DNA from: a virus
Virus record (IMG/VR): IMGVR_UViG_3300046535_000869
Span: 1 to 64,000 of that record
Length of the DNA: 64,000 nucleotides
Direction: 5' to 3' (one strand)
Shown here: positions 1-64,000 of the stretch, piece after piece
How positions within the stretch are numbered: the stretch's first letter is position 1
Layout: each line of letters starts with the position of its first letter
Notes under the pieces: generated by a model
Database searches by the model: none
The model's input: the letters and a program-made list of their open reading frames with translations, nothing else
What the model was told of the DNA's origin: nothing
Position numbers and translations under genes: made by a program

Positions 1-72
1 GTTGCCCGCGCAGCCGATGGTGGTCCCGGTGACGATGGTGAGCGCGAGTGCGAGCGCGAGTAGCTTCTTCAT
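1..72 (-). CDS. Lipoprotein, N-terminal fragment (spanin candidate); runs off the window
   Basis: ATG at 72 after GGAGGAG; MKKLLALALALTIVTGTTIGCAGN has a basic N-region, hydrophobic core and lipobox-like IG-C; lies downstream of lysis genes. Confidence 0.65.
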   Translation of the reverse strand, partial: MKKLLALALALTIVTGTTIGCAGN

Positions 73-78
73 GGTGTC

Positions 79-294
79 TTATCTCCTCCCGGTTCCCGCC
101 GGGTCGGCGTTGGCGATCTCGTCGTGGACGGCCCGACAGACGTCCTCGTTGCACTTCGGCCAGTCAGCCGGGTGCTTTAGCGCTGAGTGCAGGAGCTGAC
201 TGGTCCGCCGGAGGCGGATCACCAGCGCCGCGCACCGCGTCAGTGCCTTGTCGCAGAATCCGCATTCGGACGGTCCTCTGTGGAGGTCATGCAT
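79..294 (-). CDS. Hypothetical small Cys/His-containing protein
   Basis: 71-aa ORF filling the gap between the DUF5675 gene and the lipoprotein; CGFC...H...C...C. Confidence 0.45.
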   Translation of the reverse strand: MHDLHRGPSECGFCDKALTRCAALVIRLRRTSQLLHSALKHPADWPKCNEDVCRAVHDEIANADPAGTGRR

Positions 295-736
295 TCAGCG
301 GCCTCGGCTGTGCCGCGCGAATCGCAATCCACTTCGGCGCGTCGCCGAGCAGGGCCAGCCTCGTCGTGAACTCCGCGAGCGCCGCCCGCGAGAGTCCGAT
401 GGTCTCCTTCGCATGCACCTTCCCGATCCCGATGCAGCCGTCCGACTCGCCGGGATCGTTCATGGCATGAATACGGATGCCTGTACGGCCCGGTACGCCG
501 AGGATCTCCGGCAACCGATGGTCCGACCGAGGCGACCACAGCTCGCCGCGTAGTGAGCGCTGGCTGACCGAGTTGACGATCCGGTAAAGGCCCGGCGGAA
601 TCTCGACGCCGAGGCGCTCCAGCGTGAAGTACGTCGCCAGCCCCTCGATGAGCAACTCGCCGAGGATGGCGTCGTCGGCGGCTGGTCGTCGCTGCACCGC
701 GAAGACGGTCGACTTCAGGACCGACGGAGGCGTCAT
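287..736 (-). CDS. DUF5675-family protein (L,D-transpeptidase-like fold), candidate endolysin
   Basis: FTLE...IPPGLYRI...GVPGRTGIRIHAMN...DGCIGIG matches the DUF5675 His/Cys pattern; lysis position. Confidence 0.75.
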   Translation of the reverse strand: MTPPSVLKSTVFAVQRRPAADDAILGELLIEGLATYFTLERLGVEIPPGLYRIVNSVSQRSLRGELWSPRSDHRLPEILGVPGRTGIRIHAMNDPGESDGCIGIGKVHAKETIGLSRAALAEFTTRLALLGDAPKWIAIRAAQPRPLNA

Positions 737-1161
737 ACCGCTGGCGTCTCCGCGCGAGGCCCGTCGGCCGGATGGTCTGGGGTCGGCTGCGGCCCTGCCG
801 GTTGGACGATGTCGTTCCCGGCTTCGTCCTGCTTGCCGCGTAGGAACTTCGTCAGGTAGCGCCGGTCGTACCAGTCTCCGGCCGCGTCGGCCGTCAGGAG
901 CATCGACAGCGCGCCCATCAGGAGCGCGATCTCTGAGCTGGCGACAATCAGCGTGGAGATGCCGATAATGTTCAAGATGACAAGTCGGACCACCTTCCGG
1001 CGGACGTTGGCATACGCGATACGACTGCGCGCGCCGTTCAGGCCGCGATCTTTCAGCACCGCGCAGTCAGCGATGGCCATCGACAGGACGCCAGCAGTCG
1101 TCGCGACGCCGACGATGGTGAGCGCGAGGACGATAGCTTCAAGTGTGACGTGGTCGACCAT
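733..1161 (-). CDS. Membrane protein with about 3 TM segments (holin candidate)
   Basis: Three hydrophobic stretches; next to the putative endolysin. Confidence 0.6.
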   Translation of the reverse strand: MVDHVTLEAIVLALTIVGVATTAGVLSMAIADCAVLKDRGLNGARSRIAYANVRRKVVRLVILNIIGISTLIVASSEIALLMGALSMLLTADAAGDWYDRRYLTKFLRGKQDEAGNDIVQPAGPQPTPDHPADGPRAETPAV

Positions 1162-1351
1162 TGGCCCGGACTCCATACACTTCGCTTTCGAGGCGAAGCA
1201 TTTCTGTCTCGACGGATTCGAGACGGCGTTTCGTTTGACTGCGGAGCACCAGATCCTCGTGAATCCGGGTCTCGGTGGTCTCGGTGACGGCCGGGCGCTT
1301 CTCGCGCCGACGGTCAGGGAACAAGCGACGGACCAACATTAGCCAGTCCAT
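1139..1351 (-). CDS. Hypothetical coiled-coil protein in lysis cassette
   Basis: 70-aa ORF between membrane-protein genes. Confidence 0.55.
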   Translation of the reverse strand: MDWLMLVRRLFPDRRREKRPAVTETTETRIHEDLVLRSQTKRRLESVETEMLRLESEVYGVRANGRPRHT

Positions 1352-1354
1352 ACC

Positions 1355-1597
1355 TCACGCTCCCTGCTTGGTCGCCGGGTTGCCGGTGTGCATCGTCGCC
1401 AGTACTTCAGCCGCCAGCGTGCCGCGCAGCGCGATAGTCTTCCACTCGTCCCGCTCGCATTTGAGCGCCGCGATTTGGGTCTGATAGTCCTTGCCCCAGA
1501 CCCAGTAGCCGCGATAGCTGCCGTAGAGGAGCGCGACGAGCAGGCCCGGAAAGCCGATGTGTGACAGCTTCTCGTAGAGGCTGTATAGCTCCTCCAT
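1355..1597 (-). CDS. Single-TM membrane protein (holin-like)
   Basis: MEELYSLYEKLSHIGFPGLLVALLYGSYRGYWVWGK plus coiled coil; TAATG overlap with upstream gene. Confidence 0.65.
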   Translation of the reverse strand: MEELYSLYEKLSHIGFPGLLVALLYGSYRGYWVWGKDYQTQIAALKCERDEWKTIALRGTLAAEVLATMHTGNPATKQGA

Positions 1598-2217
1598 TAC
1601 GGGGCCTCCACGGTCGCGACCTCGGTGACGACCAGCCATTGGTTCGACGGCGAGCCGCCGGTCAGGTTGCCGTTCGAGTTCACCATCGTGAGCATCAGCG
1701 GCTGGCTGATGTGGTCGCTGTAGTCCCAGACGTCGCCGATGAGGCCCCAGCCGCCGCCGAAGGGTGCCGTCCGGTCGTCGAGGTACTCGCCGGGAATGAC
1801 GTACCTCCGACGACCAGCCGTCGCGAGCAGCGTGCTGAGCTGCGTCAGGACGGTTGAGTAGCCGGAGACGGTCGTTCGGCCAAGATAGCCGGTGACCTCG
1901 TGACCGTTCACCGTGCCGACCACGTACGAGTCGCCGGTCCCGACGTTGCTGTAGCCGGAGACCAGATTCCCGAACAGCATGATCCGCCGTGGCATGTTGA
2001 CGGCTCCGACGTCGGCAGGCGCGATCTCGAATGGCGTCGACGGGAGCGCCTTGAACTGCGCGTCGGTCATCGGCGTCGCGACGATCCCATTGCCGCCAGC
2101 GAGCGCGAGGATGCGTGTCTCGTGGTCGGCGAGGTCGGCGGCGATGTCGTTCGCGTCTTGGTAGCCGAGGGGTTCGTCGACGACAAACGGGATGCCGCCG
2201 TTGAGTGGTGTGTACAT
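1597..2217 (-). CDS. Hypothetical tail-associated protein
   Basis: 206 aa, beta-rich, coupled to the tail-tip gene. Confidence 0.6.
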   Translation of the reverse strand: MYTPLNGGIPFVVDEPLGYQDANDIAADLADHETRILALAGGNGIVATPMTDAQFKALPSTPFEIAPADVGAVNMPRRIMLFGNLVSGYSNVGTGDSYVVGTVNGHEVTGYLGRTTVSGYSTVLTQLSTLLATAGRRRYVIPGEYLDDRTAPFGGGWGLIGDVWDYSDHISQPLMLTMVNSNGNLTGGSPSNQWLVVTEVATVEAP

Positions 2218-5200
2218 TATCGGAGTCCTTTGCCGGGAGCGCCGTCCGAGAACGCGCCAGTCGTCCGGTCACTGAGGAAGAAATACTTCGCCTTGTTCGC
2301 TGCCGACTCTGTCGTCCACGGCCCGAGTACGTCCCGGTCGCCGAGGACGCCAGCCGTCGAGAAGAACCGGTCGACGTCGACACAGGTCAGCTTTACGATG
2401 GGAGCCGTCGTCATGTCGTTCAGGAGATCCTGAATCCCCAGCACCCACAGCGGCCGATTGATCCAGCCAGCCGCGCCGACGCCGTCGTAGTCGTCGACCT
2501 GCACGATGGAGCCGAGGTTGATCTTAATGTTCGGCAGCGTAGCCGTGAGCGTCACGTACCGAGGCGGGTACTTGCCGAACGTCAGGTCGCGCCCGACGAC
2601 GTCCTTTGCCGTGACCGGGTCGTCGGTGTAAGGCATCTGTCGGAGGTCTTGCCGGGCGACGTGGCCTCTGTTATCGAAGATGGCCTTCGCGTCCTTCTGC
2701 ATCTCGCTCGCGACGAGGAACTGTCGCTGGAGCGCCGGGCGGTAGCCGTAGCTGTAGACGATCTGGTTCTCCATTTCCTCCAGCGCCCGGTCGATGTCGG
2801 TGTCGGCGGTGAGGTCGTGGATGTCCGTCAGGTGGATGACGTTCGACAGATCCTCGAAGTCGTTCAGGTGACAGGCGAACACTTGGCCGTGTTGGTTCTG
2901 CCCAAAGCGCACGCCGAACGAGTTGAAGAACTTGCCGAGGACGTCCCGGACGGAGGTCGGCTGATCGAGGTAGATCTGGCCACGATAGTACCGGCCGATC
3001 CGGTTCGTCTCGATGTCTTCCATGAGCGACAGGCAGGCTGTGTTGACGACCGGCGTGCCGTCGTCGAACAGCCTCGGGTCCAGCCAGCCGCCGCTCGTCC
3101 ACGCCTCGTCGGCAGGCGGGAGGATGAAGTTCTGGAGCATGTGGAACAGTTGCCGAACCGCGCCGTCGATGGTGCTTCCGGTCGAGTCGCCGACGTCCTC
3201 GATGGCACAGCACCTGAGCAAGATCTTCTCTGGCAGCGGGTCGAGCTTTGTGAAGATGACGGTGTACCAGTGGCCGTTGTAGACCTGATAGTTCGTCGAG
3301 AAGTGGTCCTCCCAGTGCGGCTTCGTCGGTGCGAGCCAGATGTCGCCGTACTGCGCCTCTGGGACTTGGTCGTAGATGCCGTCGACGGGTTGCGGCTGCG
3401 CGGTCGGGACGGTCGTGTCAACCGCCCGCTTCGTGAAGATAGACTCGATGTGCCTGATAGCGTGGCCGAAGACCACCAACCGGTTGTAGCTCGCCCCGTT
3501 AATGAGCTGCTTGCCAGCCGGAATCGCCGGGACAACTCCATCCTCCGGCTTCGACGACGTACCTCCCGGGATCTGAACAATCGGGTTGTCCGAGTAGGAG
3601 TCCCAATAGACGACGCCATGCCCAAGGTCAAGGGTCGACGTAACGCCCGGCCCGACCTCAACCTGCCAGTCGTACAACGGCCCCCAGTCCGAGTAGAAGG
3701 ACCGATGCCTGATGACCCGGTAGCCGGTGAGCGTGAAGCCAGTCGGCGGACTGAAGGCGTCCCATGAAATCTCGGCGTTGTGGATGCGCCCGGCCGTCGC
3801 GCTGCACCAGACCGGCGCGATGTAGCCCTCACCAGACTGCGCTCGGCCGCTGAAGTACGTCGGCCCGGTCGGGTCGGCGTCGGCTTTCATCATCGCGTAG
3901 ACCAGATAGAACTGGTTGATCCGAAGCGCGATCCAGTAGGCGCTTCCGTCTGGATTCTCCTGATGGTCCGTGCCTTCGTAATCTGTAAAGGATGTCGTCC
4001 CTGTGCCGACGAACGAGTACTTCTCAATCGTCCCATCCGGCAGGCCGTTTGTCTTTAGTTGGGAGTGTTGCCGGAAGTCGTCCCTGAAGGAGGCGTAGAC
4101 GCGATAGCCCTTGATCGCCCCAGCGTACGCATCCCATGACACGTCGACCTGTCCGCCAAGCCCGACGACGACCGTCGTATAAGCAGGCTCTGACTCCAGT
4201 CCTTCGTCTGAGCCATCGTCGATGACGGCCGTGACCGCATAGTGAAGCGGAGACGGATACGACTCCGTAAAGCCAAAGTTGGGGTTGTTCGGGAAGTGGA
4301 TATTCCCGGCGTCCGAGTACACAGCCGAGAGGCCAGTCGGCGCGGCTGCGCGCGGGAGCATCGTGTACCGCACGTTCGCGACGACGCCCGACGGCGGCTC
4401 GGTGAGGTTGTGCGCGAGGTCCGGGAAGATCCCGTAGCCGATTGGGACGTACGTCTGGAGCTGCTCCGTCGGCGCGTCCGGGAAGTCCTCGCCGATGACG
4501 CGCGACGGGATCGTCTTCTCTAGGTTGAAGTCGCTAAACTCCGAGCCGAGCACGTCGTTGAACGTGAGCGACCGCCGGAGGCCGCTGGATTTATGCCCGC
4601 GCCAGATGCCACGGAACCGGGTCCATGGCGTTTCGTTCGCCTCGATGGACGCCTGACTCGACAGGCTGATGCGGCCTTCCCGGTTCTGCCAATTCTGCGT
4701 GGCCTGTGCGGCTTCGAGCGCCGACAGCAGCCGGTCAGAGTCGTCGATTTCGACCTGACACTGGGCCATCTGGTACGGGCTTTGCCGAGTGGACAAGGCA
4801 CGCGTTATGCTGCCGAAGCTGATGACCTTGCCCAGCTTCCGTCCGCCTTGGTACGTCGGCGGGTGGTTCAGTGTGTCGAGCGAGAAGGATCTATCCATGT
4901 CGTCGTACCCAATCGTCATCCACACGCGGAAGACTTGGTTCCGGCCGGTCAGTAACCGGCCGTCGGTAGGGTCCGGTTGGACATCGATCTCCCCGCCTCC
5001 TACGCATGTGCCTTCCGGTGGAGGAGGCGACGGCGAGGCCGACGCGCTGGGCGAGACACTGGCCGATGGACTGACTGAGGCCGACGGTACCGCCGGGTCC
5101 GACATCGCGAAGAACAAGCCGTCGGCGGGCCAGTTCCCGGCCGCGTTGCCGGAGCTGTGCGACAGCGTGCGGACGACCGCCATCGTCGCGTAGTCGATCT

Positions 5201-6029
5201 TGAGCGCCGACATCGTCGCGAGGCTGTCGTCCGGTGCGATCCATGCCCAGATGGCCGAGTGGTCATCAAGGTCGAGCGCGAGGCTGATGTCGTTGAAGCT
5301 GTTCCCGACGGTATAGCTGCCCAGCGTCGACCCGCTCGACCCGTCGATGCGCCGGATGGTCTGCGCGTAGGTGTCAGGATACGACGCGCTTTTGTCGGTG
5401 AAGTGCGGGATGAACAGCTCCCCGGTGTCGGGATGGCACAGCCACTGCACGCCCCAGTTTTCGTTGTTCCCGCCCTCGGCCGTCAGGTCCGACAGCGCGA
5501 CGTCGTTGACCAAGTCCCACCGATGAATCGGCGACAGGTGTCCGGCCGTCCCGGTGTACTCGGCGCTCGCGCAGTCCTCCGCGTAGTAGAGGATGGTTCC
5601 GGCCGCGTTGACCGCGAAGCCGTTGATAGTGTGATACGGCAGGGTCCAGACCGTGCCAACGACGCCAGCATCAGAGACCGCCGTGATCTTGCAGTCGCGC
5701 TTCGGCGTGAACGTGCGCCCGTCCCGGCCTTGGTAGAACGTGTTGTTCCAGTCACAGGAGACAGGCCAACTGTTCCCGGTGTCGCCAGACAGGTACGTCG
5801 ACGGGTTCGCGATGACGTTGAAGCTGGCGTCGAGGATGCGAAGGCTGATCGCGCCGCCGCTCTGAAAATACTTGTGCGCCCAGACGAGCGACGGCAGGAT
5901 GGCACAGTACTGATGCCCCTGAAGCGAGATGCTGTCGGTCGTGATGGAGCCGTCGATGGCCGAGACGAGGCACGTCCGAAGACCAGCCTGTCGGCCGAAC
6001 AGCAGTTGATTCGGTCCAAACGTCGGCAT
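2217..6029 (-). CDS. Tail tip / central fibre (host-specificity J-like) protein with N-terminal propeller-like region, SPSAS linker and FN3-like domains
   Basis: 1270 aa at the end of the tail module; AAPTGLSA...VSWDAYAGAIKGYRVY is FN3-like; hub-like C-terminus. Confidence 0.7.
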   Translation of the reverse strand: MPTFGPNQLLFGRQAGLRTCLVSAIDGSITTDSISLQGHQYCAILPSLVWAHKYFQSGGAISLRILDASFNVIANPSTYLSGDTGNSWPVSCDWNNTFYQGRDGRTFTPKRDCKITAVSDAGVVGTVWTLPYHTINGFAVNAAGTILYYAEDCASAEYTGTAGHLSPIHRWDLVNDVALSDLTAEGGNNENWGVQWLCHPDTGELFIPHFTDKSASYPDTYAQTIRRIDGSSGSTLGSYTVGNSFNDISLALDLDDHSAIWAWIAPDDSLATMSALKIDYATMAVVRTLSHSSGNAAGNWPADGLFFAMSDPAVPSASVSPSASVSPSASASPSPPPPEGTCVGGGEIDVQPDPTDGRLLTGRNQVFRVWMTIGYDDMDRSFSLDTLNHPPTYQGGRKLGKVISFGSITRALSTRQSPYQMAQCQVEIDDSDRLLSALEAAQATQNWQNREGRISLSSQASIEANETPWTRFRGIWRGHKSSGLRRSLTFNDVLGSEFSDFNLEKTIPSRVIGEDFPDAPTEQLQTYVPIGYGIFPDLAHNLTEPPSGVVANVRYTMLPRAAAPTGLSAVYSDAGNIHFPNNPNFGFTESYPSPLHYAVTAVIDDGSDEGLESEPAYTTVVVGLGGQVDVSWDAYAGAIKGYRVYASFRDDFRQHSQLKTNGLPDGTIEKYSFVGTGTTSFTDYEGTDHQENPDGSAYWIALRINQFYLVYAMMKADADPTGPTYFSGRAQSGEGYIAPVWCSATAGRIHNAEISWDAFSPPTGFTLTGYRVIRHRSFYSDWGPLYDWQVEVGPGVTSTLDLGHGVVYWDSYSDNPIVQIPGGTSSKPEDGVVPAIPAGKQLINGASYNRLVVFGHAIRHIESIFTKRAVDTTVPTAQPQPVDGIYDQVPEAQYGDIWLAPTKPHWEDHFSTNYQVYNGHWYTVIFTKLDPLPEKILLRCCAIEDVGDSTGSTIDGAVRQLFHMLQNFILPPADEAWTSGGWLDPRLFDDGTPVVNTACLSLMEDIETNRIGRYYRGQIYLDQPTSVRDVLGKFFNSFGVRFGQNQHGQVFACHLNDFEDLSNVIHLTDIHDLTADTDIDRALEEMENQIVYSYGYRPALQRQFLVASEMQKDAKAIFDNRGHVARQDLRQMPYTDDPVTAKDVVGRDLTFGKYPPRYVTLTATLPNIKINLGSIVQVDDYDGVGAAGWINRPLWVLGIQDLLNDMTTAPIVKLTCVDVDRFFSTAGVLGDRDVLGPWTTESAANKAKYFFLSDRTTGAFSDGAPGKGLR

Positions 6030-6707
6030 CTATTCGTCCAATCCTGCGAGGGTGAGCCATGCCGAGATGGCGTACGGCTGGGTGTCCAGCGGCGCGCCGT
6101 CCTCCGGGTCCGGCTGAATCTGAATCGCTCCGCCGTTCGTGCAGCTCGGAACGACCGGAGCCGGGTAGGCCAGCACCTCGATGCACAGTTGTGACAGCTC
6201 GACGAACGGGTCAGGGTCCGGCCGACTCAGGATCTCGATGGCAAGCTGTGACAGCTCGATGACCGGGTCGGCGTCCAGCAGCGCCAGCGCCTCAATCGGG
6301 AGCTGCGAGAGGTCGGCGAAGCTGGTCTCCGGGCTGACCGACGGACTGACCGAGGACGATGGCGACCGGCTGGCGCTCGGCGAGCGCGATGGTGAGGCCG
6401 AGGCAGACGGGCTGGCCGAATGCGACGGAGATGTCGAGAATGATTGCGAGGTCGACGACGACGGTGAGGTCGAGGCCGAGGCACTCAGCGACGAAGACGA
6501 CGACGGCGAGACGGAGGCTGACGGGCTGACCGAAGCCGAGGCTGATGCGCTCGGAGAGACAGAGGCCGACGGTGACTGCGAGGCACTCGGCGAATGCGAG
6601 GACGAGATCGGTTCGAGAATCGGGTCCGGCTTGCCGTCGACCCAGTTATCCCCGCTGTTCGGGCCGACGCCCGGTACCGGTTTGCCGTCGATGAAATTGT
6701 CGCCCAT
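6030..6707 (-). CDS. Ser/Pro-repeat tail-associated protein
   Basis: ATG at 6707 (TAATG overlap); ~90 aa of SPSAS repeats, then three (D/E)LSQLxIE repeats. Confidence 0.7.
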   Translation of the reverse strand: MGDNFIDGKPVPGVGPNSGDNWVDGKPDPILEPISSSHSPSASQSPSASVSPSASASASVSPSASVSPSSSSSLSASASTSPSSSTSQSFSTSPSHSASPSASASPSRSPSASRSPSSSVSPSVSPETSFADLSQLPIEALALLDADPVIELSQLAIEILSRPDPDPFVELSQLCIEVLAYPAPVVPSCTNGGAIQIQPDPEDGAPLDTQPYAISAWLTLAGLDE

Positions 6708-9340
6708 TAGTTGATCGACGCGACCCAGTCGCTGACGAAGATGTTCCCGGCCGTGCCATCGACATCGACGAATGTCGTCGCGACGCCGTTGTCCGAGAAC
6801 GTGGCCGTCGTGCCGCAGACCTGATACCACGTCGAGGCCGACGTCAGCGTCGCCGTCGCGAGGACCGCATCAGCCGAGATGCCGACCGCCGGGTTCGCCT
6901 TCTGCATCAGCCTCGGCGCGTTCCCGTTGTAGCTCCCGTCCTTCTGGACCCACGCGCAGACATTTGCGCTGTGCGTGTTATTGACGGACGTGTACCGGAC
7001 GCCAGTTGTTAGCTTCCGCAGAGCGCTCGTCGGCGTCAGCTTCTCGGACGTGGTCGCCGGGCTGTGGACCGTTGTGCTCTCTTGCGCGACCGTGCCGTGC
7101 GCGTAGTCGGTGCGGTTCAGGCCAGCAGTCCGCTGGTAGTTCTGATAGGCGATCTCGTCCAGCGCGTAGAGCGTGCCGCTGACCTTCGTCGTTGAGGCGA
7201 ACAGGCAGTTGTTGAAGACGATCTTCGTATGCGCGAACGCCCACGCGACGTCGGCCCCGCTGTGCGTCGTATAGAGCGAGCCGTTCGACGTGCCGAAGTC
7301 ACAGCCGTCGAACCGGAGGCCCTCGGCGTAGACAGAGTTGGTACCGTTCCCGTCCATGCGAAGACCGTACGGTTGCGGGTAGGACGTGTCTCCGTACGCC
7401 TTGAAGTTCGTGAAGAATACGTCGGCGAGGTTCGCGCCGAAGGCGACGCCAGCCTGCGCGTTGCCAAAAAGCAGCGCGTCATGGATGACCAAGTTCCGCT
7501 GCTGTGTTTGGTTGACGTAGCCGTACTCGTTCCGCCACGCTGTTAGGCCGTTGATCGTGATGTTGTTCCCGCCAGCGATATATAGGCCGACGCCGACGCT
7601 CGTCTGGCTGTGAACCACGAACGGCCCAAGATTGATCCCGGTGTAGTCAGTTGTGTCAGCACCATTCCCGATGTAGACCCCACCGTTTCGAGTCCCACAG
7701 CACGAGCGAATATTAGTGAGCGTGAGGCCGGGATGGTTCCCTACGCCGACCATGTACCAAATGCCGTCGCTGAATTGCCCGTTGCCGCCATGCACCAGCA
7801 CGATGTCGTTCATCGTGAAGGTGCCGCTCAGCGTCCCGTTCAGCATCACGGTTTCGCACTGGTTGCCTTTGATGTCGGCATTGAACATGACCAGATGCTG
7901 GACGTTCCAGACGCCAGTGCCTAGCACGTTCGCCCCGTCGTCCCGGTAGAGAATGCTGCACGCGGCGTCGTAGACCGAGTCGTACTCGGCCGTGAACGTC
8001 CCGCCGGTTGTGGTCTTGGTTCCCCAGCACGATTGAGTGTTGTTCCGGTCGTAGCCGCAATACCTGAACGCCGTCCATGACAGGTCGACGATGGACAGCT
8101 CGCCGAACCTGCTGATCATCATGTTGGTCGAGCTGGACGACCGGACGATGACGTTCCGCGTGAGCAGGACGACCTCGGCCTGCACCTTGTCCGTCGTCGA
8201 CCCTTCGTGGAGGTAGGTCACGCCGCCGGTCCATGCGAGGCTCGACGCCCCGGCGTTCGTGTTCAGCGTGACCCGCTCGATGTGCGTGTTCGTCCGGTCA
8301 GTTGTCGCGATGCCGACTACGTCTCCGCTCAGCCAACCGGTGTCGTCAGCAACCGTGGCCGACGTCCCAGAGGCGGCGAGGTTCGCCGTCAGCAGCGTCC
8401 AGACGACGTCCTTGCCACTGGTGCGCGAGAGTCCGCCGGTCTTGAAGGTCGCTGTGTTCAGGACGTGAATCCCATGCGCGGCGTCAGAGGCTTCGACCAG
8501 CTCCAAGACCGCCGTCGAGGTCCGAGGAATCTCCGCGACGCCCGCCTCGCCGATGGTCATCTTGCCGCCGGGCCAGATGTCGAGCCAGCCGTCCAGCTTC
8601 AGGTAGTAGTTCGTCGACCCGGCCGTCCCGTACGCGAAGATGCCGTTGTAGCTGATGGCGAGCGCCGGGATGTTGGTGTTCGTCGAGCCGTTCCCGAAGG
8701 TGGTGGTCGCGGTGTTGTCGTTCGTGACCGTGACCGTCGAGGCCGTCGCCGGGTTGGTCGCCCCGTCGAGGAGGCCCTGCACGTACATATCGTCGCCAGC
8801 TCCGGGCGTGCCGGTCGCCGTTCGGACGACGAGCCTGATGGTGTTGTTCCCGACGCCGTCGCCGAACACGGTGATCTCGTTCGTCACGCTGGACGTGAAC
8901 CGGAGGATGTAGCTGTCGGTGCCGTTAGGCGTGAAGGCCGTCGGGCATTTCATGTGATGCCAGCCGCCGTTGTGCTCGGCTGTGGTATTCGACCCGCCGC
9001 CGACGAAGTCGCTGATGTTGGCCGTGACCGTGCATTGGTCGGTGCTGGTCGTGCTATTCCGAAGGATGCCGGTTAGGGTTCCAGTCGGCGACGTAACACG
9101 CGAGGCGATCCAGATTGCGAATCCCTCGACCTGCGAGTTGCCGAGGACGAACGTCGAGGAGTCGATGTTGCCGGTACCAACGCCGATCTGGCCGACCGGC
9201 GAGACGACGTTGTTCCCGGCCGCATCAGTCGTCAGCCAGTTGCCGGACAGGTTGATGTTCCCACCAGCGACGAAGATCGCCGCCTCCGCGCGCACGCTCG
9301 CGCACGCGAGGAACGCCAGAATCATGAGCAGCTTCTTCAC
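6707..9340 (-). CDS. Signal-peptide-bearing G8-like/right-handed beta-helix protein
   Basis: GTG start overlapping the upstream TGA; MKKLLMILAFLACASVRAEA signal; GWLSGDVVGIATT...LLTRNVIVRS; PbH1-like repeats. Confidence 0.65.
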   Translation of the reverse strand: MKKLLMILAFLACASVRAEAAIFVAGGNINLSGNWLTTDAAGNNVVSPVGQIGVGTGNIDSSTFVLGNSQVEGFAIWIASRVTSPTGTLTGILRNSTTSTDQCTVTANISDFVGGGSNTTAEHNGGWHHMKCPTAFTPNGTDSYILRFTSSVTNEITVFGDGVGNNTIRLVVRTATGTPGAGDDMYVQGLLDGATNPATASTVTVTNDNTATTTFGNGSTNTNIPALAISYNGIFAYGTAGSTNYYLKLDGWLDIWPGGKMTIGEAGVAEIPRTSTAVLELVEASDAAHGIHVLNTATFKTGGLSRTSGKDVVWTLLTANLAASGTSATVADDTGWLSGDVVGIATTDRTNTHIERVTLNTNAGASSLAWTGGVTYLHEGSTTDKVQAEVVLLTRNVIVRSSSSTNMMISRFGELSIVDLSWTAFRYCGYDRNNTQSCWGTKTTTGGTFTAEYDSVYDAACSILYRDDGANVLGTGVWNVQHLVMFNADIKGNQCETVMLNGTLSGTFTMNDIVLVHGGNGQFSDGIWYMVGVGNHPGLTLTNIRSCCGTRNGGVYIGNGADTTDYTGINLGPFVVHSQTSVGVGLYIAGGNNITINGLTAWRNEYGYVNQTQQRNLVIHDALLFGNAQAGVAFGANLADVFFTNFKAYGDTSYPQPYGLRMDGNGTNSVYAEGLRFDGCDFGTSNGSLYTTHSGADVAWAFAHTKIVFNNCLFASTTKVSGTLYALDEIAYQNYQRTAGLNRTDYAHGTVAQESTTVHSPATTSEKLTPTSALRKLTTGVRYTSVNNTHSANVCAWVQKDGSYNGNAPRLMQKANPAVGISADAVLATATLTSASTWYQVCGTTATFSDNGVATTFVDVDGTAGNIFVSDWVASIN

Positions 9341-10398
9341 GATGCAACCTCCAGCCCAATCTCTGCCGCCACGTTGTTGACTTCCGGCTCGGTCCATGCC
9401 GCCGACGTGGCCGGGTTCGTCTCGTACATCTGCGTCCGATACTCAAACGTCGTCGGCAGCTCGAAGTCGTCCGCGTGCGGGTAGTCGACGCCGCCCTGCC
9501 GGACGAGCGTCTTCGCGGTTCTCACGCCCGCGTGCGTCTGGCGAAGGAACGGCGTGAGCTGCACGGCCAGCACGTCGCCTGAGATCGGGAGCGCCTCATA
9601 CTTGTAGCTGTCCTTGTCGCCCGGCGTGTCGCTGGAGTTGTACGTCGTCGTGTCCGGCGGGTTCTCATCGACCAGCGCGCCGTGGTCCGTGCCAGTGCTC
9701 GGCACGAAGTCGGCATTCGAGCCAGCCGCGACCGCGTCCGTCTTCGGGAGTCCAGTAAAGACGAACGGCAGCTTCGTCGACGTGCCGAGGAAGCCGTTCC
9801 CCGGAGCAGGCCCGAAGCCGTCGCGCACGTAGAGGTCATCGAATAGAACCACCGATGATCCGTTGATGTAGCCGTTCAGGCTGAACCGGTCCCATGCGTT
9901 CGCGCCGCCGTTGTTCGTGTTCAGGCCGGTCAGCGTCAGCTTCGTGACGGAGTCGACCTTCACGATGAACGTCCCGGCGGACCCATCGATGAGCGCCTCG
10001 ACCTCGATATAGAACCAGCGATAAGGGAACAGCGCGTAGCTAGACGTACCGTAGATTGTGCCGTCTCCCTTGCGCGCGACCAGATGGCCAGCATGGTCGA
10101 GGCCGAGGTAGACGTGTGTATAGCCGTTCAGGCCGTTCCCGATGGCACACATCACGGTCCCATCAGCCAGATGGTCCGAGTCGGTGAACCGCGTGCGGAA
10201 GCCGAGACCGGCGACCGCGTCGCTCGTCGGAAGGCCGCGCGAGACGACGGACCCAAGGGTCGCCAGAGCCAGCGACCCACCGATGCCGCGCTCGGTCGTG
10301 GTCGAGATGCCGATGATGCCGCCCGTCTGGTACTTCGTCAGGTGCGCGGCCGGGTCGCCGATAGCGTGGTCGAAGCCGTCGACCATCAGGATGGCCAT
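9337..10398 (-). CDS. Minor tail protein with LamG/ConA-like beta-sandwich
   Basis: WFYIEV...FIVKVD...FDDLYV pattern; tail module position. Confidence 0.6.
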   Translation of the reverse strand: MAILMVDGFDHAIGDPAAHLTKYQTGGIIGISTTTERGIGGSLALATLGSVVSRGLPTSDAVAGLGFRTRFTDSDHLADGTVMCAIGNGLNGYTHVYLGLDHAGHLVARKGDGTIYGTSSYALFPYRWFYIEVEALIDGSAGTFIVKVDSVTKLTLTGLNTNNGGANAWDRFSLNGYINGSSVVLFDDLYVRDGFGPAPGNGFLGTSTKLPFVFTGLPKTDAVAAGSNADFVPSTGTDHGALVDENPPDTTTYNSSDTPGDKDSYKYEALPISGDVLAVQLTPFLRQTHAGVRTAKTLVRQGGVDYPHADDFELPTTFEYRTQMYETNPATSAAWTEPEVNNVAAEIGLEVAS

Positions 10399-11240
10399 CA
10401 GGCGACCACCGGAGGCCCGCTGCCCAGCTCGTCGAAGTTGAGCGCGATGTCGTAGACCTCGCCGTGCATCGTCGAGGACGCCGGGAGGACTGCGTCCTGG
10501 AACCTGACGTAGAACGGCTCAGACAGCCGACGGCTCGATGACTCGATGTCGAGGTCGATGACCATCGGGTTCACGATGCCGTGCTGCTCATCGATCCAGT
10601 CGAGGATGTTGTCGAACCCGGACAGGTTCGTCCGGCACGCCGCCTGGATGGCCCGATGCCGCGACTCGACGTCGTAGACCATCTGGACGCCGCGCTTGCT
10701 CGCGTTCCGAGAGGCCAGGTGCTCGACCGCGAAGACGTAGTTGTGCTGAATGTCGAACGGCTCCAGCGGGAGCCAGTCGCTCGCCAGGACGACCTCGCCG
10801 ATGGCGACGGTCACGTCGTTGGCGTCGGTCATGTTGTCGATTGACCAATACCGGAACGTCCGCGCGCCAGCCGACGGATAGGCCGTCCGCAGGTCCACCA
10901 GGGCCGCGCAGGAGAAGCCGTCCCGGTACCACTCCTTGATCGGGATGTTCACTGACAGGCTTGGCGCGGTCCAGACGTTCGTCGCGTTGGCTTGGACCCG
11001 GACGACCGTCCCTTCCTGGAACGTGTGCGCGAACAGGGCGACCATCGCGATCTCGCGCGCCGTCCCGAAGTCGCCGACCAGCCGGATCTGGTTCTCCAGA
11101 ATCCAGACCGGATTCGACGGGTCGCCGTTGCTGGCGAACTCCGGCGCGTAGTCCGCGCTGCGCTCGGTACCGGATTCCAGCGTCCAGGTGCCAGGCCGCT
11201 CGATGCTGTCCGACGGCGTGTAGTGGAGAGGCGCGCTCAT
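10398..11240 (-). CDS. Distal tail (Dit-like) protein
   Basis: Directly follows the tape measure gene; 280 aa. Confidence 0.55.
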   Translation of the reverse strand: MSAPLHYTPSDSIERPGTWTLESGTERSADYAPEFASNGDPSNPVWILENQIRLVGDFGTAREIAMVALFAHTFQEGTVVRVQANATNVWTAPSLSVNIPIKEWYRDGFSCAALVDLRTAYPSAGARTFRYWSIDNMTDANDVTVAIGEVVLASDWLPLEPFDIQHNYVFAVEHLASRNASKRGVQMVYDVESRHRAIQAACRTNLSGFDNILDWIDEQHGIVNPMVIDLDIESSSRRLSEPFYVRFQDAVLPASSTMHGEVYDIALNFDELGSGPPVVA

Positions 11241-14200
11241 CCTTTGGCCACCTTCTTCACGGCCTTCCGTGTGCCAGCCACGTCGCGCAGCATCATGTCG
11301 GGAACCCAGGGGCCGACGTGCTCGTCGAGGAACCGCGTGAACGATGGGCCGTCCAGAATGACCGAGCCGCTGAAGTTTGGCGCGAAGGTGTTGCCCTCGT
11401 TCTTGTCGCCCAGCGCCCGGACCAGCTTGTCCTGCTGCACATTGGTCAGGATGGCTTCGCCGTCCCGGACCATCGCGACGCCACGGTCCGCGCCGTAGTT
11501 GCCCTTATAGATCCCTCCCAGGTCGAAGTGCTTCATCTGGGTCGGGTCGGTGTTGTAGATGCCGCCCCAGGCGTAGCCGTTCTGCGCGCCGGAGTTGTCA
11601 GGGCCTCCGCCGCCGTTATTCGAGTTATCTGGCGACGTCGGCGATCCGGGTCCGGGCTGGCTTTGGTCAGGACCGGGACTGCTCGTATCGCCGCCGGTCG
11701 GTGTGCCGTCGCGCGGCTTGAGCGTGTAGCCGCCGTGGTCGTCGTACACGATGTCGACCTTGACCTCTGGGTGCAGCTTCTCGAACTCCGCCTTGGCTTT
11801 CTGTGCGCCGGTCTTCGCGTCCTCCGGGAAGGTGACGCCCATGAACTTCCCGATGGCCTGAAGGATGTCGTTGGTCTTGTCGAGCGCCTGAACCATCTGG
11901 TCCTGCGCCGACATAAACTTCTCGCCGACCGTGCCGTTCGCCTCGGCCTGGTCGAGCAGCGCCTGCGTCCCGTCGTCGACCGCGTACCCGAACTTCTTCT
12001 GCAGCTCCCAGACCGTCTGAAGGTCCGGCTGCATCAGCTTCATCACGGCATCGCCGTCTTTGCCCTGCTTGATGAGGCTCTGATACGTCTGGGTGATCTG
12101 GCCTGACAGCCCTGCGAACATGTCCTGCGTGAGGAAGCCGCTGTTGCTCAAGCCGACCAGCGCCTGCCGCCAGCCGTCCGCCGCTTCGAGTGCCGGTCCA
12201 GCGATCTCGTCGTTCGCGACACCGACCGCTGCTGCCAGCTTGTCGAACGCGACGCCGCCCGCGAAGCCGGTCGCCTGGAGGATCTTCTGAAGGTTCTGAA
12301 CAGCCGGGCCGATGGTCTTGATGACCTCCGAGAAGGACGCCCCGCCCTTGATCATGGCCCCGAACGCGCCGAGGACCGCCGCCGCTTCGCCGCCCGCCTG
12401 CTGTTGGGACTTCGGCCCGGTCGCGTCGATGAGCGCGTTCGCCTTGTCGACACCAGCCTGGTCGCCGGACTTCGCCGCTGCGTCTCGCGCGTCGTACGCG
12501 CCAGCCGTGATGCCGACCGCCTTCGTGATACCAGCCGCCGCAGACTGTCCCTGCGCGCTGATGAAGTCGCTGACCGCCTTCGAGGCCGTCCCGAACTCGC
12601 CGTCCAGCTTGATGATGTCCTTCAGCTTCTGGCTGACGAGGCCGAGGCTGTCCGTCGAGGCGTCCGCGATCTGCTTGAAGGACTTGTCCAGCGCCTGCGT
12701 CGCTTCGGCCGTCGTTAGAACGCCCTGCTGAACCGCCGAGAAAATGTCGTGTTCCTTCTCTAGGTACGTGTCGAGGTTCTTCGTGTCGATGGGATGCTCA
12801 GCGATGATGTCGCCGAGGCTCATCAGCGCGCCGCCAGCGTTCGAGTAGCCTCCCTTGAGCGACCCAGCCGCCGCGTCGATCTTCTTCACCAGCGCGTCCG
12901 ACAGCGTCATCCCAAACGACTTCCCGATGTCCTCCGAGATCCGCTGCTCCGCCGACCGGCCCATGCTGCGAATCAGCCCGGTCACTGCGCCCGCGATGGC
13001 TCCAACCGCCGCGCCGACCGCCGTCCCGATCCCAGGGATGACCGACCCGATGGTCGCGCCGAGTTTCATCCCGGACAGCGCGCCGCCGATGGTGCGCTGG
13101 GCGGTGCTCCCTTCGCCGGTTGCGGAGATGACGCCGCTGACGCCGCCGACCACGTCGCCCGCGAGTGATCCGACGTTCGAGACGGTGTTCATCAGCCCGC
13201 CGAGACCGGACAGACCGCCGCTCAAGCCGCCAGCGCCTGGCTTGTGGATGTCCTTCCAGGTCTGGCTGAACTGATCCATCGCCTTCGACGTGAGGGACAG
13301 CGCGCCGACGATCTCGCCGATGCCTCCGAGGATGCCTCCCAGCGCGCCGCCGGAAATCTGGGCGAGCTGCGCGAACGCGCCAGCCAGCCCGGCGATAGAA
13401 TCCATCCAGCGTTTATTCGCGCCGACGATGGCGTTGACTTGGTTCAGCGGGAGCTTCAGCTTCTCGGCGATCTCCTGGGCCGTGAAGCCCTGCTCCTTCA
13501 TGCGCTGAACGCTTTCCTTCTCAGCGTCCGACAAGCCCAGCGCTGCACGTTCCGCCTCGATGAAGGCGTCACGGCTAATCTGGCCGACGTTTGTGGAGAA
13601 GGTGGTCCCGATCTGCATGCCCAGCTCGTTGACGCCGTGCAGCTCTCCGCTGAACGCCGCCATCGAGGCCGCGAGTTGTTTAAGGAAGTCAGGCTGACCC
13701 TCGAAGCCCTTATTGACCGCTGCCTGCGCGGCCGTCGTCTCGTCCCGATAGGTGTGAATGTCCTTCATCACCTCGTCGTAGAACGTGTCGACGACGACGC
13801 GCATCTTGCCGTAGAGCGCTGCGTTCAGCGCCTCGACGGCGTTGTCCTTGTCCTGTTCGAGCGCCTTGGTCTTCTGGATGTCGTCGTACTGCTTGTCGTA
13901 CCAGGTCTTCAGTCCCAGTAAGCGGCTGCTCAGTTCCATGCCGCTGTCCTTCGAGACGTCAGCCGTGTACTCGTCCCAGAAGCCCGTCGTCTTCGACAGC
14001 ATCTCCTGCGTCGCCGACTCCAGCTCCTTCGTGCTGCTCTTGGCTTCTTCGAGCGCCTTCTTATAGATCTCGATGGCCATCGGGCTGACCGCGCCCTGGA
14101 GCTGCTTCGAGATGTCGCCTGGAGACATGCCTGCGTCGAGCAGGTTCTTCAGCTCGATCTTCTTCGAGGACGACAGCGCGTTCAGTTGGTCGTGGGCTTC

Positions 14201-15817
14201 CTTGACCTGCGCCGCCAGCTTTTTCCAGGCCGCGTCCGCGTCCGGCGGAGGCCCGACCTTGTCCTGGCCTGGAAGGTTGCCCTCCTTGCGCCGCTTATTG
14301 ACCTCGGCGACCGCCTCGGCGAGCGTCTTAAACGACGTGCCGAGCGCCTCGTTGATGCGTTTCAAGTTGGCCGAGTCGACCTCGTCCTGCTTCGCTTGCG
14401 ACTGCGCGCGCGCCTTGCTCTCCGCGTAAAGCTGCCAGGCTTGGTAGCCGATAGTGACAGCCGCCGTGATACCTGCCAGCGCGACGATGATCGGACCAGA
14501 CGCGAGAATGAACCCGCCGAGCGCCGTCGCCGACGCCGCCTCGGCTGCTTCGAGCGCCCAGATCCGAACCGTCAGGACGCCGACCGTGTTGCCCAGCGTT
14601 GTCAGGAGGCCGCTGATGACGCCCCAGGATGTCGCAATCTTTGAGAACGCGAACATAACCGGGCCGACCGCCGCGAGTAGTCCGACGAAGGCGAACGTCG
14701 CGGTCTGGACCGGTCCAGGCAGTTGGCCGAAGGCGAAGCCGAGGCCCTGAACCAGCTTGATCGCTGCCTCCATCTTCGGCATCCAGCCCTCGATGGCGTT
14801 GAGGATGCCAGTCCCTAGTGGCTCGATGGCGATCTCGACCTGGTGCGTCAGGACCTTCCATTTGTCGGCATAGGACAGCGTGTCAAACGCCGCCTTCTCG
14901 ATGGTGTCGGTGCTGCCCTTAATCGACGCCATCAGCGCGTCGACGTTGAACTGGCCGCGCGCCATCGCGTCGGCCATCTGGATGCCAGCCCGCCCGAACG
15001 TCTGCACGGCGATAGTCGTCGCCGCCGAACTCGGACCGAGCTGTTGCATCCTCGCGATGACGTCCTTGAGGCCCTGTTCGAGTGGGATGTTCTCCTTGGC
15101 GAAGGTGCGCGCCGCAATCGTCAGGCCGGACATCGCCTGGCCGACGTTGACGCCGTTCTTCTCGAACTGGCCCAACATGACCGCGCTCTGCTCGACGCCG
15201 ATGCCGAGCTGACGGAAGGTCCCGCCGTACTCGACCAGGTCCTGCTGCAGCGTCCCAAACGCGATCCCGGTCTTCTGGGTCACAGCCAGGAGGAAGTCGA
15301 GCGTGCCGACCTGCTTGTCGGCGGTGATGCCCCAGGCCGCGAACAGCCGGGTCGCGTCCTGGATGGCGACATTGATCTCGGTCTTCGTGATACGCGAGAG
15401 GTTCAACATCGTCGTCGCCATCTTGTCGAGCTGTGGCCCGGTCAAGCCGAGGCGCTGGTTCAGGTCGTCGATGGCGGTCGTGACGTCCTTCGTGCTGTTC
15501 GGCACGCTGCCGAAGACCGTCTTGAACGAATCCTCCAGGCCGCTGAGCGCGTCGCCTGTTGCACCAGTCGAGGCGCGAATCGTGTCGAACGCCTCGTCGA
15601 AGTCGCTGGCGACCTTCATCGCGAACCCGCCGAAGGCCAGGATGGGTGCCGTGAGGCCGACGGACATGGCCTTCCCTGCGGTCGCGGCAGACGCCGTCAT
15701 GTCATCCGTCGCCTGCTTGAAGACCGACTTCGACTGGTCGAGGTCCTTCTTCAGCGAGGCGATGTCCGCCCGGATGGCGATGAGCGCTTGTCCGAGAACG
15801 CCGAGGTCTTCAGCCAA
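11237..15817 (-). CDS. Tail tape measure protein
   Basis: 1526 aa, Ala/Gly-rich helical; GKAMSVGLTAPIL...ASDFD and TP901-like core; follows tail chaperones; TTG start. Confidence 0.95.
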   Translation of the reverse strand: MAEDLGVLGQALIAIRADIASLKKDLDQSKSVFKQATDDMTASAATAGKAMSVGLTAPILAFGGFAMKVASDFDEAFDTIRASTGATGDALSGLEDSFKTVFGSVPNSTKDVTTAIDDLNQRLGLTGPQLDKMATTMLNLSRITKTEINVAIQDATRLFAAWGITADKQVGTLDFLLAVTQKTGIAFGTLQQDLVEYGGTFRQLGIGVEQSAVMLGQFEKNGVNVGQAMSGLTIAARTFAKENIPLEQGLKDVIARMQQLGPSSAATTIAVQTFGRAGIQMADAMARGQFNVDALMASIKGSTDTIEKAAFDTLSYADKWKVLTHQVEIAIEPLGTGILNAIEGWMPKMEAAIKLVQGLGFAFGQLPGPVQTATFAFVGLLAAVGPVMFAFSKIATSWGVISGLLTTLGNTVGVLTVRIWALEAAEAASATALGGFILASGPIIVALAGITAAVTIGYQAWQLYAESKARAQSQAKQDEVDSANLKRINEALGTSFKTLAEAVAEVNKRRKEGNLPGQDKVGPPPDADAAWKKLAAQVKEAHDQLNALSSSKKIELKNLLDAGMSPGDISKQLQGAVSPMAIEIYKKALEEAKSSTKELESATQEMLSKTTGFWDEYTADVSKDSGMELSSRLLGLKTWYDKQYDDIQKTKALEQDKDNAVEALNAALYGKMRVVVDTFYDEVMKDIHTYRDETTAAQAAVNKGFEGQPDFLKQLAASMAAFSGELHGVNELGMQIGTTFSTNVGQISRDAFIEAERAALGLSDAEKESVQRMKEQGFTAQEIAEKLKLPLNQVNAIVGANKRWMDSIAGLAGAFAQLAQISGGALGGILGGIGEIVGALSLTSKAMDQFSQTWKDIHKPGAGGLSGGLSGLGGLMNTVSNVGSLAGDVVGGVSGVISATGEGSTAQRTIGGALSGMKLGATIGSVIPGIGTAVGAAVGAIAGAVTGLIRSMGRSAEQRISEDIGKSFGMTLSDALVKKIDAAAGSLKGGYSNAGGALMSLGDIIAEHPIDTKNLDTYLEKEHDIFSAVQQGVLTTAEATQALDKSFKQIADASTDSLGLVSQKLKDIIKLDGEFGTASKAVSDFISAQGQSAAAGITKAVGITAGAYDARDAAAKSGDQAGVDKANALIDATGPKSQQQAGGEAAAVLGAFGAMIKGGASFSEVIKTIGPAVQNLQKILQATGFAGGVAFDKLAAAVGVANDEIAGPALEAADGWRQALVGLSNSGFLTQDMFAGLSGQITQTYQSLIKQGKDGDAVMKLMQPDLQTVWELQKKFGYAVDDGTQALLDQAEANGTVGEKFMSAQDQMVQALDKTNDILQAIGKFMGVTFPEDAKTGAQKAKAEFEKLHPEVKVDIVYDDHGGYTLKPRDGTPTGGDTSSPGPDQSQPGPGSPTSPDNSNNGGGGPDNSGAQNGYAWGGIYNTDPTQMKHFDLGGIYKGNYGADRGVAMVRDGEAILTNVQQDKLVRALGDKNEGNTFAPNFSGSVILDGPSFTRFLDEHVGPWVPDMMLRDVAGTRKAVKKVAKG

Positions 15818-15821
15818 TGCG

Positions 15822-16154
15822 TTATTTCCCCTTCTTTGCTTTCCAGCGTTTCACGCGATCCGACAGCTCCTCGACCATCTTGCGCTGTCGTTCGACTTCT
15901 TCCGGCGTCAGCTCGACGACCTCAACGGGAGGCGCGAGGAGCGACTCCAGAGTCGGGAGTCCCTTCGTGCCGACGAACTTCGCGTTCAACCAGGCCGAGA
16001 CCAGCCCTTGCTTGGCCTCTTCCTCATGCTGCCAGTCCGACGCTGCGATGGCCCGGTTCCACTGGACCGGCGTCATCGTCCAGAAGTCAATCTCCGAGAT
16101 GCCGTATCGCGCGGCTGTGACCAGGAAGGCGTCCCAGTCCCAGCCTACTGAGGG
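15822..16154 (-). CDS. Tail assembly chaperone, frameshift-extended (GT-like) segment
   Basis: Frame -1 relative to the upstream chaperone, open from 16154: WDWDAFLVTAARYGISEIDFWTMTPVQW, typical of gpT-like segments. Confidence 0.7.
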   Translation of the reverse strand, partial: PSVGWDWDAFLVTAARYGISEIDFWTMTPVQWNRAIAASDWQHEEEAKQGLVSAWLNAKFVGTKGLPTLESLLAPPVEVVELTPEEVERQRKMVEELSDRVKRWKAKKGK

Positions 16155-16522
16155 TCAACGGTGTCCTTTGCGCCCGCCTTCTCTTTCTTCTCGGAGCCAG
16201 GGAAGGCTTCGATGAAGGCATCCAGCACTTGCGGGTAGACGACCTCGAAGAACACGTCGGACCCGATCTCGTCAATCAGATCGCCGACCTCGTCGACCGT
16301 CCAGGGTTGCGGACGGTTGCGTGTCTTGAGCCGCGCGGTTTCCAGCGCCGCCCAGAACACGATGCCCAGCTCGCGCACGCCCGCCTGGTTGTTCGTCATC
16401 CGAGCGCCGACCGCCTGGATGGGAATCCCTAGGTACTCCTCGATGCGCCGGATAGCGTTCCAGCCGAACTGAATCTCGTACGCGCGGCCGTTGAGTTCAA
16501 TCTGCTTCGGTCCTTTTGCCAT
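16145..16522 (-). CDS. Tail assembly chaperone (gpG-like)
   Basis: IELNGRAYEIQFGWNAIRRIEE; between major tail and tape measure genes. Confidence 0.8.
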   Translation of the reverse strand: MAKGPKQIELNGRAYEIQFGWNAIRRIEEYLGIPIQAVGARMTNNQAGVRELGIVFWAALETARLKTRNRPQPWTVDEVGDLIDEIGSDVFFEVVYPQVLDAFIEAFPGSEKKEKAGAKDTVDPQ

Positions 16523-16536
16523 GATCTGCCCCGTTC

Positions 16537-16580
16537 AAAAAAAGGTTGAGAGACCAGGCTGGCCTGGTGTGCCAGCCTGG
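16537..16580 (-). terminator. Hairpin/terminator after the major tail gene
   Basis: CCAGGCTGGC-7nt-GCCAGCCTGG followed by TCTCTCAACC and T7 on the minus strand. Confidence 0.65.
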
Positions 16581-16583
16581 GAA

Positions 16584-16976
16584 TTACGGAACGCTCGACC
16601 AGGTGTCGTCGACTTCCAGGTTGAGCGTGATGACCGACGCCGCCGAGTCCGGGAACTGAGGCGACATCTCGGAGATGATGGCCGAGGCCGTCTCGATCTC
16701 GCTGCCCAGCTCCTTGCGGATTACGTCGATGTAGTCCCGGTTGCGGAACGCCGCCTGAATGGCGTCGTAGCCGCTCGCGCCAGGCACGTACAGAGCCGTC
16801 AGCGACAGCTTCGACGTGTAGCGGCCAGGCGCGACACGCATGGCGGGAGAGTCCTTCGACGACATGTCGATGACCGCCACGGTCTCGCTCTGGGTTGCGC
16901 CGCGCTGTGCCGGGATCTGAATCCCGTTAATCAGCAGGACGACGTCGGTACCGTTAATTCCAATCGGATTACTCAT
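16584..16976 (-). CDS. Major tail tube protein (TP901-1/Phage_tail_2-like)
   Basis: GTDVVL...QRGATQSET...IDMSSKDS pattern; position. Confidence 0.85.
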   Translation of the reverse strand: MSNPIGINGTDVVLLINGIQIPAQRGATQSETVAVIDMSSKDSPAMRVAPGRYTSKLSLTALYVPGASGYDAIQAAFRNRDYIDVIRKELGSEIETASAIISEMSPQFPDSAASVITLNLEVDDTWSSVP

Positions 16977-17018
16977 GCAGCCTCCTCCTCGTTTGACACT
17001 GGCGCGTCCTGCGCCCGT

Positions 17019-17450
17019 TCACGCTTGCATCGCCGTCAGGGTCAGCGTGACCATGCGGCCGTACATCGTCTTGTCCGTCGGTGCCTGGATAACGCTCCCG
17101 CACTCGGAGACGATGGTCGAAAACCCGCTGATCGCCAGCCGGTGTCGATGGAAGCCGTACGCTCCATCGCCCAGCCCGCGAATCCGTTGCGCGATCTGGT
17201 CGACCAGGCCAGACCCGTCGGCCGCTGTGTAGCAGGCGATGTCCTGTGTCCACGTCCGGCCGAGTGTGTTCTTCGTGTCGAACGGCACGTCGCCTATCGC
17301 CGGAAGGATGACGATGTAGGGCGGAACCATCCCGTCCGGTAAAGGCGAGACCGCTGCGATGGCCGGACCGCCCGCGTAGTCGGCGAGCATCGCCGTCAGC
17401 ACGGTGTCGCCAGCCATCCGGTCGAATAGCGCCTCGTCGACTTCGATCAT
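17019..17450 (-). CDS. Tail terminator (DUF3168-like)
   Basis: EALFDRMAGDTVL...PYIVI...QDIACY; position upstream of tail tube gene. Confidence 0.75.
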   Translation of the reverse strand: MIEVDEALFDRMAGDTVLTAMLADYAGGPAIAAVSPLPDGMVPPYIVILPAIGDVPFDTKNTLGRTWTQDIACYTAADGSGLVDQIAQRIRGLGDGAYGFHRHRLAISGFSTIVSECGSVIQAPTDKTMYGRMVTLTLTAMQA

Positions 17451-17857
17451 CCTGTGACTCCAAGGATCTGCCTGATGCGCGACTTCTGCATCTCCAGCGC
17501 GGGCCGAAACGCGGGCCTCGGTAGCTGGTGATACGTGCGCCCCAGACTGTCCGTCCCGCTGAAGCCCAGCTCCAGGCGCGGTTCGTACGGCACGTTGGAG
17601 CCGACCAGGCCGACGACGTTGCCGTCCTTGTCCTTCGTCACGCGAGACGTCACGGTCCGCTGCAGTTGTCCGGTGACCTTCTTCGGCGGTTCGCCAGGAG
17701 CTGACGGGTTCGTCCCATCCTTGTTTCCTCGGTTGATGAGGACCTTGACCTGGTCGCGAACCAAGATCACCGCGCGCGCCATGCGCTCCTCGACCGCGCC
17801 GGTCGACAGCTTCAGGACCTGCTCGACGTTCCACTGGATGATGGGCGAGGTCGCCAT
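17447..17857 (-). CDS. HK97 gp10-like neck protein
   Basis: SAPGEPP..TGQLQR...LELG...PRPAFRPAL. Confidence 0.8.
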   Translation of the reverse strand: MATSPIIQWNVEQVLKLSTGAVEERMARAVILVRDQVKVLINRGNKDGTNPSAPGEPPKKVTGQLQRTVTSRVTKDKDGNVVGLVGSNVPYEPRLELGFSGTDSLGRTYHQLPRPAFRPALEMQKSRIRQILGVTG

Positions 17858-18192
17858 CAGACCGCCGCCTGTCCGTACTGCTGTTCCTGGAGCAGCCATT
17901 CCTGGTGATGGTCCGGCCGCGACGTCGGCTTCTCCGCGATGACCAGGAAGTCCCGCCCGTCCACCTGAACCCGGTCGTCCCGCTTGATGGCGTAGCCTGG
18001 GTCGGTGTAGCCGACGTGGCTGACCTGACTGCCCAGCCGGTAGCCGATCTCGCGCTCGGCCGCTCCCGCCGCATGGAACCTGAACGGGAGCGCGGCATCC
18101 TGGACGACCGGCATCGAGACGAACCGACCGTGGTCGGACGTGCTCGTCGGCCGGGTCCAGACCGCGACCATGTTCAGGAGATGCGTGATCAC
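17857..18192 (-). CDS. Head closure / head-tail joining protein
   Basis: GTG start overlapping upstream TGA; IKRDDRVQVDGRDFLV...HHQE. Confidence 0.7.
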   Translation of the reverse strand: MITHLLNMVAVWTRPTSTSDHGRFVSMPVVQDAALPFRFHAAGAAEREIGYRLGSQVSHVGYTDPGYAIKRDDRVQVDGRDFLVIAEKPTSRPDHHQEWLLQEQQYGQAAV

Positions 18193-19148
18193 ATCATCCT
18201 CACGTACGGCTCGATGGCCCTGAGCACGTCCGGCGGGAGCATCGTCGTGATGTCCGCCCCAGCCAGCCGCCCGGACGCGAACTGCGCCGACCAGTCGCCG
18301 ATGTGCTCGGAGACCACCTCCGGGTCGTGCGGGTTGACCTTCCGCAGATACCAGTTCTTGACCGCCTCGACGACGCAGCGTTCGAGCGTCGACGGAAGCG
18401 TCGCGACCTCCACGGACGACCCGCCAGGCGCGGTCTCGTCGGTCAGTAGCCCGTTCAGGACGATGGTCTCGTCGGTGCGCTCGCGCACAATGAACCGGCC
18501 GTTGTTCTTGCGGTTCGCGAACCCGCGCAGCCGGACGATCTCGCCAGGAACCACCAGTGGCATGACCGGCGCGTCGTCGATGGCCGTCAGCACGCTCGTC
18601 CCGCTGGCCGTGATGGCTGCGACCGAATAGCCGGAGGCGACGATGTCGTCGTTGTGCGTGAGGTAGCCGCCGACGTAGGTCGCCTGCCAGGGAGCGCGCC
18701 CGTCCTGCTCCAGGCGGTCGACCGCCAGCCAGACGTGAATCGGCGCGTTGTCCGGCCAGCCAGACTCCCTGAAGACGATCCCAGCCTCGGCGTTGTGGAT
18801 GAAGATCCGGTCCAGGTTCAGGTTCGAGTTGTCGGCGTTGTTCTTGTCGTAGACGACGCCCGCGTCGCTGTGCTCGACCAGCTCGATGGACATGATCGGC
18901 GTCGTCTCTAGCAGCACGTTCGTCCGGCCGGTCCCGCTGAACCGCTCCTTGACTCGCTGCCGCAGGATGTATGGCCGGTCGATGTACTCCGTGATGGCCG
19001 CGCTCGCATCGGCGATCCGGTCTTCGAGCCAGGCGTCGCGCGCCGCGTCTGTGTCCGTCAGGTTCAGGTTCGCCTTCACGGTGTCCAGCGTCGCGAACGC
19101 CTCCGACTGAGGCGGGTAGAGGACCGTCACCAGGCCAGTGATACTCAT
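18189..19148 (-). CDS. Head-tail adaptor (gp6-like) with inserted domain
   Basis: ATLDTVKANL...ASAAITEYIDR...TYVGGY...SEHIGDWS...LPPDVLRAIEPY. Confidence 0.8.
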   Translation of the reverse strand: MSITGLVTVLYPPQSEAFATLDTVKANLNLTDTDAARDAWLEDRIADASAAITEYIDRPYILRQRVKERFSGTGRTNVLLETTPIMSIELVEHSDAGVVYDKNNADNSNLNLDRIFIHNAEAGIVFRESGWPDNAPIHVWLAVDRLEQDGRAPWQATYVGGYLTHNDDIVASGYSVAAITASGTSVLTAIDDAPVMPLVVPGEIVRLRGFANRKNNGRFIVRERTDETIVLNGLLTDETAPGGSSVEVATLPSTLERCVVEAVKNWYLRKVNPHDPEVVSEHIGDWSAQFASGRLAGADITTMLPPDVLRAIEPYVRMM

Positions 19149-20353
19149 GCGATGGCGACCTCCGTTGGGACATCCAGGTGCAGCTCGTCGCCGCCCGTCT
19201 CCAGCGCCAGCTCAAACTTCTTCGCCACGTTCTCCCAGGTGAACTCCGGCCGGTGGACCCGGTCGTAGCCTGCCTGGCCGAGCGCGACCCGCGTCGCCTT
19301 ATCTCCGTAGAGCTTGTCCAGCGCCTGGAGCATCAGCTCCTTGTCCGCCAGCCCGCCGATGACGTTCACGTCGTTCACGGTCGCCGCCGTCGACGTGCAG
19401 GGAACCTTCAGCACCGCGTCGCCTGGCCACTCGCCGAGCGCCGCCCAGTCCGGCACGATCTGCGGAATGCCGCAGGCCATCGCCTCCATCGTCGGGAGGC
19501 CCCAACCCTCGCCCTGGGTCGTGGTCATCATCGCGTCGAAGCAGTTGTAGATGCCCGCCAGGTACTGCTCCGAGACGCCGACGCCGGGAACCATCTTTGA
19601 GCTGGTGATAATCAGCTTGTTCCCGATGCCGTAGTAGTCGCAGAGCTGACGCACGTCCCAGCCCTTGTCGCCGGTCGGAGCCAGGTGCAGGTAGAGGTAG
19701 GCGTTGTCGATGCGCCTGGTCTTCACCCACTCGGCGAAGTACGCGATGGTCAGGTCCAGCCGCTTCCGAGGCTGGTTCCGGTTGATGTTGCCGACGATAA
19801 ATAGGTCCTCGCCGAGCCGCTTCGTGATACCCATCCGCTCGCGGGTCGCCGCCCGGTCCATCGGGCGGTAGATGCTGGTGTCGACGCCGTGCGGGATGAT
19901 GGTCGCCTTCCCGGAGTAGCCGCCCTTGCGGGCCTCGTCCAGGCCGAACTGCGTGTAGAAGATCGCCAGGCTCAGCCCGTTCAGCTCTCGGCCCTGGCAG
20001 TTCTTCCCGTCAACCGGCATGTAGGCGACGACCGGGAGCGCCGACGCGAACCGCTGAACGTAGTGCTTGACGTTCCAAGGGTCGTTCATCACCACCAGGA
20101 GGTCCGGCCGGATCTCCTTCAGGAGCGCCGGAACGCGCTGGATGCCGAAGGCGTCTCCGCCTCCTGCCGCCGGGTAGACCGCGTACGGGTGTGGCCCCTT
20201 ACAGGTCGGCCCATGCGGGTCGCCGAAGTAGTTGATGCCCAGAACGCTCACGTCCGCGACCGCGCCGAGAGGCGTGCAGACGTTCCGCGTCACGCGCGCG
20301 AACCCGGTCTCGATGCAGGCGTCGCCGTTCCAGAGATACTTCCGCTTGCTCAC
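19145..20353 (-). CDS. GT4-family (GT-B) glycosyltransferase
   Basis: TGFARV, IPHGVD, NRNQPRKRLD, GEGWGLPTMEAMACG. Confidence 0.9.
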   Translation of the reverse strand: MSKRKYLWNGDACIETGFARVTRNVCTPLGAVADVSVLGINYFGDPHGPTCKGPHPYAVYPAAGGGDAFGIQRVPALLKEIRPDLLVVMNDPWNVKHYVQRFASALPVVAYMPVDGKNCQGRELNGLSLAIFYTQFGLDEARKGGYSGKATIIPHGVDTSIYRPMDRAATRERMGITKRLGEDLFIVGNINRNQPRKRLDLTIAYFAEWVKTRRIDNAYLYLHLAPTGDKGWDVRQLCDYYGIGNKLIITSSKMVPGVGVSEQYLAGIYNCFDAMMTTTQGEGWGLPTMEAMACGIPQIVPDWAALGEWPGDAVLKVPCTSTAATVNDVNVIGGLADKELMLQALDKLYGDKATRVALGQAGYDRVHRPEFTWENVAKKFELALETGGDELHLDVPTEVAIA

Positions 20354-21246
20354 CGGCAAACCTCCCAGAATCCGTCCGCGATATCCTTCCAATCGAACCG
20401 CCGCAGGACCGCCTTCCGCTCCGCCTCGGTCACGGCCCGCCGTGGCTTCCGCAGAATCTCCTCGACGGACTCACGAACCGCCGCCGGTTCGGCCTCCGTC
20501 ACGTACTCCGCGTGCTCGCCATACCAGCCCCGGTAGTGCGGCTGGTCGAACGTAATCGGCCGCGCCCCGCAGGCCAGGCCCTCCAGCATGGGCAGCTCGA
20601 ACCCCTCGCCGCGCCGGAGACCAGAGACGTAGGCGCTCTGCGAGTAGGCGTCGACCAGGGCCTTGTCCGAGATGCCGACCCGGCACTCGACGTGCTCGCC
20701 CAGCTTCAGGTCCGGCCCCAGGTGGAACATTTTGCCGCCGACGTTCTTGACCGCCTGCGCGCATTCGCCAACACATTCGCTCTCCGAGACGTAACCGGAG
20801 GTCGCCATCAGGAACCGGCCATCGAGACCAGGCGTCTGCTGGAAGACCGAGCCATCGACGCCCAGAGGCGCGTGGTAGAACCGGAACGGGAGGTCCTGCC
20901 CAGGAGCCAGGTAGCCGTCCTGCCGCGCGTAGGACTCCAGGTCGTAGTAGCTCCAGACCGCCCGCGCGCCCGACCAGAGAGGGACCCAGACGTTCGGGTC
21001 GGCCGTCTCCGTCGACCGGAGGCAGTACTGGAGGACGACGTACGGCTTGCCCTGCTCCTTGACCAGCTCCGGCAGGTCCGTCGTCGGGTGTAGGTTCCGC
21101 AGGCCGATGACATGGTGAACCACCACGTCCGCCGCCTGGATGGTCGAGACCAGCCGGACGTCCTTCGGCGCGTGCGCCGCCAGCGCCATCGTGATGCGCG
21201 TCATCGCCCGGCCGAGCGCCTGGTGAGGCCAGAGGTAGACGTTCAC
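20350..21246 (-). CDS. GT-B glycosyltransferase (paralog of 46585..47442)
   Basis: EGFELPMLEGLACGARPI (E-x7-E motif); GTG start overlap. Confidence 0.8.
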   Translation of the reverse strand: MNVYLWPHQALGRAMTRITMALAAHAPKDVRLVSTIQAADVVVHHVIGLRNLHPTTDLPELVKEQGKPYVVLQYCLRSTETADPNVWVPLWSGARAVWSYYDLESYARQDGYLAPGQDLPFRFYHAPLGVDGSVFQQTPGLDGRFLMATSGYVSESECVGECAQAVKNVGGKMFHLGPDLKLGEHVECRVGISDKALVDAYSQSAYVSGLRRGEGFELPMLEGLACGARPITFDQPHYRGWYGEHAEYVTEAEPAAVRESVEEILRKPRRAVTEAERKAVLRRFDWKDIADGFWEVCR

Positions 21247-22031
21247 GCCTGCCCTCCGCTGGCCGTGAGCCAAGCCTTCGCGTCCCGAATCTCCGACCAG
21301 GGAATCGCGACCGCCTCGGCCGTGTTCCGGCCCGCGCAGACCGTGCAGCTTTCTGGCGTCTCCGTCTGCGTCAGGAACGCCCGGACCTTGGCCTCCGTCA
21401 CGCCCTCCACCTTCAGTCCATCCGTCCCATCCGGCCGGTCGAGCAGGAGCCGAGGGATGTACGGCGACGTGCAGCAGCGGTAGAAGTAGCCACGGTCGAC
21501 GACCCGGCTGAACGTCTTGAACCAGCAGGCGTCGAACCGCTTCGCCGCCGCCGCAGGAGCCGTCTTGGTCGTCAGGAGCTGGCTGAAGTTGGGGTACTTG
21601 CGCTCATCCTTCAGCTCGAACTGGACGCCCTCATCCGCCGCCTTGGCCCGAATCCAGGCGATGTCCGCGTCGGTCAGCTTGCCAGGGTAGGCGCTGACCA
21701 CCAGCACGTCGAACGCCTGCCAGAACTCCGGCTTCATCAACTTGAGCGTCTGGCCGTTCGTCCAGACCTCCACCTTGTCCGCGATGTCCGAATCGGTCGC
21801 GATGTGTAGGAGGTCGACCAGGCCCTTGTGCAGCGTCGGCTCACCGCCGAGCATCCCGTAGGCGTCCGCGTGCAGGACCGCGCCCAGGTGCTCCAGGTCC
21901 CGCTCCATCTGCTTCGGGTCGACTTCCTCGACCGGCTTGCCACGGAACATCGGGACGAAGTGGTTACAAGATACACAGTCGTTCTGACAGAGCGACGTGA
22001 CGTTCGTCTCCAGGTGCGGGATGTGGATCAT
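21243..22031 (-). CDS. Radical SAM enzyme
   Basis: CQNDCVSC (CxxxCxxC), GGEPTLH, TNG; extra C-terminal Cys residues. Confidence 0.9.
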   Translation of the reverse strand: MIHIPHLETNVTSLCQNDCVSCNHFVPMFRGKPVEEVDPKQMERDLEHLGAVLHADAYGMLGGEPTLHKGLVDLLHIATDSDIADKVEVWTNGQTLKLMKPEFWQAFDVLVVSAYPGKLTDADIAWIRAKAADEGVQFELKDERKYPNFSQLLTTKTAPAAAAKRFDACWFKTFSRVVDRGYFYRCCTSPYIPRLLLDRPDGTDGLKVEGVTEAKVRAFLTQTETPESCTVCAGRNTAEAVAIPWSEIRDAKAWLTASGGQA

Positions 22032-22714
22032 GGCGTGACTCCCACCAGCTCGATCTGCTCGAACACGTCCAGCCCGGAATTAGGTGTCGCGTTGAAGACC
22101 TTCACGCCCATCGCCGCGCAGCCCTCGCGCGCCGCGACGAACGCTCGACGCATTACCGCCGGGTTGGGCGGGAAGCTCTGGAAGCCCTTCGGCCAGTAAT
22201 CCGCCGAGAAGTGGTTCGCGTCCGGGCCGTCCGTCGTCCATGTCCGACCGCCCTCGACGACGCCGTCCAGGTTCCAGCGGAAGTCGTTGCCGAGCAGGAC
22301 GATCTCCGCGCAGCCCATGAACACGGCGAGCTGCAGCATCAGGTGCATCACCGTCCCGCCCCACTCGAAGGGAGGCGCGACCGCGAAGCCGGGATGCTCG
22401 ACCGGGCCTCGATTGAACGGCACGCCGACGCAGTCCTCGAACCCAGCGTGTCGCCGTAAGTCGTTCGGGATGAACTTCACTGAATCCACGGATTTGAGGT
22501 CATTCGAGTACTGTTTCGCGTCCAAAGCGTCCTCTAACGCCCAAAATGTGGTCTGATAACCGATCCGCGCGAAGTCGATGTAGATGCGGTTACAGCCGAA
22601 CGTCAGCTCGTTCTTCAGACTCGTCAAGTCCATCTGGCCGAGGCTCGGTCCGTTGCCGAACAGGTAGATGGTCCGGCCCGCATGCGCGCCCTGGAAGTCG
22701 GCAAGGTTCTTCAT
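22028..22714 (-). CDS. DUF115/Maf-like (GT42-like) CMP-sugar transferase
   Basis: IYLFGNGPSL...FGCNRIY...LQLAVFMGCAEIVLLGNDF...VFNAT. Confidence 0.75.
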   Translation of the reverse strand: MKNLADFQGAHAGRTIYLFGNGPSLGQMDLTSLKNELTFGCNRIYIDFARIGYQTTFWALEDALDAKQYSNDLKSVDSVKFIPNDLRRHAGFEDCVGVPFNRGPVEHPGFAVAPPFEWGGTVMHLMLQLAVFMGCAEIVLLGNDFRWNLDGVVEGGRTWTTDGPDANHFSADYWPKGFQSFPPNPAVMRRAFVAAREGCAAMGVKVFNATPNSGLDVFEQIELVGVTP

Positions 22715-23154
22715 GCCGCCGCCTTCTGCCGGTTCAGGACCGCGATGGCCTGGTCGACGTGCTCATCCTGGAGACCCTCCGCCCAGGTCGTTCTGACCAG
22801 GTGGTCGGAGACGTAGCCCATGTCGGCGTCGTCGTCCAGGACCACGTACCCGTCGACCGGCTCGGCCGTGTTGTTCAGCCAGTCGTAGATCTCGGTCCCG
22901 CGATCTTCGCCAGCCAGGTCCGCCGTCACGTCGATGACCTCCGCCAGCACGCCCGCCGAACCGAGTAGCCGGACGACGTCGCAGCTCGGCGACAGCCGCC
23001 AGGTCGACGTGACCACGATGACGGCCCCTGTCGCCTCCGTGATGACGTTCAGCCGCGCGATGGCGTCCAGGTCCAGCCAGCGCCGCCCGGCCCAGTCCGG
23101 CCAGCGCTCGAAGCCGTTGAGCACGCCGTCGAAGTCGAGGAAGACCACCTTCAC
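22711..23154 (-). CDS. HAD-superfamily hydrolase (HAD_SAK_2-like)
   Basis: FLDFDGVLN, IVVTSTWR, RGTEI, YVVLDDD. Confidence 0.85.
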   Translation of the reverse strand: MKVVFLDFDGVLNGFERWPDWAGRRWLDLDAIARLNVITEATGAVIVVTSTWRLSPSCDVVRLLGSAGVLAEVIDVTADLAGEDRGTEIYDWLNNTAEPVDGYVVLDDDADMGYVSDHLVRTTWAEGLQDEHVDQAIAVLNRQKAAA

Positions 23155-24278
23155 GCGCCGACTCCCGCGCGCGCCCGCGCGAACCGCTCCACCACGTCCG
23201 AACACTCCTCGTCCGAGATGGCCAGGTTCGGCCGGAGCCTGACCGTCCGATCTCCTGTCGGGAGCATGATGGTCGACTCCTCGTGCCACATGGCCAGGAC
23301 GAAGGCGTCCCGGACGACCTTGGACTCGAAGTCCATCGCCAGGAGGAGGCCGACGTTCCGCGCCCCGATGGCCGTCGCCAGCTCCTTGCCCTTACGCTTG
23401 ACGTTCGCCAGGATGTCGTACCGGTCGTACGCGCCGAGGATGGCCCGGCAGCGGATCATGTCCAGAAGGTCGCCGTCCCAGGTCGCCTCCAGGTGGTCCG
23501 GCGTCTCGAAGATGGCCCCGAACTTATCCGCGACCATCACGCCAGAGACCTGAGCCTTCTTCCCGAAGCAGACGATGTCCGGCGCGAAGCCGAGCTGCTC
23601 GAAGTACCACATGGTCCCGGTCCCGCCGAACCCGGTCTGAATCTCGTCGAATATCAGCGGAATCCCGGTCCGCGTGCAGAACCGCCGCGCGTCCGCCAGG
23701 AAGGCCCGGTCGACGACCCGGTCGCCAGCCGTGCATTGGATAGGCTCGATGATGACCGCCGCCAGGTCCATCGGCCAGTCGGCCGTCTGCCGCCCGCCTT
23801 GGCAGTAGAAGTCCGCCTGCGGGTAGTCCTTCGTCCGGCTCCAGGCAGGCCCGCCGGGAGCCGCCAGCATCCCAGCGACGCCGCTGATGCCGTGATAACT
23901 GTCGGCGAGTACGAGTATGCGCCGACGTTTAGTCGCCGCCTGCGCGACCTTGATGGCCGCGTCGACCGCGCTTGCCCCGGTCGTCGTGTAGTGGAAGAAC
24001 GTGAACGCCGACATGGCCGGGTGCAGCTCGAACGCCCGCGCGAAGCGTTCCGCCGAGTCCGTCGCCATCTCGCAGTTGGTAATCTTCACGCCCGCGTGAC
24101 GAAGGACCTCCGCGTGGAAGGTGTCGTTGTCGAAGGCCGGATGGTTGTAGCCCAGCGGGAGTGACGAGTACAGGCCGAACAGGTCCAGGACCTCCCGACC
24201 GGTATTCAGGTCGTAGAGGTAGGAACCGTGGCTCCGCGCCACGTCAATCTTGATGCCAAACTTGGAGGTCCTGTGCAT
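23151..24278 (-). CDS. Class III PLP aminotransferase (lysine epsilon-aminotransferase-like)
   Basis: LPLGYNHP, EPIQ, LIFDEIQTGFG, FGKKAQV. Confidence 0.9.
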   Translation of the reverse strand: MHRTSKFGIKIDVARSHGSYLYDLNTGREVLDLFGLYSSLPLGYNHPAFDNDTFHAEVLRHAGVKITNCEMATDSAERFARAFELHPAMSAFTFFHYTTTGASAVDAAIKVAQAATKRRRILVLADSYHGISGVAGMLAAPGGPAWSRTKDYPQADFYCQGGRQTADWPMDLAAVIIEPIQCTAGDRVVDRAFLADARRFCTRTGIPLIFDEIQTGFGGTGTMWYFEQLGFAPDIVCFGKKAQVSGVMVADKFGAIFETPDHLEATWDGDLLDMIRCRAILGAYDRYDILANVKRKGKELATAIGARNVGLLLAMDFESKVVRDAFVLAMWHEESTIMLPTGDRTVRLRPNLAISDEECSDVVERFARARAGVGA

Positions 24279-24279
24279 C

Positions 24280-25371
24280 TCAGTCCCGGTAAATGTGCTC
24301 GACGCCGTCCCGGCTCACGGCCAGCCGTGAGGCCCGGCCCTTCCCGGCCGCTGTGATCTGATGCCACTTGCCGCGCTCGATGAAGACCAGGTCGCCCTTC
24401 TTGACCGTCCGGGTCTGGTCCTCGATGGCGAACTTGTACTCGCCCTCCAGGATGAACCACCACTCGTCCCAGTCGGCGTGGTAGTGCCGCCGGTTCCCCT
24501 CGCCAGGGAGCTGACTGATGATGGTCGCGCTGTTCGACGGCGACTGGACGACCCGCCAGCCGAAGGACTGCCCCGCCGGGAACCGCTTCAGCAGCTCCGG
24601 GATGTTGACCAGCGGAACCGAGCCAGCCAGGTCGTTGGCCGACACGCCGTCGTCGTCCAGGACCTTCCCGGCATCGCACTGTGAGAACGCTGTGGACGTC
24701 CAGTACCGAGGCTTGACCGCGCCCGCGCGCCGCCGCGCGAGGACCAGCTCTGCGTCCTGAAAGTCCTGCTCGGTGTCGATGTCGATGGCCGCGTCGCCAG
24801 ACAGCCGGAGCCGCCGGACCCGCGACCCGAACCCATAGCTCCCGCATTTCTCGAAGGCCCCTCGCCGCCAGCCGAAGATGCCGTTGCAGAAGATCTCGAC
24901 CGGCTCCAGCTTCTGGCTGGGCAGCATCGGGAGCGCCGGGTCGAAGTTGATAGCCGTCTCGCCGAGCATCGTCTCTGCCTGGACCGCCCTCACCGAGACC
25001 ACCACGTCCGCGTCGTCCAGCGCCAGGACGGCTGCGCGCATGTCCTGCGCCGACAGGAACGGCGAGGTCGGCGTGATCTGGAACAGCCGGTTGACCTCCG
25101 GCATCGCCGCCAGGAAGTCCGCGACAAAGTGGTCGGTTGTGGCCTTGTCTCCAGCCAGCTCCGCCGACCGCCGGTAGCTGCTCGCGCCCAGCTCCTCGCC
25201 GAGGTTGAGAATCTCGTCGCTCTCGGAGTTGACGTAGACCTTATCGAACAGCCCGGACTCCCGCGCCGTCTCGACGACCCAGGCCAGGAGAGGCTTGCCG
25301 CCGAGGAAGCGGAGGTTCTTCCGAGGCACGCGCGTGCTGTGCAGGCGGGCCGGAATCATCGCGACCTTCAT
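24280..25371 (-). CDS. Acylneuraminate cytidylyltransferase (NeuA/KdsB-like) fused to a cupin domain
   Basis: IPARLHSTRVPRKNL...GKPLL...TSPF...DIDTEQDF; C-terminal HYHADWDEWW...GKWH cupin. Confidence 0.9.
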   Translation of the reverse strand: MKVAMIPARLHSTRVPRKNLRFLGGKPLLAWVVETARESGLFDKVYVNSESDEILNLGEELGASSYRRSAELAGDKATTDHFVADFLAAMPEVNRLFQITPTSPFLSAQDMRAAVLALDDADVVVSVRAVQAETMLGETAINFDPALPMLPSQKLEPVEIFCNGIFGWRRGAFEKCGSYGFGSRVRRLRLSGDAAIDIDTEQDFQDAELVLARRRAGAVKPRYWTSTAFSQCDAGKVLDDDGVSANDLAGSVPLVNIPELLKRFPAGQSFGWRVVQSPSNSATIISQLPGEGNRRHYHADWDEWWFILEGEYKFAIEDQTRTVKKGDLVFIERGKWHQITAAGKGRASRLAVSRDGVEHIYRD

Positions 25372-25877
25372 CGCGGTCTCCAGAGGACCATCGTGTCCTG
25401 CCGGAACATGACCGGAATCGGCTCAGGCTGCTCGCTCAGGAAGGTGAGCATCGCCAGCGTGACCTTGTCGAAGCTGGTCATCATGTCGTGGCAGACGAGC
25501 GCGTACTTGGTCAGCCGCCAGGCGTTGCGGAGGTCGACGAGCGCCTCGTCGTAGCCGTGATGGCCGTCGACATAGGACAGGTCGACCGGCGCGGTCTCGG
25601 CGGGTATCAGCGACTGCGACGGCCCGTCGAGGAACCGGACCTTCCCGCGATGCCCAGCTTTCTCCAGCAGCTCGACGATGTGTCTGTGGCTCCCGCGCCC
25701 CAGCCCGCCGTGGATGGTTCCCCAGGTGTCACAAAGTGTCAGGTCGATCTCCGGGTTCGCCGCGACGACCGTCCGCACGCAACCGCCCTCGTTGACGCCG
25801 ATGCCAAGGTACGTCTTGGCGCGCGGAGCCAGCTCGTTGAGGATCTCCCAGGAGCAGTGAGAGGCGGGCCAGTTCAC
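25368..25877 (-). CDS. Class I SAM methyltransferase (Methyltransf_24-like)
   Basis: YLGIGVNEG, YVDGHH, LVCHD. Confidence 0.75.
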   Translation of the reverse strand: MNWPASHCSWEILNELAPRAKTYLGIGVNEGGCVRTVVAANPEIDLTLCDTWGTIHGGLGRGSHRHIVELLEKAGHRGKVRFLDGPSQSLIPAETAPVDLSYVDGHHGYDEALVDLRNAWRLTKYALVCHDMMTSFDKVTLAMLTFLSEQPEPIPVMFRQDTMVLWRPR

Positions 25878-26557
25878 GCCGCCCTCCACTTCTGGAGCGC
25901 GACCCAGCCGCCGAACTGCGCGCGCGCCAGGGACTCGTCGTCGAACAGGAAGCCCGCCGCCTCAAGGGCCGAGACTGTCTTGGCACGGTCCTCGCCAGGC
26001 GGGACTTGATGGAATTCGATGAACAGGTGCGTCGCCGAGGCCAGCGCGCCAGGCATCCCGCGTACGGCCGCGTCCTCCGCGCCCTCGATGTCCATCTTGA
26101 TGACATCCGCCCGCCGACCAGACAGCGCCAGGATGGTGTCGAGGCTCTCGCACTCGACCAGGACAGCGTGACCCGCACTGCCGTGTACGGCCCCAGCGAT
26201 GGACATGGACAGCCCAGGCTCCGGTTTGATGAGCCGCATCAGCCCGTCACCAGCGCCGACCGCGACGCAATGCAGGTCGACCCGCTTGTCGTTGAGGTAC
26301 AGCTCGGCCAGCATGTCAGCCCGCTCCCGCTCCGCCTCGATGGCGACGACTACTAGGGTCGGCTTCCCGAACTTCAGCGCCAGGGCCGTGTAGAACCCGT
26401 ACTCCGCGCCCGCGTCAACCACCACGTCGGCCGACCGGACCGCGTCAACGAACGCCTGTGAGTAGGGTTCCCACCGAACGTTGGCCTGCTCCGTCCCGAC
26501 CATTAGGTCATGGCAGATGTCCAGGGTCGCCTTCTGGCCGTAGGTCTTCTCGGTCAC
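25874..26557 (-). CDS. FkbM-family methyltransferase
   Basis: VVDAGAEYGFY, SLD, VIKMDIEGAE, IEFH. Confidence 0.9.
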   Translation of the reverse strand: MTEKTYGQKATLDICHDLMVGTEQANVRWEPYSQAFVDAVRSADVVVDAGAEYGFYTALALKFGKPTLVVVAIEAERERADMLAELYLNDKRVDLHCVAVGAGDGLMRLIKPEPGLSMSIAGAVHGSAGHAVLVECESLDTILALSGRRADVIKMDIEGAEDAAVRGMPGALASATHLFIEFHQVPPGEDRAKTVSALEAAGFLFDDESLARAQFGGWVALQKWRAA

Positions 26558-27108
26558 TTGACCATCTCCGGCATGAAGGAACAGTAGAGCCAGTGGAACA
26601 TCATCATCGCCACGTCCTCGGCGACCGCGTTGCTGTCGGTCTCCAGGTCGATGGTGATGTCCGCCTTCTCCGAGACCGGCCCGCGCTTGCCGACAACCGC
26701 CGCGACGTGCATATTCAGGAACTTCGCGCGCGCGACCGCCTTGGTCAGGTTGGCTGACTTCCCGGACCCGCTGAAGACCACCAGGAGGTCGCCCGGCTCG
26801 CCGAGGGTGTCGAGCTGGGCCGCGAACATATTGTCCGCGCCGAAGTCGTTGACCGCTGAGGACAGCATGAACCCGCTGTTCAAGGAGACCGCCCGCATGC
26901 CAGCGCCAGCCTCGCGCAGCACGTTCAGCGACAGGCCGAGCGCCAGGTGGTCAGTGACCGTGCCGCCGCCGCCGTTGGCCGCTGTGTAGATGGTCCCGCC
27001 ATTGTCGTTGACCCGCTGCACCAGGAGCCGGAGCGCTTCGGCCCGCTCGAACGGGAGCTTCGCCGCCTTCTGGGCAACCGCGTCGACGTACGACCAGCAC
27101 GTCTTCAC
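26554..27108 (-). CDS. SIS-domain sugar-phosphate isomerase (GmhA-like)
   Basis: IYTAANGGG, VNDFG, GDLLVVFSGSGKSANL, AED. Confidence 0.85.
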   Translation of the reverse strand: MKTCWSYVDAVAQKAAKLPFERAEALRLLVQRVNDNGGTIYTAANGGGGTVTDHLALGLSLNVLREAGAGMRAVSLNSGFMLSSAVNDFGADNMFAAQLDTLGEPGDLLVVFSGSGKSANLTKAVARAKFLNMHVAAVVGKRGPVSEKADITIDLETDSNAVAEDVAMMMFHWLYCSFMPEMVK

Positions 27109-27662
27109 GGCTTCCTCCAGGCCCCGATGCCGCCCCAGTCGCCCCTGACGGTCCACTCCAGCTTCTCGCCAGCCAGGCCCGCCCAGTACGCCGGGACGCC
27201 GCCCTTCTCCCAGACCTCGAACGCGCTCGCCGCCGCGTTGATGTCGTGGAAGACGATCCAGCCGCCGGACCGTACCAGCTTCCCGTAGTCGTCCACGTCC
27301 GCCGTGACGCCGTCGAGGCTGTGGTCGCCGTCGATGAACAGCATGTCAACCGGGTCGCCATCGAGCTGCTCGACCACCTTGAGCCAGGTCGCCTTGTGAT
27401 GGCTGTCGCCGGAGATACAGATGACGCCGACCAGGGCCGCGTTCCGCTTGGCGGTCTGGGCCTGGTTCATCCCGGTCGTCGAGCCTTCGATCTTGTCGAC
27501 CGTCACGGTCTTCCCGGACGCGATATTCGACAGGAGCTGCGTGACGCCGCCAGGCCCGGTCCCAATCTCCAGGATGGTCTTCGGCTTGACCTCCTCGGCC
27601 AGCCAGCGCGAGAACGGCTGGATCTCGTCCGGCCATTGGAGCATCGGCAGGGTGACCTTCAT
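27105..27662 (-). CDS. Class I SAM methyltransferase (Methyltransf_24-like)
   Basis: ILEIGT, LFIDGDHS, GGWIVFHDI. Confidence 0.9.
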   Translation of the reverse strand: MKVTLPMLQWPDEIQPFSRWLAEEVKPKTILEIGTGPGGVTQLLSNIASGKTVTVDKIEGSTTGMNQAQTAKRNAALVGVICISGDSHHKATWLKVVEQLDGDPVDMLFIDGDHSLDGVTADVDDYGKLVRSGGWIVFHDINAAASAFEVWEKGGVPAYWAGLAGEKLEWTVRGDWGGIGAWRKP

Positions 27663-28357
27663 GGCTTCACCGTCCGACGCTCAGCGTCCGACCAGGGAGC
27701 CAGCCGCCCGTCGCGAATCGGAGCCAGGGTCAGCTCAGGGTAGACCGCCTCCGGGAGGTTGAACGCCAGCATCCCGCCGGTCCCTGTGCCTGGATGGATA
27801 CTGTCGTACCTGGCCGCGACCGCCGCCCGCTCGGCCCGCGACTTGACGAGGAACTTGTGGTGCTCGATGAGGACCGGCGCTTCAGAGCCGCCGCCGAACG
27901 GCGATCCACAATGGATGCTCGTCCGCCCGCCCGCCATCGCCTTCACGCTCAGGCGCGTCTGGTGGTCCGGGAATAGCTGCGGCGACAGGATGACCCAGCC
28001 AGGCGTCTGCCAGAGGCTCGCGCGGGCGAACTTCCAGTGGTCTGCCGCGAAGTAGCGCTCCTCCGCCAGCCAGTCCGCCATCGCAGGCGAGGCTTTCTCG
28101 TCGTCGTCTAGCCGCAGGATGTACTTGCCGGAGCACTCCGCGACCGCGTAGTCGTGGACCGACTCCAGGTAGCCGTGTGACTGAACCGGGACGATCTTGC
28201 AGGGAAGCTGCCTGGCGAGGTCCTCGGCGTCTTGGCCGTCAGCCGCGATGACGAACTCAGCCCGGCAGCGCTCAGCCAGCGCCGACATGGCGCTGAGGAA
28301 CGGCCAGGCGTGTCGCTCGCCCTTGCTGACGCAGAGGATAGTGAGGTTCGGTTGCAT
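27659..28357 (-). CDS. GT2-like (GT-A) glycosyltransferase
   Basis: CSGKYILRLDDDE (DxD), PDHQTRL. Confidence 0.8.
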   Translation of the reverse strand: MQPNLTILCVSKGERHAWPFLSAMSALAERCRAEFVIAADGQDAEDLARQLPCKIVPVQSHGYLESVHDYAVAECSGKYILRLDDDEKASPAMADWLAEERYFAADHWKFARASLWQTPGWVILSPQLFPDHQTRLSVKAMAGGRTSIHCGSPFGGGSEAPVLIEHHKFLVKSRAERAAVAARYDSIHPGTGTGGMLAFNLPEAVYPELTLAPIRDGRLAPWSDAERRTVKP

Positions 28358-28390
28358 CTGCCCCTGACGAACCGATGTGGTCCCGATGAT

Positions 28391-28428
28391 AGAGAGAAGG
28401 CCCGACGACCTGGTTGCCGCCGGGCCTT
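28391..28428 (-). terminator. Hairpin/terminator after the decoration-like gene
   Basis: AAGGCCCG...CGGGCCTT followed by CTCTCT on the minus strand. Confidence 0.55.
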
Positions 28429-28455
28429 GTGATTACGTGCTCAAGCCGTCAGCCG

Positions 28456-28974
28456 TTAGGCTGGCGGGTTGTGGTCGAACCCGCCGAGGACTGCGACGCA
28501 GCCGCCGATGGTCACCACGTCGACGCCGGAGGCCGACAGCGTGGGCGTCAAGGACAGCTTGACGTACCGCTTCGCGCCGCTCAGGTCGATGTTCACGAGT
28601 CCGCCCGCGTCCAGGTCGATGGCCGCGCCGCTGTTCAGGGCGGTCACGGTCAGCGTGTCCGGCGCGTCGCCGTAATCGGCGTACGCATCGGCGACGCCGT
28701 CGTCGTCCGAGTCCTGGATGCCGATGGCGAAGATCGCCGTGTGGCCCGACGCCAGGACGGCGTGTACCGGGATGGCCGGGATGAGGCTCAGCGCCACGTC
28801 CGGGTCGCAGCGGTCAATCGCGATGCCCGCGATGGCCGTCCCGCTCCCGCCGTGGCCCGCGCCGACAATCGATCCGGCCGCGATGCCAACCACTCGCTTC
28901 GTGTAGGCTCCAGCGTTCTCCTGTCCCGCGAGCGCGGCTCCAGGCGTGACGCCAGGGCTGTCTGTCAAGTTCAT
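28456..28974 (-). CDS. Capsid decoration/cement-like protein
   Basis: Directly after MCP; AIDR...IQDSDD...AKRYVKL pattern common in HK97-like post-capsid genes. Confidence 0.6.
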   Translation of the reverse strand: MNLTDSPGVTPGAALAGQENAGAYTKRVVGIAAGSIVGAGHGGSGTAIAGIAIDRCDPDVALSLIPAIPVHAVLASGHTAIFAIGIQDSDDDGVADAYADYGDAPDTLTVTALNSGAAIDLDAGGLVNIDLSGAKRYVKLSLTPTLSASGVDVVTIGGCVAVLGGFDHNPPA

Positions 28975-29004
28975 GTTCGAGTCCTCCCTAAGAAAGCCTT
29001 GTTG

Positions 29005-29032
29005 AGAGAAGGCCGACCACCAGGTCAGCCTT
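29005..29032 (-). terminator. Hairpin after the major capsid gene
   Basis: AAGGCTGACC-TGGT-GGTCGGCCTT followed by CTCTCAAC. Confidence 0.5.
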
Positions 29033-29049
29033 CCCTTGGTGTCACGCTC

Positions 29050-30270
29050 TTACTGCGCCCACTTCACGCCGGTCAGGTGCGCGATGGCCTCACGGTGCTG
29101 CGGAACCAGGTCGACCTCGTTGATCACGCGAAGCGCCGAGGCGTTCCGCTGATAAAGCGAGAAGACCGAGCCGTCCGACTGGACGATGGTTCCCTGGTCC
29201 GTCATGTCCACCTGAATCTGTGCGCCCTGGCCGAGCATCAGCTCGTCGCCGTCGTACAGGAAGATCAGGGACTCGTCCGCCCCGGTGCCGAGCGTGCTCG
29301 GAATCTGGGTTGACGAATCGAACGGGAAGCCCCACAGGGTTCCCTTGGACATCTCCGGTGCGAACACCTGGTTGCCGTTGCCGTCGCGCGCGGTGAACAG
29401 ATAGATCTTCGTGCGCGGTGACATCGCCCAGGCCCCGCCCGTCATCGGGACGTTGCCGTTCTCCATCGCGAGGAGCAGCCGACCCAGGTCGCCGGTCACT
29501 TCGGCCAGCTTCTGTGCGTCGGTCCCGGTGAAGGTCGTCGAGGCCAGGCGGTTCGCCGATGGCGTCCAGTACTGGAGGCCCTTCGGACGGTGCGCCGAAC
29601 CCGGCGACGTCAGGAACACGGAGTCCTCGCCGATGGCCAGCGCGCGCAGCGTGCTGTTGCGAACGATCTGCGCGACGCGCGGCCCGCCCCGACGGAGGAA
29701 CGTGTTGGAGAACGGCACGAGCGCCTTCTCCTGGTGCGCGCGCATGATGATCTGGTCGGTGCTGGGCTGAGAATCGCGAATCTCCTCAACCTCTCCGCCC
29801 CAGCTCACCGCCGCGTCAGCCGTGACGCGCGGCATGTCGACCTGTCCGGCCGAGATGTCGATGGTCGCCTTCACGCGCCGACGGACAACCGTCATGGGTG
29901 CGAGAAGGTCAATCACCTGTTGGCTCTGCTCCGGCGCGAAGAACACGCCGCCAGCGTCCGCGACGCCCGACTCCAGGGCCTTCGTCACGAAGTCCTTCTG
30001 GTTGTCGGGAATCATCGACCCGGCCTTCTTCACGTTGTCGATGGCGATGTCCTTGCTGCCCTTCGCGCCCTGGAGCGCGATGGCGATGTAGCCGAGCATC
30101 AGCCCGCGCTGTTCGGCTTCGTAGGCGCGGTCGACTTCGTTCCCGGCGAGCTGTGCGGCCTTCTCGGACACGCCCAGGTCCGCCCGGCGCTCGTGCATCG
30201 TCTTGAGCGCTTCGGCGACGACCTCGCCTGCGGTGTTGCGTACGAGATCTGTCAATTCCTTCGTGTTCAT
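29050..30270 (-). CDS. Major capsid protein (HK97 fold)
   Basis: AGGVFFAPE...WAMSPRT...ARDGNG...TLWGFP; follows the prohead protease. Confidence 0.93.
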   Translation of the reverse strand: MNTKELTDLVRNTAGEVVAEALKTMHERRADLGVSEKAAQLAGNEVDRAYEAEQRGLMLGYIAIALQGAKGSKDIAIDNVKKAGSMIPDNQKDFVTKALESGVADAGGVFFAPEQSQQVIDLLAPMTVVRRRVKATIDISAGQVDMPRVTADAAVSWGGEVEEIRDSQPSTDQIIMRAHQEKALVPFSNTFLRRGGPRVAQIVRNSTLRALAIGEDSVFLTSPGSAHRPKGLQYWTPSANRLASTTFTGTDAQKLAEVTGDLGRLLLAMENGNVPMTGGAWAMSPRTKIYLFTARDGNGNQVFAPEMSKGTLWGFPFDSSTQIPSTLGTGADESLIFLYDGDELMLGQGAQIQVDMTDQGTIVQSDGSVFSLYQRNASALRVINEVDLVPQHREAIAHLTGVKWAQ

Positions 30271-30400
30271 GGCTCCTGCCTCCCTCGTGGCTGCTGCCGC
30301 GCCGTCTCCCGGCGATCTCCGGTTAACGGCTTCTCCTCGTGGCCAGACGGAGTGTCTGGTTCGGCGCGGTCGAGCGCCTCAGCCACGAAGTAGTTCCTGC

Positions 30401-33400
30401 CTAGTCGACTCGTCCGGTGACGAGCATGAGCTGTTCGCTGATCGCCGCCTTCAGCGCCGACCGAATCAGGTCGGGCGAGATGGCTAGATCAATGTCCTTC
30501 TCTTCGTCGAGCACTAGAACCTGCTCGTTGTCGTCCAGCGCGCGCCCCATCGTGATGGGTAGCGGGTCGGCCGGGCCGTCCGTGGCTGGCGGAATCACTT
30601 CCGCTGGCGCTTCGGTTGCGGTTTGTAGTGTCGCCAGCACTTCGTCGAGGAGCGCCGTCGCATTGCGAATGCGCTGCTCGTTGGCAGACGACAAGACCCG
30701 GCCAGCCTTCAGCACTTGGACCGCCTCGTCCAGGTCGGCGAGCGCGACCGAAATGGCCGCTTTCGTCTCCGTGGTCGCCCGACGGTCGCCAGCGCAGAGT
30801 GACAACGTCCGGTGCTTCAACATCAGCGAAGCCTCGGTATGAGATTTGCCTTGCGGTCCGAACCGCTTGGAGACCCAGCTCGCCGCGCGATAGCGGGAAC
30901 CGGTCGCCTGGACCGACGTGATGAGGTCCCGCTGGTCGGCCAGCTTCGTCAGGGCCGCGTCGAGCGCCGCCGTCAGCGCCAGGCCGTCCTGCTCCTGGAT
31001 GATGCTCGCGAAGCGGCACAGCTCCCGGACATGCGCGCCGGAGTAGCCAGCCGTGGCGTCGACCGCCTTGATGGTGTCGACCGCGTCGAGGCCCGGTAGC
31101 CAGCGCGCCAGCATCTGCTTGCGTGCGACGTCATCCGGGAGGTCGAACTTCAGGACATCGTGGAACCGGCCCGGCCGGTCAATCAGCGCCTTCGGGAGCA
31201 GCTCCGGGTAGTTCGTGGTCAGGATGGTGACGACGCCCTTGGTCTGGCGAATGCCGTCCATCTCGGACTTGAGCATGTCGACCGTGTAGCCATCCAGCCA
31301 GTTGTCCACGTCCTCGACGAAGATGATGCTTGGAGCCAGCTCCCGCGCCATCTCGAAGGCGTGTACCATCCCGCCGAACGCGCCCATCCGGGCGAAGTCC
31401 CTGGCCGCGACCCAGATGAACGTCGACTTGGAGTTGTTCAGGAGCAGCCGACCGGTCAGGGTCTTCCCGGTTCCGGGAGGCCCGACCACCATTAGCCCGC
31501 GATTGTCGAAGTCCGCGCCCTTCTCTTCGATGAGCGTCGCGACACGCTTGATGGCCTTGGCGTTCTCCGGCGCGAGGAAGACCTCGTCGAAGCCCTCCGA
31601 GCCGCGCTCCAGGAACTCGCCAGAGATGTTGAACGCCTCGCCCTTGAGGTACTTGAGGCCAGCCGCGCGCTCCTGTACGTCCGAAACGAACCGTTCCATC
31701 GCGCCCTTCTTGTCGCGCTCGATGTAGGTCGTCACGTCCAGGCCGTACCAGGCAGGCGTCACGCGGAGGCACATCTTGATGCCGTGGAACTCCTCGTGCT
31801 CCCAGGTCAGGAAGCGCATCCCGTCGACCAGGAAGTCCTGCTCGATCTTGGAGTTGAGGCGAATCATCTCCCACGTCGGCGGAACTTCCTTGCCGTCCCA
31901 GTCGGTGTTGCGAATGTCCTCGACGTCGCAATCGACGAGCTGCTCGTCCAGCGACTTCAGGAAGCTGCCCATGCGGGCCGAGGCAACCTGGAAGCGGGAC
32001 TCGCTCAGAGCCTTCACGTCGCAGTCGATGAACCGCGCCGCCAGGGCCTGCTCGATGTCGCCCGCCGGAATCTGCTCGCGGGTCACGTCGAACGCTTTAC
32101 TCAGGCTCTTGTTCCAGCGGACCGGGTCCACGTCCTCGACACGCGCGAAGACCTTGGCTACCCGATCTTCGGCAGACTCTATTGAGGCTGCGCCAGGACC
32201 GGCGTTGATGGCGTCGGAGTCGTCCAGGATGCTCTGCGCGCTGGACGCGATGACCGCGACCTGCTCGGCGATGGTCTGGCAGACGCTCAGGACGCCGTTC
32301 ATCACGCGGTTCTCGTTGGCTTCCTCGGCGTCCTCGGCCGGGTTCGGCGTCGGCTCAACCTGCTCGACCGCCAGGAGGCCAGCGACATCAGACGCCGCCT
32401 GCTCCAGCACGTCCGAGGCGTCGCTGAGCATGGAGGCCATCGTCTGGAAGGCCGCGCGCTCCTCGGCGTCGTCGGCGTCGTCCGGGACCGGCGTCGGCCC
32501 GACCGGCGACATTGGCACGACACCAGCCGCCGCGCTGACGTCCAGCGGGCTGTCCTTGGCCTCGACGACGACCGGCTCGATGACCGGCTCGGCAGACGCC
32601 TCGATGGCGATGGGCTGGCCGTCCAGGAGGATCTGCTCGTCCAGCTCGTCCGTCACGCGCGCGTGAGTTTCCGGGAGCGCCTCGGCCGTTGCCTTGGCCT
32701 CCGGGATTGTTTCACGTGGAACACTGGTCTTGGCGACCTTCAGCTCGGACAGGACCGAGAAGACCTTCCGGCCGGTCGGGTCCGCCTGCGCGCGAAGGGT
32801 CTCGACCTGCTTCCGGGTCAGAATCGACTCGCCGCGCTTCATCAGGTCCAGGGTCTTCTCGGCCCAGGCTTTCAATGGCGCGACGTCGATGCCCTTGGAC
32901 CGGGCGATGACCAGCGCCTCTGGATGGGCTGGAACCGGGCAGATCGAATGTTCGAGCAGGCCCTGCTTCAGGAAGTTGACGCCCGTCTCGGACATCTCCC
33001 ACTCGGTCGGGAGGAACCCGACGGAGCAGGCGTTCAGGAAGCCGCCCTGGATCATGCGGTACACGGTGTCCGCGAACGGGTACACATCCGGCCCGATGAA
33101 CTGGTCGGTCGCCCGGAGCATGGAGCCGTCGTTGATCGTCTCCAGCGCGCGGCCGACTGGCAGCGCGCCGTGGTCGTGCGCCCAGAGGACGACCGGGTTG
33201 GTCTTGTAGTCCTTGAGGTCCCAGCCCTTCACGGCCAGGCTGTCGCCCTCCCGGTCCAGGTTGGCGTTCGACAGGACGAACGGAATCGTCCGGCTCTCCG
33301 GGTCCGCCTTCATGGCCGACAGGTCGACCAGGCCAGACTTGAAGACCACGTACGGTGCGAGGTCGTCGCCCGATGCGCCCTTCTTGACCAGGGCCTTCCA

Positions 33401-33430
33401 GTCAGCAGCCGTGATGAGCGTGCGGTCCAT
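30401..33430 (-). CDS. HK97-type prohead protease fused to an AAA+ ATPase and scaffold-like tail
   Basis: DREGD, NPVVLWAHDH, ACSVGF, LLEHSICPVPAHPEA; GPPGTGKT, IIFVEDVD, TTNYPE, DRPGRF; C-terminal KAGRVLSSANE. Confidence 0.9.
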   Translation of the reverse strand: MDRTLITAADWKALVKKGASGDDLAPYVVFKSGLVDLSAMKADPESRTIPFVLSNANLDREGDSLAVKGWDLKDYKTNPVVLWAHDHGALPVGRALETINDGSMLRATDQFIGPDVYPFADTVYRMIQGGFLNACSVGFLPTEWEMSETGVNFLKQGLLEHSICPVPAHPEALVIARSKGIDVAPLKAWAEKTLDLMKRGESILTRKQVETLRAQADPTGRKVFSVLSELKVAKTSVPRETIPEAKATAEALPETHARVTDELDEQILLDGQPIAIEASAEPVIEPVVVEAKDSPLDVSAAAGVVPMSPVGPTPVPDDADDAEERAAFQTMASMLSDASDVLEQAASDVAGLLAVEQVEPTPNPAEDAEEANENRVMNGVLSVCQTIAEQVAVIASSAQSILDDSDAINAGPGAASIESAEDRVAKVFARVEDVDPVRWNKSLSKAFDVTREQIPAGDIEQALAARFIDCDVKALSESRFQVASARMGSFLKSLDEQLVDCDVEDIRNTDWDGKEVPPTWEMIRLNSKIEQDFLVDGMRFLTWEHEEFHGIKMCLRVTPAWYGLDVTTYIERDKKGAMERFVSDVQERAAGLKYLKGEAFNISGEFLERGSEGFDEVFLAPENAKAIKRVATLIEEKGADFDNRGLMVVGPPGTGKTLTGRLLLNNSKSTFIWVAARDFARMGAFGGMVHAFEMARELAPSIIFVEDVDNWLDGYTVDMLKSEMDGIRQTKGVVTILTTNYPELLPKALIDRPGRFHDVLKFDLPDDVARKQMLARWLPGLDAVDTIKAVDATAGYSGAHVRELCRFASIIQEQDGLALTAALDAALTKLADQRDLITSVQATGSRYRAASWVSKRFGPQGKSHTEASLMLKHRTLSLCAGDRRATTETKAAISVALADLDEAVQVLKAGRVLSSANEQRIRNATALLDEVLATLQTATEAPAEVIPPATDGPADPLPITMGRALDDNEQVLVLDEEKDIDLAISPDLIRSALKAAISEQLMLVTGRVD

Positions 33431-33496
33431 ATTTGGCAGATGCTCCTGGGTGTCCAGACGGAGACACGTTGAGTCTGCCAAGAGTTTTACGGACGC

Positions 33497-33540
33497 GCTA
33501 GGGGGTAAGGTCTGGAGGACGCGAACTTCCCGAACTTCGC
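33497..33540 (-). promoter_or_regulatory. Conserved 44-bp element upstream of the protease gene (copy A)
   Basis: 37/44 identical to 52206..52249; contains GAAGTTCG direct repeats 10 bp apart. Confidence 0.65.
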
Positions 33541-33586
33541 GGAGGGACGGCCAGATCCTTGCTAGGGACCTGGCACGGCAGGCGGA

Positions 33587-33697
33587 TTAGCGGTCGGCTT
33601 CCAGGCTGGCCTCGTCCAGGGAGTCGGTGGTCAGGACGACCTCGAACTTGTGACCGGCCCGCTTCCAGGCGGTCGAGTTACTGGTTGCTGTCGCCAC
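33587..33697 (-). CDS. Possible 36-aa peptide
   Basis: GTG-start ORF overlapping the upstream gene end; no motif. Confidence 0.3.
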   Translation of the reverse strand: MATATSNSTAWKRAGHKFEVVLTTDSLDEASLEADR

Positions 33698-33821
33698 GCT
33701 TCAGTAGTTCCGGGCAATCCTTGATCGTGTGTAGCTCTGACCCGCAGTAGGAGCACCGCCGGACGCGTCGCCCCTGTTTCCGCTCGATTGACTCCCAGTC
33801 AGCCTTCGTGGTCTCAGCCAT
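33678..33821 (-). CDS. 47-aa CCHC zinc-knuckle protein
   Basis: GGAGG RBS; CSYCGSELHTIKDC = C-x2-C-x4-H-x4-C; absent from the ORF track. Confidence 0.7.
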   Translation of the reverse strand: MAETTKADWESIERKQGRRVRRCSYCGSELHTIKDCPELLKRGDSNQ

Positions 33822-33915
33822 GTCGACCTCCTACCTGGCCGTCATCCCGCGTGAGGCGAATCGGCTCGCCCGCGTCGGTGACGAAGCCGTGCTTGCCTTC
33901 GTAGACCAGGGTCAT
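33814..33915 (-). CDS. Hypothetical 33-aa protein
   Basis: ATGA-coupled to the upstream gene. Confidence 0.4.
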   Translation of the reverse strand: MTLVYEGKHGFVTDAGEPIRLTRDDGQVGGRHG

Positions 33916-34214
33916 TGGCATGGGTGACACCATTCGCAGTGCTCGCTGCACTTGATAACTTCCTCCTCGGCGAGCGTGTCGGCCGCGCACTTCCAGAGGC
34001 CGTCGCTGACAGTCCCAGCGTTCGCGATGACGTGCTCGTGGAGGTCTGACTTCGCGAAGATGTAGCCGGTCGGAGCCTGGAGCAGCAGCTCGAACCATGA
34101 GCCGTCCTCGCGGACCTCGATGGTGACGTTCAGCTCGGCCGCGCGCCGCCGAGCGATCTTCCGAGCCGCCTGACCGGCCTGGCGTTCTGAGACTGAGGAG
34201 TAGAAGGCGCTCAT
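33912..34214 (-). CDS. Hypothetical protein with C-terminal Cys cluster
   Basis: ATGA coupling; ends CSEHCEWCHPCQ. Confidence 0.65.
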   Translation of the reverse strand: MSAFYSSVSERQAGQAARKIARRRAAELNVTIEVREDGSWFELLLQAPTGYIFAKSDLHEHVIANAGTVSDGLWKCAADTLAEEEVIKCSEHCEWCHPCQ

Positions 34215-34606
34215 CGGCAGAACTCCATGCCGAGGAAGCGCTGGCTGGCGTCGTTCCGGTTGTCCTGGTACTGCGTGCCGACCGCGACCACCTTGCCCTC
34301 GGAGATGACCACGTAGAGGTTCCGGTCCAGCTCGCGGTTGTTGCCGGAGCCGACGTAGACGTAGACGTCCAGGGTCGCGATGCCGGGCATCCCAGGAACC
34401 TCGCCGATGACCTTGGTGTCGGCCAGCCGGTTGAGGTCGCCCAGGTCCGCGCCGGGAACCCAGAGTAGGGCGTTGGCCGACCAGGAGCCGGTCGCCGTTT
34501 CGCGCACGCCGATCTCGCAGACCGCCGAGCCGCCGACCGCTTCCCGCGCCGCCGCGTTGATTGCCTTCCGCATCGCGCTCGTCATCTTCATCATCACCGC
34601 CTCCAT
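34211..34606 (-). CDS. Hypothetical protein
   Basis: 131-aa ORF downstream of promoter repeat copy 1. Confidence 0.7.
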   Translation of the reverse strand: MEAVMMKMTSAMRKAINAAAREAVGGSAVCEIGVRETATGSWSANALLWVPGADLGDLNRLADTKVIGEVPGMPGIATLDVYVYVGSGNNRELDRNLYVVISEGKVVAVGTQYQDNRNDASQRFLGMEFCR

Positions 34607-34616
34607 ATCCCTTAGA

Positions 34617-34675
34617 TTAGCATATCAATAGGCCAGGCCGTCAAGTCTATTCGACGGCCCAGGCCAGATTTATTT
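34617..34675 (-). promoter_or_regulatory. Repeated hairpin-promoter element, copy 1
   Basis: TTGACG...TGC-TAATCT with ATG 7 nt downstream; inverted repeat GGCCGTC/GACGGCC around AAGTCTATTC. Confidence 0.7.
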
Positions 34676-34954
34676 GAGGCCCGCCAGGGCCTCCCGGCCA
34701 GCCTCGGTGATGGCTAGGTCCGGCGTCGTGTGGCCGCTGAGCCAGATATGCTCGGCGGAGATGAGGCCAGCCTGGAGCAGGTTGCCCAAGGTCTGGGTGT
34801 TCAGGCCGGTCTCGATGATGGCCGGGACCACGAAGGTCCGGCGCGTCTGGCGCGACCGGCCGGTCCGGCTTGGCGTCACCTGGAAGGGTTCCATCGAGGC
34901 CAGGGTCCGAAGGGCGTTGGCTTGCTGCGCGGTCAATGTCGTCGTCGTCATCAT
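34670..34954 (-). CDS. Small winged-helix-like protein
   Basis: LTAQQANALRTL...TLGNLLQAGLI...AITEAGREAL. Confidence 0.65.
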   Translation of the reverse strand: MMTTTTLTAQQANALRTLASMEPFQVTPSRTGRSRQTRRTFVVPAIIETGLNTQTLGNLLQAGLISAEHIWLSGHTTPDLAITEAGREALAGLK

Positions 34955-34964
34955 GGGACCTACT

Positions 34965-35022
34965 TTAGCATATCAATGACCGGGCCTGTCAAATCTATTC
35001 GACAGACCCGGTCGATTTATTT
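34965..35022 (-). promoter_or_regulatory. Repeated hairpin-promoter element, copy 2
   Basis: TTGACA...TGC-TAAAGT with ATG 7 nt downstream; inverted repeat GACCGGG.CTGTC/GACAG.CCCGGTC around AAATCTATTC. Confidence 0.7.
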
Positions 35023-35427
35023 TCAGAACAGGATGTCCTGGCTACCGGCCAGGTTCGCCTCCTCCTTCGCCTCGTACTCCTCGACCGCCAGGTGAGCCGC
35101 TTCCTTCGCCGCCCAGTAGGCGTCCTCGTCGAGCTGGGCCTGGAAGACCTCGGCCTCGTAGCGCTCGCGCTCTTGGGCCTCGGTCCAGGTCGACGGGTCG
35201 TCGTGCTCCGGGAGGCACTCGACCGGCTCGATGACCTCGACTACGTTCCAGAGGCCGGAGCGCGAGGTCACCTGGTATTCGAGGCGGACCTCGTCGCCGA
35301 CGACCGCGCCGGACATCTGGCCCTTGACGAGGTTGAGGGTCGCCAGGTGGGCTGGCGCGTTGGGGCAGACCACCACGAAGTAGCGCCCGTCGAAGTTTGT
35401 CACGGTCCCGAACATGGTCTTGGTCAT
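35023..35427 (-). CDS. OB-fold-like protein with acidic tail ending DILF
   Basis: AGGAG RBS; GTVTNFDG...VGDEVRLEY; Glu-rich C-terminus. Confidence 0.7.
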   Translation of the reverse strand: MTKTMFGTVTNFDGRYFVVVCPNAPAHLATLNLVKGQMSGAVVGDEVRLEYQVTSRSGLWNVVEVIEPVECLPEHDDPSTWTEAQERERYEAEVFQAQLDEDAYWAAKEAAHLAVEEYEAKEEANLAGSQDILF

Positions 35428-35449
35428 CGTCGTCTCCTGGAAGCTGCGG

Positions 35450-35674
35450 TTAGTAGCGCGCGTAGCCGTCGGGGTTGCCCTCGTCGAGGTCGCCGCCTTC
35501 GAGCGCGTCCTCGTCATCGTCCTCGTCGGCGACTTCGTAGGAGGACCCGCCGAACCCGTCCGGGTTGCCCTCGTCCAGGTCGCCGCCTTCGAGCACGATG
35601 TCGTTGAGGTCGAGGCCGTCGAGGTCGCTGTCGAGGCTGAAGTCGTTGTTGAGGTCCTGAATCGTCATCGCCAT
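35450..35674 (-). CDS. Highly acidic 74-aa protein with duplicated LEGGDLDEGNPDG motif
   Basis: AAGGAG RBS; 25 D/E, one R, no K; 39-bp direct repeat whose two differences are synonymous. Confidence 0.75.
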   Translation of the reverse strand: MAMTIQDLNNDFSLDSDLDGLDLNDIVLEGGDLDEGNPDGFGGSSYEVADEDDDEDALEGGDLDEGNPDGYARY

Positions 35675-35707
35675 CTCCTTTGTCAGTCACCATCGACTAA
35701 CAAGACG

Positions 35708-35736
35708 ATGATATGCTCAACGAATGAGCATGTCAA
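35708..35736 (-). promoter_or_regulatory. sigma70-type promoter with palindromic operator in the spacer
   Basis: TTGACA-17bp-TATCAT; ATGCTCA-N5-TGAGCAT at 35713..35731. Confidence 0.8.
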
Positions 35737-35766
35737 CAACTATCTTGGGGTCCGCGAAAGATTCTT

Positions 35767-38700
35767 TTAGTCCAGGAGGGACAGGTCGCCGCCCGCCAGG
35801 AGGATCTTGTCCTCCAGCTCCCGCCGCTGCCGGTGAACCAGGAGGATGTCCAGCGTCCTGGCCCGGCCCGCCGCCAGGGAGCCGCCCTTCCCGACCGAGG
35901 CCCAGCTTCGCGACGCCTTCGCCTGCCCGCCCGCGACGATGCCGCCTTTCGTGGTCACGCTGGCGAACGCGCGCGCGCTGACCGCCTTCCCGGTGCTGGT
36001 CGCCCCGCCGCGCCCGATGATCGCGAAGGACCAGGACATCGACGTCGGAGCCGACCCAGCCGAGACGCCGCCGCCCGATCCGACGTAGCCGTAGGTTACC
36101 GGCTTGGGCTTCGGCGGGATGGCAAGGTTGCCGCCTTCCCACTCGACGAACGCGCCGCCGATCCAGCGCCCGCGCTCCGGCATGAGCGCGCCGCCGTCGG
36201 TCAGGACGCCCGCTGTCAGGACTTTGGGCTTGCGCCGCGCGTGCCGCCCGAAGGTCGGGTAGCCGTTCCCGGACCCGTACGCGCCGCCGGTCCCGACGTA
36301 GTCGAACTCCACCGAGGATGACGGGCTGGCGCTGACGGAGGACGACGGAGAGACCGAGGCCGACGGCGAGCGCGACGCCGAGGGGCTGACAGACGGCGAG
36401 GCCGAGGCGCTCGGCGACCTGGAAGCGCTGGGCGAGACCGATGGACTCTGTGAGGCGCTGGGCGACCGGGACGGCGACGCCGACGCGCTGGCGCTACTCG
36501 ACGGGCTGACCGACGGACTGACCGAGGCGGACGGCGACTTCGACGCGGACGGGCTGACCGAGGGACTGGCGCTCGCCGACGGCGACGTGCTGGCCGAGGG
36601 GCTAACGCTGGGACTCGCGCTCGCGGACGGTGACCGGGAGGCGCTCGGCGAGACTGACGGACTCTGGCTGGCCGAGGGAGAGACCGACGCCGAAGGACTG
36701 ACAGACGCGCTCGCGCTCGCGGACGGCGAGACGCTGGCCGACGGCGACACGGACGGCGACTGGCTCGCGGACGGCGATGTGCTCGCCGAGGGAGAGACGC
36801 TCGGACTGGCGCTGGCGCTCGGCGACCTGGAGGCGGACGGGCTGACGCTAGGCGACGCCGACGCCGACGGTGAAATGCTCGGTGAGCCAGCCGACGGCGA
36901 CAGGGAACTCGACGGCGACAGGGAGCTGCTCGGAGAGACCGAGGCCGAAGCACTCGATGACGGGCTGACGCTGGCCGACGGAGAGACGGAGGCTGACGGG
37001 CTGACCGACGGCGATTGGCTCGCGGACGGACTGACCGACGGCGACTGCGAGGCTGAGGGGCTGACCGACGCGCTGGGCGAGACAGAGGCCGACGGCGACA
37101 CGGACGCGCTCGGCGAGACGCTGGCGCTGGGCGAGACGCTGGCTGACGGCGAGACCGAGGGACTGGCCGATGCGGACGGCGAGACCGAGGGACTCTCAGA
37201 CGCCGACGGGCTGACACTGGCGCTCGGACTGACCGAGGCCGATGGACTCACGGAAGCCGACGCGCTCGCGCTGGGACTGACACTCGCAGACGGCGAGATG
37301 CTCGGCGACTGGCTGGCCGACGGGCTAACCGAGGCCGATGGAGAGACGCTTGGCGACTCTGACGCGGACGGAGAAACCGAAGCACTCGGCGAGACCGAGG
37401 GGCTGGCGCTCGCGCTCGGACTGACCGACGCAGACGGCGACACGCTCGGCGACGCCGATGCGGACGGCGACACGGAGGCCGACGGGCTGACACTCGCCGA
37501 CGGACTGATGCTGGGCGACGCGCTCGCACTCGGCGACACGCTGGCCGATGGCGAGACCGACGGTGATTGCGAGGCGCTCGGTGAGACGCTGGCCGAAGGA
37601 CTGACCGACGCGCTCGGACTGACCGACGGAGACGCCGAGGCGCTGGGCGAGACGCTCGCGCTGGGGCTGACCGATGGACTCTGCGATGCGCTCGGCGAAA
37701 CCGACGCCGACGGAGAGACAGACGCAGAAGGCGAGACACTCGCGCTGGCCGAGGCCGACGGCGAGACGCTCGCGCTCGGCGAGACCGACGGCGACTGTGA
37801 CGCCGACGGGCTAACGCTCGCCGAAGGACTGACGCTCGGACTCTGACTGGCCGAGGGTGAGACGCTCGCGCTGGGCGACACGCTCGCGCTCGGACTGACC
37901 GACGGACTCGCTGACGCGCTCGGACTGACGCTCGGCGATTGTGAAGCAGACGGAGAGACCGACGCCGAGGGGCTAATGCTGGCGCTCGGCGAAATCGACG
38001 GAGACTGACTCGCGCTCGGCGAGACGCTTGGACTCTGCGATGCTGACGGGCTAACCGATGCGCTTGGCGAGACGCTCGCTGATGGCGAGACCGATGGCGA
38101 CGCCGACGCCGACGGCGAGACAGACGCGCTGGGGCTAACACTGGGTGACTGTGACGCGGACGGCGAGACGCTCGCGCTCGGAGACTTCGAGGCGCTGGGC
38201 GACACGCTCGGCGATTGCGAGGCAGACGGAGAGACCGACGGCGACTGACTCGCCGAGGGACTAACCGACGCCGACGGCGACACAGAAGCAGACGGACTGA
38301 CCGACGCCGACGGCGAGACCGACGGACTCGATGAGGCTGACGGGCTAACGCTCGGCGACTGCGAGGCTGAGGGGCTGACCGACGCGCTGGGCGAGACGCT
38401 GGCGCTGGGGCTGACAGACGGCGACGCCGACGCCGAGGGACTGACGCTCGCCGACGGCGAGATGCTGGGCGACTGTGAGGCCGATGGCGACACGCTGGCG
38501 GACGGCGACTTCGACGCCGACGGCGAGACAGACGGACTCTGTGACGCTGATGGACTAACGCTGGCCGACGGGCTGACGCTCGGCGACTGACTCGCGCTGG
38601 GGCTGACACTCGCGCTGGGCGACACGCTCGGAGAGGCCGACGCCGACGGCGAGACCGACGCAGACGGGCTAACCGATGGAGAGGCGCTCGCGCTTGGCGA

Positions 38701-39996
38701 GACGCTCGCCGACGGACTGATGCTCGGAGAAGCGCTGGCGCTTGGCGACTTCGACGCTGAAGGCGAGACCGACGGCGACGCGCTCGCTGAGGGAGAGACC
38801 GACGCGGACGGGCTGACAGAGGCACTCGCTGACGCCGACGGAGAGACGCTCGGCGACTCGGCCTTGTTGAACGCCGTGACCTCGGTCGTGTTCAGGATCG
38901 CGACAGCCGCCTGCACGTCCACCGTCTCGATGGCGTGGCTGAGCGACGCCGACGGACTCACGCTCGCCGACGGTGACTTCGAGGCGCTCGGACTGACGCT
39001 CGCGCTGGGCGACTTCGACGGCGACGATGACGCCGACGGCGAGACGCTTGGACTCTGCGAGGCGGACGGTGAGACGGACGCGCTCGGCGAAACGCTGGCG
39101 CTTGGAGACTTCGAGGCCGACGGGCTGACGCTCGCACTCGGAGAGACACTCGGACTTTGTGAGGCCGATGGGCTGACAGATGGCGACTGGCTGGCGCTGG
39201 GGCTGACCGACGCGCTTGGACTGACGCTCGCCGAAGGGCTGACCGACGCTGAAGGCGAGACCGACGCCGACGGCGATAGCGACGATGACCCGGTACTGCT
39301 CTCGACCAGCGCGACGAAGATGTGGTTCGAGTCGCCAGTGATCGCCGTGACCGACGGGTTGCTCGTTTCCCCGGTCGACGTGTTGATCCTGAACTCCGAC
39401 CAGCAGCTCACCGCGTTCGCGTTGTTCCTCGACCGCGTCGTCGCGCCAGTCGTGAAGTTGGTCGAGACCGTCAGCGCGGTGCCGCTGCCGTTGGCTTCCT
39501 TGCCCAGCGCCGAGAAGTACAGGCGTGAGAGACTCGCCAAGCTGCTGAAGGCCGTCGAGCCGAAGCCCGCGTTCGCCGCGATGTTGTTGAACTGACTGGT
39601 CGCGCCATGCACCAGCGAGCTGCCCGCCGCGACCGTGAACTTCCAGCCGACCATGACCTTGTCGGAGCTGGACGGAGCAACCGTCGCCGTGAAGACCGTG
39701 CCGATGGCGTTCGTGCCAGACGAGACGAACCGCCAGAGCGACGTGCAGACGCCGTCCGAGGCCGCGCCGGTCGGGCTGTAGGTGTACTCCTCCAGCTTCG
39801 TCCATGTCCCGGTGCCGCCAGTGATGGACGTGTGGTCGTTCGTCGTGCCGGTCGTGGTCGAGTTGTTGTCGGTGGTGATGACGACGAGCGCGATGTCGCC
39901 TGACGCCGACAGGGCGTTCGTCGTCGTGGTCAGCGTGATCGCCGTCGCGCCGCTGACGCCGTTGACGCCGAGTGTGCCGACGGAGGTGATCGCCAT
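35767..39996 (-). CDS. Mucin/SRRP-like Ser-Pro repeat protein (putative glycosylated virion fibre)
   Basis: 1409 aa: ~230-aa beta-rich N-domain, ~1000 aa SPSAS(V/Q/A/K/R)/SPSV repeats, Gly-rich C-domain; no signal peptide. Confidence 0.85.
36311..39290 (-). repeat. Coding tandem repeat ([10 protein letters not shown] units)
   Basis: 12/18/30-nt periodicity with heavy synonymous variation. Confidence 0.95.
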
Positions 39997-39999
39997 CGG

Positions 40000-41787
40000 C
40001 TAGAACTGCTTGATGGCGATGCCTGACGGGAAGTCGACCTCAACGTCCGCGCCGGTCGTGACCAGCGTGAACGGGAAGAACGCGACCGGGACCGACTGCG
40101 TGTCGTCAGCGCTCACGTCCCGGTAGAGCACCATGCCGCCCAGCGTCTGCGCCGTCGTGACCGCCGGGAAGACCGGCGACGTGGCCGACAGCGTCGCGAG
40201 ATCGTTCGTGTCGTCCTCCGCGACGGAACGCCCGGCCATCGTCTGCCGCGTCACGCCTGCCGCCTCCTTGCTCGTCACGTCGCCCGCGCTGCCGTCGTCG
40301 AGCGTCTGAAGATCCGGGTCGAAGACGTACGTCGACAGGACCAGCGTCATCTTGAGTGTCGACGTGTCGAGGTCGAGCGTGCCGATGAGTAGCTCCTTCT
40401 TCGCCCGGTTGTAGAGGTACTGCGCGCTCGCGCCTGCCGGTTGGATCGGCCCAATCCATGCGTAGTTCGTGGCCGCGCCAAGCGTCGGCGGATTTGCCGC
40501 GCCCTTGAGGAGCGTGTTCGTCGGCGTGTAGTCTCCTGTCTCTCCAGTCGCACTCACGTACTGCGGGTCAACGGCGAGATCGTGTGCTCCGGCGCTGATC
40601 GCGCTATATCCGCCAGCCGTGTTGTTGTAGACGTTGTTGAAGTCCATCAAGTGTCCGCCATAGCGGTCATTCGTCGCTGTCGTTCCACCTGAAAGCAGGA
40701 GTCCGTACCCACCATTGTTCGTCAAATTGTTGTTGTTGACGATTGTTCCAGCAGCGGTTTGGACAGACAAAGCTGTATCAGCACAACTGTCGATGACGTT
40801 CCCTGTGATTATCGAGTTAAGCGCAATATCAGAACCTGACCCGGAGTGATCGTGGATAGCTGGCGAGGCTGCGCGACAACGGGTGATGACGTTACTGATG
40901 AACGCGCACCCTTTTGATGTGTCAAAGACAGGCCCACGATAGTTGTCGATGATGTTGCCGACTAACCGAGTAAAATAGAGACCTCCATACAGCGCGTAGT
41001 AGGTTCCGGCTGAAGTGCTTCCAGAATTACGGATGATGTTGTCTGTGAAGGAGACGATTCCAGCTACAAACGTCCCATCGAACCCGTTCTGGTCATAGAT
41101 GCAGCTATCAACGGAAGCGCCGCCGTTCCCTTGGATGAAGCCGTTGTCGGTAAGAAAATTCGTCCCGGTCGGGACCATCTTGAGTTCGCGGAAGATCCAG
41201 CCATTGGCCTGATAGAACATCAACCCATTACAGGTCAGGTAAGGACGCCCGTTGTAGCCGAGTACGGTAATCGGTGCCTCTAATGTTGACCCCAGTAGTT
41301 GGTTGTACCCCGTCTGTGCGACATCAGGCGTACTACCGAGGGCAGGATCGGTACTGCCTCCTGCCGCTCGGACGTTGACGATGTTACCAGCGATGAGAGG
41401 AGAGGCGAGCAGGGGAGCCGTGATCGTTCCGCCGATGGACACATTTCTGAAGTCGGCCCACGCGCCGCCGATGCGCGCCGACTGGCCGGTTCCGGTCCCG
41501 GTGTTTCGGTCGACGCCGATGGTGTTCGTGTTCGTGCGGCTGGTGATGACGTAGTAGCCGTCGCCAGCGATCCGAATCACGTTCCCGATCATCTGCGACG
41601 TGAAGCCGCCAGTGACGGACGTGACCGCGCCGGTCCCGACCGTGACGACGTCCGTCAGGCTGAGTTGTGGACTCGCCTGATCGGAGTAGTTCGTCCCGGC
41701 CCCGCTGATCGTGGAGTCGAAGCCTCCACCGTTCAGCTCGTCACCGTCGACGCGAATCCACCACTGTTGTGAGGCGAGGATCGACAT
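40000..41787 (-). CDS. Beta-helix-containing structural protein
   Basis: PbH1-like Asn-rich repeats (ITGNVID, IVNNNNLTNNGGYG, DFNNVYNN, VDPQY); C-terminal phage structural domain (LYNRAKKELL...LKMTLV). Confidence 0.7.
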   Translation of the reverse strand: MSILASQQWWIRVDGDELNGGGFDSTISGAGTNYSDQASPQLSLTDVVTVGTGAVTSVTGGFTSQMIGNVIRIAGDGYYVITSRTNTNTIGVDRNTGTGTGQSARIGGAWADFRNVSIGGTITAPLLASPLIAGNIVNVRAAGGSTDPALGSTPDVAQTGYNQLLGSTLEAPITVLGYNGRPYLTCNGLMFYQANGWIFRELKMVPTGTNFLTDNGFIQGNGGASVDSCIYDQNGFDGTFVAGIVSFTDNIIRNSGSTSAGTYYALYGGLYFTRLVGNIIDNYRGPVFDTSKGCAFISNVITRCRAASPAIHDHSGSGSDIALNSIITGNVIDSCADTALSVQTAAGTIVNNNNLTNNGGYGLLLSGGTTATNDRYGGHLMDFNNVYNNTAGGYSAISAGAHDLAVDPQYVSATGETGDYTPTNTLLKGAANPPTLGAATNYAWIGPIQPAGASAQYLYNRAKKELLIGTLDLDTSTLKMTLVLSTYVFDPDLQTLDDGSAGDVTSKEAAGVTRQTMAGRSVAEDDTNDLATLSATSPVFPAVTTAQTLGGMVLYRDVSADDTQSVPVAFFPFTLVTTGADVEVDFPSGIAIKQF

Positions 41788-41796
41788 GCCCTTCCC

Positions 41797-43902
41797 TTAC
41801 TGCTTGACGAACGCCTGACAGTTGACGCCGGTCGTGTCTGGGCAGAGTCGGAACAGGTTCTGCGGAACGCCGTCAATCGCCTCCTGCTGAAACAGGCCCG
41901 GCAGCGTCGTGAAGGTGATGACCGGCGGAGGCGGAGGCGGAGGCGCGGTCCCGCCGTTCAGTGGAGACGTCCCGGTCCCATCCCAGAGCACGTCATCGTA
42001 GAGCTTCATCACGAACCGGCGAGGATGCGACCCGTACGGCAGAAACGTCACGCGAGCGAAAGCGGTGTTCGGAGGGAGCGTGATGGTCGGCGTCTCGACG
42101 TAGATATCGAAGAACACGCCGACGGCCCCTTGGACGATAGAATCGGAGACGAGATAGTCGCTATTCGGCACGCCCCAGAGCGCCGTCGTGCAGCCGGACA
42201 GGTACGCGCCTGTGATCTTAATCGGATGCACGTAGCCAGTCGTGATGTCGACACAGCGGCTTCCGTAGTACCGGTCGATGTAGCCCAGCGGCGCGCCATT
42301 ACCGAGGCTGCTCTGCTGGATCACTACAGGGTTACGGAACCAGCCTTCGTTGACGTCTTCCGCCTGACGTGCGCCGATGCCGATGAAGTCGTTGATGCTC
42401 CGCACGTTGTCGAGGACCGGGAGGTGGGCCTCGTCGAAGAAGCGGCCCGGATCTTCAATGCCCCACGTCTCGAAGCCGACGAATCCGTTGCCGACGCTGA
42501 GCGCATGGTCGACCAGTATCGGCGGGTTGTTGTTGGTGTAGGGAGGCGCGAACAGCACGTCCGGCATCGCCCCAGCGACCGACGGATACAGCCCGGACTT
42601 TCCATGAAAGCCGAACAGGTTCCAGCCGACCGTGTTGTTCCAGCATTCGTTCCCGTCGAAGGTGTTCTGGATGCCGTGAAACCAGCCGCACGCGCCCTCG
42701 ACGCCGGGTTTATTGTTCAGGAAGTTGACGCCCGCCTGAATCTCCGACACGTCGGAGAAGTTCGTGAGGTTGGCGAAGCCGATGTTTCTCAGGAAGCTGT
42801 TCCTGACTTCGTAGCCGTCCTCTGTGATGAAGCCCGCGCCTTGGAAGCCGGTCGCGATGTTCTCGACGACGAGCGTGTCCGAGGTGCCGTGCGTGACGTG
42901 GCCCCACTTCCCGCGCCCCTGCCCGATGAGGACCATGTCGACCGTCCGACGCTCGACCGCGCAGCCACCGCCGTGAACATGGTGCGCGTGAAAGGCGTAC
43001 TTCCCGATCTGGTTCGTCCCGATGTGCGATTGGTCCGCCGATGTCGAGTTGAGGTCGTCGACCGTTGTTCGACCGAGGCCGACGAGCGCGCCGCCTTGGA
43101 TGTCCCAGCAGGCCGTATCGCCGATATTGGCGACGTGACCGGCGGTCCCGTTCGCGTTCTCTGACCGGATGACGACGTTGCGCGTGACGTTGAGGATCTT
43201 CGGCCGGATGGCGAGCCGCCCATCGTGCGCGAAGACCGCCGCGTGCGCGAACGACAAACCGCGCGACAGGCCGATGCTCGTCCCGTTGACCGACGTGATG
43301 AACGTGGCAGGCTCGACGATGGGCGAGTCCGGGAAGACCGCCGGGTTCGTGCTGAGCAGCTTGACCTCGTCGCCGACGCGCCATCCGCTCGGCACGCCGC
43401 AGAGGGTGATGAACGAGCTGCCGGGCTGCGCGTCGAAGCACAAGTCCGCGCCCGGCGTCCGGTACGGTTCGTTGATCTTGATGGTGCCGAAGCTGGCGAT
43501 GCCGTTGCCCCACTGGAACGGATCTTGCCCAAGGTCAATCGGCACGTTGCGAATCTGGAGGTCGACGCGCACGCCAGCCGGAATCGGGTCGGCTGGTGTG
43601 CCGAGGTCGAGCGTCCCGCCCGGCAGGATGAGCAGCGTCGTGACCTTCGCTGAGGTATTCGCCGACCGGCTGACCTTCAGCGTCCCGCCGACCTCGATGT
43701 AGTCGAAGACACTGCCGTCCGGGAGCGTGACCGTCTGTCCGGCCGCGACGATGAGCTGCGCCGGGAGGTCGGTGCGCCGCTTGACGAACTCCGACGCGCC
43801 GATGGTGACGCGGTCCGGCTGGACTGTCGCCATGATCATCTGGGCTGAGGCCGTCGAGGCGATGAACAGCGACGCAAGCAGGAAGCGGAATGTCTTACGC
43901 AT
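41797..43902 (-). CDS. Signal-peptide-bearing G8-domain/beta-helix protein (TMEM2/CEMIP/fibrocystin-like architecture)
   Basis: MRKTFRFLLASLFIASTASA; GGTLDLGTPADPI, GWRVGDEV, NVTRNVVIRS, GKYAFHAH, HGTS, FITEDGYE. Confidence 0.8.
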   Translation of the reverse strand: MRKTFRFLLASLFIASTASAQMIMATVQPDRVTIGASEFVKRRTDLPAQLIVAAGQTVTLPDGSVFDYIEVGGTLKVSRSANTSAKVTTLLILPGGTLDLGTPADPIPAGVRVDLQIRNVPIDLGQDPFQWGNGIASFGTIKINEPYRTPGADLCFDAQPGSSFITLCGVPSGWRVGDEVKLLSTNPAVFPDSPIVEPATFITSVNGTSIGLSRGLSFAHAAVFAHDGRLAIRPKILNVTRNVVIRSENANGTAGHVANIGDTACWDIQGGALVGLGRTTVDDLNSTSADQSHIGTNQIGKYAFHAHHVHGGGCAVERRTVDMVLIGQGRGKWGHVTHGTSDTLVVENIATGFQGAGFITEDGYEVRNSFLRNIGFANLTNFSDVSEIQAGVNFLNNKPGVEGACGWFHGIQNTFDGNECWNNTVGWNLFGFHGKSGLYPSVAGAMPDVLFAPPYTNNNPPILVDHALSVGNGFVGFETWGIEDPGRFFDEAHLPVLDNVRSINDFIGIGARQAEDVNEGWFRNPVVIQQSSLGNGAPLGYIDRYYGSRCVDITTGYVHPIKITGAYLSGCTTALWGVPNSDYLVSDSIVQGAVGVFFDIYVETPTITLPPNTAFARVTFLPYGSHPRRFVMKLYDDVLWDGTGTSPLNGGTAPPPPPPPVITFTTLPGLFQQEAIDGVPQNLFRLCPDTTGVNCQAFVKQ

Positions 43903-44611
43903 AAGTGTTCTCCTTGAGGAACTCGTCAAACCGTCCGGCGGTCTGGCCCCAGCCCGGCACGCTGTCGGACTCGGTCCAGCCGTCGGTGTACTTCTGGTTG
44001 CGAAACTCGTCCTTCGACCAGCGCGAAGGCGTCAGGTTCTTGTCGTGTCGGATGTCGATGTTCGGGAGCGCCGACATGCACGCGATGACGTCCAGGTCGT
44101 CGATGCCGCCGTGTCGGATCTTCCGCGTGCCAGGCTCGTAGCCCATACGCTGGGTGAAGCCCTCGCGCTCGACGCGCAGGCAGCGCTGGCGGTAGTGCTC
44201 AGCCAGGAGCAGCCGGTTCGCAAAGAGGCCGCTGGTCTGGTTGCAGAAGTAGAACAGGGCCTTCCCGGAGGCCGCGTCGACCTTCCAGACGTTCTGGTTG
44301 TAGTAGTAGGCGTCGTGACGCCGGACGGACAGGTCGAAGTGGCTGTCGTGATACAGCACGTCGTGCTCGACGAGGAACGCCACGTCGGTGGATATCATCA
44401 GCAGCCCGGCCATGATCTGCTGGAACATCGTGAGCTGGCCAGGCCGCGCGTTCAGGACGACGTTCTTCCAGCCGGTCGGCAGATCGGTCCGCTCCAGCGT
44501 GACCGCGACGATGGGCCGATGGCCGCGCGCCTCGTCGAGCCGACGACGAACCGCCTCCAGGATGGCCGGGTTGCCGCGACCGTGCGAGTAGTACACCAGG
44601 CCGGACGTCAC
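43895..44611 (-). CDS. GT-A-like glycosyltransferase
   Basis: TMFQQIMAGL...VAFLVEHDVLYH (DxD-like), NIDIRH. Confidence 0.65.
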   Translation of the reverse strand: MTSGLVYYSHGRGNPAILEAVRRRLDEARGHRPIVAVTLERTDLPTGWKNVVLNARPGQLTMFQQIMAGLLMISTDVAFLVEHDVLYHDSHFDLSVRRHDAYYYNQNVWKVDAASGKALFYFCNQTSGLFANRLLLAEHYRQRCLRVEREGFTQRMGYEPGTRKIRHGGIDDLDVIACMSALPNIDIRHDKNLTPSRWSKDEFRNQKYTDGWTESDSVPGWGQTAGRFDEFLKENTYA

Positions 44612-45597
44612 GCGACACGCTCCTCGGCTGGGTAGATGAACTCACGGCCCGCCGTGAGCACGGTGTCGAGCGCCGCCTGGCCGACCGGCTCGTGCCAGCC
44701 AGGGATGGGTGCGAACTTCGCAATCAGCCAGGCCAGCGGGAGCCGCTGACCGGCCCAGGCGTTCGTCATCCACAGATGGCGCGAGTAGGCCCGCGCCACG
44801 TCCGGCTGGTTGCCTAGCGGGTATGGGAAGCTGAAGCCGTGCTGGGTCCTGAACAGGTGCGAGTACCAGGTCGACCGGTTGACGACGTGCCGCCCGCCAG
44901 ACAGCCAGCTCTTGCAGGCGATCTCGACGCCGTACTGGCCCCAGCTCCCATGCCGGTTGTCCAGACCGCCGAGCGCGTTGAACCGCGCGCGCTCCATGAA
45001 GAAACACGCCCCTATCGAGGACATCACATCCTGGATCTGGTTGTTATCGCAGCGGGTCTTGTACGCGCCCCAGTACTGGAAGTGGAGGTCGTGGTCGAAC
45101 CGCCAGAAGTCCGTCCGCCGGTTGCCCCGCTTCTGCCAGACCATCACCTTGTCGAAGCCGAGCGTCGACAGGCAGCTCGCGCACTTGTCCAGCGCCGGAC
45201 CCTGGTAGGTCCTGGCCTGGCACGACCGGCACTGCCAGTCGAAGACGTGCAGGTTGAACATCCGAGGAATCTGGGTGACATCCGGGCCGAGCGCCTCCGC
45301 CGCCTCGATGAGCTTCACGTCGAAGCCCTCATCGACGCCGCAATGTGCGTCCAGCTTCATCACATACTTGGCCCGCGACAGCCGAGCGCCCAGGTTGGTC
45401 GCCTCCCGCTGGCCGACCGCCGCGCCAGGCTGCACCACGGTCACGCGAGGATGCGTGTCCAGGGCCTCGACCGGCCAGCCGCCATCGCAGACCGCGATGA
45501 CCTCCGTGGCCGCGCGCGCGTGCGCGAGGATGTCCTCGACCGTGTTCTTGAGGAACGGCTCGTTCCGCGCCGGGATGATGACGCTCAGGTCTAGCAC
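44608..45597 (-). CDS. Polypeptide GalNAc-transferase-like (GT2/GT27-like) glycosyltransferase
   Basis: LSVIIPARNE, MKLDAHC (DxH), GACFFM.R.RF..LGGLD..HGSWGQYGVEIACKSWLSGG...SHLFR; GTG start. Confidence 0.85.
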   Translation of the reverse strand: MLDLSVIIPARNEPFLKNTVEDILAHARAATEVIAVCDGGWPVEALDTHPRVTVVQPGAAVGQREATNLGARLSRAKYVMKLDAHCGVDEGFDVKLIEAAEALGPDVTQIPRMFNLHVFDWQCRSCQARTYQGPALDKCASCLSTLGFDKVMVWQKRGNRRTDFWRFDHDLHFQYWGAYKTRCDNNQIQDVMSSIGACFFMERARFNALGGLDNRHGSWGQYGVEIACKSWLSGGRHVVNRSTWYSHLFRTQHGFSFPYPLGNQPDVARAYSRHLWMTNAWAGQRLPLAWLIAKFAPIPGWHEPVGQAALDTVLTAGREFIYPAEERVA

Positions 45598-45863
45598 GGC
45601 CCGGCCCCCCGCCAGCTCGCCGAGCACTTCCAGCCGGTGCTGTGCATCCTGAACGCCTCGACGACCAGCGGGCCGATCTTCATCCAGACGAACGTGCGGT
45701 CCCGGTAGTACTCGAACCAGCCCCAGTCTTCCGGCCGAATGTAGATCGGGCCGACCCGAACGTCGACGCATAGCCCGCAGGAGTAGCCCTCGCCGTGGCC
45801 TTGTGGGCAGGTTGATGCCTTCGATGGCATCGTATCGCCGGTTTTTGATGCGTCTCGTAGCAT
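45591..45863 (-). CDS. Hypothetical protein
   Basis: TGATG-coupled ORF, Trp/Cys-rich. Confidence 0.45.
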   Translation of the reverse strand: MLRDASKTGDTMPSKASTCPQGHGEGYSCGLCVDVRVGPIYIRPEDWGWFEYYRDRTFVWMKIGPLVVEAFRMHSTGWKCSASWRGAGPC

Positions 45864-46588
45864 CAGCGTCCCACGTCCAGCGGTCCCGGAGCGTTGACCC
45901 AGAGGAAGGACCGATGCTCGTCCCGCTCGACGCCGACCGCCCCGTCCTTCGCTCCGAGGATGAACCACGGTTTGATGTCGTACGCCCGCGTGAAGGCGTC
46001 GACGACGAGCTGCACATGCAGCCCCGCGCCAGGCTTGCTGCCGTAGTAGTCGTGGCCCGCGATGATGCCGCCGAACCGGACCTTCCGCGACCACTCGACG
46101 ATGTCGTTCGTGACGTTCTGGAAGTTGTGATGCCCGTCGATGTAGACGAAGTCCAGCGACCGGTCCGGCACGCCGCGCACCGCCTCCATGCTCCGGGAGA
46201 CCGCCAGCGCCGCGTACTTGTAGGGAGCCAGCCGCTTGGAGGCCAGCCGGTGATAGTTGTCGAAGACCGTCTGGTTCCGCTTCTGGTCCCGGTAGTCGTC
46301 CCGGAGGTTGTACGGATCGACGCCTGTGTAGTGGAGCTGTGGGTTTGCCGCCAGGAGCACCTCGGCGAACTCGCCCTCCATGACGCCGATCTCGACGCCC
46401 CGGTTGAAGTTGTATCGCCAGAAGAACCTCGCCAGCTCCTTCCGGGTCGATGGGATGACGACCGGGTGCCTGGCGTCCGGCGGACCGTCGCCGTCTCGGC
46501 CCAGCGCCGGGAGGCGGAAGAACTCGGCGAGCTGGTCGAGCGTCTCCGCCTGGGCCGTCGCAGGTCTATTGTCCACTGCTGAGGTCAT
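45863..46588 (-). CDS. Class I SAM methyltransferase (Methyltransf_24-like)
   Basis: GVEIGVMEG, LDFVYIDGHH, GGIIAGHDY. Confidence 0.9.
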   Translation of the reverse strand: MTSAVDNRPATAQAETLDQLAEFFRLPALGRDGDGPPDARHPVVIPSTRKELARFFWRYNFNRGVEIGVMEGEFAEVLLAANPQLHYTGVDPYNLRDDYRDQKRNQTVFDNYHRLASKRLAPYKYAALAVSRSMEAVRGVPDRSLDFVYIDGHHNFQNVTNDIVEWSRKVRFGGIIAGHDYYGSKPGAGLHVQLVVDAFTRAYDIKPWFILGAKDGAVGVERDEHRSFLWVNAPGPLDVGR

Positions 46589-47442
46589 AGCACCCTTTCC
46601 CAGAAGCCTCGGCAGATGCGAGGCCAGTTGAACCGCGCCGCCCCTTCGTCAATCTCTGCCTGGCTGACCGGAACCGGCTTCCGGCTCAGGGTGTCCTGGA
46701 GCCAGTCGGTCACCTCTGGCCGGGACAGCTCCGGGACGAAGATGGCCAGCCCGTCGTACCAGGTGCGGTAGTGTGGCCGGTTGAACACAATCGGCCTGGC
46801 CCCGCAGAGCAGGCCCTCCGCCGCCGGTAGCTCGAAGCCCTCGACCCGACGCAGCCCCGACACGTACTCGGCCGAGCTGTACAGCCCAGCTACTACCTCG
46901 TCGGAGACATCAGTATGGCAGACTACGCCGCTCCGGCGAAGGTTCGGACCGAGATGTGCTACGGTTTTCCCATTTGCCCAGGCTGCGCGCGCGCACTCCT
47001 TGACACTTTCTGTCAGCCAGGACTGGCCGGTCGTGACGATGCCGAAGGTCCGGTCCGTGCCTCGTGGGTAGAAGACCGCCGGGTCGACGCCCAGGGCCGA
47101 GTGATAGAACGGGAACTCGACCTGGAGCGCGTCTTCGAGGAGCAGCTCCTTGAGGTTGTAGTAGGACCAGACCAGCTTCGCCCCGGCCCAGAGGCGCAGC
47201 CAGGCGTCCGTCCTCGGCTTCTGGGTCGACCTCACGGCATACTGGATGACGGCGTACTTGCCGGTCTTCTTGATGAGGCCCGCCTGCTCGGTGAACTGCT
47301 CGACCCGCCCGTTGACGTGGAGGATGGTCAGCCGGGCCTGCTCAGGCCCGACCCAGGTGACGCAGCTCGGCGCGGAGCGCTTGAGCGCCTCGCTGACCCG
47401 TTTCATCGCCCGGTCGTCTGGTGTGACCATGTGGACCCGCAC
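46585..47442 (-). CDS. GT-B glycosyltransferase (paralog of 20350..21246)
   Basis: EGFELPAAEGLLCGARPI. Confidence 0.8.
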   Translation of the reverse strand: MRVHMVTPDDRAMKRVSEALKRSAPSCVTWVGPEQARLTILHVNGRVEQFTEQAGLIKKTGKYAVIQYAVRSTQKPRTDAWLRLWAGAKLVWSYYNLKELLLEDALQVEFPFYHSALGVDPAVFYPRGTDRTFGIVTTGQSWLTESVKECARAAWANGKTVAHLGPNLRRSGVVCHTDVSDEVVAGLYSSAEYVSGLRRVEGFELPAAEGLLCGARPIVFNRPHYRTWYDGLAIFVPELSRPEVTDWLQDTLSRKPVPVSQAEIDEGAARFNWPRICRGFWERVL

Positions 47443-48017
47443 TACCCGATCTCCGCGATAATGGCCGGGTTCCAGACCACGTTGCGCCGAGGCCAGGTCC
47501 AGGAATTCATAAAGTCGAAGTCGCCCTCGAACCGATGGCCGAACGTGCTCAGCCGATCCGGGATGTTCGGGACCAGCATCATCGGCGTCCCGACGTTGCC
47601 GTTCCGTAGGTCCTGGTCGGCCCAGAGGACCCGCCCATCCGCCCGGTAGCGCATGCGGAACAGGACCGGGAACAGCCGCCGCCGCCCGATGAGGCCCGCG
47701 ATGGCGTCCGCCTGGTGCGACCGATGGCCCTTGACGTAGGTGTCGTCGTCGTCCATGAACGCCAGCCAGCCGCCCCTCGCCTGCGGGAGCGCCGCGTTGC
47801 GCTCGGTGTGGCCCCAGTCGCCCGCCGGAGGCTTCCCGCGCGCGAGGAGGATCTCATCGCCAGGCCAGAGGTCGATGGACGCCAGGGTCGCCGCCAGGCT
47901 CTCCCGGCCGGTCGTCGCGACGATGAAGCTGATGCTGGTCGACCGGAGCGCCCGGTCGTCGGCCGTGATGCGCTCGACCACCACCTCGACGTCCTTGCCC
48001 TTCCGTGGCCCCTTCAT
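47442..48017 (-). CDS. Short GT2-like (GT-A) glycosyltransferase
   Basis: ISFIVATTGR, RNAAL..ARGGWLAFMDDDD, EGDFDF. Confidence 0.8.
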   Translation of the reverse strand: MKGPRKGKDVEVVVERITADDRALRSTSISFIVATTGRESLAATLASIDLWPGDEILLARGKPPAGDWGHTERNAALPQARGGWLAFMDDDDTYVKGHRSHQADAIAGLIGRRRLFPVLFRMRYRADGRVLWADQDLRNGNVGTPMMLVPNIPDRLSTFGHRFEGDFDFMNSWTWPRRNVVWNPAIIAEIG

Positions 48018-48127
48018 CGCGGCCCTCGGTAGACGACAAGGAGCAGGATGGCCGTCGTGACCGCCACGGCAATCGCGCCAGCCGCCAGCACGTACTTGAG
48101 GACGACCAGCCCTGTTGCCAGCGTCAC
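48014..48127 (-). CDS. 37-aa single-TM membrane peptide
   Basis: GTGA/ATGA coupling on both sides; MTLATGLVVLKYVLAAGAIAVAVTTAILLLVVYRGPR. Confidence 0.6.
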   Translation of the reverse strand: MTLATGLVVLKYVLAAGAIAVAVTTAILLLVVYRGPR

Positions 48128-49341
48128 AGGTAGCCCAACCTCAATGACTTGCGCTCCAGCGTGACCGCGACGCCCGGCTTGCCGTCGTGGTACGTGACCC
48201 AGAGCCGCTTCCGCTGGCCCGGATAGACAGGCCCGACGCCCAGGGCCTCGTTCGTGACCGTCAGGTCCAACCGAGCGCCATCTTTGACCGCCGCCCGGAC
48301 CACGTCCGCGACGTCGACCGTCTCCGCCTCCGACACGCCGTACCGCGCCGACAGGATGGTGAGGCCAGTAGGTTCTGGTGCTGCGCCGCCGGTAGGTTTT
48401 GCCGCCGACATCGCCGCCGCCGGAGTGTCGCCCAGGTAGCCGCGCGCGGCCCGGAACGCCTCGTCGAGGTCGGTCGGCCAGGATGGCACGCTTCCTGATT
48501 GCGCCGAGAACTTCTCAATCAGCCAGCGAAGGTCGTGAACCCGCCCGGCCCACTGGTCGAGCATCCAGTGCCGAACACACCACGCCGAGCCGAGCTTCAG
48601 CTCCCGCTTGTCGATGAAGTAGCCGCGCCCATGTTGCGGCCCCTTATGGAGATGCGCGTACCAGGTGCGCTTCGTGACCGCGACGTGTCCGCCGCCGAGC
48701 CACGTCTTGAGGCCCAGCTCCTGGAACTCCTGGATGAACGTCCCGTAGGTCGCCGGGTTGTCGTCCAGCCCGCCCAGCCAGTCGAAATGCCGCCGGTCCA
48801 TCACCCAGCACGAACCCTGGCTCGACATCTCGTCGTCGACCTCGTACGCCGGGTTGCCCAGCCGCGCCTTGATGCGCTCGTTCCAGATGGTGCCGTGCAG
48901 CCCGCACTTCGGGTCGTTCGGCCGCGCAAACGGGTAGCTCAGGTAGTGGTAGTCGACGTCCAGCTTGCCGACATCCTGGATGGCCCAGGCGTCCGCATCG
49001 AGCCGCTTGCGCCGAGGAACCAGGATGCTGTGGTCGTCCGGGAGGTCCCGCTGAACCTGCTCGTCGAAGCCAGGCGCGACCATACAATGGGCGTCCAGCT
49101 TCATCAGCACGTCCGCCGAGGCCATCGCCACGCCGTCGTTAATCCCGGCCCGCATGCCGCCCGCTGTGCCTTTATGGAGGACCTTGACGCGCGGGTCGGC
49201 CGGGAGGGGCGTCTCCGGCCAGTAGCCGTCGAGGACGGCGATGACCTCGATGTCACCAGTAGCCTTCTCCAGCAGATCCTGGACGGTACGGCCGAGGAAC
49301 TTCTCGCCGCGTGACGGGAGGATAATACTCAGCTTCGCCAT
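48124..49341 (-). CDS. Polypeptide GalNAc-transferase-like enzyme with C-terminal SUEL/DUF3395-like lectin domain
   Basis: LSIILPSRGE, MKLDAHC, GSCWVM, LGGLDD, ELGLKTWLGGG, WYAHLHK; C-terminal ILSARYG...DV...VTNEALG..VYPGQRKRLWVTY. Confidence 0.85.
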   Translation of the reverse strand: MAKLSIILPSRGEKFLGRTVQDLLEKATGDIEVIAVLDGYWPETPLPADPRVKVLHKGTAGGMRAGINDGVAMASADVLMKLDAHCMVAPGFDEQVQRDLPDDHSILVPRRKRLDADAWAIQDVGKLDVDYHYLSYPFARPNDPKCGLHGTIWNERIKARLGNPAYEVDDEMSSQGSCWVMDRRHFDWLGGLDDNPATYGTFIQEFQELGLKTWLGGGHVAVTKRTWYAHLHKGPQHGRGYFIDKRELKLGSAWCVRHWMLDQWAGRVHDLRWLIEKFSAQSGSVPSWPTDLDEAFRAARGYLGDTPAAAMSAAKPTGGAAPEPTGLTILSARYGVSEAETVDVADVVRAAVKDGARLDLTVTNEALGVGPVYPGQRKRLWVTYHDGKPGVAVTLERKSLRLGYL

Positions 49342-49368
49342 TGGCCCCGCTGGCGCGCTCCTGACCGG

Positions 49369-49773
49369 TTAGGGTTTGTTCTCGAAGCTGAAGGTCGGTG
49401 TGACCTTGACCTCGTCGTCTGTGTGCGCGATGTTGTACGGCCCATCGTCGAACCGCTCGACCCAGACCAGGTCGCCCGCCGCCGACGTGACGTAGTAGCC
49501 GTAGGCCGGTCCAGCCGCCCCGGTGAACAGGAAGCTCTGCCGCGCGTAGGTCGCCAGGCTCGGCTCGCCGACCGCGACGCCCCACGCGCCAGCCGGGAGC
49601 GTCTTCGCCGCGTAGCCGCCGCCCGCCATCTCGACCAGGTTATCCAGCCGCGTCGCGACCGACGGTGTGTAGTCGTTGGCGTACAGGTGCAGCGTGAACG
49701 GCGAGAGGCTCGACGTGTTCAAGATGGCGTTGAGGATGTCGGCCGATGCCGCCGACGGAATAACCAGCGTCAT
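49369..49773 (-). CDS. Putative virion structural protein
   Basis: LHLYAND.TP...E..GGGYAAKTL...YGYYV...VERF pattern seen in phage structural genes; coupled to portal. Confidence 0.6.
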   Translation of the reverse strand: MTLVIPSAASADILNAILNTSSLSPFTLHLYANDYTPSVATRLDNLVEMAGGGYAAKTLPAGAWGVAVGEPSLATYARQSFLFTGAAGPAYGYYVTSAAGDLVWVERFDDGPYNIAHTDDEVKVTPTFSFENKP

Positions 49774-52166
49774 ACGGCCTCGTCCTTATCTGTGTGAATC
49801 TTCGCAATCAGCCCGCGCTCGTCCCGCTCGACGGTCTGGGTTACCCGACCTGCCGTGAGCTGCTTGGGTGCCTTCGGCGCTTCGACGGTGATGTGAATCT
49901 CCGGCAGGCCCTTCGACATCTGCCGCCTCAGCTCCGCCTTGACGGCCCGCTCTTGGGTACGGAAGGCCGATCCCAGCTTGGTCTTCAGAAGCCGGACGTA
50001 CGCCATCCGCTCGGCGTCCAGGGCCTTCCAGCGCGACTTCCGAAGCATCCCCGCCAGCTCGCCGCCCGCCTCGTCGCCGCCGCCGCGCGCGAGAGGCGTG
50101 ATGACCGTGCAGCGACAGTTACAGTCGTCCTCTGGCCCGCCCATCTCGCCAGGGTACGGCCCGCTGTTCCCGGAGGTCTCAGACTCGAAGTCATCGTCGA
50201 CCGCCTGGACCTGGCCGTCCATCTCGACATGGCTGGCCGACTCGGTATTCCGAACCCTGTCATCTTGAGTGGACAACCACTCTTTTTCCTCGAATCCTGC
50301 TTGCGACATGCCCTCCAGCGCCCCGAAGTTGGAGGACCGGGTGATCTCGGTCGTCGCAATCAGGTCGGCCCGGAACTCGTCCGCCAGGTCGAAGACCTCG
50401 GTGATCCGGTCCGAGATGTCGTCGAAGGTCTCGCCCTCCTCCAGGCCGTCAGCGATAGCGTTGGCGATGTCTTCCTTGGTCGACTCGTTGATCATGCCGG
50501 TGACGCGGTCCGCGCCCCAGCTCCGCATGTGGTTGATGACGTTCGGGTCGGACAGGTCGAACGGGTTCTCAATGGCCGCGTCGGTCAGGACTTGCTGCCC
50601 GAAGTGGCCGATGACCGACCGGATGACCGGACGCCCGGCCCGGATGATGACCTGCGCGTCGGCCGCGTTGGCGATCTCGTGCGGGTCCGGCCCATCCGCT
50701 TTCTCACGCGCGCGTGAGACTTTCGCGACCCGACCCTTGAGCCGCTTCGGCGGAACTGCGTCGCCACTGGTCGTCGCCGCAGGCGGGAGCGCGGAGTCCG
50801 GCTCAGGCTGAGGCGTGCCAGGGTCCGGCTTCGGGTTGAACGCCTCGGCCGTGAACGACGTGACCGGCGTCAGGTTGAACGGGACCATGTGAACCTTGCC
50901 CCGGTTGTTCGGGAGAGGCTCACGCCCAGCGAAGCCGCGCCACTCGTCCAGGTCGAACGCTTCCGGCTTGGCCTGCCAGACCTTGAGGATGAACTCGCGG
51001 TCCTCCTGGACCGGGTTCACGTAGTCGATGACCAGGCGCTCGTCGAACAACGGCATCAGGGTCTCCTGCATCTGCGCCCGGAGGAACTCCGCGCGAGGCA
51101 CAATGACCCTGGACTGGTAGATGAAGTCGGCCGACTCGATGGTCGACCGGTTGCTGTTCTCGATGACGCCCGCGATCTCTGGCGGGATGCCCAGCGTTTG
51201 CAGGATGTTATCCCGCTGTTGCTTGCGAATCTCGCCGAACTGTTGCTGCTCGAAGCTGGGACTGAGCTGGTGGACGTCGACCTTCGCGCCGAGGAAGGCA
51301 GGCATCCAGCCCGCGCCGACCCGCTGGAACTTCGACAGCCACTTCTCCTCGACCCGCTGCAGCTCCGACAAGCCGAGGCCCAGGCCCGCGATAAGGACCG
51401 GCGGAACCGCCCGATTACGGAAGAAATCCTTGATGTACTTGGCCGCGTATTCGTCCGTCTCCAGCTCGTCGGCGAGGACCTGGGCGATGCCAGTGCCACG
51501 GCTGAACGGGTTGGCGGGCGACGGATGGTACGCCCAGAACATGTTCGGTTTCGGCACGTCCCATGTGCCGCCAGGCCCGACGATGCGGTAGAAGCCGCCG
51601 GTCGAGGCCGGGAGCGCCGTAATCCAGGTCGGCGGAATCGGGAGCGCCTTGACCGGCATCCGGTACTGGTTCAGCTCCAGCAGCCAGGAGGTCTCGCCAA
51701 CCAGGTCCAGATGGGTCTGGGCGAGCTGCATCGAGACCAGGCCAGGGAAGTACTCGTTCCCGGCCGTCAGGAGGTCGATGACCGGATGGTTGGGTAACTC
51801 GCGCAGCTTGCCAGCTTTGATGTACTGGCTCATCAGCTCGGCGCGAACCTTGCTTGATGCGCGCTGCAGCCGCTTGTCGCGGAACGCCTTGCCAGGCTGG
51901 AGCGAGGTACCCGGATCTAGGGTAGGCACGTAAACGTGCCAGGTGAGGCCCGCGACATCCTCAGAGATTTTCTGGAGGAAGGACCGGAGCCAGGGCATCG
52001 TGTCGTACGCCCGGAGCATGCCGTCCGTGCCGAGGCGCGGAGCCGTCGACCAGGACGGCCAGACGGAGCCGCCGATGCCGCCTGTCCCAGCGAAGATCTT
52101 GGACGCCGCGCTGCTCACCAGCGACGCAGCTCGACCGAGGATGGACGGAGTGTTTCGCCTGGACAA
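49770..52166 (-). CDS. Portal protein fused to a MuF/SPP1 gp7-like head morphogenesis domain
   Basis: HK97-like portal (FFRNRAVP, LGIPPEIAG...NRSTIE); then RADLIATTE, KEWLSTQDDRVR, H, PG...CNCRCT; TTG start. Confidence 0.9.
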   Translation of the reverse strand: MSRRNTPSILGRAASLVSSAASKIFAGTGGIGGSVWPSWSTAPRLGTDGMLRAYDTMPWLRSFLQKISEDVAGLTWHVYVPTLDPGTSLQPGKAFRDKRLQRASSKVRAELMSQYIKAGKLRELPNHPVIDLLTAGNEYFPGLVSMQLAQTHLDLVGETSWLLELNQYRMPVKALPIPPTWITALPASTGGFYRIVGPGGTWDVPKPNMFWAYHPSPANPFSRGTGIAQVLADELETDEYAAKYIKDFFRNRAVPPVLIAGLGLGLSELQRVEEKWLSKFQRVGAGWMPAFLGAKVDVHQLSPSFEQQQFGEIRKQQRDNILQTLGIPPEIAGVIENSNRSTIESADFIYQSRVIVPRAEFLRAQMQETLMPLFDERLVIDYVNPVQEDREFILKVWQAKPEAFDLDEWRGFAGREPLPNNRGKVHMVPFNLTPVTSFTAEAFNPKPDPGTPQPEPDSALPPAATTSGDAVPPKRLKGRVAKVSRAREKADGPDPHEIANAADAQVIIRAGRPVIRSVIGHFGQQVLTDAAIENPFDLSDPNVINHMRSWGADRVTGMINESTKEDIANAIADGLEEGETFDDISDRITEVFDLADEFRADLIATTEITRSSNFGALEGMSQAGFEEKEWLSTQDDRVRNTESASHVEMDGQVQAVDDDFESETSGNSGPYPGEMGGPEDDCNCRCTVITPLARGGGDEAGGELAGMLRKSRWKALDAERMAYVRLLKTKLGSAFRTQERAVKAELRRQMSKGLPEIHITVEAPKAPKQLTAGRVTQTVERDERGLIAKIHTDKDEAV

Positions 52167-52193
52167 TTGGGCCTTGTCCAGTTTTATGACGAG

Positions 52194-52409
52194 CTACTCT
52201 GAATTGCTAGAGGGTCGGGTCCGAGGGACGCGAACTTCCCGAACGTCGCCGCGATACGGGTCGGACGACCACTCCTCAATCGGCGGACAGGGACACTCGA
52301 AGACGTGCATGCGGTGGACGGTACAGAGGAACTCGCCACAGCCTTGAGGACACCGAACCCATGCAGGCATGGTTCTTGCCTTGGGAACAGTTCTTGCCTG
52401 GCGCGTCAC
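52194..52409 (-). CDS. Small Cys/His-rich protein
   Basis: CPQGCGEFLCTVHRMHVFECPCP; GTGA coupling. Confidence 0.6.
   Translation of the reverse strand: MTRQARTVPKARTMPAWVRCPQGCGEFLCTVHRMHVFECPCPPIEEWSSDPYRGDVREVRVPRTRPSSNSE
52206..52249 (-). promoter_or_regulatory. Conserved 44-bp element upstream of the portal gene (copy B)
   Basis: 37/44 identical to 33497..33540. Confidence 0.65.
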
Positions 52410-52540
52410 AGACGCCGGTCCTTCAGGTAGGCCAGGCCGGTCCAGACCGCCAGGCCGAGGAAGATCGCCCGGCCTGGCGTGCCAGGGATGAAGACAAACG
52501 ACAGCGCCACGAACGCACCACTCATCAGCCCGCCGAGCAT
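52406..52540 (-). CDS. Small two-TM membrane protein
   Basis: MLGGLMSGAFVALSFVFIPGTPGRAIFLGLAVWTGLAYLKDRRL. Confidence 0.55.
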   Translation of the reverse strand: MLGGLMSGAFVALSFVFIPGTPGRAIFLGLAVWTGLAYLKDRRL

Positions 52541-52541
52541 G

Positions 52542-52793
52542 TTAGGCTCCATTCCAAACGACATCGAACTCCTGGCCCTCGACGACGACCGGGATGGCTG
52601 GCCGAGGCTGGAGGCGCTCGTCTGGGATTTTGTTCCTGGCGATCTGCTCCTCGGCCCGGCGGACCTGGTCGCGCTCACGCTCGAAGACCGACTGCTCGAA
52701 CAGGCCCAGCCGCGTCGCGCAGCGCCGACAGTGACCGCGCGTCTGAACCCATCGAACCTGGCATGCCTTACACATCTGCGTCTTGAAGCTCAT
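52542..52793 (-). CDS. Hypothetical Zn-finger protein
   Basis: CKAC...CRRC; ATGA coupling. Confidence 0.6.
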   Translation of the reverse strand: MSFKTQMCKACQVRWVQTRGHCRRCATRLGLFEQSVFERERDQVRRAEEQIARNKIPDERLQPRPAIPVVVEGQEFDVVWNGA

Positions 52794-53158
52794 CGCGACC
52801 TCCGCTCGATCTCGCGCTGGCAGTACCAGAGCGCCTTCTTCAGGTCCTCCAGCTCGTGGCCCTTCTCGTCCGCACGCCACAGGTACTTGATCGCGTTGCC
52901 GACGTTGAAGTTGAAATGCTCGACGATGGTGATGCACTCGACGCCGGACGGGTGCGCGTTGTAGTGCTTCGGATGGTTGACCGTCTCCTTCGGCGGAAGG
53001 ACGCCAGCTATCGACTTGTCAATCGCGCGCGACTGCCGCCGACGCATGGCCATCAGCACCGACGCCGGGTCGCCCGCGCAGTTCCCGCAGATGTCGCCGA
53101 CCATGATCGGCAGCTCGCAGACGATACACACGTTCGGACTCACTGAGGTCTCCGCCAT
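52790..53158 (-). CDS. DUF3310-domain protein (T7 gp1.7-like nucleotide kinase family)
   Basis: VNHPKHY...ECI...GNAIKYLWRA..K...EDLKKALWY. Confidence 0.9.
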   Translation of the reverse strand: MAETSVSPNVCIVCELPIMVGDICGNCAGDPASVLMAMRRRQSRAIDKSIAGVLPPKETVNHPKHYNAHPSGVECITIVEHFNFNVGNAIKYLWRADEKGHELEDLKKALWYCQREIERRSR

Positions 53159-53167
53159 CGTCGTCTC

Positions 53168-53329
53168 CTAGTGTTTGTAGAGGAATGTCACCGTGGCCGT
53201 GATGCAGAGCGCCGAGGCCCAGTAGCAGGCGTCGGCCAGGGAGCGCGCCCAGGTCCATCGGATGATGTTCGCCGCGTACAGGACCATAATTATAAAATTA
53301 AACATGCGAGGGTCAGACAGCCAGCGCAT
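53168..53329 (-). CDS. Small membrane protein
   Basis: Two hydrophobic segments. Confidence 0.55.
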   Translation of the reverse strand: MRWLSDPRMFNFIIMVLYAANIIRWTWARSLADACYWASALCITATVTFLYKH

Positions 53330-53756
53330 CTCCGGTCCCCCACGTCCTGACCGCGTGACAATTCGCACAGACTAAATCGCACTTGGCGATCTCGGTCATC
53401 ATCAATCTCACGCTCATAGTGCCGGTCACGGCACGGCCGATCTGAAACTTCTTCTTCGCTGGCTCGCGGTGGTCGAAGTGCATGGCTGCTGGAGCAAACG
53501 ACCCGCCGCAATCGCTACATGCCTCGGCCTTCAGTTGGCGCACGATACGCTTCTTAATCGTGGAGACTCGTAATCGCGCCCTGCGAACGGAAGCGCGGTA
53601 TCGTTCTGGATCTTTCCGCCGCCGCTCCTTCATGTCTTCTGCAAGGCACGGCTTACACCATCGGTGGAGGCCGTCTTTCGATTTGGCCGATTTGCAGTAG
53701 TCGCTGAGAGGTCTATCCGTGCGACACCTGATGCAGTTCTTCGTTCCGGCTCTCAA
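53313..53756 (-). CDS. HNH endonuclease
   Basis: CIRC..CKPC Zn ribbon; CSDCG...HFDH...KCDLVCANCHAVRT; locally lower GC; TTG start assumed. Confidence 0.85.
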   Translation of the reverse strand: MRAGTKNCIRCRTDRPLSDYCKSAKSKDGLHRWCKPCLAEDMKERRRKDPERYRASVRRARLRVSTIKKRIVRQLKAEACSDCGGSFAPAAMHFDHREPAKKKFQIGRAVTGTMSVRLMMTEIAKCDLVCANCHAVRTWGTGDALAV

Positions 53757-54034
53757 TGGTCGCCTCGCAGCCCAGCCAAGATCGTCGGTGACGCCGCCTC
53801 GATGGAGTACTGGCCGACGGCCCGCTGGACGATGATGCCCTTCCCGGCGAACCACGCGCGCGGTTGCGCCGCGCCCGGCCGGTAGACGCTGGTGACCGGC
53901 ACGTTCAGCACAACTTCCGTCGCCGCGATACAGGCGTCCGACAGGTGAATCGTCCAGACCTCGCGCAGCCCGCGCCGCATGTTGTTCTGGTTGAAGTGGA
54001 GCCGGAACTTCCGCGCCTTCATCGACAGCGCCAT
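53753..54034 (-). CDS. Hypothetical protein
   Basis: TGATG-coupled; FRLHFN...WTIH...QPRAWFAGKG. Confidence 0.65.
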   Translation of the reverse strand: MALSMKARKFRLHFNQNNMRRGLREVWTIHLSDACIAATEVVLNVPVTSVYRPGAAQPRAWFAGKGIIVQRAVGQYSIEAASPTILAGLRGDH

Positions 54035-54216
54035 CAGTCGCCCTTCCGCGCGACGATGGTCTGCGTGTGCTCCAGACCGCAGCCTGAGCAGACCAGGTAC
54101 AGGTACGAATGTACGTGAGGCGGAGCCGGGCTGATGATCTTGACGATGAACAGCTCGCTGCACTTCGGACACACGATGTCCATCACGAGATGCGTATCTG
54201 GCATCGGACGCCGCAT
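54034..54216 (-). CDS. Zn-ribbon protein
   Basis: CPKC...CSGC. Confidence 0.6.
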   Translation of the reverse strand: MRRPMPDTHLVMDIVCPKCSELFIVKIISPAPPHVHSYLYLVCSGCGLEHTQTIVARKGD

Positions 54217-54689
54217 GCCTTCCCGGATTCCTTGTCCATCACGATGGCCGACTGCTGCGACATCGCGATGTCCGCCAGGCGAACCTCAATCTCGCTCGGC
54301 CTCCAGCCCTTCGTCGCGTCATCAGGCTTGACGCCGTACATCAGCTCCTGGGCCGACTCGCCAGGCTTCAGCGTCTTGTCGAGGCTCTCCCGCATCTGCG
54401 CCAGGACGATGTCGAGCCTAGCCGTGATGTCGCCCAGCGTATCAGAGCCGAGGTTGATCGGGACAGGCGTGTAGCCCGCGTCCTCGACGGCCTGTGCCAG
54501 CTCCGCGTCAGCGTCCGCCTCGGCCAGCTTCGTCGCCGCCAGCGCGGTCCGCGCGTCCGAGTAGCCCTCGTCGAATCGCTTCCTGAACGCCCGCCGGAAC
54601 GCGCCGACGAAGATCCTGACCCAGAGGACGCCCGCGACCAGCAGCCCGCCGACCACCATCCCGCCGATGAGGAACAGCAGCGGAATCAT
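54183..54689 (-). CDS. N-terminally anchored membrane protein
   Basis: Hydrophobic first 25 aa; TGATG coupling. Confidence 0.65.
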   Translation of the reverse strand: MIPLLFLIGGMVVGGLLVAGVLWVRIFVGAFRRAFRKRFDEGYSDARTALAATKLAEADADAELAQAVEDAGYTPVPINLGSDTLGDITARLDIVLAQMRESLDKTLKPGESAQELMYGVKPDDATKGWRPSEIEVRLADIAMSQQSAIVMDKESGKACGVRCQIRIS

Positions 54690-54904
54690 CAGTTGACCAG
54701 AGGAAGAACGCCGCTCTTGAACAGGTACGACCGGAGGTTGCGCCAGGGAATCTTGTAGCAGCGCCCCACATAGACGCCGCGAATGTCGCCAGCCTTGATG
54801 AGTTCTCGGACGGTCTTCCCGGAGATGCCAATCAGCTCGACCGCGTGCCGCGTGCCGAGCGTTGGACCGTCTTCTTTGTGCTGCATGTCGTGGAGCGTCG
54901 GCAT
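54689..54904 (-). CDS. Excisionase/HTH_17-like DNA-binding protein
   Basis: AVELIGISGKTVRELIKAGDIRGVYVGRCYKIP. Confidence 0.8.
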   Translation of the reverse strand: MPTLHDMQHKEDGPTLGTRHAVELIGISGKTVRELIKAGDIRGVYVGRCYKIPWRNLRSYLFKSGVLPLVN

Positions 54905-54978
54905 CAGGTCTTTGTCCCTTTGCCCCGGATCTTGGTTTTCCAGTCCTTCGCCTTGGGAAGCGGAGGGTTCTTGCTCAT
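54904..54978 (-). CDS. 24-aa basic peptide
   Basis: MSKNPPLPKAKDWKTKIRGKGTKT; coupled by ATGA and TGATG to both neighbours. Confidence 0.5.
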   Translation of the reverse strand: MSKNPPLPKAKDWKTKIRGKGTKT

Positions 54979-55082
54979 CGGTAGCCTCGCGCGAGGTACT
55001 CGATGTAGACGAGCGCCCCGAAGATGATGATCGCTTCGACGGTGAAGTAGACGACGTCACGCCGCGAACCGGGCCAGCTCAT
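54975..55082 (-). CDS. 35-aa single-TM peptide
   Basis: ATGA coupling; hydrophobic core. Confidence 0.55.
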   Translation of the reverse strand: MSWPGSRRDVVYFTVEAIIIFGALVYIEYLARGYR

Positions 55083-55540
55083 CGACGCCCTTTCCACTCG
55101 TTCCGCGTCAGTGCCAGCACGTCCCAGTAGTCGCCGTAGATGTACTCGCCGTCGACCTTCGCCATCGGGTATTTGCCGCCCTCGATGACGCGGCAGCAAT
55201 CGTACGTTCCGTAGATGTGGCTCAACTTCTCGGTGACAAGGTTCCGCACCGTGACGCGAATATCAGGCGCGTTGTTGTAGCGCATGTAACCGAGACCGGA
55301 GGCGTGCCAGCCCTCCGGCGCGATCTCCATACTGACGACCCGGCCCTGACAGAGTATTTCGCCGGGCGCGTCGGTTGCCCACTCGAAGATGTAGTGCTTG
55401 CCGACCTCGCAATCGAGCAGCGTCAACTGGCGCGCGTAGACAGGCTCGACGCGGAAGCTATACACGTCAGGCTTCGCCTCGGCCAACTTCGGCACGAACG
55501 GCAGGCAGGACAGGAGACCGAGGAACCAGCGCCGGGTCAT
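55079..55540 (-). CDS. Hypothetical protein with twin-arginine-like N-terminus
   Basis: MTRRWFLGLLSCLPFVPKLAEA. Confidence 0.65.
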   Translation of the reverse strand: MTRRWFLGLLSCLPFVPKLAEAKPDVYSFRVEPVYARQLTLLDCEVGKHYIFEWATDAPGEILCQGRVVSMEIAPEGWHASGLGYMRYNNAPDIRVTVRNLVTEKLSHIYGTYDCCRVIEGGKYPMAKVDGEYIYGDYWDVLALTRNEWKGRR

Positions 55541-55761
55541 AGCGCGACTCCTGGGATGGCGTTCGGAGCCAGGACCTTCAGCGTGAACTCCTCGCCGGTC
55601 TGCGTGACCTCCAGGATGCTCACATAGTCAGAGCCGTTGCGGACAGCCTGCAGCATCGACTGGATGGCAACCATGTTCAGCATCAGCTTCATCCCAGGCC
55701 GAATCAGCGCCCGGCCGATGTGCGTGTCCGGTGGAGCATCCACGGTGCCGTCGGCGTTCAT
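55537..55761 (-). CDS. Hypothetical protein
   Basis: ATGA coupled. Confidence 0.55.
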   Translation of the reverse strand: MNADGTVDAPPDTHIGRALIRPGMKLMLNMVAIQSMLQAVRNGSDYVSILEVTQTGEEFTLKVLAPNAIPGVAL

Positions 55762-56000
55762 GCCTTCTTCGCCTCAACCGGGACGACCGGCTTCTTCTTC
55801 GGAGGAACCAGCGCGACCGTCTTCACCAGCGTCGACCGCCCAGGAGGCACGCCATCCGCGATGGGCTTCGCCTCGTAGCCGCCTTCGACGATGTAGACGC
55901 CGACCGGAGCGCCGCCGTTCTCGCGCGAGTACTTCGCCGCCCAGTCGTCAGCCCGCCACTGGAGCGCGGCCCGACAACGGTTCCGAGGAGGAGCTGGCAT
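55758..56000 (-). CDS. Hypothetical protein
   Basis: Abuts neighbours. Confidence 0.55.
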   Translation of the reverse strand: MPAPPRNRCRAALQWRADDWAAKYSRENGGAPVGVYIVEGGYEAKPIADGVPPGRSTLVKTVALVPPKKKPVVPVEAKKA

Positions 56001-56354
56001 CTAGTGTGCGACTTCCTTCCGACTTGTCCGCTGGGTGAACCGGGAGACTTGCTGGTCCGGGAGCCAGGGATTGCCCTGGTCCGGCCGGGCCATGCGCTTC
56101 AGCGCCGCCTGGCGCTTCTCCGCCTCGGCGACCTCAAGCCGCCGCTTCTCGCCAGCCGCCTCCAGGAGGAGGTCGTCACGCCTGGCGTGAATGACCCTGA
56201 CCGGCTTGATGAGGGTGTCGATGGCCTTGTCCTGTGCTGAACTGAACAGCCCGACCAGGAGGCGCTGCGCTAGGCTAAGCGCCGGAGAGTACGCGAACGC
56301 CAGCAGACAGAGGCCAGCCAGCGCGGACCATAGCTCGAAGGGTGTGACCCTCAC
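56001..56354 (-). CDS. Membrane-anchored coiled-coil protein
   Basis: Hydrophobic N-terminus; GTGA coupling. Confidence 0.55.
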   Translation of the reverse strand: MRVTPFELWSALAGLCLLAFAYSPALSLAQRLLVGLFSSAQDKAIDTLIKPVRVIHARRDDLLLEAAGEKRRLEVAEAEKRQAALKRMARPDQGNPWLPDQQVSRFTQRTSRKEVAH

Positions 56355-56602
56355 GATGGAACCTGGTCATGGTTGAGCGCCTCAACCTCAGCGTCCGACA
56401 GCCGAACGCCCTTATGGTCCGGGTGCGAACCCAGCCGCTGGAGCCAGCTTCCCTTGGACGGTGCGCGGAGGAGCGCCGCGTGCATCTCCGCCGTCACGCC
56501 GTCGAACTTGTAGAACCGTCCGTCTTTATACTTCACGACCAGGCCAGCGGGCCGTAGCCCGACCGCCTCAACGTGCGAACTCGTCACCGTCGTCATCAGC
56601 AT
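56351..56602 (-). CDS. KTSC-domain protein
   Basis: VTSSHVEAVG...LVVKYKDGRFYKFDGV...LLRAPSKGSW. Confidence 0.85.
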   Translation of the reverse strand: MLMTTVTSSHVEAVGLRPAGLVVKYKDGRFYKFDGVTAEMHAALLRAPSKGSWLQRLGSHPDHKGVRLSDAEVEALNHDQVPS

Positions 56603-56675
56603 ACCAGTCCTTGTGGGTTGGGCCAGGATGAGGCACAGGATAGCACCCTACCGGCCCAGCCGTAAAGATCTTCTG

Positions 56676-56924
56676 TTAACTTGCCGCCTCGCCCAGCCCG
56701 CCGGTCTTCCGCTCCAGGTGGGTCAAGGTCTCCAGGCAGAGCGCCTGCCAGCGGGTCGTGATGGCCGTCTGCCGCTTCGCCAGCTCGACCAGGTCGAGGA
56801 CCGTCCCGGTCAGCCGAGCCATGTGTAGCTCGGCCCGCATCTGGGTAATCGCTTCCTGCATCTGCCTGTCCGGGTCCGGCAGGACGCCCTCCCGGCTTTC
56901 GATCCGTACGCTGACAGGTATCAT
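56676..56924 (-). CDS. Hypothetical helical protein
   Basis: AGGAGACGAGG RBS region. Confidence 0.6.
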   Translation of the reverse strand: MIPVSVRIESREGVLPDPDRQMQEAITQMRAELHMARLTGTVLDLVELAKRQTAITTRWQALCLETLTHLERKTGGLGEAAS

Positions 56925-56933
56925 CCTCGTCTC

Positions 56934-57185
56934 CTATTCGTAAACCACCGTGATGCCGTCCATCCCGGCTGCGTTGAGCTGCTTCGTCATCGCCTCCGCC
57001 GTGGCTTGCCCGGTCGCCTGAATGTACTGGTAGTACGCGTCGGCCTCGGCCTTCATCAGACGACGCCGCCAGCGGAGGTAGCGGTTGATCCGCCGCCGCG
57101 TCGGCGACCTGACCTTGACGAGGAACAGCGCCAGCCCGATGTTCGACAGATCCTTCTTCGTCTTCCGAGGAAGCCGGGTCTTCAT
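56934..57185 (-). CDS. Basic protein with RLPRKxKK motif
   Basis: ATGA coupling; motif shared with the upstream gene. Confidence 0.6.
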   Translation of the reverse strand: MKTRLPRKTKKDLSNIGLALFLVKVRSPTRRRINRYLRWRRRLMKAEADAYYQYIQATGQATAEAMTKQLNAAGMDGITVVYE

Positions 57186-57511
57186 GCTGGCCGACTTGTC
57201 CCGGCGATGATGCCGATGTCAGGGCCAGCCCAGACGAGGCCGGTCTTCCGCTCCCAGCGGAGCAACCGGCTGACCAGCTTGTAGTCGCCTCTCCGCATGC
57301 GGAGCGCGAACGCACGCTTCGCCAGCGCCTTCTTCATCTTCCGAGGAAGCCGAGGCCCATGTTGACCGAGCACGGCAAGCTGTCCCAGCGGCTTACGCAG
57401 CCCGACGATGGCGTCCGTCGCCAGCCTGCCGTGCTCGGCCAAGTCCTTCATCGACGCCGTCATCTGGTCGACAGCCGCGATGATGAGCGCGGTGGCCTCG
57501 TCTCCGATCAT
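57182..57511 (-). CDS. Basic protein with RLPRKxKK motif
   Basis: ATG at 57511 overlapping upstream TGA. Confidence 0.6.
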   Translation of the reverse strand: MIGDEATALIIAAVDQMTASMKDLAEHGRLATDAIVGLRKPLGQLAVLGQHGPRLPRKMKKALAKRAFALRMRRGDYKLVSRLLRWERKTGLVWAGPDIGIIAGTSRPA

Positions 57512-57630
57512 CGAATAACTAGCCAGCGCGCGATGCTCGCACCGATGAGCAGCGCCAGTGTGACGACCCAGATCGGCGCGTCCAGCTCGACGTTCAGTCG
57601 GCCGTGCCTGACGCTCACGTCGAACGTCAC
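57508..57630 (-). CDS. 40-aa single-TM peptide
   Basis: GTGA/ATGA coupled; ...APIWVVTLALLIGASIARWLVIR. Confidence 0.55.
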   Translation of the reverse strand: MTFDVSVRHGRLNVELDAPIWVVTLALLIGASIARWLVIR

Positions 57631-57878
57631 AGGATGACCCAGTCGTCCGCCGCGAGGTCGCCTTCGCTGACGAGTAGCTTGTGACCGCCAGCGATCCTGT
57701 CGCCGATGCTGTCCGCGATGTAGATGTGCAGGAAGCCGCCCTGCATGAAGATCTGGTCACCGTCCGGCCAGCTCAGTCGACGGGCGGACTGCCCGGCGAG
57801 GAGCGCGGTGATGAGGACGTCGCCGAATCGGCGCTGTGTCTTGGAAGCTGTCGGTGTAGCTGTCGGTGAACCTGCCAT
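57627..57878 (-). CDS. DUF2829 (Tad2/AcrIIA7-like) protein
   Basis: FGDVLITALLAGQSARRLSW...SEGDLAADDWVIL matches the family FG.A..AL..G...R..W ... S..D.LA.DW pattern. Confidence 0.7.
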   Translation of the reverse strand: MAGSPTATPTASKTQRRFGDVLITALLAGQSARRLSWPDGDQIFMQGGFLHIYIADSIGDRIAGGHKLLVSEGDLAADDWVIL

Positions 57879-57890
57879 CGTCGTCTCCTG

Positions 57891-57922
57891 AAGAAAAGCA
57901 GGCCAGCGCGGTGCTGGCCTGC
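57891..57922 (-). terminator. Intrinsic terminator
   Basis: GCAGGCCAGC-5nt-GCTGGCCTGC followed by TTTTCTT. Confidence 0.75.
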
Positions 57923-57932
57923 CGGTGAACGC

Positions 57933-58244
57933 TTACTGTTTGAACGGCGTGCCTGCCGCGAACGCGAACGCCGCCTCGTCGCCGACCTTGATCTCGACCG
58001 CGATGTTGTCGGTCAGGACGCCGTCGGTGACGCTCACGATGGCCGCGCTCGACAGCGGGCCGACCGCGCTCAGGAGCTTCGAGTTCGGGTCGCCCGCCGG
58101 GTCATCCAGCACCTTGACGATGGACTCGTCAGCCGACGTGAAGACGAGCGTGCCGCCCAGGGGCTGCGGGTTGCCCTTGCTGTCGACTGCACCGCCGATG
58201 GTGACGAGAACATTCTCGTCGGCTTCGATTGAGACATTGAACAT
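57933..58244 (-). CDS. Ig-like (Big_2-like) single-domain protein
   Basis: DSKGNP...VFTSADESIVKV...SAVG...IVSVT; AAGGAG RBS. Confidence 0.65.
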   Translation of the reverse strand: MFNVSIEADENVLVTIGGAVDSKGNPQPLGGTLVFTSADESIVKVLDDPAGDPNSKLLSAVGPLSSAAIVSVTDGVLTDNIAVEIKVGDEAAFAFAAGTPFKQ

Positions 58245-58265
58245 GGTGACTCTCCTTGGTGGTTG

Positions 58266-58514
58266 TTAGATAGCCTGCTTGAATGGTTTACCGAACGTGA
58301 CCTTGAACCCGACCGCGACACCAGCCGACACGGCGTCGAAGACGTCCTGATACGGCGCGCGAACATCGAACGATACGCCGCTTCGGAGCGTGACCTCTGT
58401 GCCATCCCGGCCCTCGTCGCCCAGTGCGTCTACTTCGGCTGCGAGGAACATCGCCCTGTTCTGTCCGTGATGGTCGACCATGACGACGTACGGCCCGACG
58501 CGCTTCGCTGTCAT
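58266..58514 (-). CDS. Hypothetical protein
   Basis: AAGGAG RBS; ATGA coupling. Confidence 0.6.
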   Translation of the reverse strand: MTAKRVGPYVVMVDHHGQNRAMFLAAEVDALGDEGRDGTEVTLRSGVSFDVRAPYQDVFDAVSAGVAVGFKVTFGKPFKQAI

Positions 58515-58630
58515 TGGCTGCTCCTTACTGCTCTGGCCCGAACCTTGAGACGCTGCACAGATCGGGCCAGCGATGCGACACGCCGCTTCAGGCCGAGAAT
58601 AGACGGGTCGCGTCCCTTCGTCTTCGTCAT
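58511..58630 (-). CDS. Small basic coiled-coil peptide
   Basis: MTKTKGRDPSILGLKRRVASLARSVQRLKVRARAVRSSQ. Confidence 0.45.
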   Translation of the reverse strand: MTKTKGRDPSILGLKRRVASLARSVQRLKVRARAVRSSQ

Positions 58631-58718
58631 CGTACCGCCTTCGTGTAACTTCGATTGCGAGGTTGTCGTCGACCGGGTTGTCACGCCGGTCACATCATCG
58701 CCGTCTTCACGCGGGAGG

Positions 58719-58748
58719 ATGATAAGACCAAGCCGCCGCCGTTGTCAA
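58719..58748 (-). promoter_or_regulatory. sigma70-type promoter just after terL
   Basis: TTGACA-18bp-TATCAT. Confidence 0.7.
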
Positions 58749-58752
58749 GTGA

Positions 58753-59967
58753 TTAGTAGAAGATCGGGAATGGCGCGCCGAACTCCAGGCTCGCCCGCGA
58801 CCCAGACGTGAACGCCGAGCGCGCCAGCGCCAGCGCGCAGACCGCGTCATCGTGCAGCCCGGACGGAGCCGAGTATCGCACGCCGGTCCGCGTCGACTCG
58901 AACTCGAATGCCTCCAGCTCGTCGACGATGACGCCCTCCGGGAATCGAATGGCCCGCTGCTGAATCGCGAGCGCCAGGCCCTCCATGATCTGCTGCTTCG
59001 ACGATGCGCTGAACTTGAAGCCCTCGTATTTGCCAGACGGGTTGCGCCGCTGGATGGCCTCGACTACCGGGTCGCCGACGCCGGTCGAATCAATCAGCGC
59101 GCGCGCGGTCCCAGTCGCCTCCAAGATCGCCGCGACGGTTTCTCCCCACGGCTTCTGGAACCGCACGAACCGACACGCGCGCCCGTCCTCGTCGAGCGCG
59201 ATGCCGACCGTCCAGTCGAAGGACTTCGCCAAGTCCCAGCCCCAGACAACCGGAGGCTCGTCCGTCAGATTCCCGACGCAGGCGCGAATGGCCGAGAGGC
59301 CGAACGGGTTGCCCGCGTCGTCCGACGGCTCCGCCAGGTACAGCTCCCGGAAGACTGCCTCTGGAAGCTGCTGCCGCGCGTCCTCCACTTCCTCGGCCGA
59401 CAGGAAGCCCGCCAGGACCGCGTCGTGGCAGACGATCTTCGCGTATGACATGTTCGGCGCGTGACTCTGCGCCTTGCGCGCGATGTGGTACGCCCAGTTC
59501 CGCCGCCCCTTCACGTTGCCGATGATCCGAACGGGACCTTCCGTCGCCGTCAGCGTCGACCGGACCGCGTGCCAGGCTTCCTCCTTGACGCGCGTCGCCT
59601 CGTCGATGACCGCCGCGTAGACGTCGTCGCCGTACAGGGAGTCGGGATGGTCCGCGCCCTTGCACCAGATGATCGCGCCGTTCTTGAGGGTCAGCGTCAG
59701 CTCGGTCTCGTTGGCATGGTAGACGCGCCGAGGGAGCGCATGCTTCAGCCGCCGGAAGACCATCTTGGCCTGGTCGCGAATCGGCGAGACCCACCAGAAG
59801 TTCTGGTGCGCCTGCCCCATCATCGCTTGCTCGGTCAGCCAGACCATGCAGCCGGTCGTCTTCCCGACCTTGGTCGAGGCTTCGACGATGCCGTAGCGGG
59901 CATCGCCGAACAGGGCCGTCAGTTGGTAGTCGGCGAGTTTAGGACGTGTGTACGTCCACGCCGTCAT
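58753..59967 (-). CDS. terL: Terminase large subunit
   Basis: ASTKVGKT (Walker A), VIDEA, GWDLAKSFDWTV, HDDAVCALALA. Confidence 0.93.
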   Translation of the reverse strand: MTAWTYTRPKLADYQLTALFGDARYGIVEASTKVGKTTGCMVWLTEQAMMGQAHQNFWWVSPIRDQAKMVFRRLKHALPRRVYHANETELTLTLKNGAIIWCKGADHPDSLYGDDVYAAVIDEATRVKEEAWHAVRSTLTATEGPVRIIGNVKGRRNWAYHIARKAQSHAPNMSYAKIVCHDAVLAGFLSAEEVEDARQQLPEAVFRELYLAEPSDDAGNPFGLSAIRACVGNLTDEPPVVWGWDLAKSFDWTVGIALDEDGRACRFVRFQKPWGETVAAILEATGTARALIDSTGVGDPVVEAIQRRNPSGKYEGFKFSASSKQQIMEGLALAIQQRAIRFPEGVIVDELEAFEFESTRTGVRYSAPSGLHDDAVCALALARSAFTSGSRASLEFGAPFPIFY

Positions 59968-60362
59968 TGTGGAGAGGACAGATTGAGCGTGAAGGCCAGC
60001 GGTTCGCCGTCAGCTCCCGCGTGCTCCAGCTTCGTCGGCGCGTCCAGGCCCAGGAGCTTCGCCCGCCGGTCCATCACCGCGACGACCGCGCGAACGGCCT
60101 TCTCGTCGCCAGCCTTGACCTTGGGCCAGAGCGCCAGCACCAGCTTGTCGCACCGCTCCAGCTCCAGCTCGCGTAGCTTCTCGGCCTTCTTCGCCGACAG
60201 CGCCGCCAGCTCGCCGAGCGCGGCCTGGACATCCCGATACGCCGTCTGATGGTTGACGCCGAGCTGCGCGCCGATCTGCCGGTAGCGTACGCCCGCGATC
60301 CTTAGCTCCAGGGCCTTCCCGCGCCGCTCTATCGCCGCTTCCGATTGGCCAGTCTTAGGCAT
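59964..60362 (-). CDS. terS: Terminase small subunit (HTH)
   Basis: ALELRIAG..YRQIG.QLG...RRAKLLGLDAP...EHAGADGEPL; upstream of terL. Confidence 0.8.
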   Translation of the reverse strand: MPKTGQSEAAIERRGKALELRIAGVRYRQIGAQLGVNHQTAYRDVQAALGELAALSAKKAEKLRELELERCDKLVLALWPKVKAGDEKAVRAVVAVMDRRAKLLGLDAPTKLEHAGADGEPLAFTLNLSSPQ

Positions 60363-61761
60363 CGATCTTCTTCGCCTTCTTCCCCGTGAACGCTTCCCAG
60401 CGGTCGATGGCAACCTGCACGTACGTCGGGTCCAGCTCGATGGCGAAGACCTTCCGGGAGGTCATCTCGCCCGCGATGATCGTCGACCCGGAGCCTGAGA
60501 ACGGCTCGAAGACCTCCAGGATGGCATGGTTCCGCATCGGCCGGGCCATGCACTCGACCGGCTTCTGGGTACTGTGAATCGTGTCGCCCGTCTTATCGCG
60601 CGTCTCGATATCCCAGACCGTCGAGTCCATCCCTTCAGGGAGCGCGTCGACCTCGGTGGAGCCGCACGTCTGACAGGTGTGGACGGTCGGAACAATCGGC
60701 CAGACCGTCGACTGGTTCCGCTTCCCGCCCCAGTGACCGGTCCGGTTGTCCTTGACCGCGTAGAAGCAGGTTTCGTGCTGCCAGTGGTAGTGACCGCGCG
60801 AGAGGACGATCCGTGGCTTACGCCAGATGATCTGGCTCCTGACGCCGAACGCCGCCTTCGTCAACGAGTCCTGGACCTCCGAGCAGGCGACCGAGGCGTG
60901 CCAGACGTACGCGACATCGCCAGGGAACAGCTTCCAGACCTCGGTCCAGTCCGCCCGGTCGTCGTTCATCACCTTGCCCATGCGGTCGGACTTGTTCACG
61001 CCCGCGCGCGTCCGCCACTCCGGGTCGTACTCGACGCCGTACGGCGGGTCCGTGACCATCAGGAGAGGCTTGGCCCCAGCCAGCAGCCGGTCGACCGCCT
61101 CAGCCGACGTGGAGTCGCCGCAGAGCAGCCGGTGCGGCCCCAGCTCGAACAGGTCGCCAAGCTGGATCTCGGTGTGCTGCTTGGCCGGGACGGAGTCCGG
61201 GTCGGTTAACCCACCGTTAGGTTTCGCGTCCGCTTCGTACAGCGCCGCCAGCTCGTCCTCGTTCCAGAAGGTGCTCAGGTCGACGCCGTCCGCCGCCAGG
61301 GCCTTCAGGACCTCGGTGTCCCAGCCGTCCGCCAGCTCAGCCGCCCGGTTGTCGAAGATGGCCAGGCGCGCCTTCTGCTCAGGCGTCAGCCCGCGCCGCC
61401 GGACCGCGATGATCGTGTTGCCGTCCGCCTCGACCACCTGGACCTTCGTCAGCCCGGCTTCGCCAGCCGCCTCGATGGTCGCGTTCCCGGCCAGGACGAC
61501 GTTGTCCTCGTCGATGACGATGCTCCTGGCTGCGCCGACCTCGTTCAGGGCATCCACGATGGTGCCGACGTTGCGAGGCGTGTGCTTCCGGGCGTTCTTC
61601 GGGTCGGGAACCAGGTCGGAGATGTGGGTCGTCGGGCCGTCGCCAGCCGAGGGAGCGACCGGAGGAGGCTGCTCGGTGACGAGCTGTGTCGCGCGCGGCT
61701 TGGTCTTCTTTGGCGGAACTTCAGCCTGCAGAGCGAGATGCGCGCCGTCTGACTCGGCCAT
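60355..61761 (-). CDS. ParB-like domain fused to an N6/N4 DNA methyltransferase
   Basis: PDPKNARKH...LAGNATIEA...DNR; HRLLCGDST, TDPPY, HSTQKP, EPFSGSGST. Confidence 0.92.
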   Translation of the reverse strand: MAESDGAHLALQAEVPPKKTKPRATQLVTEQPPPVAPSAGDGPTTHISDLVPDPKNARKHTPRNVGTIVDALNEVGAARSIVIDEDNVVLAGNATIEAAGEAGLTKVQVVEADGNTIIAVRRRGLTPEQKARLAIFDNRAAELADGWDTEVLKALAADGVDLSTFWNEDELAALYEADAKPNGGLTDPDSVPAKQHTEIQLGDLFELGPHRLLCGDSTSAEAVDRLLAGAKPLLMVTDPPYGVEYDPEWRTRAGVNKSDRMGKVMNDDRADWTEVWKLFPGDVAYVWHASVACSEVQDSLTKAAFGVRSQIIWRKPRIVLSRGHYHWQHETCFYAVKDNRTGHWGGKRNQSTVWPIVPTVHTCQTCGSTEVDALPEGMDSTVWDIETRDKTGDTIHSTQKPVECMARPMRNHAILEVFEPFSGSGSTIIAGEMTSRKVFAIELDPTYVQVAIDRWEAFTGKKAKKIDA

Positions 61762-61794
61762 TCTCGCCTAGAGTAGCACAGACCAGCCAGGTCG

Positions 61795-61923
61795 TCAGAA
61801 TCTCCGCCTCCAGGCGTACGCCCAGAGCATCAGCGGGAGAGGCCAGGGCGACCCGGCCATCCAGAGGACCGAGCCGGTCAGGAGCGTCAGGACGAACCGG
61901 TCGCGCGGACCGAGCCGCCTCAT
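61795..61923 (-). CDS. 42-aa membrane peptide
   Basis: ATGA coupled to helicase; hydrophobic. Confidence 0.5.
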   Translation of the reverse strand: MRRLGPRDRFVLTLLTGSVLWMAGSPWPLPLMLWAYAWRRRF

Positions 61924-63125
61924 CTCCGCCTCCGTGATGTCCTCGGCGCGCCGAGGTAGGTGTTCGTCAACTGCGTGTCGCCTGACCAGACGGCCCACTG
62001 CTCGCCGCCCTTGCCGCCCGCCACCAGCTTCAGGTCCTCGATCTTCCCGAACTGGTCGACGTTGCCGACCATGTCGACAATCATACCGTGAGACTTGCCA
62101 GGCGACGGCCGAACCGCCCGGCCGACCTGTTGGTAGTACTTGGTCAGGCTGAGCGTCGGGTGCGCCAGGACGACCGTGTCCAGCTCCGGGAAGTCGAAGC
62201 CGAGGCCCAGGACGCCGACGTTGGCGATGACCTTCAGCTTCCCGGCCTTGAAGTCGGTAATAAGAGCCGCGCGTTCCCATCGGCCGGTTTCCCCGGTGAC
62301 GACCTCGGCCTGTCCAGAGAACGCCGTCGCCAGCTCCTCGGCCTCGTCAACGTAGCGCGTGAAGACCAGAACGTGCTGCCGCCCGATGGTCAGCAGCCGC
62401 CGGACGACCCGCTCCAGCCGAGCACTAAAGGCCGTCGCTTTCAGGTGCGCCTTGAGGGACTCGTCGTCGAAGTCCGAGCCGGTCGTGTTCCGCTTGACCG
62501 CGCCCGCGTAGAAGCCCGGAACCCGGTGGTACTCCAGCGGAGCCAGGAAGCCCTGCCGGAACAGGTCGCCGGTCTGGGTCACATGCAGGACATCAGTGAA
62601 GACGCGCGGACGGGTCCGGGTCAGAAACTTCAGGATGGCCCCGCCGTAGCCGTCGACCGTCAGCCGGTACGGCGTCGCCGTCAAGCCGAGGATCTTCGCG
62701 CCCTGTAGCTTCTCGAAGAATTGCCGGTACATGGTCCCGGCGACCGCGCCGACCAGATGGGCCTCGTCGACGATGACGTACTTGGTCCCGGCGAACGGCG
62801 CGACATCGTTGACGACGCTGCCGATGGTCGCGAGGGTGATCTGCCCGGTCGTCTTCTCGCCCATTGATGCCGACCATACGCTCGGAGCGTAGCCGTAGCT
62901 CAGGAGCTTCTCGGCGTTCTGTTCGAGGATCTCCTTGGTCGGCTGGAAGACGATGGTCCGCCCGCCGAGCTGCGTCGCCAGGTTCGCGATGATGAGCGCC
63001 TTCCCAGACCCGGTCGGTGCGACGATGAGGCCGTGCCTTGGCTTCGTCGGCGACTGCGGCTGGGACAGGAACGTCACGCCCGCGTGAACGGCCGCTGCCT
63101 GGTAGCCCCGGAGCGCGTAGCTCAC
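61920..63125 (-). CDS. Superfamily 2 DEAH helicase (RadD/UvsW-like)
   Basis: LRGYQ, APTGSGK, VDEAH, GLTATPYR, GFDFP, QQVGRAVR. Confidence 0.93.
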   Translation of the reverse strand: MSYALRGYQAAAVHAGVTFLSQPQSPTKPRHGLIVAPTGSGKALIIANLATQLGGRTIVFQPTKEILEQNAEKLLSYGYAPSVWSASMGEKTTGQITLATIGSVVNDVAPFAGTKYVIVDEAHLVGAVAGTMYRQFFEKLQGAKILGLTATPYRLTVDGYGGAILKFLTRTRPRVFTDVLHVTQTGDLFRQGFLAPLEYHRVPGFYAGAVKRNTTGSDFDDESLKAHLKATAFSARLERVVRRLLTIGRQHVLVFTRYVDEAEELATAFSGQAEVVTGETGRWERAALITDFKAGKLKVIANVGVLGLGFDFPELDTVVLAHPTLSLTKYYQQVGRAVRPSPGKSHGMIVDMVGNVDQFGKIEDLKLVAGGKGGEQWAVWSGDTQLTNTYLGAPRTSRRRR

Positions 63126-63319
63126 GCCGAGAACTCCTCGATGAAGCAGCCCGCCGGAAGGCCGCGACTGAGCGTGACGCCGATGCCGCCGGTATCAACT
63201 CGACACAGCCGACAGTCCGCCGGGACAGGTTCGAGGAAGGCCCGCGACTCCCGCTTGCCGTCGTCGACCGATGCGCCGACGACAACGTCGTTTTTGTTCA
63301 GGAGCACCCAGACCTTCAT
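63122..63319 (-). CDS. Hypothetical protein
   Basis: ATGA/GTGA coupling on both sides. Confidence 0.55.
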   Translation of the reverse strand: MKVWVLLNKNDVVVGASVDDGKRESRAFLEPVPADCRLCRVDTGGIGVTLSRGLPAGCFIEEFSA

Positions 63320-63768
63320 GCCTTGCTCCAGTAGCCGTAGACGCAGCGCGTCCCGCCGCGCGACGGGTTGTAGATGTCGTGGATGACGCCGTCGATGACC
63401 GCGACGATGTGCTTGGAGCAGTTGACGACCAGCCGCCCCTTCGGCAGCTCGCTCGCCTTGAGATGTACCGTGCAGCCGGTCCCGATGCCCATCGTTGGCG
63501 TCCACTTCCAGCCGATCCGGGCCATGTACTTCCGCGTCGTCGGCTTATAGACGCCGGACTGCGAGGTCGACCGGCCCGCGCTTTTGCGTCCGCGCGTCAC
63601 ACGCTCGACCCGGCCGAGCGCGTCGATCCCATCCGCGACGACCTGATACGGGAGGCTGGTCGCGATGGCGATGGCCCGCGTGACGCAGTCGTTTTGCCGC
63701 TTGACCGACGGGTAGCCCGCCGCCTTCCGCCCGCCGTCGTTGTAGGTCCAGGTGATCATCGTCATCAT
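63316..63768 (-). CDS. Conserved phage protein with papain-like Cys-His-Asp pattern
   Basis: NDCVTRAIAIAT...KHIVAVIDGVIHDIYN; AAGGAG RBS. Confidence 0.7.
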   Translation of the reverse strand: MMTMITWTYNDGGRKAAGYPSVKRQNDCVTRAIAIATSLPYQVVADGIDALGRVERVTRGRKSAGRSTSQSGVYKPTTRKYMARIGWKWTPTMGIGTGCTVHLKASELPKGRLVVNCSKHIVAVIDGVIHDIYNPSRGGTRCVYGYWSKA

Positions 63769-63785
63769 CTCCTTAGCTGCAGGGT

Positions 63786-63986
63786 TTAGGCTCGTTCCGC
63801 CCAGTACTGATAGAAGGCCGTTCGGTAGATATCGCTCGGCTTCGGAGCCATCAATTCCTCGGCGACCGCCTTGGCCTCGGTCTCGGTCTCGAAGTATTGA
63901 ACCGCGCCGTCGCGCTTCAATGGAGCCTGGCGCGTCCCAGCCGCTCCGCCAGAGACGCGACACATTACGATAAAGTCGCCCGCCAC
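63786..63986 (-). CDS. Hypothetical protein (start may lie outside the window)
   Basis: Frame remains open to the window end. Confidence 0.5.
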   Translation of the reverse strand: MAGDFIVMCRVSGGAAGTRQAPLKRDGAVQYFETETEAKAVAEELMAPKPSDIYRTAFYQYWAERA

Positions 63987-64000
63987 CGTCGCCGTCCGCG

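What the first reader, a model, noticed from the sequence alone, without database searches (positions are those of the whole stretch)
35767..39996. Giant mucin/SRRP-like protein with Ser at nearly every second residue
Seen: globular beta-rich N-domain (~230 aa), ~990 aa of SPSAS[VQAKRE]/SPSV units, Gly/aromatic-rich C-domain, and no signal peptide or sortase motif. Inference: a tip-stalk-anchor fibre assembled in the cytoplasm; if glycosylated and extended it could span a few hundred nm, comparable to the tail implied by the 1526-aa tape measure.
Basis: partly seen in the sequence, partly recalled or inferred. Interest (0 to 1): 0.88.

Follow-up and report, generated by a model that had tools for sequence, protein, structure and literature searches.

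The report
Phage mucin-like serine-repeat fibre protein
An uncultured soil phage encodes a real 1,409-residue protein with serine at every second position for about 990 residues, made in one operon with enzymes resembling those that start animal mucin sugar chains, so it is most likely a long sugar-coated fibre on the virus particle, a feature I found in no paper.

Summary
ORF 35767-39996 (-) encodes 1409 aa: a folded all-beta N-domain (1-235), 990 aa of SPSAS[x]/SPS[V/I] units (49% Ser) and a Gly-rich C-domain (1226-1409). It has no signal peptide and no LPXTG. The repeat is not an assembly artefact: every 51-mer is unique, and 55 SPSASV units have 52 different DNA spellings.

New here:
- The N-domain belongs to a large unnamed phage family (674 clusters). 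It is absent from Pfam, PHROGs and 50,697 deposited phages. Extensions are hypervariable. The gene usually lies beside portal or head-tail adaptor genes.
- Usually a small partner gene lies directly upstream. Here it is a domain like the mycobacteriophage Bxb1 gp31 'tail wing arm', fused to a beta-helix protein.
- The operon's GT2 (44608-46017) matches only polypeptide GalNAc-transferases among solved structures.
- GT2, methyltransferase, a 238-aa protein, this GT2 and an N-domain/SPS protein recur in two 41%-GC small-genome MAGs.
- SPSAS tracts also sit in two tail proteins.

Best reading: an O-glycosylated, mucin-like virion fibre with the N-domain as base. No sugar, virion presence or attachment site is shown. 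Earlier notes of this scan report the same class on other phage and CPR DNA. I rate it a new variant of a known kind.

The parts
35767..39996 (-). Serine-repeat fibre gene, 1409 aa
   Evidence: Open frame and translation. It starts 3 nt after the stop of the upstream gene, so the two are co-transcribed and coupled.
39292..39996 (-). N-domain (res 1-235): conserved all-beta module, proposed base or anchor
   Evidence: AF2 pLDDT 93.6. 674 representative clusters at E<=1e-3 and 100 at E<=1e-30. No Pfam or PHROG match. BFVD fold matches to uncultured-phage proteins and actinophage 'minor tail proteins'.
36322..39291 (-). SPSAS[x]/SPS[V/I] repeat stalk (res 236-1225), proposed O-glycan acceptor
   Evidence: Composition, alternate-Ser register and unit counts. 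Degenerate DNA repeats.
38857..38943 (-). Non-repeat island (about res 352-380) inside the stalk
   Evidence: Seen in the translation. No second copy in the genome. Function unknown.
35770..36321 (-). C-domain (res 1226-1409): Gly-rich units plus a helix and an acidic/hydrophobic C-terminal tail, proposed distal end
   Evidence: Single-sequence AF2 is poor (pLDDT 55) but gives a beta-hairpin plus a long helix at 70-90. No homologue found.
40000..41787 (-). 595-aa beta-helix protein with a C-terminal Bxb1-gp31-like 'wing arm' domain (res 454-590, nt 40018-40428), proposed adaptor for the fibre base
   Evidence: Beta_helix/NosD weak hits. phrog_644 E 9e-14. A profile of this domain plus two stand-alone homologues hits PDB 9D93 'Tail wing arm, gp31' at E 2.4e-8.
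41797..43929 (-). 710-aa G8 + CEMIP-type beta-helix protein (glycanase-like)
   Evidence: PF24606 and PF10162 above their cut-offs. PDB 8c6i cell-surface hyaluronidase, E 9e-6.
43895..44611 (-). 238-aa protein of unknown family, conserved cassette member
   Evidence: No Pfam match. 34-37% identical homologues in the same cassette in L031 and L032, E about 1e-39.
44608..46017 (-). GT2 glycosyltransferase resembling polypeptide GalNAc-transferases (candidate initiating enzyme)
   Evidence: PF00535. The only solved-structure sequence matches are GalNAc-T2/T9/T1/T4, E 5e-7, aligning LDAHC with LDSHC (DxH) and the Gal/GalNAc-T motif with its His. Orthologues lie directly upstream of the N-domain/SPS gene in L031 and L032 (42-44% id, E 1e-80).
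45863..46588 (-). SAM methyltransferase (Methyltransf_24)
   Evidence: Homologues in the L031, L032 and L002 cassettes.
46585..47442 (-). 285-aa protein, paralogue of the GT1-like gene 20350-21273
   Evidence: BLASTP cluster. Glyco_trans_1_2 hit on the paralogue.
47442..48017 (-). 191-aa weak GT2-like protein
   Evidence: PF00535, E 0.0017, below the cut-off. Homologue in L002.
48124..49341 (-). Second GT2 glycosyltransferase
   Evidence: PF00535, E 1.5e-11. Paralogue of 44608-46017. 38-42% identical homologues in L031 and L032.
49770..52166 (-). Portal-MuF fusion, first structural gene of this co-oriented run
   Evidence: PF04860 and PF04233.
35708..35736 (-). Sigma-70-like promoter match just downstream of the fibre gene's stop
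   Evidence: TTGACA-17-TATCAT, 11 of 12. Suggests the fibre gene ends its transcription unit. A consensus match only.
6321..6593 (-). SPSAS-type tract (res 80-170) in a 266-aa protein of the tail module
5007..5096 (-). Short SPSAS tract (res 312-341) in the 1270-aa tail-module protein
19145..28357 (-). Second sugar island between the MCP and head-tail connector genes
   Evidence: GT1/GT4-like x2, radical SAM, MptE/DUF115 (Maf-like, below its cut-off), HAD, class-III aminotransferase, CTP_transf_3 + cupin, three methyltransferases and SIS.

Best explanation
The gene encodes a structural fibre of the phage particle that is made in the cytoplasm and O-glycosylated on its Ser-Pro-Ser repeat stalk by enzymes of the same operon. 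The polypeptide-GalNAc-transferase-like GT2 would add the first sugar to Ser. The other GT2, GT1 and Maf-like enzymes and the methyltransferases would extend and cap the chains. This would turn about 990 residues into a stiff, hydrated, mucin-like rod of roughly 250-350 nm. The conserved N-terminal beta-sandwich is the base. It joins the virion through the gp31-like 'arm' domain at the C-terminus of the upstream beta-helix protein. The unique Gly-rich C-domain is the free distal end. Shown: the architecture, the homologies and the conserved gene pairing. Inferred: glycosylation, virion incorporation, polarity and the attachment site. Gene order favours the head-neck region; the arm homology favours a tail-side appendage. 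The likely roles, a long-reach reversible adhesin and a protective glycan coat in soil, are speculation.
For: 1. The gene sits in a co-oriented, tightly packed run from portal-MuF to the fibre gene, upstream of the protease and MCP genes. It has no export signal.
2. GT2 44608-46017 matches only ppGalNAc-Ts among 177,635 PDB sequences (E 5e-7), with the DxH and Gal/GalNAc-T motifs aligned. Its orthologue in L031 does the same (E 2e-5).
3. The set GT2 + methyltransferase + 238-aa protein + GalNAc-T-like GT2 + N-domain/SPS protein recurs in L031 (2372-aa protein, 49% Ser) and L032, at 41-42% GC. Identities are 34-59%, and the GalNAc-T-like gene lies directly upstream of the acceptor.
4. The same SPSAS tract occurs in two proteins of the tail module and in no other protein of the 102-kb genome.
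5. The N-domain family has 674 clusters. It is N-terminal in about 140 of the best 150, about 30 of 150 are stand-alone, and the extensions are hypervariable repeats or Ig-like domains. That is the pattern of a virion-binding base with a displayed extension.
6. Where neighbours were identified, the gene lies between portal and MCP (window, L007/L015, G003:C12) or just before the head-tail adaptor (L006, L022, L029). L016 fits the second pattern by gene order only.
7. In 9 of 18 loci the gene directly upstream, and in L006 the gene two upstream, belongs to one of three small families. One of them is homologous to the Bxb1 tail wing arm gp31, which is part of a solved virion (PMC12646305).
8. 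The peptide repeat is conserved while synonymous sites are scrambled, which shows selection on the protein.
Against: No sugar, no virion proteomics and no expression data exist. The N-domain has no solved homologue (best Z 6.5) and no detectable similarity to any known decoration or fibre-anchor family. Both MAGs that carry the closest N-domain/SPS relatives lack HK97-capsid and portal Pfam matches, and the flanking genes look cellular. The N-domain therefore need not bind a capsid. Gene position (head module) and the arm homology (tail tip in Bxb1) point to different attachment sites. None of 118 long N-domain representatives has a Ser-rich extension, and none of the 120 best Ser-repeat proteins has the N-domain. 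The two modules are therefore independently portable, and the pairing seen here is rare.
Confidence: 0.55

Rival explanations
1. It is a virion fibre, but the Ser-Pro stalk is an unglycosylated flexible tether, like polyserine or Pro/Thr linkers. The glycosyltransferase islands serve another target, such as DNA, host surface polysaccharide or other virion proteins.
For: No glycan has been measured. Phage GTs often act on DNA or host antigens (review text in PMC12619734). Ser/Pro linkers exist without obligatory glycosylation.
Against: The GalNAc-T-like GT2 lies directly upstream of the N-domain/SPS gene in two very distant genomes, and its only solved relatives are protein-Ser/Thr transferases. 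A 990-residue linker with strict alternate Ser is hard to explain as a spacer alone.
Confidence: 0.15
2. It is not a virion part. It is a glycoprotein made during infection for the host cell surface or the extracellular matrix, for example superinfection exclusion, biofilm or mucilage interaction. It would be related to the cellular fibres of small-genome bacteria that carry the same cassette.
For: The closest full-architecture relatives (L031, L032) lie in cellular-looking contexts, in genomes without HK97 capsid or portal matches. Earlier notes of this scan describe similar fibres in CPR bacteria.
Against: There is no signal peptide, TM segment or sortase motif, and the phage has no SecA-like gene. 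The gene lies inside the late structural run between portal and protease/MCP. N-domain genes in nine viral contexts sit among head and neck genes. The partner domain is homologous to a solved virion component.
Confidence: 0.12
3. It is an internal head protein, a scaffold-like or ejected protein packaged with the DNA, encoded as it is between portal-MuF and the prohead protease.
For: Position next to a MuF-fused portal and upstream of the protease. The C-terminal helix with an acidic/hydrophobic tail could be a capsid-targeting peptide.
Against: Family members carry Ig-like and other display-type extensions. The stalk is coupled to glycosyltransferases, and the upstream partner resembles an external tail appendage part. 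A 1409-aa mucin-like chain would take up much capsid volume.
Confidence: 0.05

Closest known systems
Serine-rich repeat glycoprotein adhesins of Gram-positive bacteria (GspB, Fap1, PsrP, SraP)
   Same: Hundreds of alternating-Ser dipeptide repeats form a long stalk beside a folded domain, encoded next to dedicated glycosyltransferases. SRRPs appear as composition-driven hits to the repeat.
   Different: No extended signal peptide, no LPXTG and no accessory Sec genes. The unit is SPSAS/SPSV rather than SAS[T/E/V]-type. The candidate initiating enzyme is GalNAc-T-like GT-A, not GtfA/B. The gene is phage-encoded within a structural operon.
Mycobacteriophage virion glycosylation (Che8 and relatives; Freeman et al. 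2023, as summarised in PMC12619734 and PMC11256854)
   Same: Phage-encoded glycosyltransferases modify the phage's own structural proteins on Ser/Thr-rich tracts.
   Different: There the acceptors are short C-terminal tails of the capsid and tail-tube subunits. Here the MCP has no tract, and the main acceptor is a dedicated 990-residue stalk plus tracts in two tail-module proteins. The enzyme set is much larger.
Mycobacteriophage Bxb1 tail wing (gp30 base, gp31 arm, gp33 brush; PDB 9D93; PMC12646305, PMC13243192)
   Same: A non-core side appendage built from an enzyme-bearing base, a small arm and a low-complexity distal part. The domain directly upstream of the fibre gene is homologous to gp31.
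   Different: Neither the N-domain nor the C-domain resembles gp33. The enzyme domains are beta-helix and CEMIP-like, not a D-Ala-D-Ala carboxypeptidase. The genes lie in the head module, not after the tail tip genes.
Eukaryotic polypeptide GalNAc-transferases (CAZy GT27) and mucins
   Same: GT-A catalytic core with the DxH and Gal/GalNAc-T motifs, and a dense Ser/Pro acceptor.
   Different: No ricin-B lectin domain was detected. Identity is confined to about 70-110 residues. The donor sugar is unknown. The acceptor has almost no Thr (6 Thr against 492 Ser).
Capsid decoration and head-fibre proteins (lambda gpD, SPP1 gp12, T4 Hoc, T5 pb10, phi29 gp8.5), from general knowledge
   Same: Gene position between portal and MCP or just after MCP. 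A conserved base with an optional displayed extension, and Ig-like extensions in some family members.
   Different: No sequence or fold similarity was found.

Membership tests
Gram-positive SRRP adhesins | Long alternating-serine repeat region | tested here: met
   49% Ser, with 389 of 495 alternate positions Ser. The unit differs (SPSAS/SPSV).
Gram-positive SRRP adhesins | Extended N-terminal signal peptide for accessory Sec export | tested here: not met
   The N-terminus MAITSVGT... runs straight into a folded beta domain, and the maximum KD19 is 1.18.
Gram-positive SRRP adhesins | C-terminal LPXTG sortase anchor | tested here: not met
   No LPx[TSA]G anywhere in the protein.
Gram-positive SRRP adhesins | Linked SecA2/SecY2/Asp export genes | tested here: not met
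   No SecA_DEAD match in the 102-kb genome. SecY2 and Asp were not searched separately.
Phage virion O-glycosylation (Che8 type) | Phage-encoded glycosyltransferases together with structural genes | tested here: met
   GT2 x2-3, GT1/GT4-like x2-3 and a Maf-like gene within the structural region.
Phage virion O-glycosylation (Che8 type) | Acceptor tails on the major capsid and tail tube subunits | tested here: not met
   Only three proteins carry SPS tracts, and the MCP (29050-30270) is not among them.
Phage virion O-glycosylation (Che8 type) | Glycan demonstrated on virion proteins | not testable with these tools
   Needs mass spectrometry of virions or co-expressed protein.
GT27 polypeptide GalNAc-transferases (for GT2 44608-46017) | GT-A fold with a DxH metal motif and a Gal/GalNAc-T motif with a third His | tested here: met
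   LDAHC aligns with LDSHC, and the W-G..E / H-x-F-R block aligns at E 5e-7.
GT27 polypeptide GalNAc-transferases (for GT2 44608-46017) | C-terminal ricin-B lectin domain | tested here: not met
   Pfam finds only Glycos_transf_2.
Bxb1-type tail wing | gp31-like arm protein | tested here: met
   The C-terminal domain of the upstream 595-aa protein matches phrog_644 at E 9e-14. A profile including it hits 9D93 gp31 at E 2.4e-8.
Bxb1-type tail wing | gp33-like Gly-rich brush protein | tested here: not met
   N-domain profile against gp33: hhalign probability 0.1%. C-domain against gp33: no alignment.
Bxb1-type tail wing | Carboxypeptidase-bearing base encoded after the tail tip genes | tested here: not met
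   The upstream proteins are beta-helix and CEMIP-like. The locus lies between portal and protease.
Unnamed N-domain family of uncultured phages | About 232-aa N-terminal all-beta domain with the G-E-F-R-I[11 protein letters not shown] block | tested here: met
   Up to 62% identity and E 1.5e-60 to representatives. Alignment A1.
Capsid decoration / head-fibre proteins | Homology or fold match to a known decoration protein | tested here: inconclusive
   No Pfam, PHROG or PDB match. Only gene position agrees.

The most novel reading that the evidence does not exclude
A mobile 'mucin module' is shared between soil phages and ultrasmall bacteria. It comprises two GT2 enzymes (one GalNAc-T-like), a methyltransferase, a 238-aa protein and an N-domain/Ser-Pro-Ser acceptor. 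In phages it builds a dedicated, several-hundred-nanometre glycoprotein fibre, docked to the particle through a two-part base (N-domain plus arm protein). This would be a virion organelle and a prokaryotic protein-glycosylation system not yet described.
Probability: 0.45. Interest if true: 0.85.

Novelty: new variant of a known kind. Interest (0 to 1): 0.72.

Why it matters
If true, tailed phages of soil carry their own mucin-type O-glycosylation pathway and a dedicated giant acceptor. That is far beyond the short glycosylated tails known from mycobacteriophages. It would change how virion surfaces, adsorption range, desiccation and clay or mucilage interactions are thought about in soil. It would also supply bacterial-world relatives of the animal mucin-initiating enzymes together with a natural, repetitive substrate. 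The N-domain plus small partner cassette defines a large, entirely uncharacterised structural family (674 clusters, none in cultured phages). Its place on the particle is directly testable.

Tried and rejected
- Assembly artefact: rejected. No single independent contig spans the whole gene, and the short 'joints' have 20-22-nt sides and look like cross-matches.
- RNA evidence: no RNA holder is listed.
- Close cultured relatives: blastn of the flank and tblastn of two N-domains against 50,697 phage records found nothing. MCP and portal find only relatives below 37% identity, so the host is unknown.
- N-domain fold: Foldseek PDB best E 0.028; VIA wide best Z 6.5; VIA second look best Z 5.7. All are generic beta-sandwiches. 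The PDB profile search found nothing. The Atlas returned only unnamed viral clusters.
- C-domain: no Pfam or PHROG match, no homologue among 8000 longer candidates, Atlas scores below 0.9, and a poor single-sequence model. There is no similarity among 150 family members.
- Tweety gp21 (296 aa) was a BFVD fold hit and lies two genes after a carboxypeptidase 'wing base' homologue. It shows no sequence similarity to the N-domain or to Bxb1 gp33, so it remains a lead only.
- The three small partner families were not shown to be related to one another.
- GT2 48124-49341 has no PDB sequence match.
- The search for related loci with alignment A1 failed for lack of a conserved stretch.
Neither the N-domain trimer nor N-domain/arm binding could be tested.
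- The Freeman 2023 and 2025 papers are not held.
- Literature searches for SPS-repeat motifs, or for serine-rich plus O-glycosylation plus tail fibre in phages, found nothing relevant.
Full report
**Setting.** The window is the first 64 kb of a 102,082-bp IMG/VR virus record that CheckV rates as complete. GC is about 65%, rising to 72% over the repeat. Nearly all genes lie on the minus strand. Pfam and PHROGs give this order along the direction of transcription:
- portal-MuF fusion (49770-52166)
- GT2 (48124-49341)
- weak GT2-like (47442-48017)
- 285-aa protein
- methyltransferase (45863-46588)
- GT2 (44608-46017)
- 238-aa protein
- G8/CEMIP beta-helix protein (41797-43929)
- beta-helix protein (40000-41787)
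- the finding (35767-39996)
- four small ORFs
- prohead protease-AAA+ fusion (30401-33481)
- HK97-type MCP (29050-30270)
- a second sugar island (19145-28357)
- head-tail connector
- 1526-aa tape measure (11237-15817)
- tail proteins

The phage has no close cultured relative. It occurs in rhizosphere and soil metagenomes.

- The ORF is open for 1409 aa.
- Residues 1-235 fold as an all-beta domain (pLDDT 93.6).
- Residues 236-1225 are 49% Ser, with Ser at 79% of one alternate register. Of these residues, 94% parse as SPSAS[x] or SPS[V/I] units arranged in loose higher-order patterns.
- A 29-residue non-repeat island interrupts the stalk.
- The last 184 residues are Gly-rich, with an acidic/hydrophobic tail.
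- There is no signal peptide, TM segment or LPXTG.

**The repeat is real and selected at the protein level.** TRF sees only 63-88% matching DNA units. The longest exact DNA repeat is 45 bp and every 51-mer is unique. The 55 SPSASV units are spelled in 52 different ways using all six Ser codons. Short-read assembly is therefore unambiguous. Contigs from three other samples reproduce pieces of the stalk colinearly.

**The N-domain is the conserved module.**
- An exhaustive HMMER search found 674 representative clusters, 100 of them at E<=1e-30.
- In about 140 of the best 150 the domain starts at residue 1-12, and about 30 are stand-alone proteins of 237-285 aa.
- The others carry very diverse extensions: Ala/Gly/Thr/Ser tandem repeats, Ig-like domains and W-x-G-x-x-W repeats. 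About a dozen of 150 end in an acidic run followed by hydrophobic residues, as here.
- The family has no Pfam or PHROG model, for any of 28 members tested.
- It has no member in 50,697 deposited phage genomes by tblastn, and no solved homologue.
- Predicted viral structures with the same fold include many uncultured-phage proteins and several actinophage 'minor tail proteins'.

**Gene context of the family.** Where neighbours could be identified, the N-domain gene lies in one of three positions.
- Between portal and MCP: the window; L007/L015; G003 contig 12 with portal at 20.6 kb, N-domain at 24.6 kb and MCP at 28.7 kb.
- As the last gene before the head-tail adaptor: L006, L022 and L029. L016 fits by gene order only.
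- After a tape-measure-like gene, in one locus (L011).

In 9 of 18 loci the gene directly upstream, and in L006 the gene two upstream, belongs to one of three small families of 120-140 aa. One of these, phrog_644, is homologous to Bxb1 gp31, the 'tail wing arm' of the solved Bxb1 tail tip (PDB 9D93). In the window this domain is fused to the C-terminus of the 595-aa beta-helix protein, whose stop lies 3 nt from the fibre gene's start. In Bxb1, gp31 and the 'brush' gp33 attach to the enzyme-bearing base gp30, and the assembly is dispensable (PMC12646305). Neither the N-domain nor the C-domain resembles gp33.

**Link to glycosylation.**
- GT2 44608-46017 matches only polypeptide GalNAc-transferases among all PDB sequences (E 5e-7). 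The DxH motif and the Gal/GalNAc-T motif are aligned.
- Two small-genome MAGs at 41-42% GC encode N-domain proteins 56-59% identical to this one over the N-domain, followed by SPS repeats. One is 2372 aa with 49% Ser.
- In both MAGs the gene directly upstream is the orthologue of this GT2 (42-44% identity, E about 1e-80).
- Further upstream lie orthologues of the 238-aa protein, the methyltransferase and the second GT2. The MAG orthologue also hits only GalNAc-transferases.
- This conserved five-gene set, across a 24-point GC gap, is the strongest evidence that the stalk is the enzymes' substrate.
- Within the phage, SPSAS tracts occur in only two other proteins, both in the tail module.
- The second island adds GT1-like enzymes, a Maf/DUF115-like protein, a cytidylyltransferase, an aminotransferase, SIS, HAD, radical SAM and three methyltransferases. 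These are consistent with an elaborate capped glycan.
- A distant N-domain relative (L002) and L007 also sit beside sugar genes.

**Modularity.** None of 118 long N-domain representatives has a Ser-rich extension. None of the 120 best Ser-repeat proteins has the N-domain. Those proteins carry Laminin_G_3, Collar, Phage-tail_3 or beta-helix domains instead. SPS stalks and the N-domain base are therefore separate, portable parts.

**Interpretation.** The best reading is a cytoplasmically made, O-glycosylated, mucin-like virion fibre with the N-domain as base, the arm-bearing beta-helix protein as adaptor, and the unique C-domain as free end. I put this at about 0.55 overall. The attachment site is open. 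Gene order favours the head-neck region, adjacent to portal or adaptor genes. The arm homology and the actinophage fold matches favour a tail-side appendage. Full extension would give about 250-350 nm, against about 229 nm for the tail. That is arithmetic, not a measurement. The cellular-looking context of the MAG relatives, which lack capsid and portal matches, is the main caution.

**Earlier notes and novelty.** Earlier notes of this scan report the same class, Ser-repeat fibres beside GalNAc-T-like cassettes, in other phages and in CPR bacteria. I used them as leads and tested the enzyme resemblance and the pairing here. I found no paper describing it.

Noticed in passing
window 30401-33481 (-): One 1026-aa ORF joins an HK97-type prohead protease (Peptidase_S78) to a classical AAA ATPase domain (PF00004, E 3e-19). 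A homologue of the protease part is in L021.
   Followed up: partly
window 44608-46017 / 45863-46588 (-): The listed start of the GalNAc-T-like GT2 overlaps the upstream methyltransferase by 155 nt. Homology to the 352-aa orthologues begins near residue 132-143, so the true start is probably internal.
   Followed up: no
L031 2683-9801 (-) (G002:C1, 0.94-Mb MAG chromosome): A 2372-aa protein made of the same N-domain, about 2050 residues of SPS repeats (49% Ser) and a short different C-domain. It follows a 12-gene sugar cluster, in a genome with no HK97 capsid or portal match.
   Followed up: partly
L011 3074-3481 (-), L012 5062-5448 (-), L014 1596-1970 (+): A second small family (phrog_3758, 'virion structural protein') lies directly upstream of N-domain genes. 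It matches a PDB chain listed as 44nx_B 'Structural protein' (E 7.5e-7), which I could not identify.
   Followed up: partly
L007 7952-9322 (+): A MptE/DUF115 (Maf-like) plus methyltransferase fusion is encoded just after the MCP, in a phage that also carries an N-domain protein.
   Followed up: no
L002 7109-10048 (+): A distant N-domain relative (30% id over 126 aa) with about 700 residues of Ala/Thr/Gly repeats. It is flanked by a methyltransferase, epimerase, GT2, apiosidase-like hydrolase, connector-like protein and a GT1-like enzyme.
   Followed up: partly
family members P0016, P0030, P0031, P0041, P0070, P0081, P0113, P0119, P0131, P0143: Unrelated C-terminal extensions end in the same kind of short motif, an acidic run followed by L/I/M-rich residues, as does the window protein. 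It may be a shared docking peptide.
   Followed up: no
L013 4495-6177 (-) and 6901-8364 (-): BLASTP clustering groups two proteins in this one viral contig with the N-domain family; the N-domain profile search recovered only the second.
   Followed up: no
window 35708-35736 (-): A near-consensus sigma-70-type promoter match (11 of 12) lies just after the fibre gene's stop, ahead of the small ORFs, protease and MCP.
   Followed up: no

Follow-up and report, generated by a model that had tools for sequence, protein, structure and literature searches.

In animals and protists, lectin-assisted glycosylation of polypeptides counts as a hallmark of mucin biosynthesis. In Gram-positive bacteria, the long Ser-X proteins of the serine-rich-repeat adhesin systems are O-glycosylated in the cytoplasm by GtfA/GtfB and accessory glycosyltransferases (GTs). 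Among phages, mycobacteriophage glycosyltransferases modify the phages' own structural proteins (Freeman et al. 2023, as referenced in PMC12619734). Rhamnose-binding lectin domains, which have a fold to be considered below, need eight conserved Cys forming four disulfides (PMC2430599). Literature on DUF3395, the former name of PF11875, appears, to judge by titles and abstracts, to deal with J-proteins, DNAJC11 or a trypanosome Msp1 complex; we found in it neither an established biochemical function for this domain nor a description of PF11875 on a glycosyltransferase. Here we describe a phage glycosyltransferase, P0001, for which an architecture like that of the polypeptide GalNAc-transferases (GALNTs) is supported.

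The gene lies in a 64,000-nucleotide window (the whole stretch analysed) of the 102-kb genome of an uncultured phage, a contig on which no terminal repeat was found. The coordinates of the features discussed here are collected in Table 1. The reading frame translates without a stop, its codon-position GC (0.68/0.46/0.87) is typical of coding sequence in this genome, and homologues align with the protein from residue 1 onward. The first catalytic beta-strand begins at residue 4. The protein possesses neither a signal peptide nor a transmembrane segment, and the phage-gene setting places it in the cytoplasm. A preliminary description of this DNA had reported a GT-A domain with a DAHC motif, an Ala/Pro linker and a tail of about 80 aa; we located all three parts in P0001 (residues 1-305, 306-326 and 327-405), with D83-A-H85-C86 as the motif. 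The linker is predicted to be disordered (pLDDT below 50 at residues 305-323 of the full-length model), and its length and sequence differ between homologues (alignment A1). A tblastn search of 50,697 GenBank phage records with P0001 gave no match at E<=1e-5, and PHROGs holds no family for P0001, its type B paralogue, the 238-aa protein encoded nearby or the tail domain. As to the host, relatives point to Planctomycetota.

Table 1. Features of the P0001 locus, with positions counted from the first letter of the window
Feature	Coordinates	Strand	Basis
P0001, type A glycosyltransferase gene, 405 aa, soluble	48124..49341	(-)	translation; Pfam GT2; homologues of like architecture
Catalytic GT-A domain, residues 1-305, ppGalNAc-T-like	48427..49341	(-)	Foldseek, VIA-align, phmmer
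DxH motif D83-A-H85, predicted Mn2+ and nucleotide-sugar ligands	49087..49095	(-)	aligns with DSH of human GalNAc-T2
H230, predicted third metal ligand, in Gal/GalNAc-T-like motif WLGGG...YAHLH	48652..48654	(-)	aligns with GHVF His of GalNAc-T2
Flexible Ala/Pro linker, residues 306-326, TPAAAMSAAKPTGGAAPEPTG	48364..48426	(-)	pLDDT <50; variable among homologues
C-terminal tail domain, residues 327-405, Cys-free, likely PF11875 superfamily, SUEL/rhamnose-binding-lectin-like fold	48127..48363	(-)	Pfam, model, VIA-align
Glycosyltransferase-like gene, weak GT2 match	47442..48017	(-)	Pfam
Glycosyltransferase-like gene, weak glycosyltransferase PHROG match	46585..47442	(-)	PHROGs
Methyltransf_24 SAM methyltransferase, core cassette member	45863..46588	(-)	Pfam; 28/33 loci
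Type B paralogue, GT27-like domain (~44611-45597), Cys-rich insert, no lectin-fold tail	44608..46017	(-)	33% identity to P0001
238-aa protein, motif FLVEHDVLY, directly downstream of type B GT	43895..44611	(-)	homologues in 26/33 loci
SPSAS repeat protein, 1409 aa, ~966 aa of SPSAS[VQAK]-type Ser-X repeats, presumed main acceptor	35767..39996	(-)	translation
Ser-X tract, 92 aa, next reading frame upstream of 1270-aa protein	6330..6605	(-)	six-frame scan
Ser-X tract, 20 aa, inside 1270-aa tail-region protein	5025..5084	(-)	six-frame scan

Pfam Glycos_transf_2 spans residues 5-114 of P0001 (E 1.5e-11). When the catalytic domain was compared with the PDB by Foldseek, the top 50 matches were GalNAc-transferases without exception (best E 3.8e-16). 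VIA-align ranked GalNAc-T1 (Z 22.3 over 270 aa) and TgGalNAc-T3 (Z 22.0 over 279 aa) above the next family, K4CP (Z 18.4 over 213 aa), and the best match of P0001 by phmmer against PDB sequences was GalNAc-T2. The ppGalNAc-T-like character proposed for this domain was thus recovered by sequence, Foldseek and VIA-align alike, and the results support GT27 ppGalNAc-transferases as its closest relatives among solved structures. D83, H85 and H230 are invariant in alignment A1. The Mn2+ ligands of human T2 are D224/H226/H359.

The P0001 gene belongs to a structural module of siphovirus type, where it follows closely downstream of the portal-MuF gene, and its cassette comprises a type A GT, a methyltransferase, a type B GT and the 238-aa protein. 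The type B enzyme, picked out earlier as a lectin-less paralogue at 44608, is real; it aligns with P0001 at E 5e-43, its best PDB sequence match is GalNAc-T2 (E 1.7e-7), and its true start is probably downstream of 46017. Type B orthologues are found in most related loci, and the type A and type B pair is kept with or without the tail. Fusion of the methyltransferase behind the GT and the lectin-fold domain was seen in eight IMG/VR loci and in P0084, these triple-fusion ORFs being 653-720 aa long. The 238-aa protein has no Pfam or PHROG match, and the tail domain was absent from all 69 of its homologues that were inspected. Of the two further glycosyltransferase-like genes, only the one at 46585-47442 has homologues among the related loci (2 of 33).

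The SPSAS repeats named in the preliminary description are present in a 1409-aa protein, as Ser-X runs of 192, 656 and 118 aa. Its gene has the portal gene to one side and the protease/capsid genes to the other. A regular-expression search over the six reading frames of the 102-kb genome located further Ser-X tracts, of 20 and 92 aa, in the tail region (Table 1). Neither the globular ends of the SPSAS protein, N- and C-terminal, nor six proteins encoded nearby in the structural region gave a Pfam match; as its end domains match no family, a virion role for the protein rests on gene position. Tracts of (Ser-X)n>=10 occur on the GT strand in 26 of 33 related IMG/VR loci and never on the opposite strand, and the repeat type SPSxSxSPS recurs over loci with GC from 38 to 69%. 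A tight link between the enzyme family and Ser-X repeat proteins is supported, and we consider it fairly probable that P0001 glycosylates such proteins.

The tail domain begins with LTILSARYG and ends with ERKSLRLGYL, and its standing as a domain is well beyond what chance would give. Against 1.84 billion representatives, phmmer gave 174 matches at E<=1e-3 (best 5e-22); the domain is conserved in eight full-length homologues, and its model has a pLDDT of 96.1. PF11875 was the sole Pfam family that it matched, at E 6e-4 and 20 bits, below the gathering cut-off of 27.1 bits. The homologue P0036 carries a precomputed PF11875 match, the phmmer relatives of the tail pass PF11875 with up to 256 bits (E down to 6e-77), and the nearest ESM Atlas clusters carry PF11875. 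By transitivity through the relatives that pass, the tail likely belongs to the PF11875 superfamily. When the tail was aligned by VIA-align with 48,161 PDB chains, ranks 1-8 were all rhamnose-binding-lectin folds, with modest Z (4.1-5.4) and coverage of 60-63 of 81 residues. It was only this exhaustive search that found the lectin fold; a Foldseek comparison of the tail model with the PDB yielded nothing at E<0.001 (best E 0.62). PF02140 (SUEL lectin) did not match the tail even at E<=10. The relatives of the tail match SUEL_Lectin weakly, and P0130 alone among the tandem-array relatives exceeded the PF02140 whole-protein cut-off (41.3 vs 31.4 bits), though none of its stretches passed individually. 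When PDB sequences were searched with an HMM profile of alignment A2, no SUEL lectin and only a weak GT match came up, and no Pfam match to ricin-B/CBM13 was found in P0001. The claimed resemblance of the tail to SUEL and DUF3395 domains finds support in the PF11875 kinship, the confident model and the top VIA-align matches; the modest Z and the blank Foldseek result stand against it.

The tail is present in 11 of 120 close homologues of P0001 and in 8 of 33 phage loci; some 90% of type A enzymes do without it. At least 5 to 8 gains or losses were counted on the catalytic-domain tree. In every fusion seen, the tail lies directly behind the type A catalytic domain (GT-dom, GT-dom-MT, MT-GT-dom and GT-dom-GT2). 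The median Ser-X tract was 665 aa in the presence of the tail and 150 aa in its absence (one-sided p 0.007, for loci that are not independent). Other tail copies were found neither in the 102-kb genome nor elsewhere in the 33 loci, and a pattern search of IMG/VR with alignment A3 gave 15 matches, none of them confirmed, and no stand-alone or otherwise-fused copies. In the preliminary description, the lectin-less paralogue would prime and P0001 would fill in. Because the type A and B pair is maintained independently of the tail, and most type A enzymes have none, the tail would be an optional enhancer and not the basis of any split between priming and filling.

Beyond these phages, bacterial relatives of the tail are mostly tandem arrays. 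A rough pattern match finds signal-peptide-like N-termini in 82 of 143, and in this they resemble multivalent lectins or adhesins. The partners of bacterial PF11875-like domains include WD40, HEAT, calpain and aspartyl protease, and are not carbohydrate-centred. Stand-alone 84-aa proteins of the tail-domain type also exist. In BFVD, the same fold (TM 0.6-0.77) is found on giant-virus proteins named GDP-fucose-domain protein, FkbM and other methyltransferases.

We propose that P0001 would act as a cytoplasmic Mn2+-dependent transferase of a ppGalNAc-T-like (GT27-like) family widespread in phages, in partnership with the conserved type B paralogue, the methyltransferase and further transferases. 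Serines in the SPSAS repeats would be O-glycosylated before assembly, with the phage's own virion-module proteins, namely the fibre-like 1409-aa protein and the two tail-region tracts, as targets. The tail domain on its 21-aa linker would be an optional targeting module, holding the enzyme to a long repetitive acceptor. Most likely it would bind sugars already attached, so that follow-up glycosylation would be lectin-assisted, in the manner of animal GALNTs; or else it may bind the repeat peptide itself. GT27-like Ser-X O-glycosylation with the tail as a targeting module is our best explanation, and taken as a whole we regard its chances as even. Our analysis showed the folds, the motifs of metal ligands, the order of domains, a conserved cassette and its linkage to Ser-X proteins; that the acceptor is a protein, which sugar is transferred and whether the tail binds anything are matters that we infer.

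The tail retains part of a sugar site. Its Tyr334 (in A-x-Y-G) and its Gly375 and Lys378 (in P-G-x-x-K-x-L) correspond to Tyr63, Gly117 and Lys120, which are sugar ligands in latrophilin. As to the rest of the canonical rhamnose site, the Glu42 equivalent is lost with an absent N-terminal strand, GTY is changed to GQR, and loop 1 is shortened. In latrophilin, E42D already abolishes sugar binding (PMC2430599). Residues 325-405 contain no Cys. The invariant E396 may be an alternative acidic partner. Carbohydrate binding by the tail is a tentative assignment, which we doubt somewhat more than we trust. That the tail is instead a protein- or peptide-binding adaptor, with catalysis as proposed above, we rate as rather unlikely; its hold would then be on the unglycosylated Ser/Pro repeat, on some globular region of the acceptor or on another cassette enzyme such as the methyltransferase. 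Solved domains of the rhamnose-binding-lectin fold do include protein binders (P113, PfRIPR and latrophilin-teneurin), which is consistent with an adaptor, as are the loss of the key Glu and the GTY motif, the placement of the tail between GT and methyltransferase in the triple fusions of the eight loci and P0084, and the WD40, HEAT and protease partners in bacteria, which are typical protein-interaction contexts. However, the tail stays behind the GT even when the methyltransferase is N-terminal (P0056) or a second GT takes its place (P0207), an order of fusion indicating that its bond is with the GT rather than with the methyltransferase. The retained Tyr, Gly and Lys argue against an adaptor too, as does the same domain on giant-virus glycan-tailoring enzymes, for which we know of no Ser-X context.

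A passive structural module, which serves solubility, spacing or oligomerisation without a ligand and persists by drift in some lineages, would fit the absence of the tail from about 90% of close homologues, its patchy distribution and its disordered linker. By contrast, the polar residues Y, D, N, K and E are invariant across distant tail copies (R-K is added in the GT-linked subgroup; Y334, N364, K378 and E396 are invariant in the tail), the tail has been gained or kept repeatedly on one enzyme type, and Ser-X tracts are longer where it is present; a passive role thus seems very improbable to us. We give equally little credence to an action of P0001 on glycans of the host envelope, on lipid-linked sugars or on DNA, as in serotype conversion or anti-defence, with the tail bound to a host cell-wall sugar. 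Classically, phage glycosyltransferases carry out DNA glucosylation and O-antigen modification (PMC12619734), and Pfam assigns P0001 only to the generic GT2 family. However, the nearest solved relatives are polypeptide transferases, P0001 is soluble with no membrane segment, and the cassette sits within the virion module and in 26 of 33 loci has Ser-X repeat ORFs next to it.

A broader implication of sugar binding by the tail is possible, though doubtful: Cys-free modules of the PF11875/SUEL-like type may be unrecognised intracellular carbohydrate-binding modules, which viruses attach to glycan-tailoring enzymes and which here would give a phage mucin-type transferase a lectin-guided, glycopeptide-primed action like the one that animal GALNTs owe to their ricin-B domains. 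The carriers would then be phage GT27-like transferases and methyltransferases, together with fucosyltransferase-like and FkbM enzymes of giant viruses. If true, this would mean the following: 1) lectin-assisted dense O-glycosylation was invented independently, on a phage 'mucin' of about 1000 residues, so that the lectin-assisted solution arose more than once and with a different lectin-type fold; 2) the widespread PF11875/DUF3395 gains a first testable biochemical function; 3) the control of O-glycan density by accessory domains gains a model that is small, soluble, cytoplasmic and compact in its genetics; and 4) particles of uncultured phages bear mucin-like, heavily glycosylated fibres, which would matter for adsorption, for sticking to mucus or biofilm and for escape from host or immune recognition.

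Among known domains, SUEL lectins (PF02140; CSL3 2ZX0, SUL-I 5H4S, latrophilin 2JXA/8DJG) are the best matches of the tail, at Z 5.2-5.4 and an rmsd of 2.4 A over 62 residues. Both possess the motifs A-x-Y-G and P-G-x-x-K-x-L-x-V-x-Y, including the Tyr, Gly and Lys through which latrophilin contacts rhamnose. SUEL lectins have 8 Cys in 4 disulfides, whereas the tail has none, adds two or three C-terminal strands with an invariant Glu, and is set in an intracellular protein. PF11875 (DnaJ-like_C11_C), to which the tail is likely related, is found at the C-terminus of DNAJC11 and of many tandem-repeat proteins in bacteria. Mycobacteriophage glycosylation modifies short C-terminal tails of capsid and tail-tube subunits, unlike the Ser-X repeats here, and we found neither a lectin-type domain nor a kilodalton-scale Ser-X acceptor described there. 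In the serine-rich-repeat system, as in the phage cassette, a cluster of soluble transferases is encoded beside a very long Ser-X substrate, and an accessory substrate-binding component helps the initiating enzyme. The enzyme families are distinct, however (GT4 GtfA with its GtfB partner versus a GT27-like GT-A enzyme), and SecA2/Y2 export has no phage counterpart, the phage cassette lying in a virion module.

The parallel with GALNTs (GT27; PDB 2FFU, 1XHB, 8V9Q, 8UHV) drawn in the preliminary description is upheld, in that P0001 also combines a GT-A fold carrying DxH, a distal His and a Gal/GalNAc-T-like motif with a flexible linker and a small lectin-type domain, and its presumed acceptor is likewise a long, Ser-rich and Pro-containing repeat. 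Because the lectin-type folds are non-homologous, the likeness is analogous and not inherited. Identity is only 15-17%. GALNTs transfer GalNAc from UDP-GalNAc, with retention, to Ser/Thr of polypeptides; for P0001, what bears on the acceptor is genomic linkage to Ser-X repeat ORFs. A GALNT is a type II membrane protein of the secretory lumen, whereas P0001 is soluble and cytoplasmic, with no membrane anchor. The accessory domain of GALNTs is a 130-aa ricin-B beta-trefoil (CBM13), and that of P0001 is an 80-aa fold of SUEL/PF11875 type which, unlike its GALNT counterpart, is optional within the family.

P0001, the 405-aa protein that joins a type A glycosyltransferase (GT) domain through an Ala/Pro linker to a C-terminal tail domain, is encoded by a reading frame with codon-position GC of coding type. 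All motifs quoted in the preliminary description were found in its translation: DAHC corresponds to D83-A-H85-C86, the linker to residues 306-326, and ARYG, VDV, VTNEALG and YPGQRKRLWVTY all lie within the tail (residues 327-405). Pfam recognises only a generic Glycos_transf_2 domain (residues 5-114, E 1.5e-11). Among all PDB sequences, human GalNAc-T2 was the top phmmer match (E 2.5e-3, P0001 residues 13-232), with DAH aligned over DSH and WLGGG...YAH over the Gal/GalNAc-T motif, reaching the metal-binding His. When an AlphaFold2 model built with 12 homologues (mean pLDDT 71.7, residues 116-174 poorly predicted) was compared with the PDB by Foldseek, the top 50 matches were GalNAc-transferases only (best E 3.8e-16). 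Exhaustive alignment with VIA-align ranked GalNAc-T1 (Z 22.3, 270 aligned residues) and Toxoplasma GalNAc-T3 (Z 22.0, 279 aligned) about 4 Z units over the next GT-A enzymes, K4CP at 18.4 followed by heparosan synthase, SpsA and others, and with wider residue coverage. Since sequence, Foldseek and VIA-align all put GalNAc-transferases first and D83, H85 and H230 are invariant across the family alignment, "ppGalNAc-T-like" is justified as a structural statement.

The type B paralogue is 33% identical to P0001 (E 5e-43), has an insert rich in Cys, lacks the tail, and matches GalNAc-T2 better than P0001 does in the C-terminal motif (E 1.7e-7). Its insert holds four Cys (CRSC...CASC, residues about 260-290 of the long reading frame), sits where type A has a poorly predicted loop, and may be a zinc ribbon. 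As annotated, the long frame runs some 150 bp into the methyltransferase gene, and a later true start is therefore probable.

The contig is single, 102,082 bp long, and the window is its first 64 kb, in which the minus strand holds nearly all genes. PHROG and Pfam matches identify a siphovirus-type structural module harbouring two embedded sugar-enzyme islands, one with the P0001 gene. The second has genes for a SIS isomerase, a fused cytidylyltransferase-cupin protein, a class III aminotransferase, three or four methyltransferases (RMNT_CmcI-like and FkbM types among them), two glycosyltransferases of GT-B type and an MptE-like protein, as well as a weak match to radical-SAM proteins. As a whole it resembles a biosynthetic route to an activated sugar that is aminated and methylated. 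The prohead protease region (residues about 58-233, prohead-protease/major-head type) belongs to a 1026-aa frame immediately upstream of the gene for the major head protein; residues about 646-885 of this frame match PHROGs with ATPase or clamp-loader annotations, an unusual protease-ATPase fusion. A 710-aa protein that matches G8 and CEMIP-type beta-helix domains separates the glycosylation cassette from the Ser-repeat protein; such domains come from eukaryotic hyaluronan-binding or depolymerising proteins, and no homologue of it occurs in the 33 related loci.

Coordinates of features in the window
Feature	Positions	Strand	Remark
Ser-X patch, 20 aa	5025-5084	-	in 1270-aa tail-region protein
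Ser-X tract, 92 aa	6330-6605	-	adjacent reading frame, tail region
Tape-measure protein	11237-15817		PHROG/Pfam
Head-tail adaptor	18189-19148		PHROG/Pfam
Sugar island 2	19145-28357	-	between capsid and head-tail adaptor genes
Major head protein	29050-30270		PHROG/Pfam
Prohead protease	30401-33481	-	inside 1026-aa ORF; PHROG/Pfam
Ser-repeat protein, 1409 aa	35767-39996	-	
G8/CEMIP-type protein, 710 aa	41797-43929	-	
Sugar island 1	43895-49341		holds P0001 gene; just downstream of portal
238-aa protein	43895-44611	-	motif FLVEHDVLY
Type B GT, long ORF	44608-46017	-	
P0001	48124-49341	-	
Portal fused to MuF domain	49770-52166		PHROG/Pfam

In the 33 IMG/VR loci collected with the family alignment, a core recurs that consists of the type A GT, Methyltransf_24 (28/33), type B (in most of the loci having available flanking sequence) and, directly downstream of type B, the 238-aa protein (26/33). 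The last, which matches no Pfam or PHROG family, is probably a further cassette enzyme; extra, more distant copies occur in some loci. Runs of at least 10 Ser-X dipeptides were found on the GT strand in 26 of the 33 loci and in none on the opposite strand. They are SPSxSxSPS-type repeats, in frames of up to 1555 aa and genomes of 38 to 69% GC. Here repeats of SPSAS type fill about 966 aa of the 1409-aa protein; with the two tail-region tracts, at least three phage proteins carry the putative acceptor motif.

The tail domain is carried by 11 of the 120 best homologues, the remainder being about 290-300 aa long and ending where the P0001 linker begins. On the catalytic-domain tree its presence changes 8 times by parsimony, at least five changes being forced by well-supported branches; the tail is an accessory that was repeatedly gained or lost. 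It follows the catalytic domain alone in P0001 and seven other genes, precedes a methyltransferase in the homologue P0084 and in eight IMG/VR loci, where the ORFs are 653-720 aa long, ends a methyltransferase-GT-tail fusion in P0056 and is followed by a second GT2 in P0207. In every multidomain form it comes directly after the type A domain, indicating that it is coupled to that glycosyltransferase and not to the methyltransferase. All eight tail-bearing loci have Ser-X tracts, and these are longer (median 665 vs 150 aa, one-sided Mann-Whitney p 0.007); as at least four of the eight (L008, L013, L019 and L030) are one lineage, judged by a common fibre N-terminus, and the loci vary in flank length, the difference counts as a hint and falls short of a result.

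The isolated tail matched one Pfam family, PF11875 (DnaJ-like_C11_C, formerly DUF3395; E 6e-4), below threshold at 20 bits vs 27.1. Run in full against 1.84 billion representatives, phmmer gave 174 relatives (best E 5e-22), which pass PF11875 strongly and are mostly tandem arrays of 2-10 copies. Several also align weakly to the SUEL_Lectin model over its final 26 positions, through a shared G-DP-x-G-x-x-K-x-L-x-V-x-Y motif. Modelled alone from 24 sequences, the tail gave a confident fold (pLDDT 96.1), and a Foldseek search against the PDB returned no match. VIA-align against 48,161 chains placed the rhamnose-binding lectin CSL3 first (Z 5.4), followed by SUL-I (5.3), three latrophilin lectin domains (5.2), P. 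falciparum P113 (4.7), the SUEL-type C-terminal domain of rice beta-galactosidase (4.6) and PfRIPR (4.1), with rmsd of about 2.4-2.9 A over 60-63 residues for the eight best. These Z values are individually modest and none is convincing alone. Because the P113 and PfRIPR papers assign both domains the rhamnose-binding-lectin fold, the eight belong to one fold family; this consistency and the shared motifs make it likely that residues 1-64 of the model form a SUEL-like core, followed by two or three additional C-terminal strands. This supports the SUEL/DUF3395 resemblance described earlier. By title and abstract, the papers found to mention DUF3395 concern J-proteins, DNAJC11 or a trypanosome Msp1 complex. 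A cluster of 66-aa Nucleocytoviricota proteins lies near the tail in the ESM Atlas.

The evidence on sugar binding by the tail is mixed. In favour of binding are the unusually many polar residues that are invariant (Y, D, N, K and E), the multivalent arrays of most relatives, signal-peptide-like N-termini in 82 of 143 relatives (a rough pattern match), and same-fold BFVD matches (TM 0.6-0.77) on giant-virus proteins (Fadolivirus, Klosneuvirus, Terrestrivirus, Indivirus) named GDP-fucose-domain protein or FkbM/other methyltransferases; an uncultured phage protein also has the fold. Against it, the domains that accompany the tail domain in bacteria (WD40, HEAT, calpain, aspartyl protease and DUF3011) do not centre on carbohydrates, and latrophilin, P113 and PfRIPR make protein contacts through this fold. 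Latrophilin holds rhamnose via Glu42, Tyr63, Gly117 and Lys120, and E42D or K120R alone abolishes binding (PMC2430599). The P0001 tail retains the Tyr (Y334), Gly (G375) and invariant Lys (K378), but lacks the Glu-bearing N-terminal strand and, unlike rhamnose-binding lectins, has no cysteines; GQR replaces the GTY loop motif, whose loss in P113 was taken by its authors to argue that P113 is not a lectin.

The most economical reading is that a cytoplasmic mucin-type O-glycosylation system would act on the phage Ser-X proteins, and that the tail would tether the type A enzyme to this very long repetitive substrate, via sugars already added or via the repeat peptide. The proposed division of labour, with type B priming and tail-bearing type A filling, is drawn from analogy, beyond which it has no support; A and B occur as a conserved pair with or without the tail, and the A/B distinction is therefore independent of it. 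By title and abstract, nothing relevant came up for GT27 or ppGalNAc-T combined with phage, and enzymes from phages are outside the coverage of PMC3417536. In mycobacteriophages, glycosylation of virions is known by citation. Compared with GT27 ppGalNAc-transferases, P0001 has no ricin-B domain or membrane anchor and is only 15-17% identical, and its activity is putative; it therefore falls outside GT27 in the strict sense. What is added here is the likely lectin-fold tail and its distribution.
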